DNA of 64,000 nucleotides from Planctomycetota bacterium. GTDB lineage: Bacteria; Planctomycetota; UBA1135; UBA2386. Of this stretch, positions 1 through 64,000 are shown one piece after another. How positions within the stretch are numbered: position 1 is the first letter of the stretch; the number at the start of each line of letters is the position of its first letter. The notes beneath the pieces are model-generated. The model had not been told where the DNA came from, did no database searches, and saw nothing but the letters and a program-made list of their open reading frames with translations. The translations under genes and the position numbers were made by a program. Where the stretch lies: contig JBKAGP010000001.1 of the NCBI GenBank assembly GCA_046290465.1, forward strand, positions 2,784,001 to 2,848,000, in the 5' to 3' direction.

Positions 1-62
1 TCATGCGCCGCAGGCTAACGGGCTGCGCTACGGATATTGCCGACGGACCGGAGGCCGACGCG

Positions 63-851
63 TCAGAGCCCGACCGTCGCGCTGTAGGTCGTCGACAGCG
101 ACAGGCCGCTGGCCGGACAGGTGCCGAGCGACACCAGATCGGCGCCCTGCATCAAGAACGCGAACCCGACCAGGGACGGATCCGGCGGAATCCAGATCTG
201 CAGCGAGCCGCCGCTGCCGAGCACCGTCCAGTCGTGGCCGACCGTGCAGCCGCAGAACGACACGCCGAGCGGCGTGACGCCCGCGCCGACCAGCGCGATG
301 CCGACGCTGTTGACCGCCGTCGCCGTCAGCGGCTGCGAGACGGCGAGGCTGCCGGAGAACTCGAGGCCCAGGCTGCCGCAACCGCCGGCCGCGGTCGGCG
401 TGAGCGTGCCGATGCCGGCGCCGACGCTGACCGTGAAGGAGCCGGGAGGGCCGTAGTTGCCGACGCGGATGTAGTAGGTGGTGCCGCCGTTGAGCACCGT
501 GTCGATCCTGGCGCCGACGCCGTTCTGGCCACAGCTGTCGTCGTCCCCGGCGACGTAGGTCAGCTGGCCGCAGCCGCCCGAGTAGATCGCCGCGACGGCG
601 TCGACGGCCTGGCCCGTGTTGCAGGCCTCGATCTGGAACGTGCCGGTCTGCGCCGGAGTGAACGTGAACCAACGGTCCGCCTGCGGCGGGAACCACGGGT
701 TCCACGGCTCCGGGGACGCGGTGTAGCCGGCCATCGAGACGACCGTGGGGCCGGCAAGCGGCACGGCGTTGGCGCAGTCGTCGCCGACCTGCGCCGGGGC
801 TGTGGATGCCAGGGCCAACGTGAACAGGACGGGTGCCAGCGGGTTCTTCAT
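63..851 (-). CDS. Secreted protein, pre-peptidase C-terminal (PPC)-like beta domain plus lineage-type C-terminal domain
   Basis: Start MKNPLAPVLFTLALASTAPAQ (ATG 851, GGAGAAGGAA upstream); DDCANA, DRWFTFT, DDDSCG and GTTYYIRVG motifs typical of PPC-like domains. Confidence 0.7.
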   Translation of the reverse strand: MKNPLAPVLFTLALASTAPAQVGDDCANAVPLAGPTVVSMAGYTASPEPWNPWFPPQADRWFTFTPAQTGTFQIEACNTGQAVDAVAAIYSGGCGQLTYVAGDDDSCGQNGVGARIDTVLNGGTTYYIRVGNYGPPGSFTVSVGAGIGTLTPTAAGGCGSLGLEFSGSLAVSQPLTATAVNSVGIALVGAGVTPLGVSFCGCTVGHDWTVLGSGGSLQIWIPPDPSLVGFAFLMQGADLVSLGTCPASGLSLSTTYSATVGL

Positions 852-1029
852 GTTCCTTCTCCGGACGCGTCGCTGCGTGGACCGCACGGTCGGCGCGCTG
901 CTGGCAGCATAGCAGTCCTGCGGGGCGTGTGGGCCGCGGCGGCGCTCGGACCGCGTCCGGCGGCGCGCGGCGCGGAACCGGGCATCGCGCTGGCGTCGGC
1001 GCTGCCGACCGGGTACCTGTTTCTGCCCA

Positions 1030-2217
1030 ATGTTCGACAACGTCAAGGAACGTCTGCAGCAGGAGCTGAACGACATCCGCGAGGCCGGCCTCTGGAAGGA
1101 GGAACGGATCCTGCAGAGCCCGCAGGGCGCGAGGATCAAGGCCAACGGCAAGGACGTGCTGTGCCTGTGCGCCAACAACTACCTCGGCCTCGCCGACGAC
1201 GACGAGCTGAGCGCAGCCGCCAAGCAGGCGATCGACGACAACGGCCTCGGCATGGCGAGCGTGCGCTTCATCTGCGGCACGCAGGCGCCGCACAAGACGC
1301 TCGAACAGAAGATCAGCACGTTCCTCGGCCTCGAGGACACGATCCTCTACTCGTCGTGCTGGGACGCCAACGGCGGCCTGTTCGAGATCCTGATGGGTCC
1401 CGACGACGCGATCATCAGCGACGCGCTCAACCACGCGTCGATCATCGACGGCATCCGCCTGACGAAGTCGCGCCGCATGCGCTACGCGAACAACGACATG
1501 CAGGAGCTCGAGCAGCACCTGAAGGATTCGCAGGACTGCCGCACGCGCATGATCGTGACCGACGGCGTGTTCTCGATGGACGGCTACATCGCCAACCTGC
1601 CGGCGATCTGCGAGCTGGCCGACAAGTACAAGGCGATGGTCGTCGTCGACGACAGCCACGCGACCGGCTTCTTCGGCCCGACCGGCCGCGGCACGCCGGA
1701 ATACCACGGCGTGCAGGACCGCGTCGACATCGTCAACTCGACGTTCGGCAAGGCGCTCGGCGGCGCGTCGGGCGGCTTCACGTCGGGCCCGAAGGAGGTC
1801 GTCGACCTGCTGCGCAACCGCGCGCGACCGTACCTGTTCTCCAACACGCTGGCCCCGGCGATCGTCGGCGCCACCATCGCGTGCATCGACAAGCTGTCGG
1901 CGACCACCGAGCTGCGCGACAAGCTCGAGGCCAACACCAGGTTCTTCCGCGAGAAGATGACCGCCGCCGGCTTCGACATCGTGCCGGGCGACCACCCGAT
2001 CACGCCGATCATGCTCGGCGACGCCAAGCTCGCCGTCGACATGGCCGCGCGCATGATGGACGAAGGCGTCTACGTGATCGGCTTCAACTACCCGGTCGTG
2101 CCCAAGGGCAAGGCCCGCATCCGCGTGCAGATCAGCGCGGCGCACGAGATCGAACATCTCGAAACCGCCATCGCCGCCTTCACGAAGGTGGGCAAGGACA
2201 TGGGCGTGCTCAAGTGA
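1030..2217 (+). CDS. kbl: Glycine C-acetyltransferase (2-amino-3-ketobutyrate CoA ligase)
   Basis: [52 protein letters not shown] (PLP Lys), [18 protein letters not shown]. Confidence 0.95.
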
Positions 2218-3116
2218 GGACCGATCTCGACAAGCTGCGGCAGAGCGGCAGGATCAGCGCGACCGCACTGGCCCACGGCCGCGCCATGCTGACGCCGGGC
2301 GCCAGGATCGTCGACGTGCAGGACGCGGTCGAGGCCAAGATCCGTGAGATGGGCGGCGAGCCAGCGTTCCCGGCGCAGGTGTCGCGCAACAACATCGCGG
2401 CGCACTACTGCTCGCCGCCCGGGGACCCGACCGAGGTCCAGGCCGGCGACATCATCAAGCTCGACTGCGGCACGCACGTCGACGGCTGGGTCACCGACAA
2501 CGCGACCACCGTCGACCTGCGCGACGGCGACGACTCGCTGCTGTGCTCGGCCAGCAGGATGGCGCTCGAGAACGCGATCGCGCTGATGGGCCCCGGCGTG
2601 TCGCTGACCGAGATCGGCCGTACCGTCGAGGCGACGATCACCCAGCTCGGCTTCCAGCCGGTGCGCAACCTGTGCGGCCACGGCGTCGCGCGCTACACGA
2701 TCCACTGCGCGCCGTCGGTGCCCAACTACGACGACCCCAAGGCCGCGCGGCTGCGCGCCGGCCAGACGATCGCGTGCGAGCCGTTCGCCTGCGACGGCAA
2801 GGGCTACATCGACGTCGAGGGCAAGTCCGAGGTGTTCATGCTGCGAAAGCCGGTCAAGCAGAAGGACAACCTGCCGAAGGACGTCTTCGCGGCGATGGAG
2901 GCGACCGAGCGCCTGCCGTTCGCGCGGCGTGACCTGGTGCGCCTGCTCGGTGACGAGAAGCGCTGTGAGGAAGCGCTGAAGATCCTGTCGAAGAAGAAGC
3001 TGATCGACGACTACCCGCCGCTGGTCGAACGTGCGGGCGTGCGGGTCGCGCAGTTCGAGCACACCATCTTCATCGGAGAAGACGGTCCCGAGGTGATGAC
3101 TCGCCTGCCGGACTGA
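2214..3116 (+). CDS. map: Methionine aminopeptidase, type II (archaeal/eukaryotic type)
   Basis: GTG overlaps kbl stop (GTGA); [42 protein letters not shown] metal ligands; ~60-aa helical insert with LPFARRDL...YPPLVE. Confidence 0.85.
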
Positions 3117-3133
3117 GTAACGTCTCTGCGACC

Positions 3134-4288
3134 ATGCGCATCGGCATCGACGCACGCGAGGGCTTCCGCCCCCATCCTCGCGGCATCGGGCTCTACGTCC
3201 GCCACCTCGCCCGCGAGTTCGCCACGCTCGCGCCGGACGACGAGTTCCGGCTCTACCACCAGCTCGTCCTGCCCGACGACGCGGAGAACCCGTTCGTGCT
3301 CGGCGCCAACCAGCGCGCGGTGCACACCGACATGCCGGGCGGACGCTACCACTTGTGGGAACGGCTGCAGATGCCGTGGCGCATGCGCCGCGACCGGCTC
3401 GACGTCTACCACGGCACCTACAACACGCTGCCGCCGCGCTGGCCGCTGTGGCAGGGCCCGCCGATGGTCTGCACGATCCACGACCTGATCGTGACCTGGT
3501 ACGACGACGACCTGCACGACCCCTACATCCAATATGCGCGCAAGGTGACCGAGCGCGTCGTGCGCGACGCGACGCTGATCCTGACGGTCAGCGAATGGAG
3601 CCGCCGCGACATCTGCGAACGGCACCAGTGCGACCCCGGCAAGGTGCGGCTGTCGCGCAACGGCCTGCCGCCGGCCGTGCTCGCCGGCGCGCCCGACGGC
3701 GCCAGCGACCGCGCGCGCGAGCAGTTCGCCGAAGGGCGCCGCTACTGGTTCGCGATCGGCGCCGGGCTCGAGCGCAAGAACACCGGCCGCATGATCGAGG
3801 CGTTCGCGCTGGCGCGGGAGCGGCGCCGGGACCTGCCGTACTTGCTGCTGGTCTCGGGGCTCGGCAAGGCGGTCGACCGCTTCCGCGAACGCGCCGCCAA
3901 GGCCGGCGTGCTCGAGCACGTGCGCTTCCTGCCCTACCTGTCGCAGCAGGACCTGATCGCCGTCTACGCGGGCGCCGACCTGTGCGTCTACCCGAGCCTG
4001 GTCGAGGGCTGGGGCATCCCGGTCACCGAGGCGCTGGCGCTCGGCAGCCCGGTGCTGACCAGCAACACGTCGGCGATGCCCGAGGCCGGCGGCGAGCACG
4101 CCCGCTACTTCGACCCGCACGACGTCGACTCAATGGCAACCGCGATGGTCGAGGCCGTCGACGACTACCTGCCGCAGTGGCACGGCATCCGCGAGCAGGC
4201 GGTCGCCCACGCGCGCCGGCTGACGTGGCCGAAGTGCGCCGAGGGCGTGCTGGCGGCCTACCGCGAGGCCGCGGCGCGCGGCCGTTAG
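3134..4288 (+). CDS. Glycosyltransferase family 4 (GT-B)
   Basis: MRIGIDAR, TIHDL, TVSEWSRRDI, RKN, YPSLVEGWGIPVTEA motifs. Confidence 0.9.
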   Translation: MRIGIDAREGFRPHPRGIGLYVRHLAREFATLAPDDEFRLYHQLVLPDDAENPFVLGANQRAVHTDMPGGRYHLWERLQMPWRMRRDRLDVYHGTYNTLPPRWPLWQGPPMVCTIHDLIVTWYDDDLHDPYIQYARKVTERVVRDATLILTVSEWSRRDICERHQCDPGKVRLSRNGLPPAVLAGAPDGASDRAREQFAEGRRYWFAIGAGLERKNTGRMIEAFALARERRRDLPYLLLVSGLGKAVDRFRERAAKAGVLEHVRFLPYLSQQDLIAVYAGADLCVYPSLVEGWGIPVTEALALGSPVLTSNTSAMPEAGGEHARYFDPHDVDSMATAMVEAVDDYLPQWHGIREQAVAHARRLTWPKCAEGVLAAYREAAARGR

Positions 4289-4310
4289 CCGCGGCGGCCA
4301 CCAGCTGCCG

Positions 4311-4340
4311 CGCGAAGCCCGCCTGACGACGGGCTTCGCG
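4311..4340. terminator. Hairpin between convergent genes
   Basis: CGCGAAGCCCG-N8-CGGGCTTCGCG perfect 11-bp stem; no U-tract. Confidence 0.45.
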
Positions 4341-4350
4341 CCGCGGGCGA

Positions 4351-7023
4351 TCAGTTGCCCAGGCGGACCTTCAGGCCGTTGGTCACGACGAAGCCCGGCA
4401 GCAGCGACTCGTCGCCGGCCGGGTCGAACACACCGGCCTGGCAGTAGACCTCGAAACCGCTGAGCGCCGGGGTCGGCGGGATCGGCAGCGGCACGGCCGA
4501 GCGGCCGGCGAAGTTGGTCACGACCGCCCAGGTCGCGCCGATGTCGGCGATCAGGATGCCGCCGGGCGTGATCGGCAGCGGCGTCGTGCCGGCCGCGATG
4601 ACCGCGACCGAGAACGGCCGCACGTTGCGCAGGCCGATGCCGAACGTCGCGTTGCCGAGGGTCGGCAGCGCCGGCGTGCCGACCGGGTACAGGTTGGCCA
4701 GCAGCCCGCCGGTCCCGGTCGTGCCCGAACCGTAGTCGTCGGCGCGCGCGGTCGCGGCACCGAACAGCACGACGACCTCGCCCGACGCGGCGTCCGAGTA
4801 GAGCACGTCGCCGAAGCCGTCGCCGTCGACGTCGGCGATGCCGACGCCGCTGACGGTCGCGGCCGTCGCGACCACGCCACCCGCAGCCGGGCCGTAGTCG
4901 GTCCAGTTGCCGAGCACCGTGACGGTGCCGGCCGTCATGTTGACGACGGCAACGTCGCGACGTTCGGTGTCGGGGTCGCTGTCGGCGTCGAGCACGCCGG
5001 TCGCGATCTCCGTCGGGCCGCGGTCGACGCTGTAGAGCACGCGCGACAGGACGCCGGTGCCGTCGTTGGTGAACGCCTCGACGCCACCCTGGCCGAGCCC
5101 GAACGCGTCGATCGCAGCGGTCACCAGCACGTCCTGGTCGCCGTCGCCCTCGACGTCGGCGATCGCCGCCCGCGCCGGGTTGTTGGCGCAGCCCAGCGGC
5201 GAGCCGGCCGCGGCAGCGAACGCGCCGGTGCCGTCGCCCAGGAACACGTGCACGCGACCGGTGGTCGCGTCGCCCTCGGCGACGACGATGTCGGCGAAGG
5301 TGTCGCCGTCGAGATCCCCGACCGCGACGTCGCGGCAGGCGACCGAGTAGGCGGCGACCAGCGCCGCAGCGCTGAACGACGTGCCGGCGCCGTCGTTGAT
5401 CAGCGTGCTGGCCGAACCGGCGGTCAGGCCGGCCGCGCCGGCGTCCGAGACCACCAGGTCGTCGATGCCGTCGCCGTTCAGGTCGCCCGCGGCGAGGCCA
5501 CTCGGCGCGGTTGCGCCGACCAGCGTGGTCGTGCTGAGCAGCGACAGGCCGCCGCCACCGTTGTTGGTGAACACGTAGACCTTGTTCTCGGTGAGCACCG
5601 GCGGAACGCTGAGCGTTAGCACGGCGACGTCGACGCCGGCGGCGCCGTCGAACTCACCGGTGACGATCGAGACCGGGTCGCCGTCCGAGTTGCCGAACGG
5701 CACGGCCGACGTCGAGAACGTGCCGCCGGCGTTGAGGCCGACGACCACGGCGGGCACGGCCCCCTGGCACATCGCGGCGAAGTCCGGATCGGTGTCGCCG
5801 TCGAGGTCGGCGACCGCGAGGCCTACCGGCGCATAGCCGGGCGGCAGCATGGTCGCGACGCCCGCGCCGAGGCCGTTCACGTAGGGCTTCGCGGTGGCGT
5901 CGACGGCGGTGCCGCCGGCGATCGCGTAGGCGCCCGGCGAGGTCAGGCCGGAATACCAGTTGCCCTCGTAGGTGGTGCCGCCGGCCGCGGTGTCGTAGGC
6001 GTCGTTGTCGACGCCGCCGAGCGTCGCCGAGAACACGTTCTCGCGCACGTCGAGGCCGGTCGCATCGAAGTTCACCCACGCGTAGAGCGCGCCGTGCACG
6101 ACGTTGCGCCGCACGGTCGCCGGGATCGGCCCCGCGGTGCTCGAGTAGAAGTAGATGCCCGACTCGTTGCCGCCGAGGTTGCAGTCCTCGATGACGACCG
6201 TCGAGGCGTCGTAGATCAGCATGCCCGTCGCCGTGTAGCTGGACGGGTCGTACCAGTGGTTGAGGATCGTGGTCCGGCGGATCTCACCGCTGGCGCCCCG
6301 GCTGATCTGCACGCCGTTCTGCGCGGCGAGCGGCACGTCCGCATGCGGGTTGCCGCGCACCAGGCAGTCGTCCATGACCAGATGCGCGTCGAAGTTCGCG
6401 GCGACGCCGCCCTTGCCGTACTCGCGCACGACGCAGCCGCGCAGCGTGACGTTGGTCGGGTCGCCGACGCCGTCGCCGCGCACGTTGACGCCGAGCGGGC
6501 CCTGGATGCCGTTGATCGGGTTGGCGCGGGCGTTGACGCACTCGACGTTGTCGAGCACGGCATCGGCACCACCACCGACCCACAGGCAGTAGGCGCGGCC
6601 GGTGCCCGGGATGCTGAAGCCCTGGTCGAGCGTCAGGTCGCGCACGTAGGTCTCGGCGCTGCCCTGCAGCGCGAGCGCGCAGCGGTGCGCCTCGACGGTC
6701 GGCGCGCCGAGCGTGCCCGACGGCAGCAGCGCGTCGATCGACGTGTGCGCCTTGACGATCGTCATGCCGACGCCGGCACCCTGGATCGCGATGTCCTTGG
6801 TGCCGAGCACGAGGCTGCCCTGTTCGTCACCGTAGGTGGCGGCGAACAGGTGCACGACGTCACCGGCGGTGGCGACGGAGACCGCATGGTTGATGGTCTG
6901 GAACGGCATCGTCTCGGTGCCGGGGTCGGCGTCGTTGCCGGTGGGGCTTACCCACCAGTGGTTCTGGGCCGAGGCCGATGCGGCGAGCGCCATCGCGAAC
7001 GCGATGGAAAGAGGTCTGTTCAT
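4351..7023 (-). CDS. Secreted DUF1565/right-handed beta-helix plus FG-GAP (VCBS) repeat protein with C-terminal domain
   Basis: Signal peptide MNRPLSIAFAMALAASASAQ, AGGAG RBS; WWVSPTGND..PGT..PFQTI (DUF1565-like); beta-helix repeats; multiple DLDGD/DFDG/DLNGDG FG-GAP motifs. Confidence 0.85.
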   Translation of the reverse strand: MNRPLSIAFAMALAASASAQNHWWVSPTGNDADPGTETMPFQTINHAVSVATAGDVVHLFAATYGDEQGSLVLGTKDIAIQGAGVGMTIVKAHTSIDALLPSGTLGAPTVEAHRCALALQGSAETYVRDLTLDQGFSIPGTGRAYCLWVGGGADAVLDNVECVNARANPINGIQGPLGVNVRGDGVGDPTNVTLRGCVVREYGKGGVAANFDAHLVMDDCLVRGNPHADVPLAAQNGVQISRGASGEIRRTTILNHWYDPSSYTATGMLIYDASTVVIEDCNLGGNESGIYFYSSTAGPIPATVRRNVVHGALYAWVNFDATGLDVRENVFSATLGGVDNDAYDTAAGGTTYEGNWYSGLTSPGAYAIAGGTAVDATAKPYVNGLGAGVATMLPPGYAPVGLAVADLDGDTDPDFAAMCQGAVPAVVVGLNAGGTFSTSAVPFGNSDGDPVSIVTGEFDGAAGVDVAVLTLSVPPVLTENKVYVFTNNGGGGLSLLSTTTLVGATAPSGLAAGDLNGDGIDDLVVSDAGAAGLTAGSASTLINDGAGTSFSAAALVAAYSVACRDVAVGDLDGDTFADIVVAEGDATTGRVHVFLGDGTGAFAAAAGSPLGCANNPARAAIADVEGDGDQDVLVTAAIDAFGLGQGGVEAFTNDGTGVLSRVLYSVDRGPTEIATGVLDADSDPDTERRDVAVVNMTAGTVTVLGNWTDYGPAAGGVVATAATVSGVGIADVDGDGFGDVLYSDAASGEVVVLFGAATARADDYGSGTTGTGGLLANLYPVGTPALPTLGNATFGIGLRNVRPFSVAVIAAGTTPLPITPGGILIADIGATWAVVTNFAGRSAVPLPIPPTPALSGFEVYCQAGVFDPAGDESLLPGFVVTNGLKVRLGN

Positions 7024-7044
7024 GGTCAACTCCTGGAGGTTGAG

Positions 7045-7073
7045 CGAGGGAGAACGAGGGAGAACGAGGGAAC
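7045..7073. repeat. Short tandem repeat CGAGGGAGAA x~3 between the paralogs
   Basis: cgagggagaa cgagggagaa cgagggaac. Confidence 0.6.
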
Positions 7074-7084
7074 GGGACAGGGCT

Positions 7085-9745
7085 TCAGTTGCCGACCCGC
7101 AGCCCGACCGCGGCGGTCAGGCTGAAGTCCGGCAGGAAGGAGGTGGTGGCGGCGAAGTCGAACACGCCGGCCTGCGCGTAGAACTGCAGGCCGTTGGCGA
7201 CCGGCACCGCCGGCAGCGGCAGCGCGAACGAGCCGCGACCGGCGCCGTCGAGCAGCGACGCGAACAGGAACACCGGCACGCCGAGCAGGTACTGGCACGG
7301 CTGCAGCACCGGCGCGACGTCGAGCGCGACCGCGCAGCCGGCGACGCTGTTGGGGAAGCCGTCGAGCAGGTCGAAGCGCAGCGTCGCGTTGGGCTGCACG
7401 GCGAGGCCCGGCGAGCCGCCGACGCGCAGCCGCGGCGTGCGGCCACCGGTGCCGGGGCAGCCCTGCCCGAGCGTCTGCACGCGCGCGGACGGCACGCCGG
7501 CCAGCAGCGCCACGCCGCCGCGCGACGGCTCGGCGACGATCAGGTCGCGGTAGCCGTCGAGGTCGAGGTCGGCGGCGACCACGTCGGTCGGAGCATCCAC
7601 GGCCGTGACCAGCCCGCCGTCGACGAAGCCGACACCGGCCAGGTGCGATCCGAACCGCGTCAGGTCGGAGGCCGCGCGGTTGAGCACGATCACGTCGGGG
7701 CCGGTCGGCGACGGGAACGTGTCGGCCCCGAAGTCGTCGGCGACCACGCGCCGCGGCCCGTGGTCGGTCGGCAGCGCCGCCGCCGGCTGCAGCGCACCGG
7801 CGACGTTGTCGAGGATCTGCAGCACGCCGCGCTGCAGCGGCAAGCCGCCGCCGAGCGCCGCGACCAGCACGTCGCGATCGCCGTCGCCGTCGTGGTCGGC
7901 GACCGTGACCGCGGTCGGCGAGTCCGGCAGCGGCGAGGCGCCGGTCGCGACCAGGCCGCCGACGCCGTCCCCGACGAAGCGCCGCAGTTCGCTGGCCGCA
8001 CCGGTGCCGCCGACCACGACCACGTCGTCGATCAGGTCGCCGTCGAGGTCGCCGCTGGCAACCGCGGTGACCGAACCCGAGAACGTCCCCGGCAGCGGCG
8101 TCGGCACCCAGTTGACCCCGTCGAACGCGTTGACGAACGACGTGCCGCCGCCCGCGGCCAGCGTCGGCGCGCCGCGATCGACGACGACCAGGTCGTCGCG
8201 CGCATCGCCGTTGAGGCGCACGACCCCGAGGTCACTCGGGTCGGCCATCGCGGCCAGCGGTTCTTGGTGCAGCAGCGACAGGCCGCCGCTGCCGTCGTTG
8301 GCGAACACCCAGAAGGCCGCACCGTTGGGCAGCGGTGGCGACGGTGCCGTCAGCGCGACGACGTCGGCGCCGACCGCGCCGTCGAACTCACCGACGAGCA
8401 GGCGGACCGGCCGCAGCGCGGCCCCGCCGAGCGGCGCCACCGCCAGCTGGTAGCCGGTCGGTCGCCACAGCGCCACGGTCAGCGCGGCGCCGTTGCCGAC
8501 GTGGTCGAGCGTCGCGAAGTCCTCGCGCCCGTCGCCGTCGAAGTCGGCCGCGACCACGGCGACCGGCGCGCCACCGCAGACCACGCGCTGCGGATCGGCG
8601 AACGTTCCGATGCCGGCGAACGCCGCCGCGTCCGCGCTGCCCCCGCCGGCGATCGGCACCGGGGCGGTGGCCTCTGCTACCGGGACCGGAAAGCGGTTGC
8701 CGGCCCACGCGTTGCCCGCCGCGGTGTCGTCGAAGGCGACCAGCGGATCGAAGCGCGAGACCGGCGACAGGGCGTTGCCGCGGACCAGCAGGCCGGAGAC
8801 GCCCGACAGGCGGATCGCGGTGTCGACCGCGCTGATCCGGTTGTGCGAGACCTCGCCCGGCACGATCGACGGCGGCTGGTGTTCGAAGTCGATGCCGACC
8901 GCGCAGCCGGAGATGCGGTTGGCGTCGAGCACGCAGCCGGTGGTCGGCTGCCGCAGACGCACGCCGGCGCCGCCGCCACCGCCGCACGCCAGCAGGCGGC
9001 ACGCATGCACGCGCAGCCGCGCGTCGTCGGCGACCGTGACGGCGACCTGGTCGACGCTCGCCGCAGCACCGCCGCCGACGGCGAGGCACTCCTGCAGGTC
9101 CAGCTCGGCGCGCAGCCGCCCGAACACGCCACCGTCGCCGAAGCCGCGCAGTTCGCACAGGCGCAGGAACAGCGTGGTCGGATCGATCGCGACGCTGCCT
9201 TCGACGACGACCGCGTGCGCACGGCCGCCCGGCGCGTTGCCGGCGCGGCAGTCGCGCAGCGCGCAGCGGTCGACGACGACGTCGGCGCCGCCGCGCAGGT
9301 AGAGCCCGGCGAGGTGTCCGCTCGGCGCGGCGTTCGCCTGGGCGTCGATCGTCAGGTCGCGCAGGTGCACGCGCGCCGGGCCGTCGACCAGCACGCCGAC
9401 GCGATGCGCGACGGCGGCGCCGCCACCGATCTGCGCCGGCGGCAGCGGCGCGGTCGCCGAGGCGTGCGGCCGCAGGATCGTGGCACCGACGCCCGCCCCC
9501 TGCAGCACGAGGTCCTTGCCGCCGAGCGTGACGAGGCCCTGTTCGTCGCCGAACACCCCCGCCTGCAGGAACAGCGTCTGCCCCGACGACGCGACCGACG
9601 CGGCGTGCTGGATCGTGCGGAACGGTGCCGACGGGGTGCCGGCGGCCGCGTCGCTGCCGCTGGGCGAGACGTGCCACTGCGCCGGCAGCAGCGCGGAGAT
9701 CGAGACGGCGGCGAGGAACGAGACGGCGAGGGCGGGTGCTTGCAT
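7085..9745 (-). CDS. Paralog of 4351..7023: DUF1565/beta-helix plus FG-GAP repeat secreted protein
   Basis: MQAPALAVSFLAAVSISALLPAQ; WHVSPSGSD..GT..PFRTI; GDEQGLVTLGGKD shared with neighbour; FG-GAP repeats; same C-terminus (QAGVFD...VGN). Confidence 0.85.
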   Translation of the reverse strand: MQAPALAVSFLAAVSISALLPAQWHVSPSGSDAAAGTPSAPFRTIQHAASVASSGQTLFLQAGVFGDEQGLVTLGGKDLVLQGAGVGATILRPHASATAPLPPAQIGGGAAVAHRVGVLVDGPARVHLRDLTIDAQANAAPSGHLAGLYLRGGADVVVDRCALRDCRAGNAPGGRAHAVVVEGSVAIDPTTLFLRLCELRGFGDGGVFGRLRAELDLQECLAVGGGAAASVDQVAVTVADDARLRVHACRLLACGGGGGAGVRLRQPTTGCVLDANRISGCAVGIDFEHQPPSIVPGEVSHNRISAVDTAIRLSGVSGLLVRGNALSPVSRFDPLVAFDDTAAGNAWAGNRFPVPVAEATAPVPIAGGGSADAAAFAGIGTFADPQRVVCGGAPVAVVAADFDGDGREDFATLDHVGNGAALTVALWRPTGYQLAVAPLGGAALRPVRLLVGEFDGAVGADVVALTAPSPPLPNGAAFWVFANDGSGGLSLLHQEPLAAMADPSDLGVVRLNGDARDDLVVVDRGAPTLAAGGGTSFVNAFDGVNWVPTPLPGTFSGSVTAVASGDLDGDLIDDVVVVGGTGAASELRRFVGDGVGGLVATGASPLPDSPTAVTVADHDGDGDRDVLVAALGGGLPLQRGVLQILDNVAGALQPAAALPTDHGPRRVVADDFGADTFPSPTGPDVIVLNRAASDLTRFGSHLAGVGFVDGGLVTAVDAPTDVVAADLDLDGYRDLIVAEPSRGGVALLAGVPSARVQTLGQGCPGTGGRTPRLRVGGSPGLAVQPNATLRFDLLDGFPNSVAGCAVALDVAPVLQPCQYLLGVPVFLFASLLDGAGRGSFALPLPAVPVANGLQFYAQAGVFDFAATTSFLPDFSLTAAVGLRVGN

Positions 9746-9890
9746 GAAACGGCGCCCCGACCAGTTCGACGGATGGGACACTCCTCCAAACGGCGGACCA
9801 TAGGCACGTGGGACATGCGACCACGCACCGAATGGGATCTTGACACCTCGTTACATACTGTGCCGCGGCAACTACGAACGATGCCCCACC

Positions 9891-9971
9891 AGGTAGCCTG
9901 CGACTGCGGTCATCCTCCAGCGCTGCGCGCGGCGAGAGTTGGAGGATGAACCGCGTACCGTACGGCTACTT
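9891..9971. other. Long imperfect hairpin in intergenic region (candidate structured RNA)
   Basis: AGGTAGCC/GGCTACTT and GCGGT-CATCCTCCAGC/GTTGGAGGATG-A-ACCGC nested stems. Confidence 0.4.
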
Positions 9972-10000
9972 TCCCCGACCAGCTGGTCCCGCAGCCTGGA

Positions 10001-11071
10001 TCAGGCCTTGGCGGCCTTTCCCTCGGCGATGATGCGCTGGGCCAGGCGGTCGGCGGCGTCGCTCGGCGGGATGTTCTCCTCCTTGGCGATCGTCCACAGC
10101 TCCTTCAGCGCCTGCGGGATCCGTTCGATCTTCTGCAGCGCCACCGCCTCGTCGTAGCCACCGTCGTGGAACTCGACCGAGACGTTGACGATGCCGCCGG
10201 CGTTGATCACGTAGTCCGGCGCGTAGAGCACGCCGCGATCGTTCAGCATCTTGCCGTGCTCGGGCTTCAGCAGCAGGTTGTTCGCCGCGCCGGCGACCAC
10301 CTTGGTCTTGAGCGCCGGGATCGTCTCGTCGTTGAGGATGCCGCCGAGCGCGCACGGGGCCAGCAGGTCACACTCCATCGACAGGATCTCGTCCTCGGCG
10401 ACGATCTTGACGCCGTAGCCGTCGGCCAGCTCCTGCAGGCGCTTCTGGTTGCGGTCGTAGGCGTAGACCTCGGCGCCGGCCTCGGCGAGGCGCTCGGCCA
10501 GCGGGCCGCCGACGGCGCCGACGCCCTGGATCGCGATCTTCCGGCCCTTCGGGTCGTCGTTGTCGTACGCCCAGCCGAGCGCCGCGCGAACGCCGAGGTA
10601 GACGCCGTAGGCGGTGTACGGCGACGGGTTGCCGCTGCCGCCGTCCTCGCGCGCCAGGCCGCTGACGTACTTGGTCGAGCGACGCACGATGTTGAGGTCC
10701 TCGATCGTCGTGTTGACGTCCTCGGCGGTCGTGTAGAGGCCGCCGAGCGAGTCGACCAGGCGACCCATGCCCAGGTAGAGGGCCTCCGACTTGATCGTCT
10801 TGGCGTCGCCGATCATCACGGCCTTGCCGCCGCCGAGGCCCGTGTGGGCCACCGCCGACTTGTAGCTCATGCCCTTCGCCAGGCGCTTCACGTCGAACAG
10901 GGCCTCTTCCTCGGAGGCGTAGTTCCACATGCGCAGGCCGCCCAGGGCGGGCCCGAGGGTCGTGTCGTGCACCGCGACGATGGCGTGCAGGCCACTCTGG
11001 GGATCGACGCCACGAACGACTCGCTCGTAGCCCTCGACCGGGATCTCAGTGATTTGGAGGGTATCGCTCAC
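10001..11071 (-). CDS. ldh: Glu/Leu/Phe/Val dehydrogenase (leucine dehydrogenase-like)
   Basis: HDTTLGPALGGLRM, GMSYK, GGGKAV, TAEDV, GNPSPYTAYGV, QGVGAVG, PCALG, GAANN, YAPDYVINAGG. Confidence 0.92.
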   Translation of the reverse strand: MSDTLQITEIPVEGYERVVRGVDPQSGLHAIVAVHDTTLGPALGGLRMWNYASEEEALFDVKRLAKGMSYKSAVAHTGLGGGKAVMIGDAKTIKSEALYLGMGRLVDSLGGLYTTAEDVNTTIEDLNIVRRSTKYVSGLAREDGGSGNPSPYTAYGVYLGVRAALGWAYDNDDPKGRKIAIQGVGAVGGPLAERLAEAGAEVYAYDRNQKRLQELADGYGVKIVAEDEILSMECDLLAPCALGGILNDETIPALKTKVVAGAANNLLLKPEHGKMLNDRGVLYAPDYVINAGGIVNVSVEFHDGGYDEAVALQKIERIPQALKELWTIAKEENIPPSDAADRLAQRIIAEGKAAKA

Positions 11072-11192
11072 AGTGTCGGACGCGGCGCTGGCCGCGGATT
11101 GGGGGCAAACAGGATAGCGGCCGGCGCGTGCGAAGCCACTGCTGGCCGGCCCGGGATCCGGGCAGACCGAAAAAGCCCGGAAACCGTTCGGA

Positions 11193-12437
11193 TCAGCGTC
11201 CGCCGCGGCTGCCGACCTTGACCTGGAGGTCCACCTCGGCCTGCTCGCGCCGCACGCGAACGGTCGCGTTGCGGCCGATGATCAGGGTGTCGAGCACCTC
11301 CATGTAGGTCTCGATGTCCGGCACGGCCTTGCCGTTGACCGCAACGATGATGTCGCCGTCCTCGATGCCGGCGGCCTCGGCCGGACCGCCCTCGGTGACC
11401 CGGTCGACACCGACGCCGTCGACGTTGTAGTTGGGCATGAAGCCGAACGCGGGGCGCATGCCCTCGGGGTTCTCGGTCGGCAGCGCCGCCTCACCGGCTT
11501 CGGGCTGCCCCGGCTGCTGCTGGGCGGCCTGCGCGGCCTCGTCGACGACCCGCTTCGCGACCTCGCCGACCATCACCGGCTTGCGCTCGGGCTTGGGCGC
11601 GACCACGACGAACTCGGCGGTGTCGTTGGACGTCTCGTAGACGCCGCCGGCGACGTCCTCGACCGTCTCGGCGCTGAGCACGCGCACGTCGATGCCGGGC
11701 ATGCGCTCCTTGATGCGCTGCACGGTGCCCCAGCCGTGGTCGCTGTGGGCCCGGCCGCAGATCAGCACCGCCAACGGTCGGTTGTCCGGCTCGAAGCCCT
11801 TCAGGTGGTCAACGATTGACTCGGCCATGGTGTCGTCCTTGAGGCACTGCGCCGCGTAGAAGCGCTCCATGCCGCCCGGGCCGAACATGCCGGCGTGGCC
11901 TTCCATCAGCTCCTGGAAGGCCTCCCAGTAGTCGTCCTGCGGCGCGGTCGTGGTGCGGGCGAGGTTCTTGTCTCCCATCACCGCGTCGAGGCCTTCGCGG
12001 GCCGCCTTGCGCGCCAGCGGCCGCGGCGCGTTGGCCGCCAGCACCATCAGCTGCTTCTGCTTGGCGAACTCGATCACCGGCCGGTAGTCCCGCGCGTAGT
12101 CCGGCCACGGCCGCGCCTTGGCCCGGAACTCGTCCTCGTCGATCAGGCCGTTGAGGTACTGCAGCAGCACCGTCTGCACGTCGCGTTCGAACATCTCCAT
12201 CGCGATGACCAGGTTCGGGCGGCGCTCGTAGAGCGCGCGCAGCAGCGCGTGGTGGGTCTGGTGCACCGCGGGGGTCTGGTGCAGTTCGCCCAGCGCGACG
12301 ACGTCGGCGTCGGCGACGGCCGCGGCGACGGCGCCGACCGACGTCACCGTGTCGGTGTCGGTCACGACGATGCGGGGGCCGGTGCTGGCGCAGGCGCCCA
12401 GCACACTCAGAATCGACAGCAGGATCAGCGAACGCAT
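11193..12437 (-). CDS. ChaN (haem-uptake/TIKI superfamily) lipoprotein with C-terminal PDZ domain
   Basis: Lipobox LGAC; VVALGELH, AMEMFERD, W.DY.RDYRP, AQCLKDDTMA, G.AH; PDZ: FGFMP...VTEGGPAEAAGIEDGDIIVAVNG. Confidence 0.8.
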   Translation of the reverse strand: MRSLILLSILSVLGACASTGPRIVVTDTDTVTSVGAVAAAVADADVVALGELHQTPAVHQTHHALLRALYERRPNLVIAMEMFERDVQTVLLQYLNGLIDEDEFRAKARPWPDYARDYRPVIEFAKQKQLMVLAANAPRPLARKAAREGLDAVMGDKNLARTTTAPQDDYWEAFQELMEGHAGMFGPGGMERFYAAQCLKDDTMAESIVDHLKGFEPDNRPLAVLICGRAHSDHGWGTVQRIKERMPGIDVRVLSAETVEDVAGGVYETSNDTAEFVVVAPKPERKPVMVGEVAKRVVDEAAQAAQQQPGQPEAGEAALPTENPEGMRPAFGFMPNYNVDGVGVDRVTEGGPAEAAGIEDGDIIVAVNGKAVPDIETYMEVLDTLIIGRNATVRVRREQAEVDLQVKVGSRGGR

Positions 12438-12575
12438 GGCGGATATCAGAACGGGCGCGCATCTCGCCGGCAAGCGCGCCGACGTGCGGGGCCGGTCATG
12501 GGACGGTCGGGCTCGGATTCCCAGGGACGAACCCTTCCGCTGCCGCGTCACAATGCCTTGAATCAGCCCGTCTGG

Positions 12576-13355
12576 ATGAAGATCACCACCTGGAACGTCA
12601 ACGGCATCCGCGCCCGCCTCACCCACGTCGTCGACTTCCTGCGGGAGCACGAGCCGGACGTGCTCTGCCTGCAGGAGACCAAGGTCACCGACGACCTGTT
12701 TCCGATCGAGGCCCTCGAGGACGAGGGCTACGAGGTCTGCTTCGACGGGCAGAAGGGCTACAACGGCGTCGCGATCCTCGCCGCGCACGAGATCGAGGAC
12801 GTCGTCAAGGGCATGCCCGACGACCCGCCCGACGCCGAGAAGCGCGTGCTGGCCGCGACCGTCAACGGCTTCCGCGTGCTCAACCTTTACGTCGTCAACG
12901 GCCAGGAGGTCGGCTCGGAGAAGTACGCGTTCAAGCTCGACTGGCTGCGCCGGCTGCGCACCTACCTCGACAGCGGCTTCGCGGCGAGCGACGATGTCGT
13001 GGTGGTCGGCGACTTCAACGTCGCGCTCGAGGACCGCGACGTGCACGACCCCGAATGGTGGCGCGGCCGCATCCTGTGCTCCGACGAAGAGCGCGACGCG
13101 ATGCGCAACGTGATGGCGTTCGGGCTCGAGGACAGCTTCCGCCAGCACTGCGACGACGCCGGCGTCTACACCTGGTGGCACTACACCGGCGGCTCGGCGG
13201 TCAAGGACGACGGCCTGCGCATCGACTACGTGCTGTCGTCGGCGAGCGCGACCAGGCGCTGCACCGACGTGATCGTGCACAAGGAGGAACGCAGCAAGAA
13301 GGGACCGAGCGACCACGTGCCGGTCACCGCGATCTACGCCGAAGGGGACGCGTGA
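12576..13355 (+). CDS. xth: Exodeoxyribonuclease III
   Basis: MKITTWNVNGIRAR, LCLQETK, GYNGVAI, GDFNVA, YTWW, GLRIDY, SDHVPV. Confidence 0.95.
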   Translation: MKITTWNVNGIRARLTHVVDFLREHEPDVLCLQETKVTDDLFPIEALEDEGYEVCFDGQKGYNGVAILAAHEIEDVVKGMPDDPPDAEKRVLAATVNGFRVLNLYVVNGQEVGSEKYAFKLDWLRRLRTYLDSGFAASDDVVVVGDFNVALEDRDVHDPEWWRGRILCSDEERDAMRNVMAFGLEDSFRQHCDDAGVYTWWHYTGGSAVKDDGLRIDYVLSSASATRRCTDVIVHKEERSKKGPSDHVPVTAIYAEGDA

Positions 13356-14104
13356 GCGACGCGGCCGCCATCGAGACGACCGGGCTCGGTCGACGCTTCG
13401 GCGGCAAGTGGGCCGTGCAGGACCTGCAACTGCGGGTCGCGCCCGGCGAGCTCTACGGCTTCCTCGGCCAGAACGGCGCCGGCAAGACCACCACGCTGCG
13501 GCTGCTCGCGGGGCTGCTGCGGCCGACGACCGGCGACGCGCGGATCTGCGGCATCTCGCACCAGCGCGACACCCGCGCGGTCAAGCAGCGGCTCGGCTTC
13601 GTGCCGGACACGCCGCCGCTCTACGACTACCTGACCGGCCGCCAATACATCGCGCTGGTCGCTAGCATGTGGAAGGTCGACCGCCGCACCCGCGACGAAC
13701 GCAGCGACCGCCTGCTCGACCTGCTCAACCTGTCGGCGCAGGCCGACGAACTGTGCAAGAGCTACTCGCACGGCATGCGCAAGAAGGCGCACCTGGCGGC
13801 GGTGCTGACCTGTGGGCCCGAGGTGCTGCTGCTCGACGAGCCGACCACCGGCCTCGACCCGGGCAGCACGCGGCGGCTCAAGGACCTGCTGCGCGACCAG
13901 GTCGCCGCCGGCACGACCGTGCTGTTCAGCACCCACGTGCTCGACACCGCCGAGCAGGTCTGCGACCGCGTCGGCGTGCTCGCCGACGGCCGGCTGCGCG
14001 ACGAGGGCACCGTCGCCGAGCTGCGGCAGCGGCACGGTCAGGGTTCGCTCGAGGACGTGTTCCTGGCCTTGACCGACGGCCGCCGCGACGGCGCCGACGC
14101 ATGA
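13352..14104 (+). CDS. ABC transporter ATP-binding protein
   Basis: GTGA overlap with xth; GQNGAGKTT, YSHGM, LLLDEPT, STH. Confidence 0.9.
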   Translation: MSDAAAIETTGLGRRFGGKWAVQDLQLRVAPGELYGFLGQNGAGKTTTLRLLAGLLRPTTGDARICGISHQRDTRAVKQRLGFVPDTPPLYDYLTGRQYIALVASMWKVDRRTRDERSDRLLDLLNLSAQADELCKSYSHGMRKKAHLAAVLTCGPEVLLLDEPTTGLDPGSTRRLKDLLRDQVAAGTTVLFSTHVLDTAEQVCDRVGVLADGRLRDEGTVAELRQRHGQGSLEDVFLALTDGRRDGADA

Positions 14105-15717
14105 GCCTGCTGCTCGCCGACCTGCGGGCGCTGGCCAACCTGCCGACGACGGCGGTCGGCCGGCGGATCTCGGTCGGCATGGCGATCGGGCTGACGCTGC
14201 TCGGGCTGATGGCGTGGTGGCTGGCGACGTTCGTACTCGAACGGGTCGCGCTCGAGGCGTCCCCGACCGGCGCGTTCGGCTACGCGCTGATGACCTGCCC
14301 GATCGTCGCGACCTGGCTCGGCCTCGCGATCGGCCAGCGGCAGCTGTTCGAGACCCCGGAGCTGATGCTGTGGCGGCAGGCGCCGATCGCCGGCGCCCGC
14401 GGTTCGATGCAGATCTTCCTGCGCGCGGTGTTCGTGTCGACGCTGTGGTCGAGCGCGCTCGCCGGCCCGATGGTGGTCGCGCTGCTGCAGCAGGCCGGGG
14501 CCGCGCCGCTCGCGTACTGGCTGGTCGCGCCGGCGATCGTCGCGTGCACCGCGCCGCTGCTGGCGACGCTGCTCGGCGTGCAGATCGTGATGGTGCGGTT
14601 CTTCGCCGGCCGCTGGATGCGCCTGTTGCTGTCGGCGGTCGCGGCGCTGGCTTCGGTCGGCTTCACCATCTGGCTGCTGCTCAACCTGTTCACGACCGGC
14701 GCCGACCGCGTCGCCGAGGTCCGCGAGGCGGCGCGGTCGGGCGACCGGCTGCGCATGTCCGTGCGCGACGCCGCCGAGATGCTGGCGCAGGCCACCGACG
14801 GCACGCCACCGACGTCGTCGCTGCTGTGGGTCCTGGCGTGGATCGCCGCGGCGTTCGTCGGATTCGGCCTCGCGTCGCTGCTGCATCCGCGCGCGCACGA
14901 ACGCTACCTCGAGTCGGACCGGCCGCTGTGGCGGCGCAGCGGCCGGCGCTGGCCGACCTCGTTGGCCAGCAACGTGCGCAAGAAGGAGTTCGCCCAGGTG
15001 CTGCAGCAACCGGGTGCGTTGATCGGCTTCCTGGTGTTCGCGGTGCTGGTGTTCGCGCTGGCGCGCGAGCACGTGCTGGTCGACTCGATCCTGCGCCAGA
15101 CCCGCCTGCCGCGCGACGTGCGCACGATCGCGGCGCTGCTGACCTGGTGGTTCCTCGCCGTGCTGCTGGTGCTCTACACGCACATGGGTCGGCTGGCGCT
15201 GTGGGACGGTTCGCAGTGGCCGCTCTACATGGGTTCGCCCGAACGGCCCGGCGCGATCCTGCGCGGCAAGCTGCAGGCGATCGCGACGTTCTTGCTGTGG
15301 CCGCTGCTGCTGGTCGCCGTCGTCGGCGTGCAGATGATCGGCGCCAGCGCGCGTGAGGTCGCGTGGTTCGTCGGCTTCGCGCTCGCCGGCACGCTCGGCG
15401 CGCTCGGCGTCGTCGCCGTGATCGGCACCTGGCCGCGGCTGATGCGGCCGGACGCCGAAGGCCAGATCATGCAGGGCGGCAAGAGCTTCCTCGCCGCGAT
15501 GGTGATGGTGACGACGTTCCAGGTCACGATGATCCCGGCCATCCTGTTCTGGTCGTGGTTGACGCGCTACGTCCGCCGCCACCCCCTGCCCGATGCCGAG
15601 GTCGCCGAACACCTGCCGACGCTGCTCGCCGGCGCGTTCGGCTACGGCCTGCTGATCGCCCTGACCGGCACCTGGCTCGGCAGCCGCAACTACCGCACGC
15701 TGCTGGCCCCGCGATAG
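14101..15717 (+). CDS. Putative ABC exporter permease (multi-pass membrane protein)
   Basis: ATGA-coupled to ATPase; about 12 hydrophobic segments in two halves. Confidence 0.7.
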   Translation: MSLLLADLRALANLPTTAVGRRISVGMAIGLTLLGLMAWWLATFVLERVALEASPTGAFGYALMTCPIVATWLGLAIGQRQLFETPELMLWRQAPIAGARGSMQIFLRAVFVSTLWSSALAGPMVVALLQQAGAAPLAYWLVAPAIVACTAPLLATLLGVQIVMVRFFAGRWMRLLLSAVAALASVGFTIWLLLNLFTTGADRVAEVREAARSGDRLRMSVRDAAEMLAQATDGTPPTSSLLWVLAWIAAAFVGFGLASLLHPRAHERYLESDRPLWRRSGRRWPTSLASNVRKKEFAQVLQQPGALIGFLVFAVLVFALAREHVLVDSILRQTRLPRDVRTIAALLTWWFLAVLLVLYTHMGRLALWDGSQWPLYMGSPERPGAILRGKLQAIATFLLWPLLLVAVVGVQMIGASAREVAWFVGFALAGTLGALGVVAVIGTWPRLMRPDAEGQIMQGGKSFLAAMVMVTTFQVTMIPAILFWSWLTRYVRRHPLPDAEVAEHLPTLLAGAFGYGLLIALTGTWLGSRNYRTLLAPR

Positions 15718-16120
15718 CGGGCAAAGCCCCGTCCGCACGCGTACACGCCGCTTCCGCGATCACGGTTGGCAGCGCGTCCACTGCATGGACGCGCTCCTAG
15801 CGGGCAAAGCCCCGTCCGCACGCGTACACGCCGCTTCCGCGATCACGGTTGGCAGCGCGTCCACTGCATGGACGCGCTCCTAGCGGGCAAAGCCCCGTCC
15901 GCACGCGTACACGCCGCTTCCGCGATCACGGTTGGCAGCGCGTCCACTGCATGGACGCGCTCCTAGCGGGCAAAGCCCCGTCCGCACGCGTACACGCCGC
16001 TTCCGCGATCACGGTTGGCAGCGCGTCCACTACATGGACGCGCTCCTAGCGGGCAAAGCCCCGTCCGCACGCGTACACGCCGCTTCCGCGATCACGGTTG
16101 GCAGCGCGTCCACTACATGG
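15715..16120 (+). repeat. Tandem array of 83-bp REP-like/MITE-like element (4 full copies plus 1 partial)
   Basis: Units start at 15715, 15798, 15881, 15964, 16047; internal hairpin AGCGCGTCCA-N5-TGGACGCGCT; units joined at CTAG. Confidence 0.95.
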
Positions 16121-16146
16121 GCGGGTCGGGCCGCGAGCGCGATGGC

Positions 16147-16845
16147 CTACCGGATCATCTGCCACGGGAAGGCGGGCAGGAACGGCAGCTTGACCTGGGG
16201 CGGCCAGAGGTCGATGCCGAGGGTCAGGCCGACCAGGTGCAGTTCGACGCCCTCCTGCAGCCCGACCTGCACGCCGACGTACGGCGTTTCCAGTTCGAGG
16301 CCGGTGCGGGTCGTGCTCACGCCGGCGCGGACCCAGCCGTTGATCGGGTAGTCCTTGCCGACCGCGGTGCCGTACTGCTCGACCCAGAGCCCGGGCACCT
16401 GGTGGCTCAGCCACTCGACGAACGTGTTGCTGTTGGGGCCCGGCCACGGCTCGTAGCCGTTGGCGTGCGGAAAGCCCGGCGCCTTGTCGATCATCACCGG
16501 CACCATCGCGCGCGCGGCCTCGCCGGTGTAGGTGGCGAGCACGTGCACCTCGCGGCCGTCGAACCGTTCGTCGCTGCGGGCTTGTTCGGCGTCGATCTCG
16601 CGCATGCGCACGCCGGTGCTGCGGCCGAGGATCTCGATGCGGATCCAGCTGCTGCCGTCGTAGACGTCGTACCAGCCATGCTCGGCGAACTGCGAGTACC
16701 ACGGCATCCATGGCGGCAGCCGCGCCGACTTGCAGGTGACGATGCAGCCGACGTCACGCGGCAGCTCCGACGGCAGCGTCGCGCACGCCGTCGGCAGCAG
16801 TGCGAGGACCAACGGCGCGATCCACGCCCATGTCTTGTCCACCAT
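16147..16845 (-). CDS. DUF3750-family lipoprotein
   Basis: Lipobox-like PTAC; H.W motif, YEPWPGPNSNTFV, GKDY, GVELHLVGLTLGID...KLP. Confidence 0.75.
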   Translation of the reverse strand: MVDKTWAWIAPLVLALLPTACATLPSELPRDVGCIVTCKSARLPPWMPWYSQFAEHGWYDVYDGSSWIRIEILGRSTGVRMREIDAEQARSDERFDGREVHVLATYTGEAARAMVPVMIDKAPGFPHANGYEPWPGPNSNTFVEWLSHQVPGLWVEQYGTAVGKDYPINGWVRAGVSTTRTGLELETPYVGVQVGLQEGVELHLVGLTLGIDLWPPQVKLPFLPAFPWQMIR

Positions 16846-16854
16846 GCGCGCAAG

Positions 16855-17535
16855 CTACACCGGCAGCGGCTTCGCCGCCTCGACGTCGATCGGTCGCGTC
16901 GCCAGCACCGAGACCGGCGGGCCCTCGAGCGTCGTGCCGAGCAACCGCGCCATGTCGCAACGCTCGAGTTCGAGTTCGGCCTCGCACAGCTGCCACGGCT
17001 CGTGCGCGACGTCGCCGCGCAACAACCGCCCCCGCCGCAGCGCGAACAGGCTGTAGCGCTCGACCAGGAACTGCTCGAGCGAGCCCGCCGCCGCCTGGCG
17101 CGGCTGCCCCACCGGCCGCCAGCTGGCGACGAACTCGGCCGGCGGCGCCCGACGGTCCGTCCGGCGGCTGCGGTAGACGATCCGCTCGCCGTCGCGACGG
17201 CTCGCCATGTCGGCGACGAAGTAGGGCAGCCCGAAGCCGAGGCGCGCGCCTTCGACCGCCAGCCGGCTGTGCGCGTCGAGGCTGAAGAACCAGACCCCGG
17301 CCCGATCGCCGCAGCGCACGTAGGTGCGCAGGTTGCACTCGGGAAACCGGCTGGCGGTCGGCATCGGCGGCAACCAGCGGAACCGCGTCGCCGCCATCGT
17401 GAACGGCACCACCCCGAGCCAGGCCCGCCCGTCGAACGTGTCGAGCTCGAGGCCGTCGGGCAGGTGCGGCTGCACCACGGCCGGTTCGACCGCCCAGTGC
17501 AGGAACAGGAGATCTTCCCACCGCATCTTCAGCAT
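16855..17535 (-). CDS. YqjF/DUF2071 family protein
   Basis: MRWEDLLFLHW, LELDTFDG.AWLGVVPF, FPECNLRTYV, GVWFFSLDA, FLVERY, H.PW.L. Confidence 0.88.
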   Translation of the reverse strand: MLKMRWEDLLFLHWAVEPAVVQPHLPDGLELDTFDGRAWLGVVPFTMAATRFRWLPPMPTASRFPECNLRTYVRCGDRAGVWFFSLDAHSRLAVEGARLGFGLPYFVADMASRRDGERIVYRSRRTDRRAPPAEFVASWRPVGQPRQAAAGSLEQFLVERYSLFALRRGRLLRGDVAHEPWQLCEAELELERCDMARLLGTTLEGPPVSVLATRPIDVEAAKPLPV

Positions 17536-17573
17536 CGCGAAACCCCCAACGCCGGCGCTGCTACCATCCTTTC

Positions 17574-18836
17574 ATGATGCGTCTGCTGCCGATCCTGCCG
17601 TGCCTGCTGGCGCTCGGCACGCCGTCCCGCGGTGTCGCCCAGGACGACGTGCGCGACCGGGTCACGCTGGCGACCGGCAAGGTCGTCGAAGGCCGCGTCG
17701 CGACCCCGTTTGCGCTCGACGAGCTGCTGATCCTGACCGGCGGCAAGCGCACCCGCGTGCCGATCGACAAGGTCGCCGAACTCGACACGGTCGCCGCCAA
17801 GGTGGTCGCGTTCTTCGAGCGCCGCCACCGCCACCAGAACTCGCGCCGCGCGCTGCGCTACCTGGTCGACTGGGCCGACGACCACGACCTGCCCGGCCTG
17901 GCGAGGCTGCAGGCGATGGAGCTGGTCCTGCAGGATGACGGCGACGAGCGCATGCACGAGTTCCTCGGCCACCGGCAGCGCGGCAAGCAGTGGCAGTGGC
18001 CGGTCGGCAGCCGCTGGCTGACGCGCGACAAGCTGGCCGAGTCGCTCAGCAAGAAGCCGATGCGCCTGCACGGCGAACGGTTCGCGCTGACCTGCGACGC
18101 CGGCCTGCTGACCAACGTGCGCGCGCTGTTCGACCTCGAATACCTGGCCGTCGTCTGGTTCGAGCGCTTCGGCAAGGACCTCGACCTGCACGAGGTGCTC
18201 GACCCGATCGAGGTGCGCACGTTCCGCAACGTCGACGAGTTCCCCAAGTGGGGCTTCCGTCCGCGCCCGTACTTCGAGCCGCCGCCGCACAGCGACGTCG
18301 GCCGCACGTTCTACTCGGGGCCCGCCCCCGAACGTCCCGACGACCTGTTCTTCCTCGGCACGCAGGGGCTGCTCTACCGGACCATGATCGGCGAGGTCAA
18401 CCGGCAGAACAGCCGCGACCGCGTCTGCGCGTGGCTCGAGGTCGGCTTCGGCATGCACATGCAGAACGTCATGCAGGGCCCCGCCGGCTTCGCGACGCCC
18501 GGCGCGCCGCAGAAGCTCGACCTGGTGGCGCTGCGCGCGCTCGGCCGCGGCTACCGACTGACGCACCTGGTGCACCTGCCGATGTACGCGAGCTTCTACC
18601 TGACCGACGACACGTCGACGGCGACCAACTGGGCGGCGGCGACGATGTTCGTCACCTGGCTGCTCGACCCGAAGAACCCGCAGCAGACGCGCAGCGCGTT
18701 CTTCGCCTACACGCGCGCCGCGCTGCGCGATCGCATGGGCGACAGCAGCACCGCCTTCGACCGCATCATGGGCAAGCCGATCGAGCAGTTCGACGCGCCG
18801 TGGCACGCGTGGCTCAACCAGCTGGCACGCAACTGA
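17574..18836 (+). CDS. Secreted hypothetical protein
   Basis: Signal peptide ending GVAQ; D.V.L..G..VEG N-terminal motif; C-terminal region loosely like gluzincin/DUF1570 but no HExxH. Confidence 0.65.
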   Translation: MMRLLPILPCLLALGTPSRGVAQDDVRDRVTLATGKVVEGRVATPFALDELLILTGGKRTRVPIDKVAELDTVAAKVVAFFERRHRHQNSRRALRYLVDWADDHDLPGLARLQAMELVLQDDGDERMHEFLGHRQRGKQWQWPVGSRWLTRDKLAESLSKKPMRLHGERFALTCDAGLLTNVRALFDLEYLAVVWFERFGKDLDLHEVLDPIEVRTFRNVDEFPKWGFRPRPYFEPPPHSDVGRTFYSGPAPERPDDLFFLGTQGLLYRTMIGEVNRQNSRDRVCAWLEVGFGMHMQNVMQGPAGFATPGAPQKLDLVALRALGRGYRLTHLVHLPMYASFYLTDDTSTATNWAAATMFVTWLLDPKNPQQTRSAFFAYTRAALRDRMGDSSTAFDRIMGKPIEQFDAPWHAWLNQLARN

Positions 18837-18873
18837 ACGGCTGGCACGCTACGGAATGGGCGCGCCGACCGGT

Positions 18874-19344
18874 CTAACCCTCGGCCATCGCCTGCAGCGC
18901 GGCACCGTCCAGCCGGCAGGTGCGCCAGTCCGGCATGACCGTCGCGCCCTGACGCTGGTAGAAGTCGATCGCCAGCTGGTTCCAGTCGAGCACGTGCCAG
19001 TCGAGCCGCGGGCAGCCGCGCTCGATCGCCAGCTTCGCGAGCGCGCGCAGCAGCGCCAGACCGTGGCCGTTGCCGCGCTGGTCGGGATCGACGTAGAGGT
19101 CCTCGAGGAACACACACGGCTTGCACCAGAAGGTCGAGTAGCTGGTGAAGTGCAGCGCGAAGCCGACCGGCCGACCGGCCTGCTCGGCGATCAGCGCACC
19201 GCACACCGGCGCCGCACCGAACAGGTGCTCGGTCAGCCGCTCTTCGCTCAGGTCGAGTTCGTGCTCGAGCTTCTCGTAGCGGGCGAGGTCTCGGATGAAC
19301 CGCGCGATGTGCGCTTCGTCTCCACGGCGGGCGGGTCGGATCAT
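18874..19344 (-). CDS. GNAT family N-acetyltransferase (diamine acetyltransferase-like)
   Basis: IRDLARYEK, YSTF, FLEDLYV, RGNGHG, VLDWNQLAIDFY. Confidence 0.9.
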   Translation of the reverse strand: MIRPARRGDEAHIARFIRDLARYEKLEHELDLSEERLTEHLFGAAPVCGALIAEQAGRPVGFALHFTSYSTFWCKPCVFLEDLYVDPDQRGNGHGLALLRALAKLAIERGCPRLDWHVLDWNQLAIDFYQRQGATVMPDWRTCRLDGAALQAMAEG

Positions 19345-19439
19345 GCTGGCCGCGATGGTAGTGGCGAGGGTCCCGCCGGCGCGACCGCTTTGGCGTGGCA
19401 CCGACGGCGGCGCTCGGCGACGATCGGCGCGGAGCCACC

Positions 19440-20096
19440 ATGCCGAAGCGAGCCCCCGCCCCGAGATCCGACAACCTGGAAGCCGACGAACCAGAACCCG
19501 GCGACCCGTTCGACGCCGACTACTACCGCAGGTTCTACGGCGACGCCGCCACGCGCGTCAGCGACCAGCGCGAGATCGACCGCCTCGCGACCTTCGTGAA
19601 GGGCTACCTCGGCTACCTGCAGGTGCCGGTGCGCACGATCCTCGACATCGGCTGCGGGGTCGGCCACTGGCAGAAGGCCTGCCGCAAGCTGTGGCCCAAG
19701 GCGCGCTACCACGGCGTCGAGTACAGCCGCTACCTGTGCGATCGGTTCGGCTGGCACCACGGCTCGATCGCCACCCTGGACCCGGAACGGGAGCTCGCTC
19801 GCGCGACGTTCGACCTGGTCGTCTGCCAGGGCGTCATGCAATATCTCGACGACCGGACCGCAGCGGCGGCGCTCGCGAACCTCGGCCAGTGGACCGACGG
19901 CGCCCTCTACCTCGAAGCGCTGACCCGGCGCGACTGGGAGGAGAACTGCGATCGCTCGGTCACCGACGGCGAGGTTCACCTGCGCAGCGGTTCGTTCTAC
20001 CGACGGCGGCTGGGCAGAGACTTCCAGGACTGCGGCGGCGGCGTATTCTGCGCGCGCCGCGCGGACGTGGCGCTGTTCGAACTCGAGGGCGAATGA
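19440..20096 (+). CDS. Class I SAM-dependent methyltransferase
   Basis: ILDIGCGVG, GVEYS, FDLVVCQGVMQY. Confidence 0.8.
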   Translation: MPKRAPAPRSDNLEADEPEPGDPFDADYYRRFYGDAATRVSDQREIDRLATFVKGYLGYLQVPVRTILDIGCGVGHWQKACRKLWPKARYHGVEYSRYLCDRFGWHHGSIATLDPERELARATFDLVVCQGVMQYLDDRTAAAALANLGQWTDGALYLEALTRRDWEENCDRSVTDGEVHLRSGSFYRRRLGRDFQDCGGGVFCARRADVALFELEGE

Positions 20097-21961
20097 CGGG
20101 AATGGACTTCTTCGGACATCAGGATCAGGCCCGCAAGGCATCTGGCCGGCTCGTGTGGCTGTTCGTCGCCGCGGTGGTCTGCATCATCGCGCTGATCTAC
20201 CTGGCGGCGAAGCTGCTGCTGGTGGTCGCCAAGACCGGCGAACCGCAGCTGATCGACTGGCCGTTGCTCGGCATCGTCGCCGGCGGCGTCTGCGCGGTCG
20301 TGGTCGGCGCGATGCTGTTCAAGACCGCCCAGCTGCAGAGCGGCGGCGCCGCCGTCGCCGAGATGATGGGCGGCCGGCTGGTCGACCCGCACACGCGCGA
20401 CCCGCAGGAGCGCGTGCTGATGAACGTCGTCGAGGAGATGGCGATCGCGTCCGGGGTGCCGGTGCCCGACGTGTTCATCATGGACGGCGAAGCCGGCATC
20501 AACGCGTTCGCGGCCGGCTGGTCGACCAAGGACGCCGCCGTCGCCGTCACCCGCGGCAGCCTCGAGACGTTCAACCGCGACGAACTGCAGGGCGTCATCG
20601 CGCACGAGTTCAGCCACGTGTTCCACGGCGACATGCGGCTCAACATCCGCCTGATGGGCACGCTGTTCGGCATCATCTGCATCGCCGTGATCGGCCGCAT
20701 CCTGGCGCACACCGGCGGCGGCCGCCGCCGCGAGGGCCAGCACGTCGCGCTGTTCGGCATCGCGCTGATCGTGATCGGCTACGTCGGCGTGTTCTTCGCG
20801 CGGCTGATCCAGGCCGCGGTCTCGCGCCAGCGCGAATACCTCGCCGACGCCAGCGCCGTGCAGTACACGCGCAACCCCAAGGGCATCGGCATGGCGCTCG
20901 CCAAGATCGGCGGCCTGACCGGCAAGCTCGAGAACCCGCACGCCGAAGAGGCCAGCCACATGATGTTCGCCGAGGCGGTCTCGGGCCTCGGCGGCGGCAT
21001 GGCGACCCACCCGCCGATCGAAGAACGCGTCGAACGGGTGCTGCCCGGCTTCCTGAAGAACGTCGAGAGCAGCGGCTCGCTGCAGCAGGCGGTCGCCGAC
21101 ACGCCGGCGCCCGACCAGGTCGCCGGCGTCGCCGGCTTCGCCGGCTCGACCCCGCGCCGGATCGTCGACTCGGTCGGCGATCCGCAGCCCAAGCACGTCG
21201 CCGCCGCCCGCCAGCTGCTGAGCGACCTGCCGCTCGACCTCGGCGTCGCCGCCCACGAACCGGCCCGCGCGCCGGCGCTGGTCTACGCGCTGCTGCTCGA
21301 CGACGACGACCGCGAGCGCGACAAGCAGCTCGGCATGCTCGAGGACACGGGCGAGGAGACGAGGCACGACGCGCGCTCGTTCTACCGGGACGTCGCCGCG
21401 CTGCCGCGCACGATGCGGCTGCCGTTGATCGAGCTGGCGATGCCGGCGCTGCGTCGCATGAACGCCGACCAGCGCCGCGACCTGCGCCGTCGCGCCCGCG
21501 AGCTGGCGCTGGCCGACGACCACCTGTCGCCGTTCGAGTTCGCGCTGCTCAAGACCCTCGAACGGCACGTGCCCGACGAGGCGGCGCCGGTGCGCCGCCG
21601 CGGCGGCCGGCCGGAGGCGATGATCGACCACGTCGAGGACGCCAGCCTGGTGCTGTCGGTGATCGCGCACGCCGGCGCCGGCGGCGACGACGCCGAGGCG
21701 GCCGCCGCGTTCGCGCGCGGTTGCGAGGTGCTGGCGATGCCCGAGGCCCACCTGATCCCGGCCGCCGACGCGACCCCGCAGCAGCTCGACGTCGCGATCG
21801 ACGGGCTCGAGCGCGTGTCGCCGTTCGGCAAGCGCAACCTGATCCACGCCTGCGCCGAGGTCGCCGCCCACGACGGCCACCTCGACCCCGACGAGGTCGA
21901 TCTGGTGCGCGCGCTCGCCGAGCTGTGGGAGTGCCCGGTGCCACTGGCGGTTCCGGAGTAG
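20093..21961 (+). CDS. M48 family zinc metallopeptidase (HtpX-like) with C-terminal TerB-like helical region
   Basis: MDFFGHQ start; NVVEEMAIASG, INAFAAG, AHEFSH (HExxH), SRQREYLAD, THPP. Confidence 0.88.
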   Translation: MTGMDFFGHQDQARKASGRLVWLFVAAVVCIIALIYLAAKLLLVVAKTGEPQLIDWPLLGIVAGGVCAVVVGAMLFKTAQLQSGGAAVAEMMGGRLVDPHTRDPQERVLMNVVEEMAIASGVPVPDVFIMDGEAGINAFAAGWSTKDAAVAVTRGSLETFNRDELQGVIAHEFSHVFHGDMRLNIRLMGTLFGIICIAVIGRILAHTGGGRRREGQHVALFGIALIVIGYVGVFFARLIQAAVSRQREYLADASAVQYTRNPKGIGMALAKIGGLTGKLENPHAEEASHMMFAEAVSGLGGGMATHPPIEERVERVLPGFLKNVESSGSLQQAVADTPAPDQVAGVAGFAGSTPRRIVDSVGDPQPKHVAAARQLLSDLPLDLGVAAHEPARAPALVYALLLDDDDRERDKQLGMLEDTGEETRHDARSFYRDVAALPRTMRLPLIELAMPALRRMNADQRRDLRRRARELALADDHLSPFEFALLKTLERHVPDEAAPVRRRGGRPEAMIDHVEDASLVLSVIAHAGAGGDDAEAAAAFARGCEVLAMPEAHLIPAADATPQQLDVAIDGLERVSPFGKRNLIHACAEVAAHDGHLDPDEVDLVRALAELWECPVPLAVPE

Positions 21962-22056
21962 CGCCGGCCCGTCGGGCGCCTCATTGCGGGACAACCAGTA
22001 GTCCCGGACTGGAGTCCCCCCTGCTGCGGTCGATACGGACCCCGCAGGGAGGACCA

Positions 22057-22959
22057 ATGATCGCCGAGGCGACCAGGTGGACATGGGCCACGATCGGAGC
22101 ACCGATCGTCGTGGCTGCGGATGCCGGGACGGAAGTCCTCGGCCCGCTGACGAGCACGCTGCTGGCGTTCGCCGGCGGTTGTGTGCTCGGCGCCATCGCC
22201 GTGCACGTCGCCCATCGTCGTCGAATCGCCGCGCTCGAACGGGCGCTGCAGCAGCGCGACGAGCACCTGGCCCGGACCGCGCACGAGCTGCGCACGCCGC
22301 TGACCGCGATGATGAGCTCACTCGAGATCGTGCGGGACGGCCATGCGGGCACGCCGGAGGAGGCCGGCACGTTCCTCGCGGAGGCGGACCTCGCCGGCCG
22401 CCATCTGTCGCTACTGATCAACGACGTCGTCGACCAGGCGGCGTGCGCCGTCGGCCATCTGCGGCTCGAGCTGCGCGAACACCGGATCGGCGAACTGCTC
22501 CGCGACGCGCTGCGCATGCTGGGCATGCAGGCGGCGCGCAACCCGCTGGTGCTGCGGCTCAACGACCACGACGAATGCACCGTGCGCGCCGACGCACGCC
22601 GCACGCTGCAGGTGCTGTTCAACCTGGTCGGCAACGCCGTCAAGCACAGCGAACCGGGCGACGCGATCGAGATCGACGTCGTCGCCAACGGTCCCGAGCT
22701 GAGTGTGCGCGTGCTCGATCGCGGCACCGGGGTGCCCGACGCGGTGCGCGCACACCTGTTCGAGCCGTTCGCCGGCGACGACCAGCGGGCGCGCGCCGAC
22801 AGCACCGGCCTCGGCCTCTACATCTGCCGCAGCATCGTCGAACAGATGGGCGGCGCGATCGGCTTCCGCCCTCGCGACGGCCGCGGCAGCGAGTTCTGGT
22901 TCTCGCTGCCACAGGTCCTGCAACCGACCATTGCTTCGGCCCGGCCGCTGTCGCAATGA
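22057..22959 (+). CDS. Membrane-anchored sensor histidine kinase
   Basis: GGAGGA RBS; TM; AHELRTPL H-box, NLVGNAVK, DRGTG, GLGL, GSEFWF. Confidence 0.85.
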   Translation: MIAEATRWTWATIGAPIVVAADAGTEVLGPLTSTLLAFAGGCVLGAIAVHVAHRRRIAALERALQQRDEHLARTAHELRTPLTAMMSSLEIVRDGHAGTPEEAGTFLAEADLAGRHLSLLINDVVDQAACAVGHLRLELREHRIGELLRDALRMLGMQAARNPLVLRLNDHDECTVRADARRTLQVLFNLVGNAVKHSEPGDAIEIDVVANGPELSVRVLDRGTGVPDAVRAHLFEPFAGDDQRARADSTGLGLYICRSIVEQMGGAIGFRPRDGRGSEFWFSLPQVLQPTIASARPLSQ

Positions 22960-22966
22960 TGGCGGC

Positions 22967-23779
22967 ATGCACGAACGGACCGTCGCGACGCTCGCCGTCG
23001 CCCTGCTGAGCTGGACCACCCTGGCGACTGAGCCCGTCGCCCAGCAGCTGGAGCAGGCGCCCCGCGGTGACGAGGTGCGTAGACAAGGCGGGCAGAAGGG
23101 CGAAGCCCAGGACCCGGCCGACACCGCGACCAGGACGGCCACGTTCCGCAACTACAACCGCACCTACCAGCTGGAGCTGCCCGAGGGCTGGCGCCAGATC
23201 GCGCCCGGTGAGGCGGTGCGCATCGGCGAGGATCCCGGCGCCCCGGCCCTGCTGCGGCTGGCCTCACCGCGCAGCTTCTACGCCGTCGGCCCCGTCGACC
23301 AGTGGCTCGCCGGCGACTTTGGCGGCCCCTGGCTCTACGTCTTCGAGCAGCGCGACGAGTGGCACGTCGACGACGACTACGCCGCGACGCTGCGCGACCT
23401 GTGGCGGCAGCACGGCGAGACTAACGGCGTCGACCACCGCCTCCGGGACATCCATCTCGAGAAGATCGGAGCACAGCAGGTCGAATGCATCGTCGCCACC
23501 CGCACGAGCACGCCGAAGCCCCCGGCCGCGCCGTCGACCAGCCTGGACGTGCACGCCCCGACCGCGAAGCAGCAGATCTCGCTGTCGTTCGTGGCGCCGG
23601 TGCACGCGTTCGACCGATGGCAACCGGAGTTCCGCAAGTGGCTCGACACGCTGACGTTCGCCCGGACGGCCGCCGAACAGCAGTCGCTCGGCGACCGGCT
23701 GTGGACCCCGATGATCGCCGGCGGCGTGGTCGGGCTCGTGATGCTGGTGCTCTACCGCTACACGCGCTCCCGCCGTTGA
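22967..23779 (+). CDS. Exported hypothetical protein with C-terminal membrane anchor
   Basis: N-terminal signal; C-terminal hydrophobic helix plus basic tail YRYTRSRR. Confidence 0.6.
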   Translation: MHERTVATLAVALLSWTTLATEPVAQQLEQAPRGDEVRRQGGQKGEAQDPADTATRTATFRNYNRTYQLELPEGWRQIAPGEAVRIGEDPGAPALLRLASPRSFYAVGPVDQWLAGDFGGPWLYVFEQRDEWHVDDDYAATLRDLWRQHGETNGVDHRLRDIHLEKIGAQQVECIVATRTSTPKPPAAPSTSLDVHAPTAKQQISLSFVAPVHAFDRWQPEFRKWLDTLTFARTAAEQQSLGDRLWTPMIAGGVVGLVMLVLYRYTRSRR

Positions 23780-23849
23780 GCCGCCGGCCCGCCGCGCTAC
23801 ACTGCCCGTCAGCCCGAGCCCACGGCTGCCCGTTACGACACCACCCGTT

Positions 23850-25412
23850 TTGAAGAAGTCCGCCAAGCCAAAGGGCCCTCGCAATCTCGACAAACACCTG
23901 TTCGAGGCGGGCCAGCAGTGCCACAAGCGTCTGTGGCTCGACTACCACGAACCGTCGGACGAGAGCCCGTCGGCCAGTCGCCAGGAGATGTCGCGAGTCG
24001 GCGACGAGATGCGCGAACTCGCGCGCACGGCGTTCCCCAAGGGCGTCGTGATCGACGACGACGACGTCGACACCGCCGCCGCGACCACCACGAAGCACCT
24101 CGAGGACGGGGTGCCGGTGCTGTTCGACGCGACCTTCGTCGGTGACGGCGTCGCCGCGCGGTGCGACATCCTGGTCGTGCACAAGGACAAGTTGGTCGAC
24201 CTGTTCGAGATCAAGTCCGGCACCAAGGTGAAGCACCGCTACGTCAACGACCTGGCGCTGCAGGCGACGGTGCTGGCGGCCAACGGCTACCAGGTGCAGC
24301 GCGCCTACCTGCTGCACATCAACCCCAAGTACACCCACAAGGCCGGCGAGCCCTACCCGCCGATGCAGCTGCTGCGCAGCGCCGACGTCACCGCCAAGGT
24401 GCACAAGCAGCAGCCCAACGTGGCGCGCAAGCTGCAGCAGCTGCGGCAGGCGGTCGACAACGACAGCGTGCTCGAGCTGCCGATGGGCACGTTCTGCGAG
24501 AACCCGTTCCCGTGCCCGCACATCGCGCGCTGCGCGAAGGACGCACCGGACCTGCCGCTGCACCGCCTGCCCGAACTGACCCGGCAGCAGGAGCTCGATC
24601 TGCACAAGGAGGGCATCGAGGAGATGCTCGCCGTGCCGGCCGACCGCGAGGACCTGTCGTTCCGCCAGCGCCGCACGCTGCAGTGCCACCAGCAGAACGA
24701 ACGCATCGTCGAGCCGTTCGTGCGCGACGAGCTCGGCGAGTGCGACAAGCCGCTGCACTTCCTGGCGCTCGCGGCGATCACCGATCCGCTGCCGCGCTTC
24801 GACAACCAACGGCCGTGGCAGCAGACGCCGTTCGCGTGGGCCTGCAAGACCGTGCACGAGGACGGCCGCGTCGAGACGCAGTCGTTCGCGCAGATCGACA
24901 AGGACGACCCGCGCGGCCCGTTCGTCAAGAGCCTGGCGCGCCACCTCGAGGTCGGCGGCACCGCGCTGCTGTGGGGCGAGGAGACGCTGCGCGAGCTGCG
25001 CGGCCTGCTCGATGCCGTGCCGGACGAGAAGGCCAGCGTGCGTGCGCTGCTCGGCCAGGACCACCTGGACATGCGGGCGCTGTTCGAGTCGAGCGTGTTC
25101 GACCCGAAGCTGACCGACTACTCGGACTTCGCGGAGGTCGTCGAACTGATGCTCGGCGACAACTCCGGCCGCAAGCTCGAAGCCCTCGATCGCAACACCC
25201 GGTTCGAGCTCGTGCACAAGGCGCGCGCCCCGCGCGTGCGCGCGGCGACGCGCGACAAGATCGCGGCGACCATCACCGACGCGCTGGCGTGGCAGGCCGA
25301 GCAGCTCTCGGAGCTGTTCGCGTCGTTCACCGGCGCGGCACCGAAGCCGAAGGCCGAGCGTGCGAAGGCGGCTCCGCGCCCGGCCAAGCCGCTGCCGAAG
25401 CTGCCGGAGTAG
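23850..25412 (+). CDS. DUF2779-family protein (N-terminal PD-(D/E)XK/Cas4-like nuclease, C-terminal RNase H-like region)
   Basis: QCHKRLWL, CDILV...EIKSGT...DLALQ, C..P..CP....C cluster, P.F...RPWQQ.PF, DPR..F motifs; TTG start. Confidence 0.75.
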   Translation: MKKSAKPKGPRNLDKHLFEAGQQCHKRLWLDYHEPSDESPSASRQEMSRVGDEMRELARTAFPKGVVIDDDDVDTAAATTTKHLEDGVPVLFDATFVGDGVAARCDILVVHKDKLVDLFEIKSGTKVKHRYVNDLALQATVLAANGYQVQRAYLLHINPKYTHKAGEPYPPMQLLRSADVTAKVHKQQPNVARKLQQLRQAVDNDSVLELPMGTFCENPFPCPHIARCAKDAPDLPLHRLPELTRQQELDLHKEGIEEMLAVPADREDLSFRQRRTLQCHQQNERIVEPFVRDELGECDKPLHFLALAAITDPLPRFDNQRPWQQTPFAWACKTVHEDGRVETQSFAQIDKDDPRGPFVKSLARHLEVGGTALLWGEETLRELRGLLDAVPDEKASVRALLGQDHLDMRALFESSVFDPKLTDYSDFAEVVELMLGDNSGRKLEALDRNTRFELVHKARAPRVRAATRDKIAATITDALAWQAEQLSELFASFTGAAPKPKAERAKAAPRPAKPLPKLPE

Positions 25413-25454
25413 CGTTGCCCGAGCGCCGTCCGTCGCGGCGCAGCGGGCGCGCCG

Positions 25455-25680
25455 CTAGGAGCGCGTCCATGTAGTGGACGCGCTGCCAACCGTGATCGCG
25501 GAAGCGGCGAGTACGCGTGCGGACGGGGCTTTGCCCGCTAGGAGCGCGTCCATGTAGTGGACGCGCCGCCAACCGTGATCGCGGAAGCGGCGAGTACGCG
25601 TGCGGACGGGGCTTTGCCCGCTAGGAGCGCGTCCATGTAGTGGACGCGCCGCCAACCGTGATCGCGGAAGCGGCGTGTAC
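25455..25680 (-). repeat. Second array of the 83-bp element (2 full copies plus 60-bp partial), opposite orientation
   Basis: CTAG at 25455, 25538, 25621; reverse complement of the 15715 unit with few substitutions. Confidence 0.95.
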
Positions 25681-26451
25681 ACTCGCGACATCGCAACCGT
25701 CGGGCGTGAATTCCCACAGTTCGGGGGTTCGACCAAGAACCTTCGACGTGGGCGTGAGGAGGTGTTCGACGCCCCAGACGCACAGCGGCCTACCTTCGGC
25801 CAGCCAACGGTATGGGGGGATGGCTGGCAGACTCCTCCTGGGTGGTTCAGCGGGATTCCCGTGTGCCCATGCGACGAAGCCGAGTTCGAGCGGATGAAGC
25901 AGGGCGGCGCGAAGGTCAAGGCAGACGATCCTGGCATGGTCGAGAAGTTCCACAGTCCCGCCGAGAAGTGCTACCGGGTGTGGTTTGCGAACGATGTTGC
26001 AGGCAACCAGTGCTGTTTCGACGAGAACGGCAAGCTCATCAACCAAGGCCCAGGTGCTGGCACGCCGGACATGTACAACCCCAGGTTTATCGGCATGCAC
26101 TTCTTCGTCGACGTCCTGGCCTTCTCAATGCTTGGGTGGAAGAAACACCACAAACAAGGCTGGGGTCCGATCTCGGAAGACTGTCCAGACAACAGCGGCG
26201 GCTACCCCGCGCCTGTTGGTGGGTTTCCTCCTGCACCTCCGCGCGAACCCAACCCTCCGAAACCAAGACCCAAACCGGACGAAGTGGCGCAGAGAATCGG
26301 CCGTCAGTGCGAGACTCAGTGCTTCAACGAGATGCTGCAGGAGTTCGGCCCGTCTTTCGACACTGATCCGGACGCCGGTCCGTTCTTCGACGACTGCGTC
26401 GATGAGTGCATGGACATCTGGGCGGAGATCCTTGGCAAGGGTTGGGGGTAG
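25681..26451 (+). pseudogene. AMOP-domain ORF fragment (5' end abuts repeat array, no clear start)
   Basis: W..IPVCPC, FH..A.KCYR, AGNQCCFDENGKLINQGPGAGTPD, HFFVDVL; visibly more AT-rich than flanks. Confidence 0.6.
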
Positions 26452-26478
26452 AGCCTGCGCCTCGTCCTCGAACTCCTG

Positions 26479-26667
26479 GTGTGGGCAGGCTGCTTGTTCG
26501 GCGCAGGGCTGATCGTCGCCGGCCTGGGCTGGATCGGGCTTCGAGAACTCGATGGGTCGCATGAGTCCGGCGATTGGATCATCTCAACTCTCGGCTTGCT
26601 GGTGCTGCTGTTGAGTGTGTGCCTCGGATTCGCGGTGCGGCGGCGACGGCGACAGACGGGACAGTAG
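26479..26667 (+). CDS. Small two-TM protein, in frame after the AMOP ORF stop
   Basis: Two hydrophobic helices and RRRRR tail; start uncertain. Confidence 0.4.
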   Translation: MWAGCLFGAGLIVAGLGWIGLRELDGSHESGDWIISTLGLLVLLLSVCLGFAVRRRRRQTGQ

Positions 26668-26673
26668 GGGACA

Positions 26674-26870
26674 TCACAGCCTGATCTTCTCGACCTCGTC
26701 GAGGCTCGCCTCTTCGCCCATGACGATCGTAGAGCCTCGTCGTCTGCGAGCTCGCATGTGCGGCCATCTGCTGCGCCCTGTCGAGCTGCCCGTCGTTGCT
26801 GAGGTAGGCCGTGATCCCAGTGGCGCGCAGCGTGTGGTTGGAGAACCCAACCAGCCGGCGCTGCTGTACG
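26674..26870 (-). pseudogene. Tyrosine recombinase/integrase C-terminal remnant, frameshifted
   Basis: HTLRATGITAYL...AQQMAAH....TTRLYDR, then after a frameshift GEEASLDEVEKIRL*; N-terminus absent. Confidence 0.8.
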
Positions 26871-27062
26871 CGACGTTCTTCTGTCAATGGCTCGTGCGGG
26901 ATCCCCCTGCGAGTCAACGGTTCGCGCTCACGCCCGGTCTTCGCCTAAGCCTGCGTCAGGGACAACCCTCTGGGCCGCCGGCGGCTGCGTGCGGGCCTCC
27001 GAGCCCGAAAGCGGCTTGAGCACGCTGCGTGGTGAGCGATGCGGGCTAGCATCTGACGCGCG

Positions 27063-30000
27063 ATGCGTCTGCACGTGGCCACGATCCTTAGCCTGCTGCT
27101 CGGTTGCGCGTTCGCCCTGGGCTTCGCCCCCGGGTCGGCGGCACAGAACTACGCCGCGCGCATCTACACCGAGGCCAACGGTCTGCCGCACCAGTCGATC
27201 GTCGACGTCGACCAGACGCCGGACGGACAGCTGTGGTTCTCGACCCAGGGAGGCCTGGTCCGCTACGACTGCCGCGCGTGGGAGGTCGTCGCGACCGGCA
27301 TCCCGACGAGCGGTCCGTCGAACGGCAGCATGCAGCTCGACGTCGACGAGCGCGGCGCGCTGTGGGCGTTCCGGCAGGCCCCGCCGTTCGACTGCGGCTA
27401 CCTGCTCGACGGGCGCTGGCACGCGTTCGAGCGACCGGTGCCCGACGGCTCCGCGCCGGTCGGTGGACTCGTCGACGCCGAGATCGCCCCCCACCAGGGC
27501 GGCCGCAGCATCCTGCTGACCACCACACTCGGCACGATGTTGCTGCACGACGGCGACAACTGGCGCCGGCTCGAGACGGTCGTCGACGGCATGTTCGACA
27601 CCTGCGTGTTCGACGGCGACTTCGTCGTGACCGGCAACGGCGGGGTGCACCGGGTCGACGCGCGCGACGGCGCCACGACGCGCCTCGGCGGGGCGCCGAC
27701 GCCGCCGATGGCGATCGAGACCACCGACGACGGCAGCTGCTGCTGGATGGTCGGTCGCACCTGGATCGGCCGCTACGGCGGCGAGCGCATCGAAGTGCTC
27801 GAACAGGGACTGGCGGAGCTGTTCTACCCGGACATCGTGCACGCCGCGGTCCTGCCCGACGATCGCGGCGGCCTCTACTTCGGCGAACGCGCGGGTGCGT
27901 TCCACTACTCGACCGAGACCGGCGTCGAAGTCTTCGGGCAGCCCAACGCGCTCGACCACATCGGCCTGACGCGCCTGTTCCGCGACCGCGAGGGGATCAT
28001 CTGGGGCGCGGGCGTGCGCGGGGTCGCCAAGTTCGCCGGCCGGTTCGTCGCCAACCGCGCATCCGAGCACGGCCTGGCCGAGGACGAGGTCTCCGCCGTG
28101 CTCGAACTGCAAGACGGCCGCATCCTGCTGGGCCACAACCACGCCGTGACGATCCTCGAGTCGCCGCCGCGCACCGCCCGGATCGACGAGCGTCGCAACC
28201 ACGCTCGCGTGATGTCGATGGCGCAGACGGCGGACGGCGCCGTCTACCTCGCCGCCAACCGCGCCGGCCTGCTGCGACTCGATCTCGACACCCTCGCGGT
28301 CGAGCCCGTGCGCGGCCCCCACCAACAGGCGCTGTCGATCCAGGGCGTCACGCGGGCGCCCGACGGCAGCCTGATCGTCGCCGGCTGGAGGCGGGTCTGG
28401 CGCTACGACGGCGAACGGTTCGAGGACCTGCTGCCGCCCGACCACGAGCTGACCGAGGACTACATCCGCCACGCGACGATGACCGGGGACGGCCTGCTGC
28501 TGGCGCTGCGGCACGCCGGCATCCTGCAGTGCGTCGGCGAGGACGTGTTCGCCTGGACCGGCGACGACGTGCGCGCCAACAACTGCTACTGCGTGCAGCG
28601 GCGGCCCGACGGATCGTTCTGGACCGGCACCGGCCGGGGCGTGCTGCGCACCGCCGCGCGCGGCCGGCTGGTGCCGGTCGACTTCGCCGGTCAGCGCATC
28701 GACGTCCCGGTCTACTTCATGGCCGACGACCGCGACGGCAGGACCTGGTTCGGCACCAACAACGGCGTGATCATCTGGGACGGCAACGGCCTGCGACACA
28801 TCACCGAGGAGCAGGGGCTGGCCGGCCGCGAGACCAACCGCGGCGCCCACGCCTGCGACCGACGCGGCCGCATGTGGGTCGGCTTCGACCGTGGCCTGAC
28901 GACGTTCGACCCATCGCTCGAAGTCGCGCCCCGGCACGGACCACAGGTGTCGTTGCTGGCACCCGCCGTCAACGGCGTCGTGCGTTCGACCGGGCTGTGG
29001 GCGCCCGTCGTCGAGCACGACTCGCTGTCGTTCCGGCTGCGCTCGATCTCGTCGCGCGACGAAGAACGGCTGCTGCACCAGCACCGCCTCGAGGGCCTCG
29101 AGCACGACTTCTCGGCGCTGGCGCCGCTGCCGGACCGCCGCGTGCACTACGAGAGCCTGCCGCCGGGGCGTTATCGCCTGCACGTGCGAGCGACCGACTC
29201 GGCCAGCCTGACGGCCGAGACCCGCTCCCCGTGGATCGAGGTGATGCCGCCGTGGTATCGCGTCTGGTGGTTCCGCCTGTTGGTGCTGGTCGGCGTGCTG
29301 ACCGCGCTGGGCATCGTGTTCGCGTTCTGGACGCAGCGTCGCCACGCCCGGCAGCTCGAGGACGTCGTCGAGCTGCGCACCGCCGACCTCAGCGCCGAAC
29401 GCAACCGCCTGCAGGCGACGCTGAGCAGCATCGGCGACGGCGTCGTCGCGATCGACGACGCCGGCTGCATCGCGCTGTGGAACGAGACCGCCCGCGGGCT
29501 GACCGGCTGGGACCAGCAGCAGGCGCTGGGCCGGCACCTCGACGAGCTGATGCCGGGCCTGTCGCTGTCGTCGCCGACGCCCGATCGCGCCATCGAGATC
29601 ACGATCGCCGACGGCAGCTCACGCTGGTTCGAATACACCGTCGCACAGGTCGCCGACCACCCGGCCAGCGGCTACGTGGTGGCGTTCCGCGACGTCACCG
29701 ACCGCCGCGAGCAGGACCGCCTGATGTCGCGCAGCGAACGCCTCGAATCGCTCGGCGTGCTGGCAGGCGGCATCGCGCACGACTTCAACAACCTGTTGAC
29801 GGTCATGCTCGGCAACCTGAGCCTGCTCGAACTCGACGACGACCACGACGCGGCGCTCAGCGAGAAGCGGCAGCTGCGCGAGCAGATCCAGGAAGCCGTG
29901 TTGCGCGCGCGCGACCTGACCCGACAGCTGCTGACGTTCTCGAAGGGCGGCGCACCGGTGCGCACCCCCGGCTCACTCGAGGAGGTCGTCGCGGAGAGCG

Positions 30001-30863
30001 CGCGCCTGGCGCTCAGCGGCTCGAACGTGCGCTGCGAGCTCGTCGTCGAACAAGGCCTGCAGCCGGTCGAGTTCGACCGCGGCCAGATCGGCCAGGTCGT
30101 GCACAACCTGGTGCTCAACGGCCGCCAGGCGATGCCGACCGGCGGCACCATCACGGTTCGGACCTTCCCGTCGCCGCGCTGCCCCAACGGCCACGAGATC
30201 CCCCACTCGGTCATCGAGGTGCGGGACGAGGGCGCCGGCATCTCACCGGGTGAGCTCGAACGGATCTTCGACCCGTACTACTCGACCAAGCCCGACGGCA
30301 CCGGGCTGGGCCTCGCGACGTCGCACTCGATCGTCAAGCGGCACGACGGCTACCTGACCGTCGAGTCGCGCCTCGGCGAGGGCTCGACCTTCCGCATCTA
30401 CCTGCCGGCGCTGGCCGACGCGCGCGCGGTCGCGAACGCGCCGACCCTGGCCGGCGCCGACCTGCTGCCCAAGGGCCGTCGGGTGCTGTGCATGGACGAC
30501 GACGCGTCGATCCGCGCGTTCTTGCGGTCCTCGCTGACCACGCTCGGCCACCACCCGCACCTGGTCAGCGACGGCACCGAGGCGATCGCCGTCTATCGGC
30601 ACGCGCGCGACCGCGGCCGGCCGTTCGACTTCGTGCTGCTCGACATGACGATCCCCGGCGGCATGGGCGGAGTCGAGACGCTCGAACGGCTGCGCGAGCT
30701 CGACCCCGACGTCGTCGCGGTCGCGGCGACCGGCTACTCGACCGACCCGGTGCTCGACGAGTTCCGCCGCCACGGCTTCGTCGCGTCGCTCGGCAAGCCG
30801 TTCTCGGTGTCGGACATCGCCGACGCGCTGACCCGGGCCGCCCGCGGCCGCGCCGAACGGTAG
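27063..30863 (+). CDS. Hybrid sensor kinase: beta-propeller (Reg_prop), Y_Y_Y, TM, PAS, HisKA, HATPase, REC
   Basis: YTEANGLP, G.LWF.T..G repeats, YESLPPGRYRLHV, PPWY, AGGIAHDFNNLL, NLVLNG, TKPDGTGLGL, MDDD...LLDMTIP...KPF. Confidence 0.9.
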   Translation: MRLHVATILSLLLGCAFALGFAPGSAAQNYAARIYTEANGLPHQSIVDVDQTPDGQLWFSTQGGLVRYDCRAWEVVATGIPTSGPSNGSMQLDVDERGALWAFRQAPPFDCGYLLDGRWHAFERPVPDGSAPVGGLVDAEIAPHQGGRSILLTTTLGTMLLHDGDNWRRLETVVDGMFDTCVFDGDFVVTGNGGVHRVDARDGATTRLGGAPTPPMAIETTDDGSCCWMVGRTWIGRYGGERIEVLEQGLAELFYPDIVHAAVLPDDRGGLYFGERAGAFHYSTETGVEVFGQPNALDHIGLTRLFRDREGIIWGAGVRGVAKFAGRFVANRASEHGLAEDEVSAVLELQDGRILLGHNHAVTILESPPRTARIDERRNHARVMSMAQTADGAVYLAANRAGLLRLDLDTLAVEPVRGPHQQALSIQGVTRAPDGSLIVAGWRRVWRYDGERFEDLLPPDHELTEDYIRHATMTGDGLLLALRHAGILQCVGEDVFAWTGDDVRANNCYCVQRRPDGSFWTGTGRGVLRTAARGRLVPVDFAGQRIDVPVYFMADDRDGRTWFGTNNGVIIWDGNGLRHITEEQGLAGRETNRGAHACDRRGRMWVGFDRGLTTFDPSLEVAPRHGPQVSLLAPAVNGVVRSTGLWAPVVEHDSLSFRLRSISSRDEERLLHQHRLEGLEHDFSALAPLPDRRVHYESLPPGRYRLHVRATDSASLTAETRSPWIEVMPPWYRVWWFRLLVLVGVLTALGIVFAFWTQRRHARQLEDVVELRTADLSAERNRLQATLSSIGDGVVAIDDAGCIALWNETARGLTGWDQQQALGRHLDELMPGLSLSSPTPDRAIEITIADGSSRWFEYTVAQVADHPASGYVVAFRDVTDRREQDRLMSRSERLESLGVLAGGIAHDFNNLLTVMLGNLSLLELDDDHDAALSEKRQLREQIQEAVLRARDLTRQLLTFSKGGAPVRTPGSLEEVVAESARLALSGSNVRCELVVEQGLQPVEFDRGQIGQVVHNLVLNGRQAMPTGGTITVRTFPSPRCPNGHEIPHSVIEVRDEGAGISPGELERIFDPYYSTKPDGTGLGLATSHSIVKRHDGYLTVESRLGEGSTFRIYLPALADARAVANAPTLAGADLLPKGRRVLCMDDDASIRAFLRSSLTTLGHHPHLVSDGTEAIAVYRHARDRGRPFDFVLLDMTIPGGMGGVETLERLRELDPDVVAVAATGYSTDPVLDEFRRHGFVASLGKPFSVSDIADALTRAARGRAER

Positions 30864-30889
30864 GTCGCGGCGGCTCAGGTCGCAGGGGC

Positions 30890-31903
30890 TCAGGCCGCCG
30901 CGTACGAGGACAGCAGCGTGCGGATCTCGCGGTCGACGTCGAACCGACGCGTGAAGTCCTCGCGGATGCGCACACCGAGCTTGCCGGCGGCGCCGCGATT
31001 GCGATAGAGCGCGAGGATCTGCTTGGCCATCTCCTCCTCGTCGCCGAACAGCAGGCCAGTCTCCTTGTGGCGGATCAGTTCGCGGTTGCCGGGCACGTCG
31101 GATGCGACCACCGGCCGGCCGAGGATGCCGGCCTCGAGGATCGTCGGCGCCGCACCCTCGGACAGCGACGTGTTGAGCACGACGTCGGCATCGACGTAGG
31201 CCGCGCCCATGCGCTCCTTGGCCAGCGTCGGCAGCACCCGCACCGCTGGCTGCTGTTCGCACAGTTCGCGAACGTGGCGGGCGTAGTCGGCGTCCTGCTC
31301 GGGGCCGGCCAGGATCATCTCGATGTCGGCACCGGCGGAGCGCAGCACCTGGATCGCCGAGATCGCGCGGTGCTGCCCCTTGATGGGCCGCAGCCCGCCG
31401 GGCAGGAACACCAGGAACCGCTGGCGCGGGATCCCGAGCGAACGTCGCAGGTCGGTGCCGTCGGTCAGGAGCGGCGTCGCCGCCCGCGCGACCACGTCGA
31501 TCTTGCCGATCGCGTCCGGAACGCGCTCCTCGACGACGCGCGCCGCCTGCTCGCTCGGCACCAGCACGCGGTGCGCGCGGCGGATCACTTCGCAGACGAT
31601 CGGACCGTGCTCGCCGTGCATCGCGTCCTCGTGCAGGTCCTCACCGCTCAGCGAGATCACCCACGGCGTGCGACAACCGAGCAGCTGGATGCCGCAGCGG
31701 CGCGCGTCGTGCGCGTGCACGATGTCGGGCTTGAAGCGGCCGACGGTGCCCTCGAGCGACTGCTTCAGGCCACCTTCGGTGGTGCCGCCGAACAACTCGC
31801 ACAGGTGGCCCTTGTGCTGCAGACCGTCGCGGTAGCGCGTCACGGTCGCGATGCCACCCAGGTGCAGGTGGGTCGGCGCGGGCGTCATCAGCAGGACCTT
31901 CAC
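30890..31903 (-). CDS. Glycosyltransferase family 4 (distantly SenB/GLT1D1-like)
   Basis: GLRPIKG, LNTSLSEG....ILEA, VVASDVPGN. Confidence 0.82.
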   Translation of the reverse strand: MKVLLMTPAPTHLHLGGIATVTRYRDGLQHKGHLCELFGGTTEGGLKQSLEGTVGRFKPDIVHAHDARRCGIQLLGCRTPWVISLSGEDLHEDAMHGEHGPIVCEVIRRAHRVLVPSEQAARVVEERVPDAIGKIDVVARAATPLLTDGTDLRRSLGIPRQRFLVFLPGGLRPIKGQHRAISAIQVLRSAGADIEMILAGPEQDADYARHVRELCEQQPAVRVLPTLAKERMGAAYVDADVVLNTSLSEGAAPTILEAGILGRPVVASDVPGNRELIRHKETGLLFGDEEEMAKQILALYRNRGAAGKLGVRIREDFTRRFDVDREIRTLLSSYAAA

Positions 31904-31948
31904 GCGACCATCATCGGCCGATCGAGCGTCCGGGCCTTACCGCCGCCG

Positions 31949-32737
31949 TCACGGAGTCGGGCAGGCCGCGCGCAGGCGTCGCGCCCGCTCGAGGTCGACC
32001 GGCTCGCGCGAGCGCCCGTCGGTCTTGCACCAGCTGCCGACGATCGCGCCGTCGACGCGCGGCCACAGCTGCGCGGCGTTGTCGGCGGTCAGTCCAGAGC
32101 CGATCCAGATCGGGAACGCAGAGACCGCGTCCCGCACGCTGTCGAGCATCGCCACATCGACCGGCTCGCCCGTACGAGAACCCGACAGCACCATGCCGTC
32201 GGCTCCCGAACGTTCGGCGAGGTCCCGAGCGCCGGTCGCCAGGTCGAACGGCGCCAGCGGCGTCGCGTGCTTGACCAGGAAGTCGGCGAGCAACCGCGCG
32301 TCGCTGCGCAGCTGACGACGGTAGGCGGAGAGCCGCGCGGCCTCGCCGGCGATCACGCCCTGGTCGGTGACGTAGGCGCCGGTCAGCACGTTGACCCGCA
32401 CCCACGCGGCGCCGGTCGCGGCCGCGACCCCGAACGCCGCGACCCCGTCGTTGCGCAGGCAGTTGATGCCGACCGGCAGGCCGGTGGCGCGCTGGACCCG
32501 ATCCGCGGCGATCGCGATGCCGGCGACCACGTCGGGCGTCACCGGGTCGTCGTGGGTGCCGCGATGGAACGGCGCGTCGCCGAAGTTCTCGACGATCAGG
32601 CCGTCGAAGCCGGCCTGCGCGTAGGCCTCGGCGTCGGCCAGCGCCAGATCCAGCACCGACCGCATCGACTCGTGGCCCGCCGCCGACGGCAGCGCGCGCA
32701 GGTGGACCACACCGAGCAGGGGTCGCGTCGCCGTCAT
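31949..32737 (-). CDS. BtpA/SgcQ family TIM-barrel protein
   Basis: GVVHL.ALP, DGLIVENFGDAPF, GINCLRND, DQGVI.G, VKHA, SGSRTG, IGSG, DGAIVGS. Confidence 0.9.
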   Translation of the reverse strand: MTATRPLLGVVHLRALPSAAGHESMRSVLDLALADAEAYAQAGFDGLIVENFGDAPFHRGTHDDPVTPDVVAGIAIAADRVQRATGLPVGINCLRNDGVAAFGVAAATGAAWVRVNVLTGAYVTDQGVIAGEAARLSAYRRQLRSDARLLADFLVKHATPLAPFDLATGARDLAERSGADGMVLSGSRTGEPVDVAMLDSVRDAVSAFPIWIGSGLTADNAAQLWPRVDGAIVGSWCKTDGRSREPVDLERARRLRAACPTP

Positions 32738-33606
32738 CGCTTCAGCATCGTGCGCAGCCGCATCTTGAAGCCCTTCCACGTCGGCGTCAGCTGCTGCGCC
32801 TCGGCGATCACCTTGCGCGCCTCGTCGAAGCGGCCCTCACCGAGCATGTCCCAGGCGAGGTCGAGCCGCACGTCGGCGCGACGGCGCTTGATCAGGTTCT
32901 GGAAGTGCGCCTCGCCCTCGTGCTGCGTGGCGATGCGTCCGAGGATTGTGTCGACACCGCGCAGGAAGCGCGTGTTGGCCGACAGGCTGCCGTCGTGCAC
33001 GCGGTAGAACGTCATCGCCTTGGCGGAGTAGGCGATCGGTTCGCGCACCGACATGCGCAGCCACAGGTCGTAGTCCTCGGTCGCGACCAGCTCCGGCGAT
33101 TCGTCGAAGCAGCCGGCGTCGATCACCGCCTGGCGACGGGCGACCACCGAACTGCAGACGATCGGGTTGCCGCGCAGCAGGAACTCGAGCGTCAGCACGT
33201 TGGGCACGGGACGCTGTTCGTTCTTGCGGCCCTCGATGCGGTCGCCGCGCACGATCCACGCGTCGGTCGCGCTGCAGGCCGCGCCGAGGTCCTCGAGCTG
33301 GCTCACGGCGCGTTCGATCTTGTCGGGCACGTACCAGTCGTCGGCATCGCAGAACGCGACGAACTCCGTCTCGGCCAGTTCGATGCCGCGGTTGCGGGCG
33401 GCACCGGGACCGCGCTGGTCCTGCGACACAACGTCGACGCCGAAGCCCTTGGCGACTTCGACCGTGTTGTCGGACGAGCCGTCGTCGACGACCACGACGC
33501 GTTCGGGCACGACCGTCTGTTCGCGGATCGCGTCCAGGGTCACGCCCAGGTACTCCCCCGCGTTGAACGCCGGGATGACGACGGTCACAGGTGCGGTGCG
33601 GGTCAT
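32734..33606 (-). CDS. Glycosyltransferase family 2
   Basis: VVIPAFN, VVDDGSSD, AARNRG, FCDADD, EDYDLWLR. Confidence 0.9.
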   Translation of the reverse strand: MTRTAPVTVVIPAFNAGEYLGVTLDAIREQTVVPERVVVVDDGSSDNTVEVAKGFGVDVVSQDQRGPGAARNRGIELAETEFVAFCDADDWYVPDKIERAVSQLEDLGAACSATDAWIVRGDRIEGRKNEQRPVPNVLTLEFLLRGNPIVCSSVVARRQAVIDAGCFDESPELVATEDYDLWLRMSVREPIAYSAKAMTFYRVHDGSLSANTRFLRGVDTILGRIATQHEGEAHFQNLIKRRRADVRLDLAWDMLGEGRFDEARKVIAEAQQLTPTWKGFKMRLRTMLKR

Positions 33607-35033
33607 GATCCCTTGCGGCGGAGCTTCGACATCACGGCGGAGATGATGTCACGAATGTAGCGGAAGTCGGACGGGTGCACGAACAGGCAGCGCCACACCG
33701 GCGTGTCGGTCTGGCGACCGTAGGCGATCACCGTCCAGACCGTGCCGAGCACGTAGGCGCCGGTCGACGCGACCGCGGCGCCCTGCGCGCCATACTGCGG
33801 GATCAGCCAGACGTCGAGCGCGAGCATCGACACCAACACGCAGACCTGCGCGTTGACGCACGTCTGCAGCTGGTCGCGCGCGGCCAGGTCGGCCTGCAGC
33901 ACCTTCGACACGGTGAAGCCGACCGTTCCGGGGACCAGCAGCCACAGCGCCTCGCCGACGTGCGGGCTCCAGTCGTCGTACCAGACCGACGCGTCGTTCT
34001 TCGCCGCCCACGTGATCGCCCCCATGATCGGGTCGACCATCAGCACGATGCCGACCGCGCCGACCAGCGAGACCAGCAGGCCGAGCCGCGCGAACACCGG
34101 CGTCAGCTTGCGGGCCTGGTCGTGCGAGCTGCCGGCGACCTTCGAGAAGAACAGGTCGCGCATCGCCTCGGGGAAGTGCCAGACCAGTTCGGCCCAGGTC
34201 ACCGCCATCGAGTAGTAGGCGACCTCGGTGCCGGCGAGGTCCTTGGCATCCTCGACGCTGAAGCCGTGCTCACGCATCACCGAGATCATGACGATGCCGA
34301 GCACCAACAGGTCCACCCGGTGGTTGAGGTAGGTCAGCGTCGACGTTAGGTTGGCCTTCCAGCCGTAGCGCACCGCCTCGCGCAGGTAGCGCCGGTCGAC
34401 CTCGGCACGCAGCTTGACGACCTTGGAGACCAGCCACAGCGCCAGCACGGCGACGATCGCGGTCGACGCCAGACGCCCCCACGCGACCGCCAGCGGCACG
34501 CAGCCGTCCTCGACCGAACCGCCGAGCAGGAAGAACAGCAGGAAGAACGCCGGCAGGAACCCGACCGACGTCGCGATGTGCACGACGCCGTAGTCCTTGA
34601 TCCGTTCGGTCGCCAGCTGGGTGCTGTTGGCGTAGCTCGCGATCAGCAGCAGCGGCACGACCGCACAGATCGGCACCACCGCGAACCAGTCGAGCTGCCA
34701 GTCCGGGTCGATCCACGGCAGCACGTAGAGCGTGAACAGCGCCGAGGCCACGGCTACGAAGCCGCCCCACACCAGCGCCACCCACATCGACGTCTGGAAC
34801 GCCGTCTGTGCGGTCACCGACCTGCGCCGGACGAAGTAGACCAGCGCTGTCGCCAGGCCGAGGTTGGCGATCGCGCCGAGGATGAACGGCAGCGACGCCG
34901 CGATCCCCGACTTGCCGTGCTCCGCCGCCTGGTTGGCGGTCAGCAGATACAGGATCAGGCCGCCGCCCTTGTCGACCGCGACGACGAGGACGTGGACCAG
35001 AAACGTGAAGACGACCCAGCGCCGGAAGTTCAT
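33603..35033 (-). CDS. Polysaccharide flippase (Wzx/MOP superfamily)
   Basis: Many TMs; NLGLATALVY, YLNHRVD, VAYYS.A, LIPQYGAQGAAVAS. Confidence 0.8.
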   Translation of the reverse strand: MNFRRWVVFTFLVHVLVVAVDKGGGLILYLLTANQAAEHGKSGIAASLPFILGAIANLGLATALVYFVRRRSVTAQTAFQTSMWVALVWGGFVAVASALFTLYVLPWIDPDWQLDWFAVVPICAVVPLLLIASYANSTQLATERIKDYGVVHIATSVGFLPAFFLLFFLLGGSVEDGCVPLAVAWGRLASTAIVAVLALWLVSKVVKLRAEVDRRYLREAVRYGWKANLTSTLTYLNHRVDLLVLGIVMISVMREHGFSVEDAKDLAGTEVAYYSMAVTWAELVWHFPEAMRDLFFSKVAGSSHDQARKLTPVFARLGLLVSLVGAVGIVLMVDPIMGAITWAAKNDASVWYDDWSPHVGEALWLLVPGTVGFTVSKVLQADLAARDQLQTCVNAQVCVLVSMLALDVWLIPQYGAQGAAVASTGAYVLGTVWTVIAYGRQTDTPVWRCLFVHPSDFRYIRDIISAVMSKLRRKGS

Positions 35034-35063
35034 GCCTGCCTCACCACGCGGGTGACGGACGCA

Positions 35064-35933
35064 CTACCAGGGCAGCTCGGACGCGGTGAAGTCGTCGTGG
35101 ATCTGCGGCAGCAACTCTTCGATGCGTTCGGGCGACAGGCCGACCTGGTCGTAGACCTCGTGGTCGAGCGGCGCCGGCGCGGTGCCGACGGTGGAAGGCA
35201 TCTGGGCGCGCCAGGCGAGCTGGTCGGCGAGATGGATGAGCGAGCTGAGCGAACGATGGAACGGGTCACGCGCGGGCGCGTGGTGGTACCGGATGGCGAT
35301 CGCGAGATCCTCCGGCAACGACCACTTGATCGCCAGCACCGAACCGACGTCGGCGTGCGTGAAGCCGAAATCCTCGACCTCGGCATCGACCTCGGGCCGA
35401 CCCTGCTGGACCGACTTGCGCAGCATCGCGAGGTAGCGCGGCGCCGACTTCTCCATCAGGATGATCTTGCCGATGTCGTGCAGCAACCCGGCGATGTAGG
35501 CGTCCTCGGGGTGCATGTCGGTGAACTGGTCCGACGCGCCGGCGAGCACGCGCGCCGCGACCCCGGCGTAGACCGCGTGCTTCCAGAAGGCCGACGGATC
35601 GAAGTGTTGGATCTTGTCGCGGCGCTTCGTGAAGGCTGAGAAAACCGCGGCCTTCAACGCGACCTTCTTGGTCATGTTGAAGCCCATCACCGAGATCGCC
35701 AGGCTCACCGACGAGACCCGCACCTGCAGGCCGTAGTAGGCGGAGTTGACGATGCGCAGGATGTTGGTCGACACCGCCGGGTCGGCCGCGACGACCTTGG
35801 CCACGTCCGCGGCAGAGGTGTCCGGGTTGGCCATGACCTCGTTCAGCTTGATCAGGACCTCCGGCATCGTCGGCAGGTCGATCGTGCTGTTGACCAGCGT
35901 CAGGATGTTCGTCGATGAAGTCGTCTCAGCCAT
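35064..35933 (-). CDS. Stand-alone HDOD domain protein
   Basis: LPTMPEV, DPAVSTNILRIVNSAYYG, FWKH, AGLLHDIGK, HADVG..LA.KW.LP, YHH. Confidence 0.9.
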   Translation of the reverse strand: MAETTSSTNILTLVNSTIDLPTMPEVLIKLNEVMANPDTSAADVAKVVAADPAVSTNILRIVNSAYYGLQVRVSSVSLAISVMGFNMTKKVALKAAVFSAFTKRRDKIQHFDPSAFWKHAVYAGVAARVLAGASDQFTDMHPEDAYIAGLLHDIGKIILMEKSAPRYLAMLRKSVQQGRPEVDAEVEDFGFTHADVGSVLAIKWSLPEDLAIAIRYHHAPARDPFHRSLSSLIHLADQLAWRAQMPSTVGTAPAPLDHEVYDQVGLSPERIEELLPQIHDDFTASELPW

Positions 35934-35993
35934 GCGGTTCGCGCTCCCGTCCTTGTATCGGGGCGGGACGCGAGCAACCTTGATGCCCCTTCC

Positions 35994-37220
35994 GTGTCGA
36001 ACTCCTCGCAGCAACCCCGCGTCGTCTTCCTGTGCCAACGCGTGCCGTGGCCGCCCGACCGGGGCGACCGCATCACCACCTGGCACTTCCTGCAACACCT
36101 GCTCGCACGCGGTGCCGAGGTCCGCGTCGGGTGCTTCCTCGAAGAGGATCGGGACCACCAGGCTGTCGAGTTCTTGAACAGTCGCTGTGCCGAGGTCGTC
36201 GCACCGCGGCTGTCGCGCAAGGCGCGCAAGCTGACCAGCATGCGCGGCCTGCTGACCGGCGAGGCGCTGACGGTGCCGTTCTTCCGGCACGGCGAGCTGA
36301 GCCGCGCGATGGATCGCTGGAGCGCGACGCCGCCCGACCTGGTCTACGTCTACTCGTCGTCGATGGCGCAGTACGTGCTCGGCCGCGACGCCCGGGCCAA
36401 GGTGATGCAGTTCGCCGAGCTCGACTCGGACAAGTGGCGCCAGTACGCGGCGGTGGCCGGCCCGCTGGGCCGGTGGATCTACGGCCGCGAGGCCCGACGG
36501 CTGCTGGCGTTCGAGGATCGGGTGGCGCGCGAGTTCGACCGTTCGTTCGTCGTCAGCGAGGTCGAGAAGGACCTGTTCGAAGAACGCATCCCCGGAGTCG
36601 AGCCGGACGTGCTGCCCAACGGCGTCGACGTCGAGCACTTCGCGACGCAGGGCGACGCCGAACGGCACCCGCGCACCGCGGTGTTCACCGGGGTGATGGA
36701 CTACGAGCCCAACGTCGACGGCGTCTGCTGGTTCGTCGAGACGTGCTGGCCGACGCTGCGGCAGCGCTTCCCGGACGCGCAGCTGTTGATCGTCGGCAGC
36801 AAGCCGATCCCCAAGGTGCAGGCGCTCGGTGGCCGGGACGGCATCACCGTCACCGGTCGGGTCGAGACCACGCCACCGTACTTCGACCGTTCGTCGGTCG
36901 CGATCGCGCCGCTGCGACTGGCTCGCGGCGTGCAGAACAAGGTGCTCGAGGCGATGGCGATGTCGCTGCCGACGGTGGCGTCGCCGCAGGCCTCGCAGGG
37001 CCTCGGCGACGACGTGCCGGCGCAGTCGCTGTGCGTCGCGGACGGCGCCGAGGAGACCATCGCGGGGGTCACCCGATGGTTTGCCGATCCGGAGCTCGCG
37101 CGTCGCGACGGCGCCGCGGCCGGCGAGTGGGTGCGGCGCACGTGGCGCTGGGAACGGATGTACGAGCGCCTCGACGAGATCCTGGCGCAGCTCGGCGTGC
37201 CGTTCGTGGCGGCGCGCTAG
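35994..37220 (+). CDS. GT4 glycosyltransferase, TIGR03087 (PEP-CTERM/exosortase-associated)-like
   Basis: R.PWPPDRGDRI, DSDKWRQYA, NGVD, FTGVMDY.PNVD, APLRLARGVQNKVLEAMA. Confidence 0.85.
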   Translation: MSNSSQQPRVVFLCQRVPWPPDRGDRITTWHFLQHLLARGAEVRVGCFLEEDRDHQAVEFLNSRCAEVVAPRLSRKARKLTSMRGLLTGEALTVPFFRHGELSRAMDRWSATPPDLVYVYSSSMAQYVLGRDARAKVMQFAELDSDKWRQYAAVAGPLGRWIYGREARRLLAFEDRVAREFDRSFVVSEVEKDLFEERIPGVEPDVLPNGVDVEHFATQGDAERHPRTAVFTGVMDYEPNVDGVCWFVETCWPTLRQRFPDAQLLIVGSKPIPKVQALGGRDGITVTGRVETTPPYFDRSSVAIAPLRLARGVQNKVLEAMAMSLPTVASPQASQGLGDDVPAQSLCVADGAEETIAGVTRWFADPELARRDGAAAGEWVRRTWRWERMYERLDEILAQLGVPFVAAR

Positions 37221-37302
37221 GAGCGCGTCCACGTAGTAGACGCGCTGCCAACCGGGATCGCGGAAGCGGCGTGTACGCCTCGGACGGGGCTTTGCCCGCT
37301 AG
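37217..37302 (-). repeat. Single diverged copy of the element (82 bp) flanked by CTAG on both sides
   Basis: CTAG 37217-37220 and 37299-37302; both contain TAG stops of the convergent flanking genes. Confidence 0.92.
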
Positions 37303-38036
37303 GGCTGGTCGGGCTGGCGTCGGTCCTGCTGGCCGTCGGTCAGGTTGAACACGACCTCGATGTCGGTCTCGCTCGCGACCGCGACGCCATTCTCGGTCGC
37401 CGGGTCGAACCGCCACTTGCGGGCGGCGCGCAGCGCGGCGCGGTTGAACCCGGCGTAGCGCGACGGCGTCTTGAGGCTGACCTCGTCGACCGTGCCGTCG
37501 GCCGCGACCGAGATGCGCAGCACCACGGTGCCTTCGCGGTTCATGCGCCGCAGCTTCTCCGGGTAGGCCGGCGGACCGCCGCGGTCGGAGCGGGTCGCGG
37601 ACGTGTAGGCGGGCACCGATTCCTGCTCGACCGGCTTCTTCTCGACCGGCTTCTCGACGACCGGCTGCTCGGTCGGCACGACCGGCTCGTTCGCCTCGAC
37701 CTGCTTGCGCAGGACGCGCTCGGCGGTCGCCTGGTTGAGCATCGACGACGCGGTCGCCGGCAGCGGCGACGCCTCGATCACCGGCTCCGGCTCACGCGGC
37801 TCGGGCGGCGGCACGTCGAGGTCGACCAGCGGGCTGGCATCGCGCGCGTCCTCGGCCTCGACGTCCGGACACGGCCGCATGTTGGTGCGGGCCGGCGCCG
37901 ACGGCGGTTGGTTGCGGATCTCGATGCGCGCGACCGGCCGGGCGGCCTGCCGGTGCGCGTAGACCCCGAGCACCAGCGCCACCGAAACGGCGGCGCCGTG
38001 CAGGAGCATCGATACCAGCAGCCAGGGGGTGCGCAC
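37299..38036 (-). CDS. tonB: Energy transducer TonB family protein
   Basis: N-terminal TM with SxxLH, Pro/Glu linker, PAYP...EGTVVL...DGTV....S....RAAL.AARKWRF.PA. Confidence 0.85.
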   Translation of the reverse strand: MRTPWLLVSMLLHGAAVSVALVLGVYAHRQAARPVARIEIRNQPPSAPARTNMRPCPDVEAEDARDASPLVDLDVPPPEPREPEPVIEASPLPATASSMLNQATAERVLRKQVEANEPVVPTEQPVVEKPVEKKPVEQESVPAYTSATRSDRGGPPAYPEKLRRMNREGTVVLRISVAADGTVDEVSLKTPSRYAGFNRAALRAARKWRFDPATENGVAVASETDIEVVFNLTDGQQDRRQPDQP

Positions 38037-38175
38037 GGTCGGGTGGAGAACGATACCGTAAGCCGGTCGGTTCAGAAGCTCCGAAGCCTGCCGGGCCCAA
38101 TCCCGAGCTGGCCCGATCCCGTGCTAGTCCGATCCAGTGCTAGTCAGGGCCCCCGACCTCCGACAAGATGGGCAC

Positions 38176-38934
38176 ATGCTGGCCATCGCTGCCCTGCGCA
38201 AGACCTACGGCTCGTTCGTCGCCCTGCACGGGCTCGACCTCACGGTCGCCCCGGGCGAGATCCTGGCGCTGCTCGGGCCGAACGGCGCCGGCAAGTCCAC
38301 CACCGTCAAGTGCCTGGTCGGCCTGCTGCGACCGGACTCGGGTTCGGTGACCGTCGACGGCGTCGACGCGCTGCGCGACTCGTCGGCGCGGCGGTTGATC
38401 GGCTACCTGCCCGAGGTCGCCAAGCTGCACGAGACGCTGACCCCGTGGGAGTTCCTGCTGCTGAAGGGCCGGCTGTTCGACCTCGACGACCCGACCGTCG
38501 CCGCGCGCGCCGAGCGGTTGCTCGACGGCTTCGGCATCGTCGACCGCAAGGACGAGCCGATGGTCGCGTTCAGCAAGGGCATGCTGCAGAAGGTGTCGAT
38601 CTCGGCGGCGCTGCTGACCGAACCGAAGCTGCTGGTGTTCGACGAGCCGTTGTCCGGCCTCGACGTCACCACCGCGCTGGTCGTCAAGCAGCTGATGCAC
38701 GAGTTCGCGGAGCGCGGCGGCGCGGTGCTGCACTGCAGCCACCTGCTCGACGTCGTCGAGAACACCGCGCATCGCATCGCCGTGCTCGACAAGGGCAAGC
38801 TGCTCGCCAACGGCACCGCCGCCGAACTACGCAGCCAGGCCGGCGCCGGCGCCGACACCCACCTCGACCAGGTCTTTCGCTCGCTGGTCCAGGCCAGCGA
38901 CCCCGCCGCCGTCGCCAAGGCCATCCTCGGCTGA
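38176..38934 (+). CDS. ABC transporter ATP-binding protein (no adjacent permease)
   Basis: GPNGAGKST, FSKGM, VFDEP, SH. Confidence 0.9.
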   Translation: MLAIAALRKTYGSFVALHGLDLTVAPGEILALLGPNGAGKSTTVKCLVGLLRPDSGSVTVDGVDALRDSSARRLIGYLPEVAKLHETLTPWEFLLLKGRLFDLDDPTVAARAERLLDGFGIVDRKDEPMVAFSKGMLQKVSISAALLTEPKLLVFDEPLSGLDVTTALVVKQLMHEFAERGGAVLHCSHLLDVVENTAHRIAVLDKGKLLANGTAAELRSQAGAGADTHLDQVFRSLVQASDPAAVAKAILG

Positions 38935-38982
38935 CCAGCCCACTCGAACGCCCCGGTTCGCCGACCGGTGCGCAAATCCGGC

Positions 38983-39032
38983 CGGGCTTCGGCCGGGCTT
39001 CGGGCGGGCTTCGGGCGGGCTTCGGGCGGGCT
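38983..39032. repeat. 11-bp tandem repeat CGGGCTTCGG(C/G) x4.5 ending in the helicase stop
   Basis: Directly visible. Confidence 0.8.
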
Positions 39033-40254
39033 AGACGGCGCTGGCGGCGGTGCGGCGGCCGCCGCCGCGACGGGGCTTGCGATCGCCGCCCTTGCGGGGG
39101 CCGCCGCGCTTGCCGCCGCGACCCTTGGGCATGCCGTAGCCGCGGCCCGGGGCGCTTGGCGCGTTCTGCACTTCCTTGCCGGCGAGGTGCGCCTTGACGA
39201 CCTCGTAGAGCCGCTTCTCCGACGGCGCGACCAGCGAGACCGCGCGGCCGGTCTTGCCGGCCCGGCCGGTGCGGCCCGAACGGTGGATGTAGTCCTCGAG
39301 CGCGAGCGGGAAGTCGTAGTTGACCACCAGTTCGACGTCGTCGACGTCGATGCCGCGGCCGGCGACGTCGGTCGCGATCAGGAACCGCGTGCGACCACGC
39401 GAGAACGCGCCGAGGCACGCGTGCCGCGCTTCGGCACTCTTGTCGCCGTGGATCGAGTCCGCCGGCAGGCCGGTGCGCTTCAGCATGTTGCCGAGCTTCT
39501 CGCAGCCGATCTTCTTGTTGCAGAACACCAGCACCTTGCCCTGCTCGCGGCGCAGCAGCCGCTCGAGCGCGTCGGCCTTGTCGGTCGCGCTGACCGCGGC
39601 GAAGCGGTGCGTGATCGTGCTCGCCGACTCGCTGCGACGACCGATCTGCACGCGCTCGGCGCCGGGCAAGAAGTCCTCGACCAGCGACTCGACCTCGGTG
39701 GGCAGCGTCGCCGAGAACAGCAGGTTCTGCCGCTCGTCGGGCACGCGCAGGAAGATCCGCCGGATCTGCGGCATGAACCCCATGTCCAGCATCCGGTCGG
39801 CCTCGTCGAGCACGACCATCTCCACCTTCTCGAGCGAGATGTTGCGGCGCTCGAGGTGGTCGATCAGGCGACCGGGGCAGGCGACCAGCACGTCGAGGCC
39901 GCGCTTGAACGCGCTCTCCTGGATCGACAGGTCGATGCCGCCGAACGCCGTGCACACGTGCAGGCCGGCGTGCTTGGCGTAGATGCGCAGGTTCTCGGCG
40001 ACCTGCACGCACAGCTCGCGGGTCGGCACGATGATCAGGCCGCGCAGGCCCGGCTCACCGCCGCACAGGCGGTCGAGCATCGGCAGGCCGAACGCGGCGG
40101 TCTTGCCGCTGCCGGTCTGGCCGAGGCCGATCAGTTCGTCGCCGGCGAGGACCTTGGGGATGGCGTGCGCCTGGATCTCGGTCGGCTGTTCGTAGCCGGC
40201 GTCGCGCACGCCCTTGAGGATGGGCTTCTTCAGCCCGAGGGATTCAAAACTCAC
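39031..40254 (-). CDS. DEAD-box RNA helicase (RhlE-like)
   Basis: Q-motif GYEQPTEIQ, TGSGKT, PTREL, LDEADRM, SAT, TDVAGRG, HRSGRTGR; basic Gly-rich tail. Confidence 0.93.
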   Translation of the reverse strand: MSFESLGLKKPILKGVRDAGYEQPTEIQAHAIPKVLAGDELIGLGQTGSGKTAAFGLPMLDRLCGGEPGLRGLIIVPTRELCVQVAENLRIYAKHAGLHVCTAFGGIDLSIQESAFKRGLDVLVACPGRLIDHLERRNISLEKVEMVVLDEADRMLDMGFMPQIRRIFLRVPDERQNLLFSATLPTEVESLVEDFLPGAERVQIGRRSESASTITHRFAAVSATDKADALERLLRREQGKVLVFCNKKIGCEKLGNMLKRTGLPADSIHGDKSAEARHACLGAFSRGRTRFLIATDVAGRGIDVDDVELVVNYDFPLALEDYIHRSGRTGRAGKTGRAVSLVAPSEKRLYEVVKAHLAGKEVQNAPSAPGRGYGMPKGRGGKRGGPRKGGDRKPRRGGGRRTAASAV

Positions 40255-40714
40255 GGGGATGTCAGGTTGTGGCAGCGGGCCCGATCGTCGGGCGCTGGGC
40301 TGCGGGGATTCGGTTTGCGTCGCATGGCGCACCCGCCCCCGAACCCTGGCCGACCCACCTGGTCGCCACCCGCCGGACGCTGCGTACACCGCGCGTGTCG
40401 TGCTCGAACCGGGTCGTCGCGACCACCGTCGATGGAATGACCGCGGCGATCGCCACTGTCGGTTCCGTGCACAACTGTCGTTGGCATCGGTCGTTCGCTG
40501 CCTCGACTTGAGACCGGAATCCGTTCCGGCGGCAGCATCCCGATGGTCGAGGCGGCCAATCGGGCCCCGTCGACGCGGGGAATGGTAGCCCGAACCGCCT
40601 GGCCCCACAAGATCCCGGCGGTCCGGGGCCCGGCACGGGCCCAGTCGGCGGCGGTCGCGTGCGCTCCCGTCGCGGCCTGCGGAAGTCCGAGCGGCGCCCG
40701 CTACGATCCCGGCC

Positions 40715-41179
40715 ATGCATTGCCCTTCGCCCAACGAACACCACCAGCTCCTCGCGCGCTTCGCCGGCACTTGGCACGGCAAGGAAACCATGCATCCGTC
40801 GGAGTGGAGCCCGGAGACGATGGTGCTGGACGCCACCACGACGTGGCGCGTCGACCTCGGCGGCTTCGTGCTGATCACCGATTACGAGCAGCACAAGGAC
40901 GGCCAACCGACCTACCGCGGCCACGGCGTCTACACGATCGACCCGGAGAGTAACGAGGTCGTGCTGCACTGGTTCGACCAGATGGCCGGCCAGCGCGAGG
41001 AGTTCCGCGGCAGCTGGACCGGCCAGGAGCTGACCCTGCAGAGCAAGAACCAGATGGGCTTCATGCGGCTGCACTACGACCTGTCGGTCGACGGCCAGCT
41101 CGAGACCCGGGGCGAGATGTCGGCCGACGGGGAGAACTGGAAGCCGATGTTCGACGGCGAGCACAGCCGACGGGGCTGA
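40715..41179 (+). CDS. DUF1579-like beta-barrel protein
   Basis: H.LL..FAGTW, LGGF.L, GHG..T.D, WFD.M. Confidence 0.65.
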   Translation: MHCPSPNEHHQLLARFAGTWHGKETMHPSEWSPETMVLDATTTWRVDLGGFVLITDYEQHKDGQPTYRGHGVYTIDPESNEVVLHWFDQMAGQREEFRGSWTGQELTLQSKNQMGFMRLHYDLSVDGQLETRGEMSADGENWKPMFDGEHSRRG

Positions 41180-41219
41180 TCACACCGCGCGGATCACACC
41201 GCGCGGATCACACCGCGCG
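41178..41219. repeat. 14-bp tandem repeat GATCACACCGCGCG x3
   Basis: Directly visible at the stop of the upstream gene. Confidence 0.85.
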
Positions 41220-41291
41220 GAGACGCTGCGGCGGCCAGGCCATTGTTCCCGCGCAGGGGTGCTGCAGCCGAACAAAAGGTGTCGCCACCGA

Positions 41292-41675
41292 TCACTTGCG
41301 ACCGATGGCGACGAGCTGCAGGGCGTCCTCCGGCGACGAGCCGTCGTTGGTCGTCGTCGCCTCGCCGCGCAGGCAGACGGGGGCATCCGTCGGCCGCGCT
41401 TCGCCCTGCAGGTGCAGGACCGCGTGCAGCGCCAGCAGCTCGAACTGGGTCGTCGAACTCTGGTTGGCCGGCGTGCGGAACCAGCGGTGTTCGCCCTTCT
41501 CAGGTTCTACCCGGACCAGCACGGTGCCGTCGTCCTCGACGAACCATCCACCGATCCGCCCTTCGAGGGTCACGTCGCGCCGAGGCGTCGTCGTGGCGGA
41601 CGGCGAGGTCCACAGAGAAGAGGTGAGCGGGACGGAGATGGCGGCGAGCGCCAGGGCAACGGACTTGATCAACAT
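41292..41675 (-). CDS. Small exported hypothetical protein
   Basis: MLIKSVALALAAISVP signal-like N-terminus; GC3-rich codons. Confidence 0.5.
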   Translation of the reverse strand: MLIKSVALALAAISVPLTSSLWTSPSATTTPRRDVTLEGRIGGWFVEDDGTVLVRVEPEKGEHRWFRTPANQSSTTQFELLALHAVLHLQGEARPTDAPVCLRGEATTTNDGSSPEDALQLVAIGRK

Positions 41676-41734
41676 GACTGGATGGTCGGGTAAGGGAGGA
41701 AAGGCGGGCGAACGGGAGCGTTGCTGCGGGCAGA

Positions 41735-42244
41735 TCAGGCGGTTTCCTGCGACTGCAGCAGCCAGTGGTCCTTCTCGAGGTGGCCCAGCGCGCCGATCAC
41801 GAGGTCTTCGGAGACCGGGTCGTTGACGGCGATGTCGGGCAGCAGGTTGCGGCCGCGCTCGACGACCAGCGACAGATCGGTGCAGCACTGACGGATGGCT
41901 TCGCTGACGGTCAGGGCACCGGCCGGGAACTCTCCGAGGCGCATGTGCTCGGCGACGATCCGCGGACGGGCGTCGGCCTGGCCGCCGATCGTCACGACGC
42001 GTTCGGCGACGTCGTCGACGGTGCGCTGCACGTGCACCAGGATCTCGTCGAGCTGCTCGTGGATGCTCTTGAAGCGCGGACCGCGCAGGTTCCAGTGCGC
42101 CTGCTTCAGGCGCAGGGACAGGGCGACGAGGTCGACGAGCCAGATGTTGAGCCGTTCGCAGACCTCGCTGCGCTTGTGCTCGTCGAGGCCGAACGGAACG
42201 GGGCGGACGTCGGGAAGGGAAGACAGGGTCGAACTGATGGTCAT
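41735..42244 (-). CDS. dps: Dps DNA starvation/stationary-phase protection protein
   Basis: KQAHWNLRGPRFKSIHEQLDE, DDVAER, D.VSED, LEKDHW; alternative GTG start 42313 overlaps upstream stop. Confidence 0.92.
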   Translation of the reverse strand: MTISSTLSSLPDVRPVPFGLDEHKRSEVCERLNIWLVDLVALSLRLKQAHWNLRGPRFKSIHEQLDEILVHVQRTVDDVAERVVTIGGQADARPRIVAEHMRLGEFPAGALTVSEAIRQCCTDLSLVVERGRNLLPDIAVNDPVSEDLVIGALGHLEKDHWLLQSQETA

Positions 42245-42309
42245 AGGGTGTTCCATGGGTTTGGGAATGGGGACGGCGTCGGGACGCAGCGGCGACGGCT
42301 CCGGCTCGG

Positions 42310-42801
42310 TCACGAGCGCGCCTCTCCGACGACCGGGTCGTCGATCGCGACGATGCGCTGGTAGTCGCTGGTGCCGATCGCGGTCAGCGCCAGCGCCTCG
42401 AGGCCCTTCTCGTCGGCGACGTCGACGGCGACGAGGATCGCGCCGTCCTGGATGTCCTGGCTGCGCAAGAGCGCCTCGTTCTCGGGGATGCCGAGGCCGA
42501 CGAGGCCGCCGAGCAGGCCACCTGCAACGGAGCCGGCGAGCACGCCGACGATCGGACCGGTGAAGACCGCGCCGACCCCGACGAGCGCGCCGGCGACCAG
42601 GCCGCCGGTCGAGCCGAGGGCCACTCCGGCCAGCGCGCCCTTCTTGGCGGCGGTGCGTTCGGTCGCCATGAACGCCTGGCCCGACGCGCTGTCGGCGGCG
42701 AGCACCGAGATCGCGTCCGGAGCGAAGCCGGCGTCCTCGAGGTCTTGGGCCGCGCGGGACGCGCGCTCCTGGTCCTGGAAGATTGCGAGGATGCGTTTCA
42801 T
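42310..42801 (-). CDS. General-stress-type glycine-zipper membrane protein
   Basis: AIF...A..A..DL..AGF....ISVL, Gly-rich GG..GL.G helices, GLGIPE.EA, G.ILVAV. Confidence 0.75.
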   Translation of the reverse strand: MKRILAIFQDQERASRAAQDLEDAGFAPDAISVLAADSASGQAFMATERTAAKKGALAGVALGSTGGLVAGALVGVGAVFTGPIVGVLAGSVAGGLLGGLVGLGIPENEALLRSQDIQDGAILVAVDVADEKGLEALALTAIGTSDYQRIVAIDDPVVGEARS

Positions 42802-42814
42802 GCCGGAGCAGGTC

Positions 42815-42830
42815 GCAAGCTCCGTGCCAA
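42815..42830 (-). promoter_or_regulatory. Sigma54 -24/-12 promoter
   Basis: Minus strand TTGGCACGGAGCTTGC = TGGCAC-N5-TTGC, 13 nt before ATG 42801. Confidence 0.85.
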
Positions 42831-42839
42831 CAGCGTTTT

Positions 42840-42917
42840 GTGCAGATGCTGCACGCGCTCCCCGGAACCGGCGCCGGCCCGCATCCCGATCCCCGTGCAG
42901 ATCCTGCAAAGCTTGCA
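42840..42917. promoter_or_regulatory. Candidate activator-binding palindromes TGCA-N5-TGCA
   Basis: GTGCAGATGCTGCAC 42840-42854; GTGCAGATCCTGCAAAGCTTGCA 42895-42917. Confidence 0.45.
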
Positions 42918-42948
42918 AGCAGTGCCGCCGGTGCCCCAGTATCCGGCC

Positions 42949-44892
42949 ATGACGCGCGACGACGACGGGGCCCGTTCGCGGCCCGAGCGGGCCCGGCTGG
43001 CGCACCTGCGCCTGGTCGAGCGGGCCCTGCACGGCGCAGCCAACAGCATCATCATCTGCGACGCCCGGCGCGAAGACCTGCCGATGACCTACGTCAACGC
43101 GGCGTTCGAGCAGCTGACCGGCTACCGCTCGGCCGAGGTCCTCGGCCTCAATTGCCGGATGCTGAACGACACCGACCGCGACCAGCCGGCGCTGCAGGAG
43201 GTTCGCGACGCGCTGCGCGAACGCCGCGGCACCCGCGTCGTGCTGCGCAACTACCGCAAGGACGGCTCGCCGTTCTGGAACGAACTGACGCTGTCGCCGA
43301 TGTTCGACGCGGCGGGAGAACTGACCCACTACATCGGCACCCAGGTCGACGTCACCGAGCGCATGGAGTTTGCGGCCGAACGCGAGCGCCTGCTTGCCGA
43401 GACGCTCGCCGAACGACAGCGCGCCGAGCGCGCCGCGACCGCGCGCGACCGGCTGCTCGCGGTCGTCTCGCACGAGCTGCGTTCGCCGCTCAACGGCATC
43501 CGGCTGTGGACCTCGCTGCTGCAGGACACCGACCACCCGGACCAGGAGCTGGTCCGGCGCGCGGTCGCCAACATCGAGAGCGGCGTCACCGCGCAGGCCC
43601 GCATCCTCGAGGACCTGCTCGACGCGACCCGCCTCGAGAGCGGCGGGCTGCAGCTCGAGCGCACGCCGGTCGACCTGGTGCCGCTGGCCCGCCGCGTCGT
43701 CGAGCGCAACGCGCCGGCCGCGGTCGAACAGGGCCAGCAGCTGACGTTCGCCGCCGACGTCGACGAGGCGATCGTGCTCGCCGATCGTGGCCGCATCGAG
43801 CAGGTCCTGCAGAACCTGATCGACAACGCCCGTAAGTTCTCGGAGGCCGGTGCCGCCACCCGCGTCGAGGTCGCGATCTCGGGGGACAGCGCGCAGCTGC
43901 GCGTTCGCGACCAGGGCCGCGGCATCGCGGCCGACGACCTCGGCGACCTGTTCGACCGGTTCTGGCAGGGCGCGCGCACCGGCGACCGCGAACAGGACGG
44001 CCTCGGCCTCGGGCTGCACCTGGTGCGCCACCTCGTCGAGCACCAAGGCGGCCGGGTCGAGGCCCACAGCGACGGCCTCGGAACGGGCGCCGAGCTCCGC
44101 ATCGAGCTGCCGCTGCACCGCCGCGCCGACGACGACGCAGAGCAGCGACCGGCGACGTCCACCGATGCGCCGCTGCCGGCCGGCGACCTGCTGGTCGTCG
44201 ACGACGACCCGGCAACGGCCGAGGCGCTGGCGCTCGGCCTGCGCATGGCCGGCTACGAGCCACGCGTCGCGCGCGACGTTCCGACCGCGCTGGCCGAACT
44301 CGACTCGCGACGGCCGCGCGCCCTGGTCAGCGACCTCGGCATCGGCACGCGCTCCGGCTTCGAACTGGCGCAGCGTCTGCGCCGGCTCGAGTTCGACCAG
44401 CGGCTGCCGCGCACGCCTGCGATCGCGATCTCGGGGCGGGACCTGCCCGAGGATGCCCGCGACAGCCGCGCCGCCGGCTTCGACCGCTACCTGCGCAAGC
44501 CGGTCGCGATGCGCCCGCTGGTCGCGGCGCTGCGCGCCCTGCTCGAGGCCGACAAGGCGCCGGCGCTCGACGTGCTGATCGTGCACGGCGACCGCCAGGC
44601 AGGCGAACGGCTGCGCGAACTGCTGCTCGGCCACGGCCACAGCGTGCAGGTCGCGCCCGACGCGGCGGCGGCGCTGGCGCAGATCGCGCAGCACCCGGTC
44701 GACGCCGTGGTCGCGACCGCGACGCTGCCCGACGGCGACGGCGAGACCCTGCACGCGTCCGTGCAGCAGACCGCGCCGCAGACGCTCGCGATCACGCTCG
44801 GCGACGGCGACGATCCGGAGCAGGTCGCAGCGGAGGTGGCGTTCCGCCTGTGGCGCTGGCAACGTCTGCCGATCTCCGCCGACGAACGGTAG
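42949..44892 (+). CDS. LOV-domain hybrid histidine kinase (LOV-HisKA-HATPase-REC-degenerate REC)
   Basis: YVNAAFEQLTGY..EVLGLNCRML, NYRKDG.PFWN, YIGTQ.DVT; SHELRSPL; NLIDNARKF; GLGLGL; VDDD..SD..KP. Confidence 0.9.
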   Translation: MTRDDDGARSRPERARLAHLRLVERALHGAANSIIICDARREDLPMTYVNAAFEQLTGYRSAEVLGLNCRMLNDTDRDQPALQEVRDALRERRGTRVVLRNYRKDGSPFWNELTLSPMFDAAGELTHYIGTQVDVTERMEFAAERERLLAETLAERQRAERAATARDRLLAVVSHELRSPLNGIRLWTSLLQDTDHPDQELVRRAVANIESGVTAQARILEDLLDATRLESGGLQLERTPVDLVPLARRVVERNAPAAVEQGQQLTFAADVDEAIVLADRGRIEQVLQNLIDNARKFSEAGAATRVEVAISGDSAQLRVRDQGRGIAADDLGDLFDRFWQGARTGDREQDGLGLGLHLVRHLVEHQGGRVEAHSDGLGTGAELRIELPLHRRADDDAEQRPATSTDAPLPAGDLLVVDDDPATAEALALGLRMAGYEPRVARDVPTALAELDSRRPRALVSDLGIGTRSGFELAQRLRRLEFDQRLPRTPAIAISGRDLPEDARDSRAAGFDRYLRKPVAMRPLVAALRALLEADKAPALDVLIVHGDRQAGERLRELLLGHGHSVQVAPDAAAALAQIAQHPVDAVVATATLPDGDGETLHASVQQTAPQTLAITLGDGDDPEQVAAEVAFRLWRWQRLPISADER

Positions 44893-44902
44893 GATCCGGC
44901 GC

Positions 44903-46300
<1,398 letters not shown>

Positions 46301-46380
46301 CGTCCGCCACCGAAGCCGTCTGCTCAGGACAACTTACGCCCGCACCACCGGATCGCCCCGGCCACCGGCACGCAACGCTA

Positions 46381-46445
46381 TGTAAAGCATGTTTGACACA
46401 AGGTCGAAGATGGGTTACATCGATCGATGTCAAACATCCTTTACA
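46381..46445 (+). promoter_or_regulatory. Pair of inverted 18-bp operators flanking a sigma70-type promoter
   Basis: TGTAAAGCATGTTTGACA (46381-98) and TGTCAAACATCCTTTACA (46428-45), 1 mismatch; TTGACA-N17-TACATC. Confidence 0.65.
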
Positions 46446-46473
46446 CCAACGACCCGCACCCACCGACGACCCG

Positions 46474-46893
46474 ATGTCCTTCGAAGAAAAGAGCACCTGG
46501 ATCATGGCCGTGATCAGCCCGGTCGCCTGCGCCGTCTACGTGCTCAACGTCCTCACCCGCCTCGAGCACGCGCCCGCCACCGAGGTCCACTACGCTTGGC
46601 CGATGATCGTCTCGATCGTCGCCGCGGTGGTCGCGTCGATCGTCGCGCACATCGTCGTGTCGATCGCCAACCCGCGCGAGGCCGACCGGCGCGACGAGCG
46701 TGACGCCCACATCGCGCGCTTCGGCGGCCACGTCAGCGGCTTCGTGCTGGCGATCGCCTGCGTCAACGTGCTGATCCTGGCGATCACCGAGGTCGCCCAC
46801 TTCTGGATCGCCAACGCCATCTACGCGTCGCTCGTGCTCGCCGACGTCACCGGCTCGATCACGAAGATCGTCGGCTACCGTCGGGGCTTCTGA
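46474..46893 (+). CDS. Four-TM membrane protein (DERD motif, DUF2178-like)
   Basis: MSFEEK..W, DERD..I, YRRG C-terminus; coupled to XRE gene. Confidence 0.7.
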
Positions 46894-47114
46894 TGGGCAA
46901 GCCGACCAGGATCACCAACCGCATCCGCGCGCTGCGCTTCGAACACGGCGAGATGACCCAGCAGGAGCTGGCCGACGCGGTCGGCGTGACCCGCCAGACG
47001 ATCCTGGCGATCGAGCAGTCGCGCTACTCCCCCAGCCTCGAGGTCGCCTTCAAGATCGCCAAGGCCTTCGACGTCGAACTCGGCGAGGTGTTCGCCTACC
47101 CGGACGACGCGTGA
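46893..47114 (+). CDS. XRE-family HTH transcriptional regulator
   Basis: [37 protein letters not shown]. Confidence 0.92.
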
Positions 47115-47686
47115 GTGCGCTCCTCGAGCCGAACCAGCGCCAACTGCTCGCGGCGCTGCAGGCGCTCGGCCTGCGCGACCGCACCGTGCTCGAGATCGGC
47201 TGCGGCCGCGCGCCGCTGCACGCGCAGCTGGTCGATGCCGGTGCGAACGTGGTCGGGGTCGAACTGCAGCAACCGCTCCTGGACGCCGCGCGGGCCGGCG
47301 ACGACGCGCGTCGGCGCTACCTGCACGGCGACTTCGTCGCGCTCGCCGACGAGATCGGCGCCGTCGACGTGGCGCTGCTCGACAAGGTCGTGCACTGCTA
47401 CGGCGATCCCGAGGCGCTGGTGCGGCGTGCCGCGCAGGCCGCGCGCATCGCGGTGGCGCTGAGCTTTCCCCGCAACGTGCTCTGGCTGCGCTGCCTGCTG
47501 ACGTGCGTCGGGCCGGTGATGGGCCTGCTGCCCGGCCTGCGCAGCCTGCCGTTCCGGGTCCGGTTCACCAGGCCCGAGACCGTGCGCGGCTGGCTGCTCG
47601 ACGAAGGCCTGCGCTGTCGTTCGCGAAGCGACGCAGGGCCGTGGCACACCGAGCTCTACGTGCGGGACGCAGCCGCGCCCGCATGA
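47111..47686 (+). CDS. Class I SAM-dependent methyltransferase
   Basis: VLEIGCG, GVE, GDFV, DKVVHCY. Confidence 0.75.
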
Positions 47687-47699
47687 CGACGGGCCGGCG

Positions 47700-49151
47700 T
47701 CAAACGCCCAGCCGGCGCGACAGGTCGGTCTGGAAGAAGCCGGTCGGATCCCACTGCTGCTTGAGCGCACGGAACTTCGCGACGGCTGCTTCGCCGTGCA
47801 CGCGCGGGAACGACGATTCCATCAGCACGGCGTCCTTGGCGTAGTAGAAGCGGCCGCCGGCATCGAGCACGATCTCGGCCATCTCCTGGCACATGCGCCA
47901 CAGGCTCTCGCGCTTGCCGTGGTTCCTGCTGACGCAGATGTCCATCGCCATCGAGTAGCCGTCGACCGCGTGCGTCATCAAGAACGGGTCGGGCTTGTGC
48001 TTCTTGAGCACGCCGAGGTACGGCACGTGGCCCTTGCGCTGGCACAGCTCGATCAGCTGCCGCAGGACCCGCGGCGCCTCGTTCTTCGGGAGGAACGGCT
48101 GGAACTGGATCAGCCCGCCCGGCTTGGTCATCCACTGCCAGCGCGGCACGTAGTCGAGCAGGAAGTGGAACGCGCCGTGGCTCTGCAGGTAGGGCGAGTT
48201 GCGTTCCTCGCGGTAGCCGGCCAGGAACTTCAGCCAGTTGACCAGACCGACCTGGCCGGACTTGACCGCGCACCACATGCCCGGCCACAGCCAGCCCTTC
48301 GGCACCACGCCGAAGATGTTGGGCGGCACGTCCTGCAGCGACGGGTCGAAGAAGCGCAGGCCGTCCGGGTCCTCGCCCGGGTTCATCTGGTCGGCGCGGT
48401 GCATCAGCCCGCGGCCGAGCGCCTTGCCCTTGGCGTGCACGTCGACCCAGCTGACCAGGTAGTCGGCTTCGCCGTGCATGTCCTCGAGGATCTCGAAGTT
48501 GTGGTCGAGGTCCTTGCAGACGATGCCCCAGACGCGCAGGCGGCCGGAGTGCACACGCTTGGTCTCGATCTCGAGGCGCGTGAAGCAGCCGAGCATGCCG
48601 AAGCCGCCGATCGCGGCGTGGAACAGTTCGGGGTTCTGTTCGCGCGAGCACTGCACCAACTCGCCCTTCGGCGTCATCAGCTCGAACGAACGGATGCCCT
48701 CGCCGAACGAGCCGAGGCGGTAGTTGTTCTTGCCGTGGATGTTCATCGCGGCGGCGCCGCCCATCGACACCTGCATCGTGCCGCTGACGACGCGCGGCCA
48801 GTAGCCGCAGCCGATCGACCGCCGCCACAGATCGCGCACGGTCACGCCCGGCTCACAGGTCGCGACGCCGGTCGCCGGATCGAACGCCAGGATCCGGTTC
48901 ATGCTCGTCAGGTCGAGCACGTGGCCGTGGTTGTTGGTCGACGCGTCGCCGTAGCTGCAGCCGGCGCCGCGCAGCGCCAGCGTCTTGCCGTCGCGCTGCA
49001 CCTGCGCGAACGCGGCCGCGACCTGTTCGGTCGTCTTCGGCCGGAACACCTGCGCCGGTCCGCCGACCGACATGCCGAACCCCATCACCGACTCGTTGCG
49101 CCAGGTCGGCGATGCGGCGGTCGTGTCGGGATCTTGCGTCGAGGAGGTCAT
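47700..49151 (-). CDS. FAD-linked oxidoreductase, DprE1-like
   Basis: RGAGCSYGD, SGT..VSMGG....IHGKN, GGFGM.G, GGRFYYAKDA, DP...F.TDLSRRL. Confidence 0.85.
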   Translation of the reverse strand: MTSSTQDPDTTAASPTWRNESVMGFGMSVGGPAQVFRPKTTEQVAAAFAQVQRDGKTLALRGAGCSYGDASTNNHGHVLDLTSMNRILAFDPATGVATCEPGVTVRDLWRRSIGCGYWPRVVSGTMQVSMGGAAAMNIHGKNNYRLGSFGEGIRSFELMTPKGELVQCSREQNPELFHAAIGGFGMLGCFTRLEIETKRVHSGRLRVWGIVCKDLDHNFEILEDMHGEADYLVSWVDVHAKGKALGRGLMHRADQMNPGEDPDGLRFFDPSLQDVPPNIFGVVPKGWLWPGMWCAVKSGQVGLVNWLKFLAGYREERNSPYLQSHGAFHFLLDYVPRWQWMTKPGGLIQFQPFLPKNEAPRVLRQLIELCQRKGHVPYLGVLKKHKPDPFLMTHAVDGYSMAMDICVSRNHGKRESLWRMCQEMAEIVLDAGGRFYYAKDAVLMESSFPRVHGEAAVAKFRALKQQWDPTGFFQTDLSRRLGV

Positions 49152-49191
49152 GGCTTCGGGGGCGAACGTCGGCGCCTGCAGCGATGTTTCG

Positions 49192-49249
49192 GCAAGCTCG
49201 ATCGAATCGAGCAAGCTCGATCGAATCGACCAGGGGTCGATCGCATCGA
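49192..49249. repeat. 19-bp tandem repeat GCAAGCTCGATCGAATCGA x2 plus degenerate third copy
   Basis: Directly visible in spacer between SDR and oxidoreductase. Confidence 0.7.
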
Positions 49250-49266
49250 CCAAGGTTGGAACTCGA

Positions 49267-50016
49267 TCAGATCGACAGCTTGCGGAACACGAACGACGGG
49301 ATGTTGCGGATCACGAACATGATCAAGCGCCACTTGCCGGGCACGTAGACGATCGCCTTGCGCCGGTCGCGCGCCTTCAGGATCAGCTCTGCGGCCTTAT
49401 CGGCCGGGATCGCGCCCTTCAGCTGAAGGTCCGCCGTCATCGGCGTTTCGACGAACCCCGGCCGGATCGTCGTGACCTGCACGCCGTGCCGCCAGAGCCG
49501 GTTGCGCAGCGCCTCGAGGTAGGTGTCCATGCCGGCCTTGCTGGCGTTGTAGACCGGGCGGCCGATGCGGCCGCGATCCTGCGCGACCGACGTCACGCCG
49601 ACGATGCAGCCGCGCTTGCGCTGCTGGAACCGCCGCGCCGCCGCGTTGCACCACGCGATCGCACCGAGGAAGTTGACGTGGACCTGCAGGCGGTCCTTGT
49701 CGAGGTCGAACTCGTCCGGACCGACCTCGGGCATCACCCCGGCGACGAAGTGCAGTTCGTCGACGTCGCCGCACTCCTGCTCGATCCGGGCGAACAGCGC
49801 TTCGGCCGCATCGACGTCGGACGCGTCGTGCACGTAGGCCGTGGCGACCTGCTTGCCGAGCGCCTCGTCGATCAGCGCGACCTGGGCCGCGAGTTCGTCC
49901 TGGCGGCGCGCCAGCAGCGCGACCTTGCGACCTTGGCGGGCCAGGCGGCGCGCGACCGCCAGGCCGATGCCGGACGACGCGCCGACGACGATGCAGGTGC
50001 CGTTGCGGGGGCTCAT
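49267..50016 (-). CDS. Short-chain dehydrogenase, DprE2-like
   Basis: GASSGIG, SVA.DRGR, YNASK, RPGFV.TPMT. Confidence 0.85.
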   Translation of the reverse strand: MSPRNGTCIVVGASSGIGLAVARRLARQGRKVALLARRQDELAAQVALIDEALGKQVATAYVHDASDVDAAEALFARIEQECGDVDELHFVAGVMPEVGPDEFDLDKDRLQVHVNFLGAIAWCNAAARRFQQRKRGCIVGVTSVAQDRGRIGRPVYNASKAGMDTYLEALRNRLWRHGVQVTTIRPGFVETPMTADLQLKGAIPADKAAELILKARDRRKAIVYVPGKWRLIMFVIRNIPSFVFRKLSI

Positions 50017-50118
50017 GAGGCCCGAGAGGAGACGCCTCGCACCCGGCGATTGCAACCGCGGCAACGTTCAGCGGCCGCCGCGCTTGCCGGATCGGCGCCC
50101 CGCCTCCATCATCGCGCC

Positions 50119-51138
50119 ATGCGAACGGCGGTCCTCTGTGTGGTGCTTCTCGGTGCGGGCCTCGCGGCGCAGGATCGTCCCGCAGCCGCGCAGCCACAGC
50201 TGCCCAAGCGGCTGTTCGTGGACAGCGTCGTCGCCAGCATCAACGACAGCGCGATCCTGCAGAGCAAGGTGTTCGCGGTGTCGTCCGGCGACATCGTCGG
50301 CAAGGAGAACGAATATGGCGGCCCGCTGCCGCTGCAGGCGATCGCCGACCTGACCGGCCAGGCGCTGCGCAAGCTGATCAGCGACTACCAGATGGCGCAG
50401 TCGGCGCGTTCGTTCGGCAACATCCCGCCCGAGCGCTTCGACATGATCCTCGAGTCGGAGCTCGAGCGCGACAAGGAGGAGCTGCGGCGCGACCTCGGTG
50501 GCTACGGCGAACTCAGCGCCGAACTCGACCGCACCGGCCAGACCTGGCGCACCTACGCCAACGGCAAGAAGATCGAGAAGCTGCAGATGCTCGCCGAGCA
50601 GTTCTCGATCTACGAGCGCCTGCGCAAGCAGTCGAACCTCTACCTGACGCCGCGCATGCTGCGGGAGACCTACCAGCAGGTGCGCGACCAGTTCGTCGGC
50701 CCGGCGCTGGCCCAGGTGTCGCTGGTGACCTTCCGCGGGCCCGACGCGGAGCGGCACGCGAAGGCCGCGTCGGACCTGTGGGCCGACAAGGTGCTGACGG
50801 CGCGCGAGGTCGCCGCCCGCTACGACGGCGCGACGCCGGTGCCGACGCTGCGCGCCAAGGACCTGCAGCCGCGCCTGCGCGACTTCGCGCTGAAGGGCCC
50901 GGTCGGCAACGTGTCGCAGCCGATCCCGCGCGGCAACGGCCTCGTCGACGTCATCAAGGTGATGCAGTACCTGCCGGCCCGGAACGGCCGCTTCGAGGAT
51001 CCCGCCGTGCAGGCGCAGGTCCGCGAGATGGCCACCAACCGGGTGTTCCTCGAGTTCCGTGCGCAGGCGCTCGAGCAGGCCCGCGAACGCACCGAGGTGT
51101 GGATCTACCAGAACGGTCGACGCGTCCCGATGCGCTGA
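50119..51138 (+). CDS. Exported SurA-like chaperone/foldase
   Basis: Signal ending LAAQ; VDSVVASIN...IL.S; degenerate parvulin-like GNVSQPI. Confidence 0.55.
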   Translation: MRTAVLCVVLLGAGLAAQDRPAAAQPQLPKRLFVDSVVASINDSAILQSKVFAVSSGDIVGKENEYGGPLPLQAIADLTGQALRKLISDYQMAQSARSFGNIPPERFDMILESELERDKEELRRDLGGYGELSAELDRTGQTWRTYANGKKIEKLQMLAEQFSIYERLRKQSNLYLTPRMLRETYQQVRDQFVGPALAQVSLVTFRGPDAERHAKAASDLWADKVLTAREVAARYDGATPVPTLRAKDLQPRLRDFALKGPVGNVSQPIPRGNGLVDVIKVMQYLPARNGRFEDPAVQAQVREMATNRVFLEFRAQALEQARERTEVWIYQNGRRVPMR

Positions 51139-51385
51139 CGCAAACTACAACTCACAATTGACTTACGACCAACCCAGGCGACGCTCCCCGACCTGGAAGC
51201 CACCGGCCGTCAGGACTGGCGGTTGCCAGGACGCACCCGGGTCGGTCTACTTTCCCGCCCCTCTCTGAACCTCCCTGCGGATCGGCCCGTTCGACGTGGT
51301 CGCGCCAGCCCTTGGCGCCACACGTCTCCAGGCCATCCAGGCTGCGGCGCCCCAAGCGCCGCGTCCGAATCTCAGGTCCCATAGC

Positions 51386-52918
51386 ATGGTCCATCTCGAC
51401 CCCACCAAGATCCAAGTTCAGTCCAACGCGGCTCCCGTCTGGGAGCAGGAAGAGACCTTCCAGGACATGATGGCCGAGCGCCTCCGCCAGGCGCCGTGGC
51501 TGATTCTCTCGGCGGCCATCCACGCGGTCATCGCGCTGCTGGTGATCGTGCTGATCCCGCCGAAGGAGAAGGAGAAGCCGAAGGCCGTCGTCGAGATGGA
51601 CATCAAGGAGGAGACCCAGATCGAGGAACCGCCTCCGCCGCCGCCGCCGGAGACGAAGACCGAAGAAGTCACGGAAGAGGTCGTCGTCACCGAGACGACG
51701 GTCACCGAGACCGAAGAGGCCTTCGACAACACGGACAGTGAAGAGGTCTCCAAGGAGTCGGCCTTCGACTCGAACCAGTGGAACTCGGCCGTCGGTCTCG
51801 GCGGTGGCGCCGGTGGCCGCTACGGCGGTCGCGGCGGCGGCAAGGGCGGCAAGGGCGGCGGCAAGTCGTACGCGGCTGCCATCGACGCCGGCCTCAAGTG
51901 GCTTGCCAACCACCAGGACGAAGACGGCAAGTGGGACTGCGACGGCTTCATGAAGCACGACCTGGCCGACGGCGGCCAGATCTGCGACGGCCCCGGCAAC
52001 GCGGTCCACGACGTGGGTGTCACCGGCCTCGCGCTGCTCGCCTTCCTCGGCGACGGCAGCACGATGCGTTCGGGCCCCTACAAGGAGAACATCAAGAACG
52101 GCGTCAACTGGCTGCGCAAGCAGCAGCAGGAGAACGGCCTGTTCGGCACCAACGCGTCGCACGACTTCATCTACGACCACGCGATCGCCGCCTATGCGAT
52201 GTGCGAGGCCTACGGCCTGTCGAACTACAAGCTGCTCAAGAAGACCGCCCAGAAGGGCATCAACTACCTCGAGTCGCACCGCAACCCCTACTCGGTGTGG
52301 CGCTACCAGCCGCGAGACAACGACAACGACATCTCGGTGACCGGCTGGTGCATCATGGCCTACGAGTCGGGCGAGTTCTTCGAGCTGCAGATCAACAAGT
52401 CGGCGCTCGACCTGTGCGAGACGTTCCTCGACCAGGTCTCGGACCCGACCGGCAAGCACGGCTACACCAAGCAGGGTGAAGGCAGCTCGCGGAAGCCGGG
52501 CGACCACGGCACCAAGTTCCCGATCGAGAAGGGCGAGGCCCTGACCGCGGTCGGCCTGTTCTGCCGCTTCTTCATGAACCAGGACCCGAAGGAGAAGCCG
52601 ATCATGAAGGCTGCGGCCGACCTGATCCGCAGCAAGCCGCCGGTCTGGGACGAGAAGGGTGGTTCGATCGACCACTACTACTGGTACTACGCCACCTACG
52701 CGCTGTTCCAGTACGGCGGCGCCCACTGGAACGAGTGGAAGAAGAAGCTCGAGTCGTCGGTGGTGAAGAACCAGCACCGCAAGGGTAGCGAGAAGAACCT
52801 GCTCGGCTCGTGGGACCCGATCGGCGCCTGGGGCGAAGACGGCGGCCGCGTCTACTCGACGGCCATCCTCGTGCTGACGCTCGAGGCGTACTACCGTTAC
52901 TCGCGCCTGGTGCGCTGA
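51386..52918 (+). CDS. Membrane-anchored prenyltransferase/squalene-cyclase-repeat (alpha/alpha barrel) protein
   Basis: TM (SAAIH), Pro/Glu and Gly linkers, GLKWLA.HQ..DG.W, TGLALLAFLG, Y.HAIA..A.CEA, YYWYY, GGRVYSTA. Confidence 0.85.
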   Translation: MVHLDPTKIQVQSNAAPVWEQEETFQDMMAERLRQAPWLILSAAIHAVIALLVIVLIPPKEKEKPKAVVEMDIKEETQIEEPPPPPPPETKTEEVTEEVVVTETTVTETEEAFDNTDSEEVSKESAFDSNQWNSAVGLGGGAGGRYGGRGGGKGGKGGGKSYAAAIDAGLKWLANHQDEDGKWDCDGFMKHDLADGGQICDGPGNAVHDVGVTGLALLAFLGDGSTMRSGPYKENIKNGVNWLRKQQQENGLFGTNASHDFIYDHAIAAYAMCEAYGLSNYKLLKKTAQKGINYLESHRNPYSVWRYQPRDNDNDISVTGWCIMAYESGEFFELQINKSALDLCETFLDQVSDPTGKHGYTKQGEGSSRKPGDHGTKFPIEKGEALTAVGLFCRFFMNQDPKEKPIMKAAADLIRSKPPVWDEKGGSIDHYYWYYATYALFQYGGAHWNEWKKKLESSVVKNQHRKGSEKNLLGSWDPIGAWGEDGGRVYSTAILVLTLEAYYRYSRLVR

Positions 52919-52941
52919 TCGCAGCAGCAAGGCCCAATCGC

Positions 52942-52979
52942 AAACGGCTCGCGTCCCTCACGGGGACGCGAGCCGTTTT
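52942..52979. terminator. Intrinsic, probably bidirectional terminator
   Basis: AAACGGCTCGCGTCCC-TCACG-GGGACGCGAGCCGTTTT between convergent genes. Confidence 0.8.
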
Positions 52980-53006
52980 GCGTTGGTGGCCGACGCATCC
53001 GAACGG

Positions 53007-53507
53007 CTACCAACCCCACGTGCCCGGCGCGCCCTTGAAGCCGCGCTCACCGCCCTGGATCCAGCTGGTGATCCAGCCACCGTAGAAGTCGCCGGCCTGC
53101 CGCACGACCCGTTCGCCGTCGACCTCGCACAGGTCGAGCTGCGCCGCGTAGAAGGCCAGATGGCCGCGCAGCGCCGCAAACGTGCGCCGCGGCGCCTCGT
53201 AGGTCCAGGCGACCGCCTGCAGCGGGCGCTGCCCGGGCAACTGCAGGTCGAGGTAGCTCGCCAGCCCCTTCCACTCACAGGCCGTCACCTGCCGGCGGCT
53301 CGGCCGCAGCGCGGCGCGCGCGGCGCCGGTCAGCGACGCCAGCGGCAGGTAGTAGGTCGGCGGGTGCGAGGTCTCGAGCACCCGGTAGGCCTCGGTCGCC
53401 TGGACCAGCTCGATGCCCGCGTGTTCGATCCGGACGCTGCCGGCGAACCGCTCCAGCCGTGGCGGCCGCGGGTAGTCCCAGACATTCTCCTTCACACGGT
53501 GCCGCAT
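53007..53507 (-). CDS. DUF427 domain protein
   Basis: ENVWDYPRPP, VLETSHPPTYY, CEWKG.A.Y, AWTY, Q.GDFYGGWIT, FKG.PGTWGW. Confidence 0.9.
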   Translation of the reverse strand: MRHRVKENVWDYPRPPRLERFAGSVRIEHAGIELVQATEAYRVLETSHPPTYYLPLASLTGAARAALRPSRRQVTACEWKGLASYLDLQLPGQRPLQAVAWTYEAPRRTFAALRGHLAFYAAQLDLCEVDGERVVRQAGDFYGGWITSWIQGGERGFKGAPGTWGW

Positions 53508-53518
53508 GACCCCGCATC

Positions 53519-53545
53519 TTCGTTCCGGAGCTGCCAACGGATGCA
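53519..53545 (-). promoter_or_regulatory. SigK-like ECF promoter, copy 1
   Basis: Minus strand TGCATCCG-ttggcagctccggaa-CGAA, 11 nt before ATG 53507. Confidence 0.6.
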
Positions 53546-53575
53546 CCAAACTGCGAACATCCTACGATTGGCGGC

Positions 53576-53764
53576 ATGCGTGACGAGGCGAGCTACGTGT
53601 GCGACTCGTGCGGCGAGGACATCGTCGTGCCGATCGACTGGTCGGGCGGCGCGCGGCAGAGCTACGTCGAGGACTGCCCGGTCTGCTGCAACCCCAACGT
53701 GATCCACGTCGAGCTCGACCACGGCGAGGCCTACGTGCGCAGCGAGCCCGAACAGGATCGCTGA
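53576..53764 (+). CDS. CPXCG-motif cysteine-rich protein
   Basis: C.SCGE, Q.YVEDCPVCC.P. Confidence 0.85.
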   Translation: MRDEASYVCDSCGEDIVVPIDWSGGARQSYVEDCPVCCNPNVIHVELDHGEAYVRSEPEQDR

Positions 53765-53768
53765 GCGC

Positions 53769-54638
53769 TCACCGCCGCCACAGCTGCCGCGCCAGCAGGC
53801 GGACCGACTCGACCGGGTCGTCGCGCAGCGTCGCGCGAAGCCGGGCGTCGACCGGCCACGACGTCCGCCAGCGCTGCAGCACCTCGAAGCGGACCACCGG
53901 GTCGGCGTCCCGCAGGCCGACGCGTGCGTCGTACGGCCCGAACTCCGGCAGCCGCGCTTGCAGCATGCCGACGTGCAGCGTGCGCCGATCGATCGCGTCT
54001 CCGCGCAGCGCCTCCTGCAGGGGCTTGCCGAGCACCTCGTCGAACGCCTCCGGCGCCGGCGCGGCACCCGACCGTTCGCCGCCGATGGCGAGCCACTCGG
54101 ACATCGCCGCCACCCGCTGCTGCTGCTCCAGCGCCTGCGCCGCCTCGACCTCGCGACGATACTGCTCGTCGAGCTCGGCACGCTGTTCTGCGGTCAACGG
54201 CGGCTGGTGCGCCGGCAGGTCGAACAGCGAACGCCCGAGCCACGAGCCGGTGAATGCCACCGGCGTCCACACGGCGCGGAACGGCAGCCACGCCAGCTCG
54301 GTATAGTCGGACTCTTCGAAGTCGAACGACTCGTCGCGCCAGACCAGACCGGCGTCGTTCCAGGCGTCGTCGACGACCTGGATCGGATGCGCGACCAGCG
54401 TGTCGGTCAGGATCGCGCCGAGGCCGATCGGCACGGTCACCGGCAGCGTCGCGAAGAACCAGCCGTCGCCCTCGGGCACGACGTTCTGCTCGAACGCGTT
54501 CCAGACCGGCCGGTTGTCGGGGTTGGACCAGGCGCACGATGACAGCGACAGCAGCGCGCCCGACAAGATGAGGCGATGCCAAAGGAGGCGATACCAGACG
54601 CAACGACGCCTGACGACAGGATGCAGCAACGCCTTCAT
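53769..54638 (-). CDS. Hypothetical lipoprotein with C-terminal HEAT-like repeats
   Basis: Lipobox LSSC; N-terminal domain paralogous to next gene; D.DP.VR repeats; ATGA coupling. Confidence 0.6.
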   Translation of the reverse strand: MKALLHPVVRRRCVWYRLLWHRLILSGALLSLSSCAWSNPDNRPVWNAFEQNVVPEGDGWFFATLPVTVPIGLGAILTDTLVAHPIQVVDDAWNDAGLVWRDESFDFEESDYTELAWLPFRAVWTPVAFTGSWLGRSLFDLPAHQPPLTAEQRAELDEQYRREVEAAQALEQQQRVAAMSEWLAIGGERSGAAPAPEAFDEVLGKPLQEALRGDAIDRRTLHVGMLQARLPEFGPYDARVGLRDADPVVRFEVLQRWRTSWPVDARLRATLRDDPVESVRLLARQLWRR

Positions 54639-55126
54639 CGCGTCCCCTCCCGTGCTTCGCCGGACTGGCCACCGGACTCGTCACCGGCGCGATCGCCGAC
54701 CGGCTCGTCGTCGTTGGCGTAGTCGTCGTCGGCGTAGTCGTGGTCGTCGATGTCGAACACCGAACGGAACACCCAGTCGACGCCGAACACGACCGGCGTC
54801 GCCAGCGCCGACAACGGCGTCAGCAGCACGGTGCGGAAGTTGGAGTCGTGGTCGAACTCCCACAGCAGATCGGCCGTGTCCCACCACGCATCGTCGAGCT
54901 GCGACAGCGGGTGCACGACGACCGCGTCGGCCGCGCCCGCGACCAGGCCGACCGGCAGCGCGATCGGCGCCGCCAGCCAGCGCCCCGTCTCGCTCGACGG
55001 AGCGACGTGTTCGTCCAGCTGGTTGAGCAGCAGGCGGCGATCGGGATTGGCGATCGCGCAGCTCGCCAGCGAGGCCAGAACGAGCATCGCCGCGCATCGG
55101 TTCATTCGCGACTGGTGGTTCTTCAC
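54635..55126 (-). CDS. Hypothetical lipoprotein, paralog of neighbour
   Basis: Lipobox LASC; NPD.R, D..VVHP...DDAW.D, TPV.F..W..RS.FD; acidic tail; alternative ATG 55105. Confidence 0.6.
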   Translation of the reverse strand: MKNHQSRMNRCAAMLVLASLASCAIANPDRRLLLNQLDEHVAPSSETGRWLAAPIALPVGLVAGAADAVVVHPLSQLDDAWWDTADLLWEFDHDSNFRTVLLTPLSALATPVVFGVDWVFRSVFDIDDHDYADDDYANDDEPVGDRAGDESGGQSGEAREGTR

Positions 55127-55293
55127 GACGCGAGCCTACGCGACAGAACCTGCGCGAAGAAGTGATCCGCGCCGCGATCCGGCCCGTTGACAGGATGCAT
55201 CGGGCCACCGCGGTTGCGCGGCGACGACGCCGTGCGGGTTGGCCCGAACGCACACGAACGCGCGCCCACGAGAGCGCGCAGGAGAAGTCCCTC

Positions 55294-56817
55294 ATGCAGA
55301 CGTCCGCGCTACCGGTCCGTACCCACCGCTTCGAGAACGACGAGAGCTTCCAGGAGATGATGGCCGCGCGGCTGCGGCAGTCGCCGTGGCTCTTGCTATC
55401 GGTCGGCGTGCACGCGGTGTTGCTGTTGTTGGTCTGGGTGCTGATCCCTCCCGAGGCGGCCAGGAAGCCGAGCACGCAGATCACGTTACAGCAGCCCGAG
55501 GACAACCCGGTCGAGCCGCCGCCGCCGCCGGAGAAGCCGGAGGTCAAGCCCGAGGTCGACCCGGACGTCACACCGATCGACGATCCGGTCGTCAACGAGA
55601 ACCCGGTCGAGAGCGACAACCCGTCGGACGCGGACAGCTCCGACATGTCGACCGAATCGGCGTTCACGTCGGACCAGTGGAACACGGCGCTCGGCATGGG
55701 CGGCGGCGCCGCCGGTCCCTACGGCAACCGCGGCACCGGCGGCGGCGGCGGCAGCGGCGGACACCGTCCGATCCCGACCGTGCAGCGCGGGCTCGAGTGG
55801 CTCGCCGCGCACCAGGACGAGGACGGTCGCTGGGACGCCGACGGCTTCATGAAGCACGACGACCCGGCGCTGGCGCCGTGTGACGGGCCCGGCAACGGCG
55901 CGCACGACGTCGGCTGCACTGGCCTTGCGCTGCTCGCGTTCCTCGGCGAGAACAACACGACCAAGTCGGGCCCCTACAAGGACAACGTGCGCCGCGGCAT
56001 CAACTGGCTGCGCAGCCAGCAGGACCCGACCACCGGCCTGTTCGGCGGCAGGACCACGCACGACTTCATCTACGACCACGCGATCGCCGCCTACGCGATG
56101 TGCGAGGCGTTCGGCCTGTCGGACTCGAAGGTGCTGAAGAAGTTCGCGCAGCGCGGCATCGACTACCTCGAGGCGCACCGCAACGGCTACTCCGTGTGGC
56201 GCTACCAGCCGCAGGACCAGGACAACGACATCTCGGTCACGGGCTGGGCGGTGATGGCCTACAAGTCGGGCAAGTTCTTCGGGCTGACGATCAACGAGGA
56301 CGCGATGAAGAACGCCGCGGTATTCCTCGATCAGGTCAGCGACGGCACCGGCCGCCACGGCTACCAGAAGGCCGGCGAAGGCAGCTCGCGCAAGAAGGGC
56401 GACCACGGCGTGAAGTTCCCGGCCGAGAAGACCCACGCGCTGACCGCGGTCGGCCTGTTCTGCCGGTTTTTCCTCGGCCAGGACCCGAAGGAGACGCCGA
56501 TCATGGGCGCGTCGGCGAAGCTGATGAACACGCTGCCGCCGGTGTGGGACGAGCAGTCCGGCGCGATCGACCACTACTACTGGTACTACGCGACCTACGC
56601 GCTGTTCCAGATGGGCGGCACCGAGTGGCGCCGCTGGCAGAAGGCGATCGACAAGGTCGTGCCCAAGAACCAGCACCAGCAGCGCTCGCAGAAGAACCTC
56701 TACGGCTCGTGGGATCCGGTCGGCGCGTGGGGCGACGACGGCGGCCGCGTCTACTCGACGGCGATCCTGACGCTGACCATGCAGGCCAACTACCGCTACA
56801 CGCCGTTCGTGCGCTGA
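55294..56817 (+). CDS. Second prenyltransferase/squalene-cyclase-repeat membrane protein (paralog of 51386)
   Basis: FQEMMA.RLRQ.PWL, HDFIYDHAIAAYAMCEA, DNDISVTGW, IDHYYWYYATYALFQ, GGRVYSTAIL. Confidence 0.85.
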   Translation: MQTSALPVRTHRFENDESFQEMMAARLRQSPWLLLSVGVHAVLLLLVWVLIPPEAARKPSTQITLQQPEDNPVEPPPPPEKPEVKPEVDPDVTPIDDPVVNENPVESDNPSDADSSDMSTESAFTSDQWNTALGMGGGAAGPYGNRGTGGGGGSGGHRPIPTVQRGLEWLAAHQDEDGRWDADGFMKHDDPALAPCDGPGNGAHDVGCTGLALLAFLGENNTTKSGPYKDNVRRGINWLRSQQDPTTGLFGGRTTHDFIYDHAIAAYAMCEAFGLSDSKVLKKFAQRGIDYLEAHRNGYSVWRYQPQDQDNDISVTGWAVMAYKSGKFFGLTINEDAMKNAAVFLDQVSDGTGRHGYQKAGEGSSRKKGDHGVKFPAEKTHALTAVGLFCRFFLGQDPKETPIMGASAKLMNTLPPVWDEQSGAIDHYYWYYATYALFQMGGTEWRRWQKAIDKVVPKNQHQQRSQKNLYGSWDPVGAWGDDGGRVYSTAILTLTMQANYRYTPFVR

Positions 56818-57070
56818 CGCGCGAACGGTCTCGCGTCGGGACGCCGTCGCATTCCGGGTCCCGGTGCCCGACCGGAAATGCGGCGGCCGTCCCGAAACGC
56901 GTCACCGGATAAACCCCGATTCCACCCCGACATGCGCCCTTGCCACCGGGGCGCCGCGCGATCGCCTCGGAAGTTTCCTGAAGTAGGACTCAAGCGATTG
57001 CCGATGGGTTTGGCAACAGGGTGCCGGACCTACCGCCGCGGCGCCCAAGCCAAGAGATCGAGGAGGACTG

Positions 57071-57901
57071 ATGGGCCTGCGGGTCAATTCGAATATCGCA
57101 TCCCTGAACGCACAGCGCTCGCTGTCGACGACGACCGAGCGCCTGCAGGCGAACTACCGCCGCCTGTCGACGGGTCTGCGAATCTCCACCGCGTCGGACG
57201 ACGCCGCCGGTCTCGCGATCTCGGAGCGCTTCCGCGCCCAGATCCGTTCGACCAACCAGGCGATCCGGAACGCACAGGACGGCATCTCGCTGACGCAGAC
57301 CGGGGAAGGCGCGCTGAACGAGGTCAGCTCGATCCTGATCCGAATGCGAGAACTGTCGATCCAGGCGAGCAACGGCACGGTCAGCGACGCCGACAAGGCG
57401 ACGCTCAACCAGGAGTTCGCCGACCTGATCAACGAGATCGACCGGATCGCGCAGTCGACCACGTTCAACGGCGTGCGGCTGCTCGACGGCACCGGCTCGA
57501 CGCTGACCTTCCAGGTCGGCACCGGCACGACCAGCGGCATCGACACGATCCAGCTGAGCACGTCGGACACGCTGGCGTCGACGCTCGGCCTGTCGACGCT
57601 CGACATCGGCTCCGGCGGCGCGCCGACCCTCGCGGTCTCGCTGCTCGACGACGCGATCAACGCGGTCAGCCGCGTGCGCGGCCAGTTCGGCGCGGCCCAG
57701 AACCGCCTGTCGACGACGATCGCCAACCTGCAGATCCAGTCCGAGAACCTGAGCGCGGCCGAGTCCCGCATCCGCGACGTCGACGTCGCCGTCGAGACCT
57801 CGGCGCTGACCAGGAACTCGATCCTGCAGCAGGCCGCGATCTCGATCCTGGCCCAGGCCAACACGCAGCCGCAGGCCGCCCTGACGCTGCTGCAGGGCTA
57901 A
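57071..57901 (+). CDS. fliC: Flagellin (short, D0/D1 only)
   Basis: RVNSNIASLNAQR, RLSTGLRI..ASDDAAGLAI, NAQDGIS, GAAQNRL, ESRIRDVD.A.E, LAQAN; AGGAGG RBS. Confidence 0.97.
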   Translation: MGLRVNSNIASLNAQRSLSTTTERLQANYRRLSTGLRISTASDDAAGLAISERFRAQIRSTNQAIRNAQDGISLTQTGEGALNEVSSILIRMRELSIQASNGTVSDADKATLNQEFADLINEIDRIAQSTTFNGVRLLDGTGSTLTFQVGTGTTSGIDTIQLSTSDTLASTLGLSTLDIGSGGAPTLAVSLLDDAINAVSRVRGQFGAAQNRLSTTIANLQIQSENLSAAESRIRDVDVAVETSALTRNSILQQAAISILAQANTQPQAALTLLQG

Positions 57902-57930
57902 GCCGCCCTAGCTCGCGCGGGTGCGCGCGA

Positions 57931-58194
57931 TCAGCTCATCGCGTTGACCGCCTTCATCGCCAGGCCCTTGCGGCGCGAGGCGGTGTGGCGGTGGATGACG
58001 TTCTGCTTGGCCGCCTTGTCGATGCACTTGCAGACCAGCGTCAGCATCTCCTGCGCCTTGCTCTTGTCGCCGGCTTCGACCGCGGCGAACAGCTTCTTGG
58101 TCTCGGTCTTCATGCGGCTCATCCGCGCCTTGTTGTCGACGCGCTTCTTCTCGGTCGTGCGGATGCGCTTGATCGCTTGCTTGCTGTGGGCCAT
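57931..58194 (-). CDS. rpsT: 30S ribosomal protein S20
   Basis: MAHSKQAIKRIR...N....S.MKT..KK, IDKAA...VIH..TASRRK. Confidence 0.95.
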   Translation of the reverse strand: MAHSKQAIKRIRTTEKKRVDNKARMSRMKTETKKLFAAVEAGDKSKAQEMLTLVCKCIDKAAKQNVIHRHTASRRKGLAMKAVNAMS

Positions 58195-58265
58195 CGCTTG
58201 GTTTCTCGGCTCTATCTCTGACTAAGGGAGGTTGGGTTGAGGCAATCGTGGGTGCGCCGGGCGGA

Positions 58266-59594
58266 TCAGCCCTTCAGCGCCTCCACCTTCTTGGCGACAT
58301 CGCGGAAGCCGATGTCTTGTTCGAGGATCTTGGTGAAGTGGCGCAGGGCGTCGTCGTTCTTGCCCTGGGCCTCGCAGATGACGCCCATCTCGTAGAGCGC
58401 CTCCTTCTGCCGTGCGCCGCCCGCCGCCAGCGCCTTCTCGTACTGGCCGAGGGCGAGGTCGTGCAGGTCCTTCTGCTGGAACGCCTGCCCGAGCAGGAAC
58501 GTCGCGTCGGTCTTCTTGCGCGGGTCCTTGACGGCCTGCTGCAGCTCGGCGATCGCGTCGTCGAGCTCGCCGGCCTCGAGCAGGCCGGCGCCCAGGTCGA
58601 AGCGGGCCCCGAGGTCCGACGGGTTGCGCTCGACGCGACGGCGGGCCTCGCCGACGCGCAGCTGGCCGAGCGCCTGACGGGCGCGGTTGGCCGCCGCCTC
58701 GTCGCCGCGCTTCAGCGCCTTCTGCACCATCTGCTCCTGCAGACGGATGCGCAGGTCGCTGGCGACCTCGAGCAGTTCGCCGTCGTCCGGGTTCTTCTGC
58801 AGCAGCTGCTCGATCAGGTCGAGCGCGCCGCGCAGGTCCTTGGCCATCTCGCGCAGCCGCGCGCAGCGGCGCAGCAGCTTCTCGTCGCCGGGGGTCTCCT
58901 GCAGCTGGTTCTCCAGCTGCTGGAGCTCCTCCTCGACCTCCTCGGCCGACAGCTGCAGGCGCTCCTGGCGCTCGAGCTGCTTCTGCCGGGTCTTGTCCTT
59001 GATCAGGTCGCGCGAACTCTCGGCCTTCTCGATGCCGGTGCTCGCCAGCGCGCCCTCGGCCGCGAGGTTCTTGCGCGCCTTCAGCGACTCCTGGTCGCGC
59101 GGGTCGACCTTGAGCGCCTGCTCATACATCTCGAGGGCTTCGTTGAGCTTGCCGTGCTCGTAGTAGAGCGCGCCGGCCGCGCGGCAGGCTTCGAGGCAGC
59201 GCGGCTGCACCTCGGCGTAGGCCGCGTAGACCGCCAGCGCCGACCGGGTGTGGCCGGCCCGCTCGAGCGAGTTGCCGAGCTTGAGGTTGGCTCCCTCGGC
59301 CGCCGGATCGAACGTCAGGTAACGCTCGTACGACTTCGCCGCGCCGCCGTGCGCGCCGACCAGACGCTGCAGGCCACCGACCAGCAGGTTGACCCCGCCG
59401 AACAGCATCGCCGTCAACTTCGACGGCGGCTTCTGCGCGGCCTTCTGGAACAGCGCCTTGCGCAGTCCGGCGCGGGCCTCGCCGAAGTCCGGCTGGATCG
59501 ACAGCACCTGGCCGTAGATCTTGACGGCCATCGCGTAGTTGCGTCGCTTGACGGCGTCGGCCGCCTGCTCGAGGTACTTGCTGAGATCCACCAT
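58266..59594 (-). CDS. Tetratricopeptide repeat protein
   Basis: Multiple TPRs (A..Y..AL..DP), C-terminal DIGFRDVA. Confidence 0.82.
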   Translation of the reverse strand: MVDLSKYLEQAADAVKRRNYAMAVKIYGQVLSIQPDFGEARAGLRKALFQKAAQKPPSKLTAMLFGGVNLLVGGLQRLVGAHGGAAKSYERYLTFDPAAEGANLKLGNSLERAGHTRSALAVYAAYAEVQPRCLEACRAAGALYYEHGKLNEALEMYEQALKVDPRDQESLKARKNLAAEGALASTGIEKAESSRDLIKDKTRQKQLERQERLQLSAEEVEEELQQLENQLQETPGDEKLLRRCARLREMAKDLRGALDLIEQLLQKNPDDGELLEVASDLRIRLQEQMVQKALKRGDEAAANRARQALGQLRVGEARRRVERNPSDLGARFDLGAGLLEAGELDDAIAELQQAVKDPRKKTDATFLLGQAFQQKDLHDLALGQYEKALAAGGARQKEALYEMGVICEAQGKNDDALRHFTKILEQDIGFRDVAKKVEALKG

Positions 59595-59766
59595 GGAGGT
59601 CTAGGGAACGCCCGCCCGCCGCGGGGCTGCCAGGCCGTCGAACGGGGTCCCGGCGAGTGGGCCGGGATTCGGGTCCGGGGACTGCTTGACGCGGGCGAAA
59701 GGGCGGAACAATCTACCGTCCGAGCCCGGGCCCCGCAACGTGGCTCCGGCCCCGACCGCAAATCCC

Positions 59767-60279
59767 ATGGAAGTCCTGATCTACCCCGACCCGATCCTTC
59801 GCCGCGGCGGCCAGCCGATCACCGAATTCGACCAGGACCTGGCCGACCTGGCCGACCGGATGATGGCGGCGATGTACGAGGAGGGCGGCGTCGGCCTGGC
59901 TGCCCCCCAGGTCGGCATCGAGCAGAAGCTGCTGGTGCTCAACCCCAGTGGCAGCAAGGACGACCGCTCGGGTGAACGGGTGCTCTGCAACCCCAAGATC
60001 GTGCGCAAGAAGAAGTGGGAGTTCGGTGAGGAGGGCTGTTTGTCGTTCCCGGGCATCCAGGCCGAGGTCGAGCGCTCGGTCGAGATCACGGTCGCCTACC
60101 AGGACCTGAAGGGCGAGGAGCAGCAGCTCAAGTGCGACGGCTGGCTGGCCCGGATCGTGCAGCACGAGATCGACCACCTCGAGGGGGTGTTTTTCGTCGA
60201 TCGCCTGACCGCAACCGAGAAGCTGCGGGTCAAGCAGCAGCTGCTCAGGCTCGAAGACGACTTCAAGGCCCGCGCCTGA
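59767..60279 (+). CDS. def: Peptide deformylase
   Basis: YPDPILR, GVGLAAPQVG, EGCLS, QHEIDHL. Confidence 0.96.
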   Translation: MEVLIYPDPILRRGGQPITEFDQDLADLADRMMAAMYEEGGVGLAAPQVGIEQKLLVLNPSGSKDDRSGERVLCNPKIVRKKKWEFGEEGCLSFPGIQAEVERSVEITVAYQDLKGEEQQLKCDGWLARIVQHEIDHLEGVFFVDRLTATEKLRVKQQLLRLEDDFKARA

Positions 60280-60304
60280 GCTCCCGGGCGACGGCCGCAC
60301 GACC

Positions 60305-61414
60305 ATGAGACTCGTCGAAGGCCTCGACGCGCTGCGCGACCTGGACCTGCTGTCGGTCTACGGCGCCGACTCGTCCGACAGCCACTCGGTGGTCGCCGTC
60401 GGCGTGTTCGACGGGGTGCACCTCGGCCACCACCGGCTGCTGCACCAGCTGCTCGAGATGGCGTCGTCGCTGCAGGGCATGCCGACGGTGGTGACGTTCG
60501 CCAACCACCCGGACCAGGTGCTGCGCGGCGATGCGCCGCCGCTGATCTGCAGCGTGCCGCACCGCCTGCGCCTGCTGCGGCGCGCCGGGGTGCTGCGGCT
60601 GGTGCTGCTGCAGTTCGAGCCGCGCCTGCAGAACATGACTGCCCGCGAGTTCGCCGAGGACGTGCTGATCGGCCGCCTGCGCGCGCGCGGGCTGCTGCTC
60701 GGCTACGACTCGGCGATGGGCAAGGACCGCGAGGGCACGCCCGAACGCTTCGGCGAGCTCGGCCGCGAGCTCGGCTTCGAGGTGCAGAGCGGCCAGCCGT
60801 TCGAGCTGGACGGCAAGCCGGTGTCCTCGACCGCGATCCGCGAGGCGATCGCCGCCGGCGACCTGGCCACCGCGCGCCGCTACCTCGGCCGCTTCCCGGG
60901 CGCGCTCGGCGAGGTCGTGCACGGCGACGCGCGCGGCCGCACGATCGGCTTCCCGACCGCCAACGTCGCGCTGCAGAACGGAGCGCTGCCGCCGACCGGT
61001 GTCTACGCGGTCGAAGCCGTCGTCGACGGCGAGACCTTCGCCGCGGTGGCCAACCTCGGCACGCGCCCAACGTTCGGCGACGGTGAGCCGAGCCTCGAGG
61101 TGCACCTGCTCGACTTCACCGGCGACCTCTACGGCCGCGAGCTCGAGGTGACGTTCCGCCAGGTGCTGCGCGAGGAGCGCCGCTTCGACGGCATCGACGA
61201 GCTCAAGGCGCAGATCGGCCGCGACGTCGCCGCGGCGCGCGCCTGCCTGAAGGCCTGGAGGACCGCTGCTCAATCGAGCAGCTTGGCGACCACCTCGCCG
61301 ACGCGCTCGATCTCGTCGAGGCCGGCCTGCGCGCCGAGCACCTGGTGCAGGTCCTTGACCACCCCGAACGGGTGGCCGCCGAGCAGGATCGGCCGCGCCG
61401 TCTCGTCGCCATAG
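60305..61414 (+). CDS. ribF: Bifunctional riboflavin kinase/FAD synthetase
   Basis: GVFDGVHLGH, VSSTAIR, GRTIGFPTAN, NLGTRPTF, LEVHLLDF; 3' end overlaps the convergent gene by 145 nt. Confidence 0.92.
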   Translation: MRLVEGLDALRDLDLLSVYGADSSDSHSVVAVGVFDGVHLGHHRLLHQLLEMASSLQGMPTVVTFANHPDQVLRGDAPPLICSVPHRLRLLRRAGVLRLVLLQFEPRLQNMTAREFAEDVLIGRLRARGLLLGYDSAMGKDREGTPERFGELGRELGFEVQSGQPFELDGKPVSSTAIREAIAAGDLATARRYLGRFPGALGEVVHGDARGRTIGFPTANVALQNGALPPTGVYAVEAVVDGETFAAVANLGTRPTFGDGEPSLEVHLLDFTGDLYGRELEVTFRQVLREERRFDGIDELKAQIGRDVAAARACLKAWRTAAQSSSLATTSPTRSISSRPACAPSTWCRSLTTPNGWPPSRIGRAVSSP

Positions 61415-62343
61415 ACCGAACCGCAGACGGCGCGCACCTGCGCGACCGCGTCGCGCACACCGTGCAGGTGCAGCAGCATGCTGGCCGACATCGCGATCGC
61501 GTCGACCTTGCGATCCTGCAGCGCCCAGGCGAGATCGCTCGCCGGCATGTTGGGCCCGAGGTGGTGCACCGCGTAGCCCTCGAGCTGCAGGCGCTGGCCG
61601 ATCATGCGCAGGCCGAGGTCGTGCAGGTTGCCGGCGACGCCCATCGTCATCACGACCTTGGCGTCGGCCGGGGGCCGCGGGATCGCCTCCTGCAGCAGAC
61701 CCAGCGCGCGTTCGACGATCGCGGTGCCGTAGTGCTCGTCGGCGATCGGGATCTCGGCCATCAGCCACATCCGGCCGGCCTCGCGCTGCGCCGGACGCAG
61801 CACGTGGTCCTGGACCTCCTGCACCGGCACGCCTTCCTGCAGCGCGCCGCGCACCAGATCGAGCGCGTCCTCGCCACGGTTCTCGAGATTGGCGAGCAGG
61901 AACCGCATCGCGGCCTCGCCGTGCGGCGCGTCCTTGGACAGCAGCATCGGCAGGTCGGTCGGCGCGTGCTCGAGGCCGTCGGCAGCGGCGGCGACGTGCT
62001 GCCGCACCAGCGCGAACGACTCGCGCGGCATCTCGCGTTCGAGCGTCTTCTCGATCGCCTGCAGCGTCGCCGGCAGGTAGTCGGCCGGCACGTCGCGGTG
62101 ATGGAACGCGACCTTGTACCAACTCAGCACGTCGTGCAGCAGTTCGGGGCGGTCGACCGAGACGCTGGCCGCGATCTGCAGCAGGCGCACCTCGAGATCG
62201 TCGATCGGGAGCGCAAACGTCGCGGGCAGCGCCGCGTCGACCAGCGACGGACGCGCCGCCTGCAGCGTGTGCAGGGTCGCGTTCGCGTAGGCACGCGCCG
62301 ACGAGCGCAGCAGTCCGGCGGTGAAATCCTGGGCCGAGGGCAT
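61270..62343 (-). CDS. Cobalamin-binding photoreceptor-like protein (globin-like N-domain, CarH-type cap, B12 Rossmann domain); photocobilin-like
   Basis: G.MW-x9-EH (WLMAEIPIADEH), GNLHDLG, LGPNMP, AMSAS, LLGG; no HTH. Confidence 0.8.
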   Translation of the reverse strand: MPSAQDFTAGLLRSSARAYANATLHTLQAARPSLVDAALPATFALPIDDLEVRLLQIAASVSVDRPELLHDVLSWYKVAFHHRDVPADYLPATLQAIEKTLEREMPRESFALVRQHVAAAADGLEHAPTDLPMLLSKDAPHGEAAMRFLLANLENRGEDALDLVRGALQEGVPVQEVQDHVLRPAQREAGRMWLMAEIPIADEHYGTAIVERALGLLQEAIPRPPADAKVVMTMGVAGNLHDLGLRMIGQRLQLEGYAVHHLGPNMPASDLAWALQDRKVDAIAMSASMLLHLHGVRDAVAQVRAVCGSVYGDETARPILLGGHPFGVVKDLHQVLGAQAGLDEIERVGEVVAKLLD

Positions 62344-62359
62344 GCTCGAATTAAAGCCT

Positions 62360-62386
62360 TTCGCGACCTGCAAACCTACGGATGCA
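62360..62386 (-). promoter_or_regulatory. SigK-like ECF promoter, copy 2 (towards B12 protein)
   Basis: Minus strand TGCATCCG-N12-TCGCGAA. Confidence 0.65.
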
Positions 62387-62421
62387 GGCAATCCAAACGG
62401 CCGCAAAGCGCGATTCCGCCG

Positions 62422-62448
62422 TGCATCCGCGGCCTTTTCGATCGCGAA
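62422..62448 (+). promoter_or_regulatory. SigK-like ECF promoter, copy 3 (towards fasciclin)
   Basis: TGCATCCG-N12-TCGCGAA. Confidence 0.65.
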
Positions 62449-62537
62449 CTCCGCGGCGGCCGGGATCGACCGGCCACGCATTGGAAACGAATCGAGAGAG
62501 AGACCGAGAGAACCCACCGCCCCCTCAGGAGCCAACC

Positions 62538-63437
62538 ATGAAGACCATCCAGATGTTCGCCTGCGCCACGGCGCTGCTCGCCGCCAACGCCGTCGCCCAA
62601 GGCCCGACGGACAGCCCGACGATCGTCGACGTCGCCGCCAAGGCCGGCAAGTTCAACACGCTGCTGGCCGCCGCCAAGGCCGCCGGCCTCGCCGACACCC
62701 TGGCCGGCAAGGGGCCGTTCACGGTGTTCGCGCCGACCGACGCCGCCTTCGCCAAGCTCGGCAAGGACACGATCGCCGACCTGCTGAAGCCGGAGAACAA
62801 GGACAAGCTCGCCGGCATCCTGACCTACCACGTCGTCGCCGGAAAGTTCACGGCCGCCAAGGTCGTCGGCATGAAGAGCGCGCAGACGGTGCAGGGTGCG
62901 CCGCTGTCGATCGTCGTCAAGAACGGCAAGGTCAAGGTCGCGGACGCCAACGTCGTCAAGACCGACGTGATGGCCAGCAACGGCGTGATCCACGTCATCG
63001 ACTCGGTCATGCTGCCGCCGGAGCCGAACCTGGTCGAGGTCGCCGCCAAGGCCGGCACGTTCAAGACGCTGCTGACCGCCGCCAAGGCCGCCGGCCTCGC
63101 CGACACGCTTGCCAACGGCGGGCCGTTCACGATCTTCGCCCCGACCGACGAGGCGTTCGCCAAGGTCGGCCAGGCGACGATCGCCGACCTGCTCCGCCCG
63201 GAGAACAAGAAGAAGCTGCAGGCGATCCTGAAGCACCACGTGGTCGCGGGTTCGGTCATGTCGGCCACCGCCGTCAAGCTCAGCGAGGCCAAGACGCTCA
63301 ACGGCACCAAGCTGCCGCTGAAGTACGACGCCAAGACCAAGACGCTGCGCGTCGGCGCCGGCAAGGTGGTCGCCGCGGACGTCAAGGCCCGCAACGGCGT
63401 CATCCACGTCGTCGATACGGTCCTGCTGCCCAACTGA
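62538..63437 (+). CDS. Secreted protein with two fasciclin (FAS1) domains
   Basis: AGGAG RBS; signal ending AVAQ; two copies of GPFT.FAPTD.AF, IL.YHVV, NGVIHV.D.V. Confidence 0.93.
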
Positions 63438-63491
63438 TCCGCCAATGAGGACGGCGACGTGTCCGCGACGAATCCCTTGTGTGCCGCCGGT

Positions 63492-63518
63492 TCTCGACCT
63501 GTAATCAACAGGTCGAGA
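63492..63518. promoter_or_regulatory. Perfect 11-bp inverted repeat 9 nt upstream of the sigma start codon
   Basis: TCTCGACCTGT-AATCA-ACAGGTCGAGA. Confidence 0.5.
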
Positions 63519-63527
63519 CCCCGCACG

Positions 63528-64000
63528 ATGCAAAGCTTGCTCCCACAGATCGCAACTGGTGACCCAGCTGCCGTCGAGGCATTCCTCAAACGGCACTCGG
63601 GCATGGTCTGGGGACTGGCCCGCCGCTTCTGCCGCAATGCGGAGGACGCGGAGGACGCCACCCAGGAGATCTTCGTCGACGTCTGGCGCAGCGCCGCCCG
63701 CTACGACGAGAACGCCGGCAGTGAAGTCACGTTCTTGATGACGATCGCGCGGCGACGGTTGATCGACCGCGCGCGTCGCCTCGGTCGGCGGATCTCCGCC
63801 GACCTGCTCGAAGACCCGACCACGATCGCCAGCCCGGCATCCAAGGACCAGGTCGAGCTGCACGACGAAGTCGCCCGTGCCCAGGACGCGCTCGAGAAGC
63901 TGCGTCCCGAGCAGCGGGAAGTGCTCGATCTGGCGCTCGGTCAGGGTCGCACCCATCAAGAGATCGCCGCATCGATCGGCATCCCGCTAGGAACCGTCAA
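63528..64000 (+). CDS. ECF sigma factor, SigK-like (runs off window end; absent from ORF track)
   Basis: Manual translation MQSLLPQIATGDPAA...DAEDATQEIFVDVWRSAARYD..GSE.TF.MTIARRRLIDR...L.PEQREVL.LA..QG.THQEIA...GIPLGTV. Confidence 0.9.
   Translation, partial: MQSLLPQIATGDPAAVEAFLKRHSGMVWGLARRFCRNAEDAEDATQEIFVDVWRSAARYDENAGSEVTFLMTIARRRLIDRARRLGRRISADLLEDPTTIASPASKDQVELHDEVARAQDALEKLRPEQREVLDLALGQGRTHQEIAASIGIPLGTV

Follow-up and report, generated by a model that had tools for sequence, protein, structure and literature searches.

A promoter box, GCATCC-N16-CGAA, occurs three times in the window (the whole 64,000-nt stretch of planctomycete DNA that was analysed) and is very likely read by a SigK-like ECF sigma factor encoded beside a photocobilin-type B12 protein (Table 1). 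This protein is very probably a B12 photoreceptor, as predicted from its sequence, and the regulon is in all likelihood photo-oxidative. On balance we favour a model in which SigK reads the boxes for photo-oxidative repair while the adjacent AdoCbl photoreceptor gates SigK by direct binding. The observed basis of this model is motif enrichment, target identities, domain anatomy and conserved linkage; light control of SigK itself is what we infer from them. The locus is likely a LitS/SigK-type photo-oxidative regulon in which light acts through protein contact, not through a CarH repressor.

Table 1. Features of the locus (window coordinates unless stated otherwise)
Feature	Position	Strand	Details
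DUF427 protein, 162 aa, peripheral target gene	53007..53495	-	PF04248, E 2.6e-26
Predicted SigK promoter of DUF427 gene, TGCATCC-N16-CGAA	53519..53545	-	ends 23 nt before called start
Photocobilin-type protein, 357 aa	61270..62343	-	HTH-free; photoglobin at 1-125, then four-helix cap and Rossmann B12 domain
Globin domain of phycobiliprotein type (residues 1-125; D49, W75)	61969..62343	-	structural match to 8OR7
Predicted SigK promoter of photocobilin gene (feedback site)	62360..62386	-	16 nt before gene
Predicted SigK promoter of fasciclin-sigK-rskA (autoregulatory site)	62422..62448	+	89 nt before fasciclin
Secreted two-domain fasciclin (FAS1), MPT70/MPT83/RSP_1409-like	62538..63437	+	PF02469 x2, E 2e-75
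Likely weak housekeeping promoter for sigK-rskA, TTG-N20-TGTAAT	63477..63505	+	overlaps 11-bp hairpin
SigK-like ECF sigma, 188 aa	63528..64000, +94 nt beyond window (L001 3528-4094)	+	PDB, NCBIfam
rskA, 241 aa	L001 4091-4816; genome C1 2848091-2848816	+	RskA_C PF10099, E 7e-15

The three sites had been picked out in a sequence-only reading, with correct coordinates and orientation. By chance 0.19 would be expected in the window, and none of 100 shuffled sequences reached three. As that reading held, TGCATCCG-N12-TCGCGAA is common to the two back-to-back sites, which are 35 nt apart. Five near relatives, however, do not conserve the extra TCG; in the fasciclin/sigK-facing region the core of both boxes is conserved across six aligned regions. 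Genome-wide, 12 gene starts have the box within 40 nt, compared with 0-3 for 17 other spacers. Enrichment upstream of genes is confined to N16, and nine of the 12 boxes are 8-12 nt before the start. Fifteen SigK-positive genomes contain 104 N16 versus 40 N19 sites, and five SigK-negative genomes 11 versus 9, with no enrichment in four of the five. In one genome (G096) SigK was missing in the search, yet there are 5 N16 versus 0 N19 sites. The consensus from 69 sites at 40 loci is TGCATCCR ... GCGAA, its core letters being fixed by the search pattern. The box has the GCATC at −35 and the CG(T/A)A or CVGAA at −10 of ECF18/ECF19 promoters. The proposed resemblance to SigK-type promoters stands by way of the related sigma factor LitS, whose consensus GCATCCR-N15-CVGAAD (available portions of PMC11519972 and the PMC7826278 supplement) is near-identical except that the −10 GAA here is one base nearer the −35 box; the exact mycobacterial CATCC/CGAA consensus was not found in the accessible parts of the SigK literature. 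About 15 boxes genome-wide, including the three in the window, are likely the set read by the adjacent sigma factor.

Pfam bears out the gene identities first proposed, namely DUF427, two FAS1 domains, a B12-binding_2 plus B12-binding protein without an HTH, and an ECF sigma 3' of the fasciclin, the N-terminus of which shows a signal-like stretch. The best PDB match of the sigma is M. tuberculosis SigK (4NQW, E 1e-21), and it scores 140 bits with the NCBIfam SigK model, under the cut-off of 226. The anti-sigma gene anticipated past position 64000 is present directly beyond the window end: rskA overlaps the sigK stop by 4 nt, encodes a single hydrophobic stretch from about residue 89, and is the sole RskA_C match in the genome. 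ECF18/ECF19 characteristically have, at +1, an anti-sigma with an RskA domain and a single TM helix, whereas the soluble ChrR cupin anti-sigma of ECF11 RpoE-ChrR is not found at this position, and the genome's one Cupin_7 (ChrR-like) match is 3 Mb away. The fasciclin-sigK-rskA order, the one-membrane-helix RskA_C anti-sigma and a separate putative promoter before sigK all recall the mycobacterial mpt83-sigK-rskA cassette with MPT70/MPT83 (PMC7509140). Unlike mycobacterial SigK (ECF19s2), the sigma lacks the sigma4 redox pair Cys133/Cys183, with Ala and Met at the aligned positions and C35 as its sole Cys, and the locus has a photocobilin attached. ECF19 in its entirety is not defined by this cysteine pair; Planctomycetes make up 0.62% of the group. 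The TTG-N20-TGTAAT pattern recurs in 12 of 50 loci, 19-23 nt ahead of the ATG of sigK and in near relatives only, and the hairpin (z −2.96) is not kept in all relatives.

The B12 protein had been described as a DNA-binding-less light sensor. Pfam detects no HTH, and residues 1-125 form a globin fold in place of a MerR-type DNA-binding domain; this photoglobin domain makes the protein photocobilin-like and rules out a plain HTH-less CarH (NCBIfam CarH model, 43.7 bits; cut-off 400). In the AlphaFold model (pLDDT 96), the globin superimposes on allophycocyanin 8OR7 with Z 14.4 and rmsd 2.5 over 123 aligned residues (VIA-align), and residues 139-356 superimpose on 8J2W with Z 25.8. Photocobilins are the top structural matches, AerR 7TE2 gives Z 21.4, and the PDB sequence matches are 8J2Y/8J2W, the match to the SasPcob globin being weak. 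The likeness to SasPcob and AbPcob (8J2W, 8J2X, 8J2Y; PMC10979010) extends to the B12 cap and Rossmann domain, the W-x9-EH motif, the His ligand and the stand-alone, HTH-free build. As in the photoglobin-B12 family (PMC8717448), the five/six-helix phycobiliprotein-like globin has equivalents of Asp270/Trp296 and no bilin-linking Cys: D49 and W75 align to the SasPcob residues with a numbering offset of 6, and P46 occupies the Cys position. W75 is found in 85 of 85 homologs and D49 in 84, with D49 substituted in several distant members. The CarH-type AdoCbl photoreceptor signature GxxW, EH, GxxH, GxxxP (PMC11796333) corresponds to G190/W193, E203/H204, G238/H241 and G263/P267, invariant in 85/85. 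Unlike in photocobilins, the acidic position of E/DxH, which lies outside the validated SignatureFinder signature, is Asn in 70/85 and Asp in 15/85. The domain order is also reversed, with the globin N-terminal and the B12 module after it, an order noted without characterisation in the part of PMC8717448 available. The adenosyltransferase PduO is encoded in 5/5 genomes. No heme oxygenase or HemS was detected in 25 genomes, nor a bilin reductase in the host genome, which leaves a bilin unexplained and sets the host apart from those of known photocobilins; with B12 only, photocobilins retain a green-light response (PMC10979010).

Boxed genes encode class II photolyase, glutathione peroxidase, MsrB, fasciclins, TIGR01777 and DUF427, so that of the carotenoid, photolyase and msr genes named beforehand as supporting evidence, photolyase and MsrB are represented; exact boxes also precede genes without a clear stress role (an sdhC-like operon and an SMI1/KNR4 protein). 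Photolyase orthologs carry an N16 box upstream in 15 of 28 genomes (other spacers, at most 1) and none in the remaining 13; photolyase itself is present in 24/24 family genomes with the module and 1/5 without. Ten of 25 boxed host genes, two of them fasciclin paralogs, have homologs beside sigK/photocobilin in 59 related loci, compared with 12 of 500 random genes. In 11-19 of 60 loci the module has next to it a CMAS/amine oxidase/DUF1295/DUF1365/desaturase cluster with motif pairs, and a comparable CMAS/amine oxidase-type set belongs to the singlet-oxygen RpoE regulon of R. sphaeroides (PMC7074977). The RpoE-ChrR targets of that organism likewise include photolyase, fasciclin, cfaS-like, RSP_1090/1091-like and SDR genes, to which the wider response adds glutathione peroxidase and Msr (PMC7074977), but here the anti-sigma is RskA-type, a dedicated photoreceptor is linked, and the host is not shown to be phototrophic.

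Across the order, SigK was present in all 47 sampled genomes with a photocobilin. The two genes lie within 10 kb in 38 (18 divergent, 10 tandem, 10 convergent) and apart in nine. In family f1, 28 of 33 genomes have both genes and five have neither; since the genomes are related, such counts overstate independence. Among SigK genomes without a photocobilin, 8/10 have an HTH-bearing B12 protein (one by Pfam, seven by eye). In genome G025 the photocobilin gene takes the position of rskA, again with a 4-nt overlap, and in G088 it begins 23 nt 3' of sigK; RskA_C was not found in either. rskA is lost (five loci) or truncated to a 75-93 aa cytoplasmic piece (L066, L069, L070) in 8 of 41 photocobilin-bearing loci, and the losses do not form one clade (p-AU 2.5e-5); the host retains full RskA. 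This 20% matches the 23% loss reported for all Cys-less SigK (PMC7509140), and rskA is also missing from L078, one of eight loci without a photocobilin, so loss alone shows no substitution. The proposed feedback holds up in part, with an equivalent of the fasciclin/sigK-facing promoter in 19/19 related loci but of the one facing the B12 gene in just 7/19. Complex prediction gave SigK(1-175) plus photocobilin a score of 0.45, and the best of three controls 0.00, with at least 22% contact agreement between runs and partner pLDDT of at least 83. The mark was reached by 116/157 solved complexes and 2/215 mismatched pairs; 18 of the 157, and both passing mismatches, passed at 0.60 or under. This lends weak support to a modelled complex.

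How might light reach SigK? A weak internal promoter would supply basal SigK and RskA, and in the dark AdoCbl-loaded photocobilin would bind SigK, acting as a soluble anti-sigma in addition to RskA in the membrane. Green light, or red with a bound bilin, would break the Co-C bond and alter the oligomer; light-driven Co-C cleavage and oligomer change are established for SasPcob and CarH. Released SigK would then transcribe fasciclin-sigK-rskA, photolyase, glutathione peroxidase, msrB and others, mostly with very short leaders to judge from the 8-12 nt spacing, and in this lineage also the photocobilin gene, so that the system would return to its off state. That the photocobilin controls SigK output is probable; that it does so by binding SigK as an inhibitor is a tentative proposal. 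Equally tentative is the fuller version, in which a B12/bilin photoreceptor is a light-gated anti-sigma that can replace RskA and whose globin may have as its ligand a tetrapyrrole that is synthesised without any known heme oxygenase.

The photocobilin could instead be one of the targets of SigK or accompany its regulon, with SigK being freed when singlet-oxygen or envelope damage leads to RskA proteolysis, and the B12 protein protecting, storing or recycling light-damaged cobalamin or signalling to another partner. We consider this unlikely, even though the host gene is preceded by a SigK box, as are other targets, which likewise cluster beside sigK, RskA is kept in 33/41 loci as far as contigs reach, its loss is at background, and the photocobilin is away from sigK in nine genomes. 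Against it, the photocobilin-sigK linkage is more constant than that of any target except fasciclin, is also seen tail-to-tail and without a box, and includes two genomes, G025 and G088, where the photocobilin gene takes the place of rskA; moreover, HTH-bearing B12 regulators take the place of the photocobilin in most SigK genomes that lack it. The sense could also be opposite or run via RskA, with lit photocobilin activating or stabilising SigK, or stripping off the RskA N-terminal domain as an anti-anti-sigma, much as AerR modifies bound CrtJ (PMC5362033, as far as available). The cytoplasmic piece of RskA suffices for inhibition, and RskA can itself activate SigK (PMC7509140), so L066, L069 and L070, where RskA is cut to that piece, would need a cytoplasmic antagonist. 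The photocobilin is nevertheless kept beside sigK in the five loci without any rskA, where an RskA antagonist has no target, and we judge this reading rather improbable.

Sensing of redox state, heme or B12 supply in place of light is very unlikely. Such a role would suit the lack of known bilin-making enzymes in 25 genomes, the boxed SOUL heme-binding gene that follows rskA in L056 and L059, and the redox response reported for a PpaA/AerR-like protein (PMC10734443, available part), but the complete photoreceptor signature in 85/85, the green-light response of B12-only photocobilins and the position of photolyase as the most constant distant target tested argue for light. Finally, another ECF sigma of the host, which has many candidates (141 at first look) and the one Cupin_7 domain, might read the box, its presence at the locus then reflecting cross-regulation. 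This is the most remote of the readings: the box precedes the sigK unit in 19/19 loci, matches the LitS consensus and is not enriched in four of five SigK-negative genomes, and the genome has no second SigK-like gene above 29% identity.

To our knowledge, B12-based light sensing is coupled to transcription either by a DNA-binding domain of the sensor itself (CarH/LitR) or by a partner protein that is a repressor (AerR). In the literature on stand-alone photocobilins we found structures and no cellular output, and the signal of SigK-RskA has been described as obscure (PMC9861118). The locus, from an uncultured, widespread planctomycete order, offers a candidate output for the former and a candidate input for the latter, with a mapped promoter and target list. 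If the favoured model is true, the SigK family gains a defined input signal, and the pair would be a two-gene, DNA-operator-free optogenetic switch, a compact green/red-light control of transcription. Among the closest known systems are the Streptomyces LitR(CarH)-LitS pair (ECF19s4) and the LitS of Burkholderia multivorans (ECF18s6), where, in the portions of PMC11519972 and PMC7826278 available, a B12 photoreceptor gene also adjoins a SigK-type ECF, targets include photolyase and cyclopropane-synthase-like genes, and RskA is often absent. Unlike LitR, a MerR-type DNA-binding regulator of litS transcription, the photoreceptor here has no DNA-binding domain. AerR-CrtJ (PMC5362033, available part) is similar in that a stand-alone B12 photoreceptor reaches transcription via a protein partner, but CrtJ is a DNA-binding repressor, not a sigma, and AerR lacks the globin domain. 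A photocobilin partnered with an ECF sigma/RskA pair was not found reported in the available parts of PMC10979010 and PMC8717448.

The genes between 53576 and 61264 (a CPXCG protein, two unknown proteins, a squalene-cyclase-like protein, flagellin, S20, a TPR protein, deformylase and RibF) are without an exact GCATCC-N16-CGAA site and are outside the SigK/photocobilin system. DUF427, put forward as a regulon partner, does have the box upstream but is a distant target 8 kb off, not a clustered module member. Its target status and the feedback promoter are lineage-restricted; a DUF427 homolog is present in 2 of 34 related genomes, and one of those two has the box upstream.

Three GCATCC-N16-CGAA sites in the window had been read as predicted promoters of a SigK-like ECF sigma factor. 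The exact pattern was found three times against 0.19 expected, and none of 100 shuffles reached three. Each site is directed into a gene, encoding DUF427, the B12 protein (a predicted photocobilin, globin plus B12 domain), and a two-domain fasciclin, and the ECF sigma gene (sigK) comes next after the fasciclin gene. The anti-sigma expected past the window end is present as an RskA_C gene (rskA) directly after sigK, its start overlapping the sigK stop by 4 nt. The host genome is a single contig of 6.59 Mb, 94% complete, and homologs carry Planctomycetota names. A tRNA-Phe gene anchors the module (photocobilin plus fasciclin-sigK-rskA) in 13 of 14 scanned loci. RibF, encoded beside the photocobilin, was considered as a member of the system, but its gene is without a box and the synteny holds in five near relatives only, which we take as chance. 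An Rfam search of window positions 50000-64000 gave no match. In two RNA or guessed-RNA sequencing runs, the contigs that cover fasciclin/sigK begin at 62467 and 62485, and the photocobilin gene has no contig; because such contigs cannot show starts and share no common end, no claim about promoters is made from them.

The enrichment of the motif upstream of genes that the sequence-only reading anticipated was borne out genome-wide. The host genome (4,882 called genes; ribF and some true starts were missed by the gene caller) contains 37 exact N16 sites. Nineteen are intergenic and at most 300 nt from a start, versus 1-7 for 17 other spacers (8 to 25), and 12 lie within 40 nt of a start versus 0-3. 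Nine of these 12 stand 8-12 nt ahead of the start codon, implying very short leaders. Start correction adds two N16 sites, at 14 nt from a gene for a lipoprotein-like MsrB and at 13 nt from a 69-aa hydrophobic ORF. Strict counts gave 104 N16 versus 40 N19 sites in 15 SigK-positive genomes, and 11 versus 9 in five SigK-negative genomes, among which G096 is an exception (5 versus 0). The TCG extension of the −10 box was not conserved and was dropped. For the related SigK-type sigma LitS, the consensus in the available part of PMC11519972 is GCATCCR-N15-CVGAAD. The accessible part of the PMC7826278 supplement gives the ECF18 promoter as TGCATCTT/CGTA and states that LitS motifs agree with M. tuberculosis SigK; the mycobacterial SigK consensus itself was not found by literature search.

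Exact N16 targets in the host encode a class II photolyase, glutathione peroxidase, MsrB, TIGR01777, an SRPBCC protein, an SDR, DUF6435, a CIA30-fasciclin, a beta-propeller protein, and an unknown lipoprotein-like protein, as well as DUF427 and the photocobilin; sites with N15 or N17 precede genes for DCC1, DUF4397, and a third fasciclin. The photolyase and msr genes named beforehand as supportive targets are among them, the photolyase matching TIGR00591 at E 1e-101, under the model's cut-off. A carotenoid gene, named alongside them, was not recovered: the host's only candidates, an adjacent pair of squalene/phytoene-synthase-family genes, have no listed exact box, and a dedicated carotenoid target was rejected. 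The genes behind two exact sites, an sdhC-like operon and a gene for an SMI1/KNR4 protein, are without an obvious link to stress. The box stands before 15 of 28 photolyase orthologs, any other spacer before at most one. The photolyase occurs in 24/24 genomes of the family with the module versus 1/5 without, and in this single SigK-negative genome no box precedes it. Of the 25 motif-bearing host genes, 10 (two of them fasciclin paralogs) have homologs that neighbour the module among 59 related loci, versus 12 of 500 random genes.

Positions of the module genes and of other features noted in the window, the host genome (G000), and related loci (L) and genomes (G)
Feature	Position	Remark
Photocobilin gene	window 61270..62343 (-)	357 aa, no HTH
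sigK	window 63528 onward (+)
rskA	L001 4091-4816	past window end
tRNA-Phe	L001 4917-4992	just past window, directly after rskA
Phage-type integrase and inserted element	L001 5131-6201	just past window, after tRNA-Phe
TTG-N20-TGTAAT	window 63477-63516	before sigK; overlapped here by 11-bp hairpin
Two paralogous ~510-aa proteins	window 51386-52918, 55294-56817	2.4 kb apart; N-terminal hydrophobic stretch, squalene-hopene-cyclase-like repeats
Short flagellin gene, isolated	window 57071-57901	276 aa; flanked by unrelated genes
Succinate dehydrogenase/fumarate reductase operon	L018 1555-4975	exact box 28 nt upstream; real target or chance
Tandem class II photolyase-like genes	G004 C1 5372287-5375089	behind box
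6-Pyruvoyl-tetrahydropterin-synthase-like gene and folE	L032 1536-2683	one-mismatch box (CGAT) at 9 nt
PduO cobalamin adenosyltransferase gene	G000 C1 5030231-5030731	~3 kb from photolyase target; may be chance
SOUL heme-binding gene	L056 2632-3480, L059 2688-3533	own box, immediately after rskA; possible link to globin ligand
Second, diverged globin+B12 protein	L061 5052-6101 (G000 C1 5993052-5994101)	W-x9-EH; no adjacent sigma, no box
Apparent decayed rskA remnant	L053 after 4262	over sigK stop

Of 60 loci, 11-19 have a cluster of CMAS, amine oxidase, DUF1295, DUF1365, and desaturase genes next to the module, in many cases following two divergently oriented boxes; the CMAS/DUF1365/amine-oxidase cluster was not found in the host genome. 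Genes like those of the CMAS cluster presumably contribute to making furan fatty acids and also occur in the sigK operon of mycobacteria. In R. sphaeroides, the RpoE regulon for singlet oxygen is composed of CMAS-cluster-like genes, fasciclin, and photolyase, according to the available part of PMC7074977, and the same excerpts list folE2 as a member of the Rhodobacter RpoE regulon. Excerpts of PMC9861118 report that the Mycobacterium kansasii fasciclins mpk70/mpk83 are light-induced, and those of PMC5362033 describe AerR as a stand-alone B12 sensor acting via a partner. The parts, namely photocobilins, SigK-RskA-fasciclin, LitR-LitS, and the photo-oxidative gene set, are already known. The likely wiring, in which a photocobilin without an HTH feeds a SigK-type sigma, was not found by literature search, nor was any photoglobin or photocobilin acting on an ECF sigma; the search covered few subscription papers and part of the ECF supplement, whose group tables may mention it. 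The window adds a mapped genome-wide regulon with controls.

The nearest solved structures by sequence are photocobilins and CarH-type domains, and residues 1-116 align weakly to the C-terminal biliverdin domain of photocobilins. An AlphaFold model built on 85 sequences (pLDDT 96.3, pTM 0.91) superposes at residues 139-356 on the characterised photocobilin SasPcob (Z 25.8, rmsd 1.9, 207 aligned) and at residues 1-125 on allophycocyanin (Z 14.4, rmsd 2.5, 123 aligned). Foldseek with the photocobilin returned, among the matches listed, B12-domain ones only, the globin not being shown; the best protein-atlas score for residues 1-130 was 0.87, treated as leads only. The light-sensing signature GxxW/EH/GxxH/GxxxP, validated according to the accessible part of PMC11796333, is invariant in 85/85 close homologs. 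Asp270 and Trp296 contact biliverdin in SasPcob (PMC10979010, available passages) and correspond by alignment to D49 and W75 (numbering offset 6 set by Trp61), which are conserved in 84/85 and 85/85 close homologs; in 32 more distant members, W75 alone of the two is invariant. Passages of PMC8717448 mention the globin-first order for photoglobins, and neither an ECF nor an RskA context figures there. Family members are numerous and stand-alone: among the best 150 representatives, 147 have a length of at most 442 aa. AdoCbl synthesis is possible, with PduO in 5/5 genomes. Heme oxygenase and HemS were found in 0/25 genomes (82-95% complete) and a ferredoxin-dependent bilin reductase was not found in the host genome, which makes a red-light role tentative.

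The photocobilin gene stands head-to-head with (fasciclin)-sigK in 19/19 related loci from a contig search (sigK is visible in 18; the remaining contig ends first), with a box toward fasciclin/sigK in all 19 and toward the photocobilin in 7. Among 121 genomes of the order, 47 encode a photocobilin (E <= 1e-15), and all 47 a SigK ortholog; in the host's family (33 genomes), 28 have both and 5 neither. The two genes are less than 10 kb apart in 38 of the 47 (18 divergent, 10 tandem, 10 convergent) and apart in 9, indicating that linkage outlasted rearrangement. Ten genomes have a SigK ortholog (E < 1e-38) and no photocobilin hit; eight of these have a B12 protein with an HTH (one recognised as MerR by Pfam, seven judged by eye), one has a MetH-like hit only, and one was not settled. 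A MerR-type CarH is also encoded beside the module in L076. Phylum-wide, a photocobilin-type protein occurs in 26 of 251 genomes, and 8 of 22 short flanks examined contain sigK/rskA, cfa, photolyase, fasciclin, SRPBCC, or a box.

Of the 41 sigK loci from genomes with a photocobilin, 5 have no rskA and 3 retain just a cytoplasmic piece of 75-93 aa. These eight loci do not form one clade (p-AU 2.5e-5; 48 rows, L045 and L078 excluded). In L047 and L054, sigK leads directly into tRNA-Phe, with rskA intervening in 11 other loci. The photocobilin gene occupies the rskA slot in G025, with the same 4-nt overlap with sigK, and starts 23 nt after sigK in G088. RskA_C was not found in G025, G088, and G001, and a single protein query found none in the genomes that carry L047, L053, and L054. 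In G052 there is another sigK, accompanied by a full RskA, and in G115 a weak hit elsewhere. SigK lacks the sigma4 cysteine pair, and available passages of PMC7509140 give abnormal RskA in 23% of Cys-less SigK. Loss or truncation here is 20% (8/41), and rskA is also absent from 1 of 8 loci without photocobilin; the rate is thus at background, and rskA loss was rejected as sole proof of substitution by the photocobilin. The order is reversed in L076 and L087, where rskA precedes sigK; L087 encodes a full RskA plus an 80-aa N-terminal copy. A single-sequence RskA structure prediction (pLDDT 54) was set aside.

We favour a model in which AdoCbl-bound photocobilin would inhibit SigK in the dark and Co-C photolysis would release it, because the photocobilin gene behaves like one for an anti-sigma: it is coupled behind sigK in tandem loci, is kept where rskA is gone, and has a SigK box here. 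That box would also suit a rival reading of the photocobilin as a passive regulon member, as would the background rate of rskA loss; the occupied rskA slot and the persistent linkage point instead to a partner of SigK. An activator or anti-anti-sigma is another rival, to be weighed against the photocobilin gene being kept beside sigK in five loci that have no rskA, where an antagonist of RskA would lack a target. A non-light sensor is a further rival, to be weighed against the invariant light-sensing signature. Finally, it is unlikely that another sigma reads the box, which shows no enrichment in four of the five SigK-negative genomes.

Contact between SigK and the photocobilin was considered by complex prediction. 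SigK(1-175) with photocobilin scored 0.45 and the best of three controls 0.00, weakly supporting contact; the runs share at least 22% of contacts, with partner pLDDT at least 83. Of 157 solved complexes, 116 attained the mark used, as did 2 of 215 mismatches; those attaining it with 0.60 or under comprise only 18 of the 157 but both passing mismatches. Given the genomic prior, the predicted complex shifts the odds slightly and proves nothing. The TTG-N20-TGTAAT element before sigK, kept in 12 of 50 loci, suggests a basal expression of sigK-rskA, in which case regulation would act on the protein, as fits a sensor without a DNA-binding domain.
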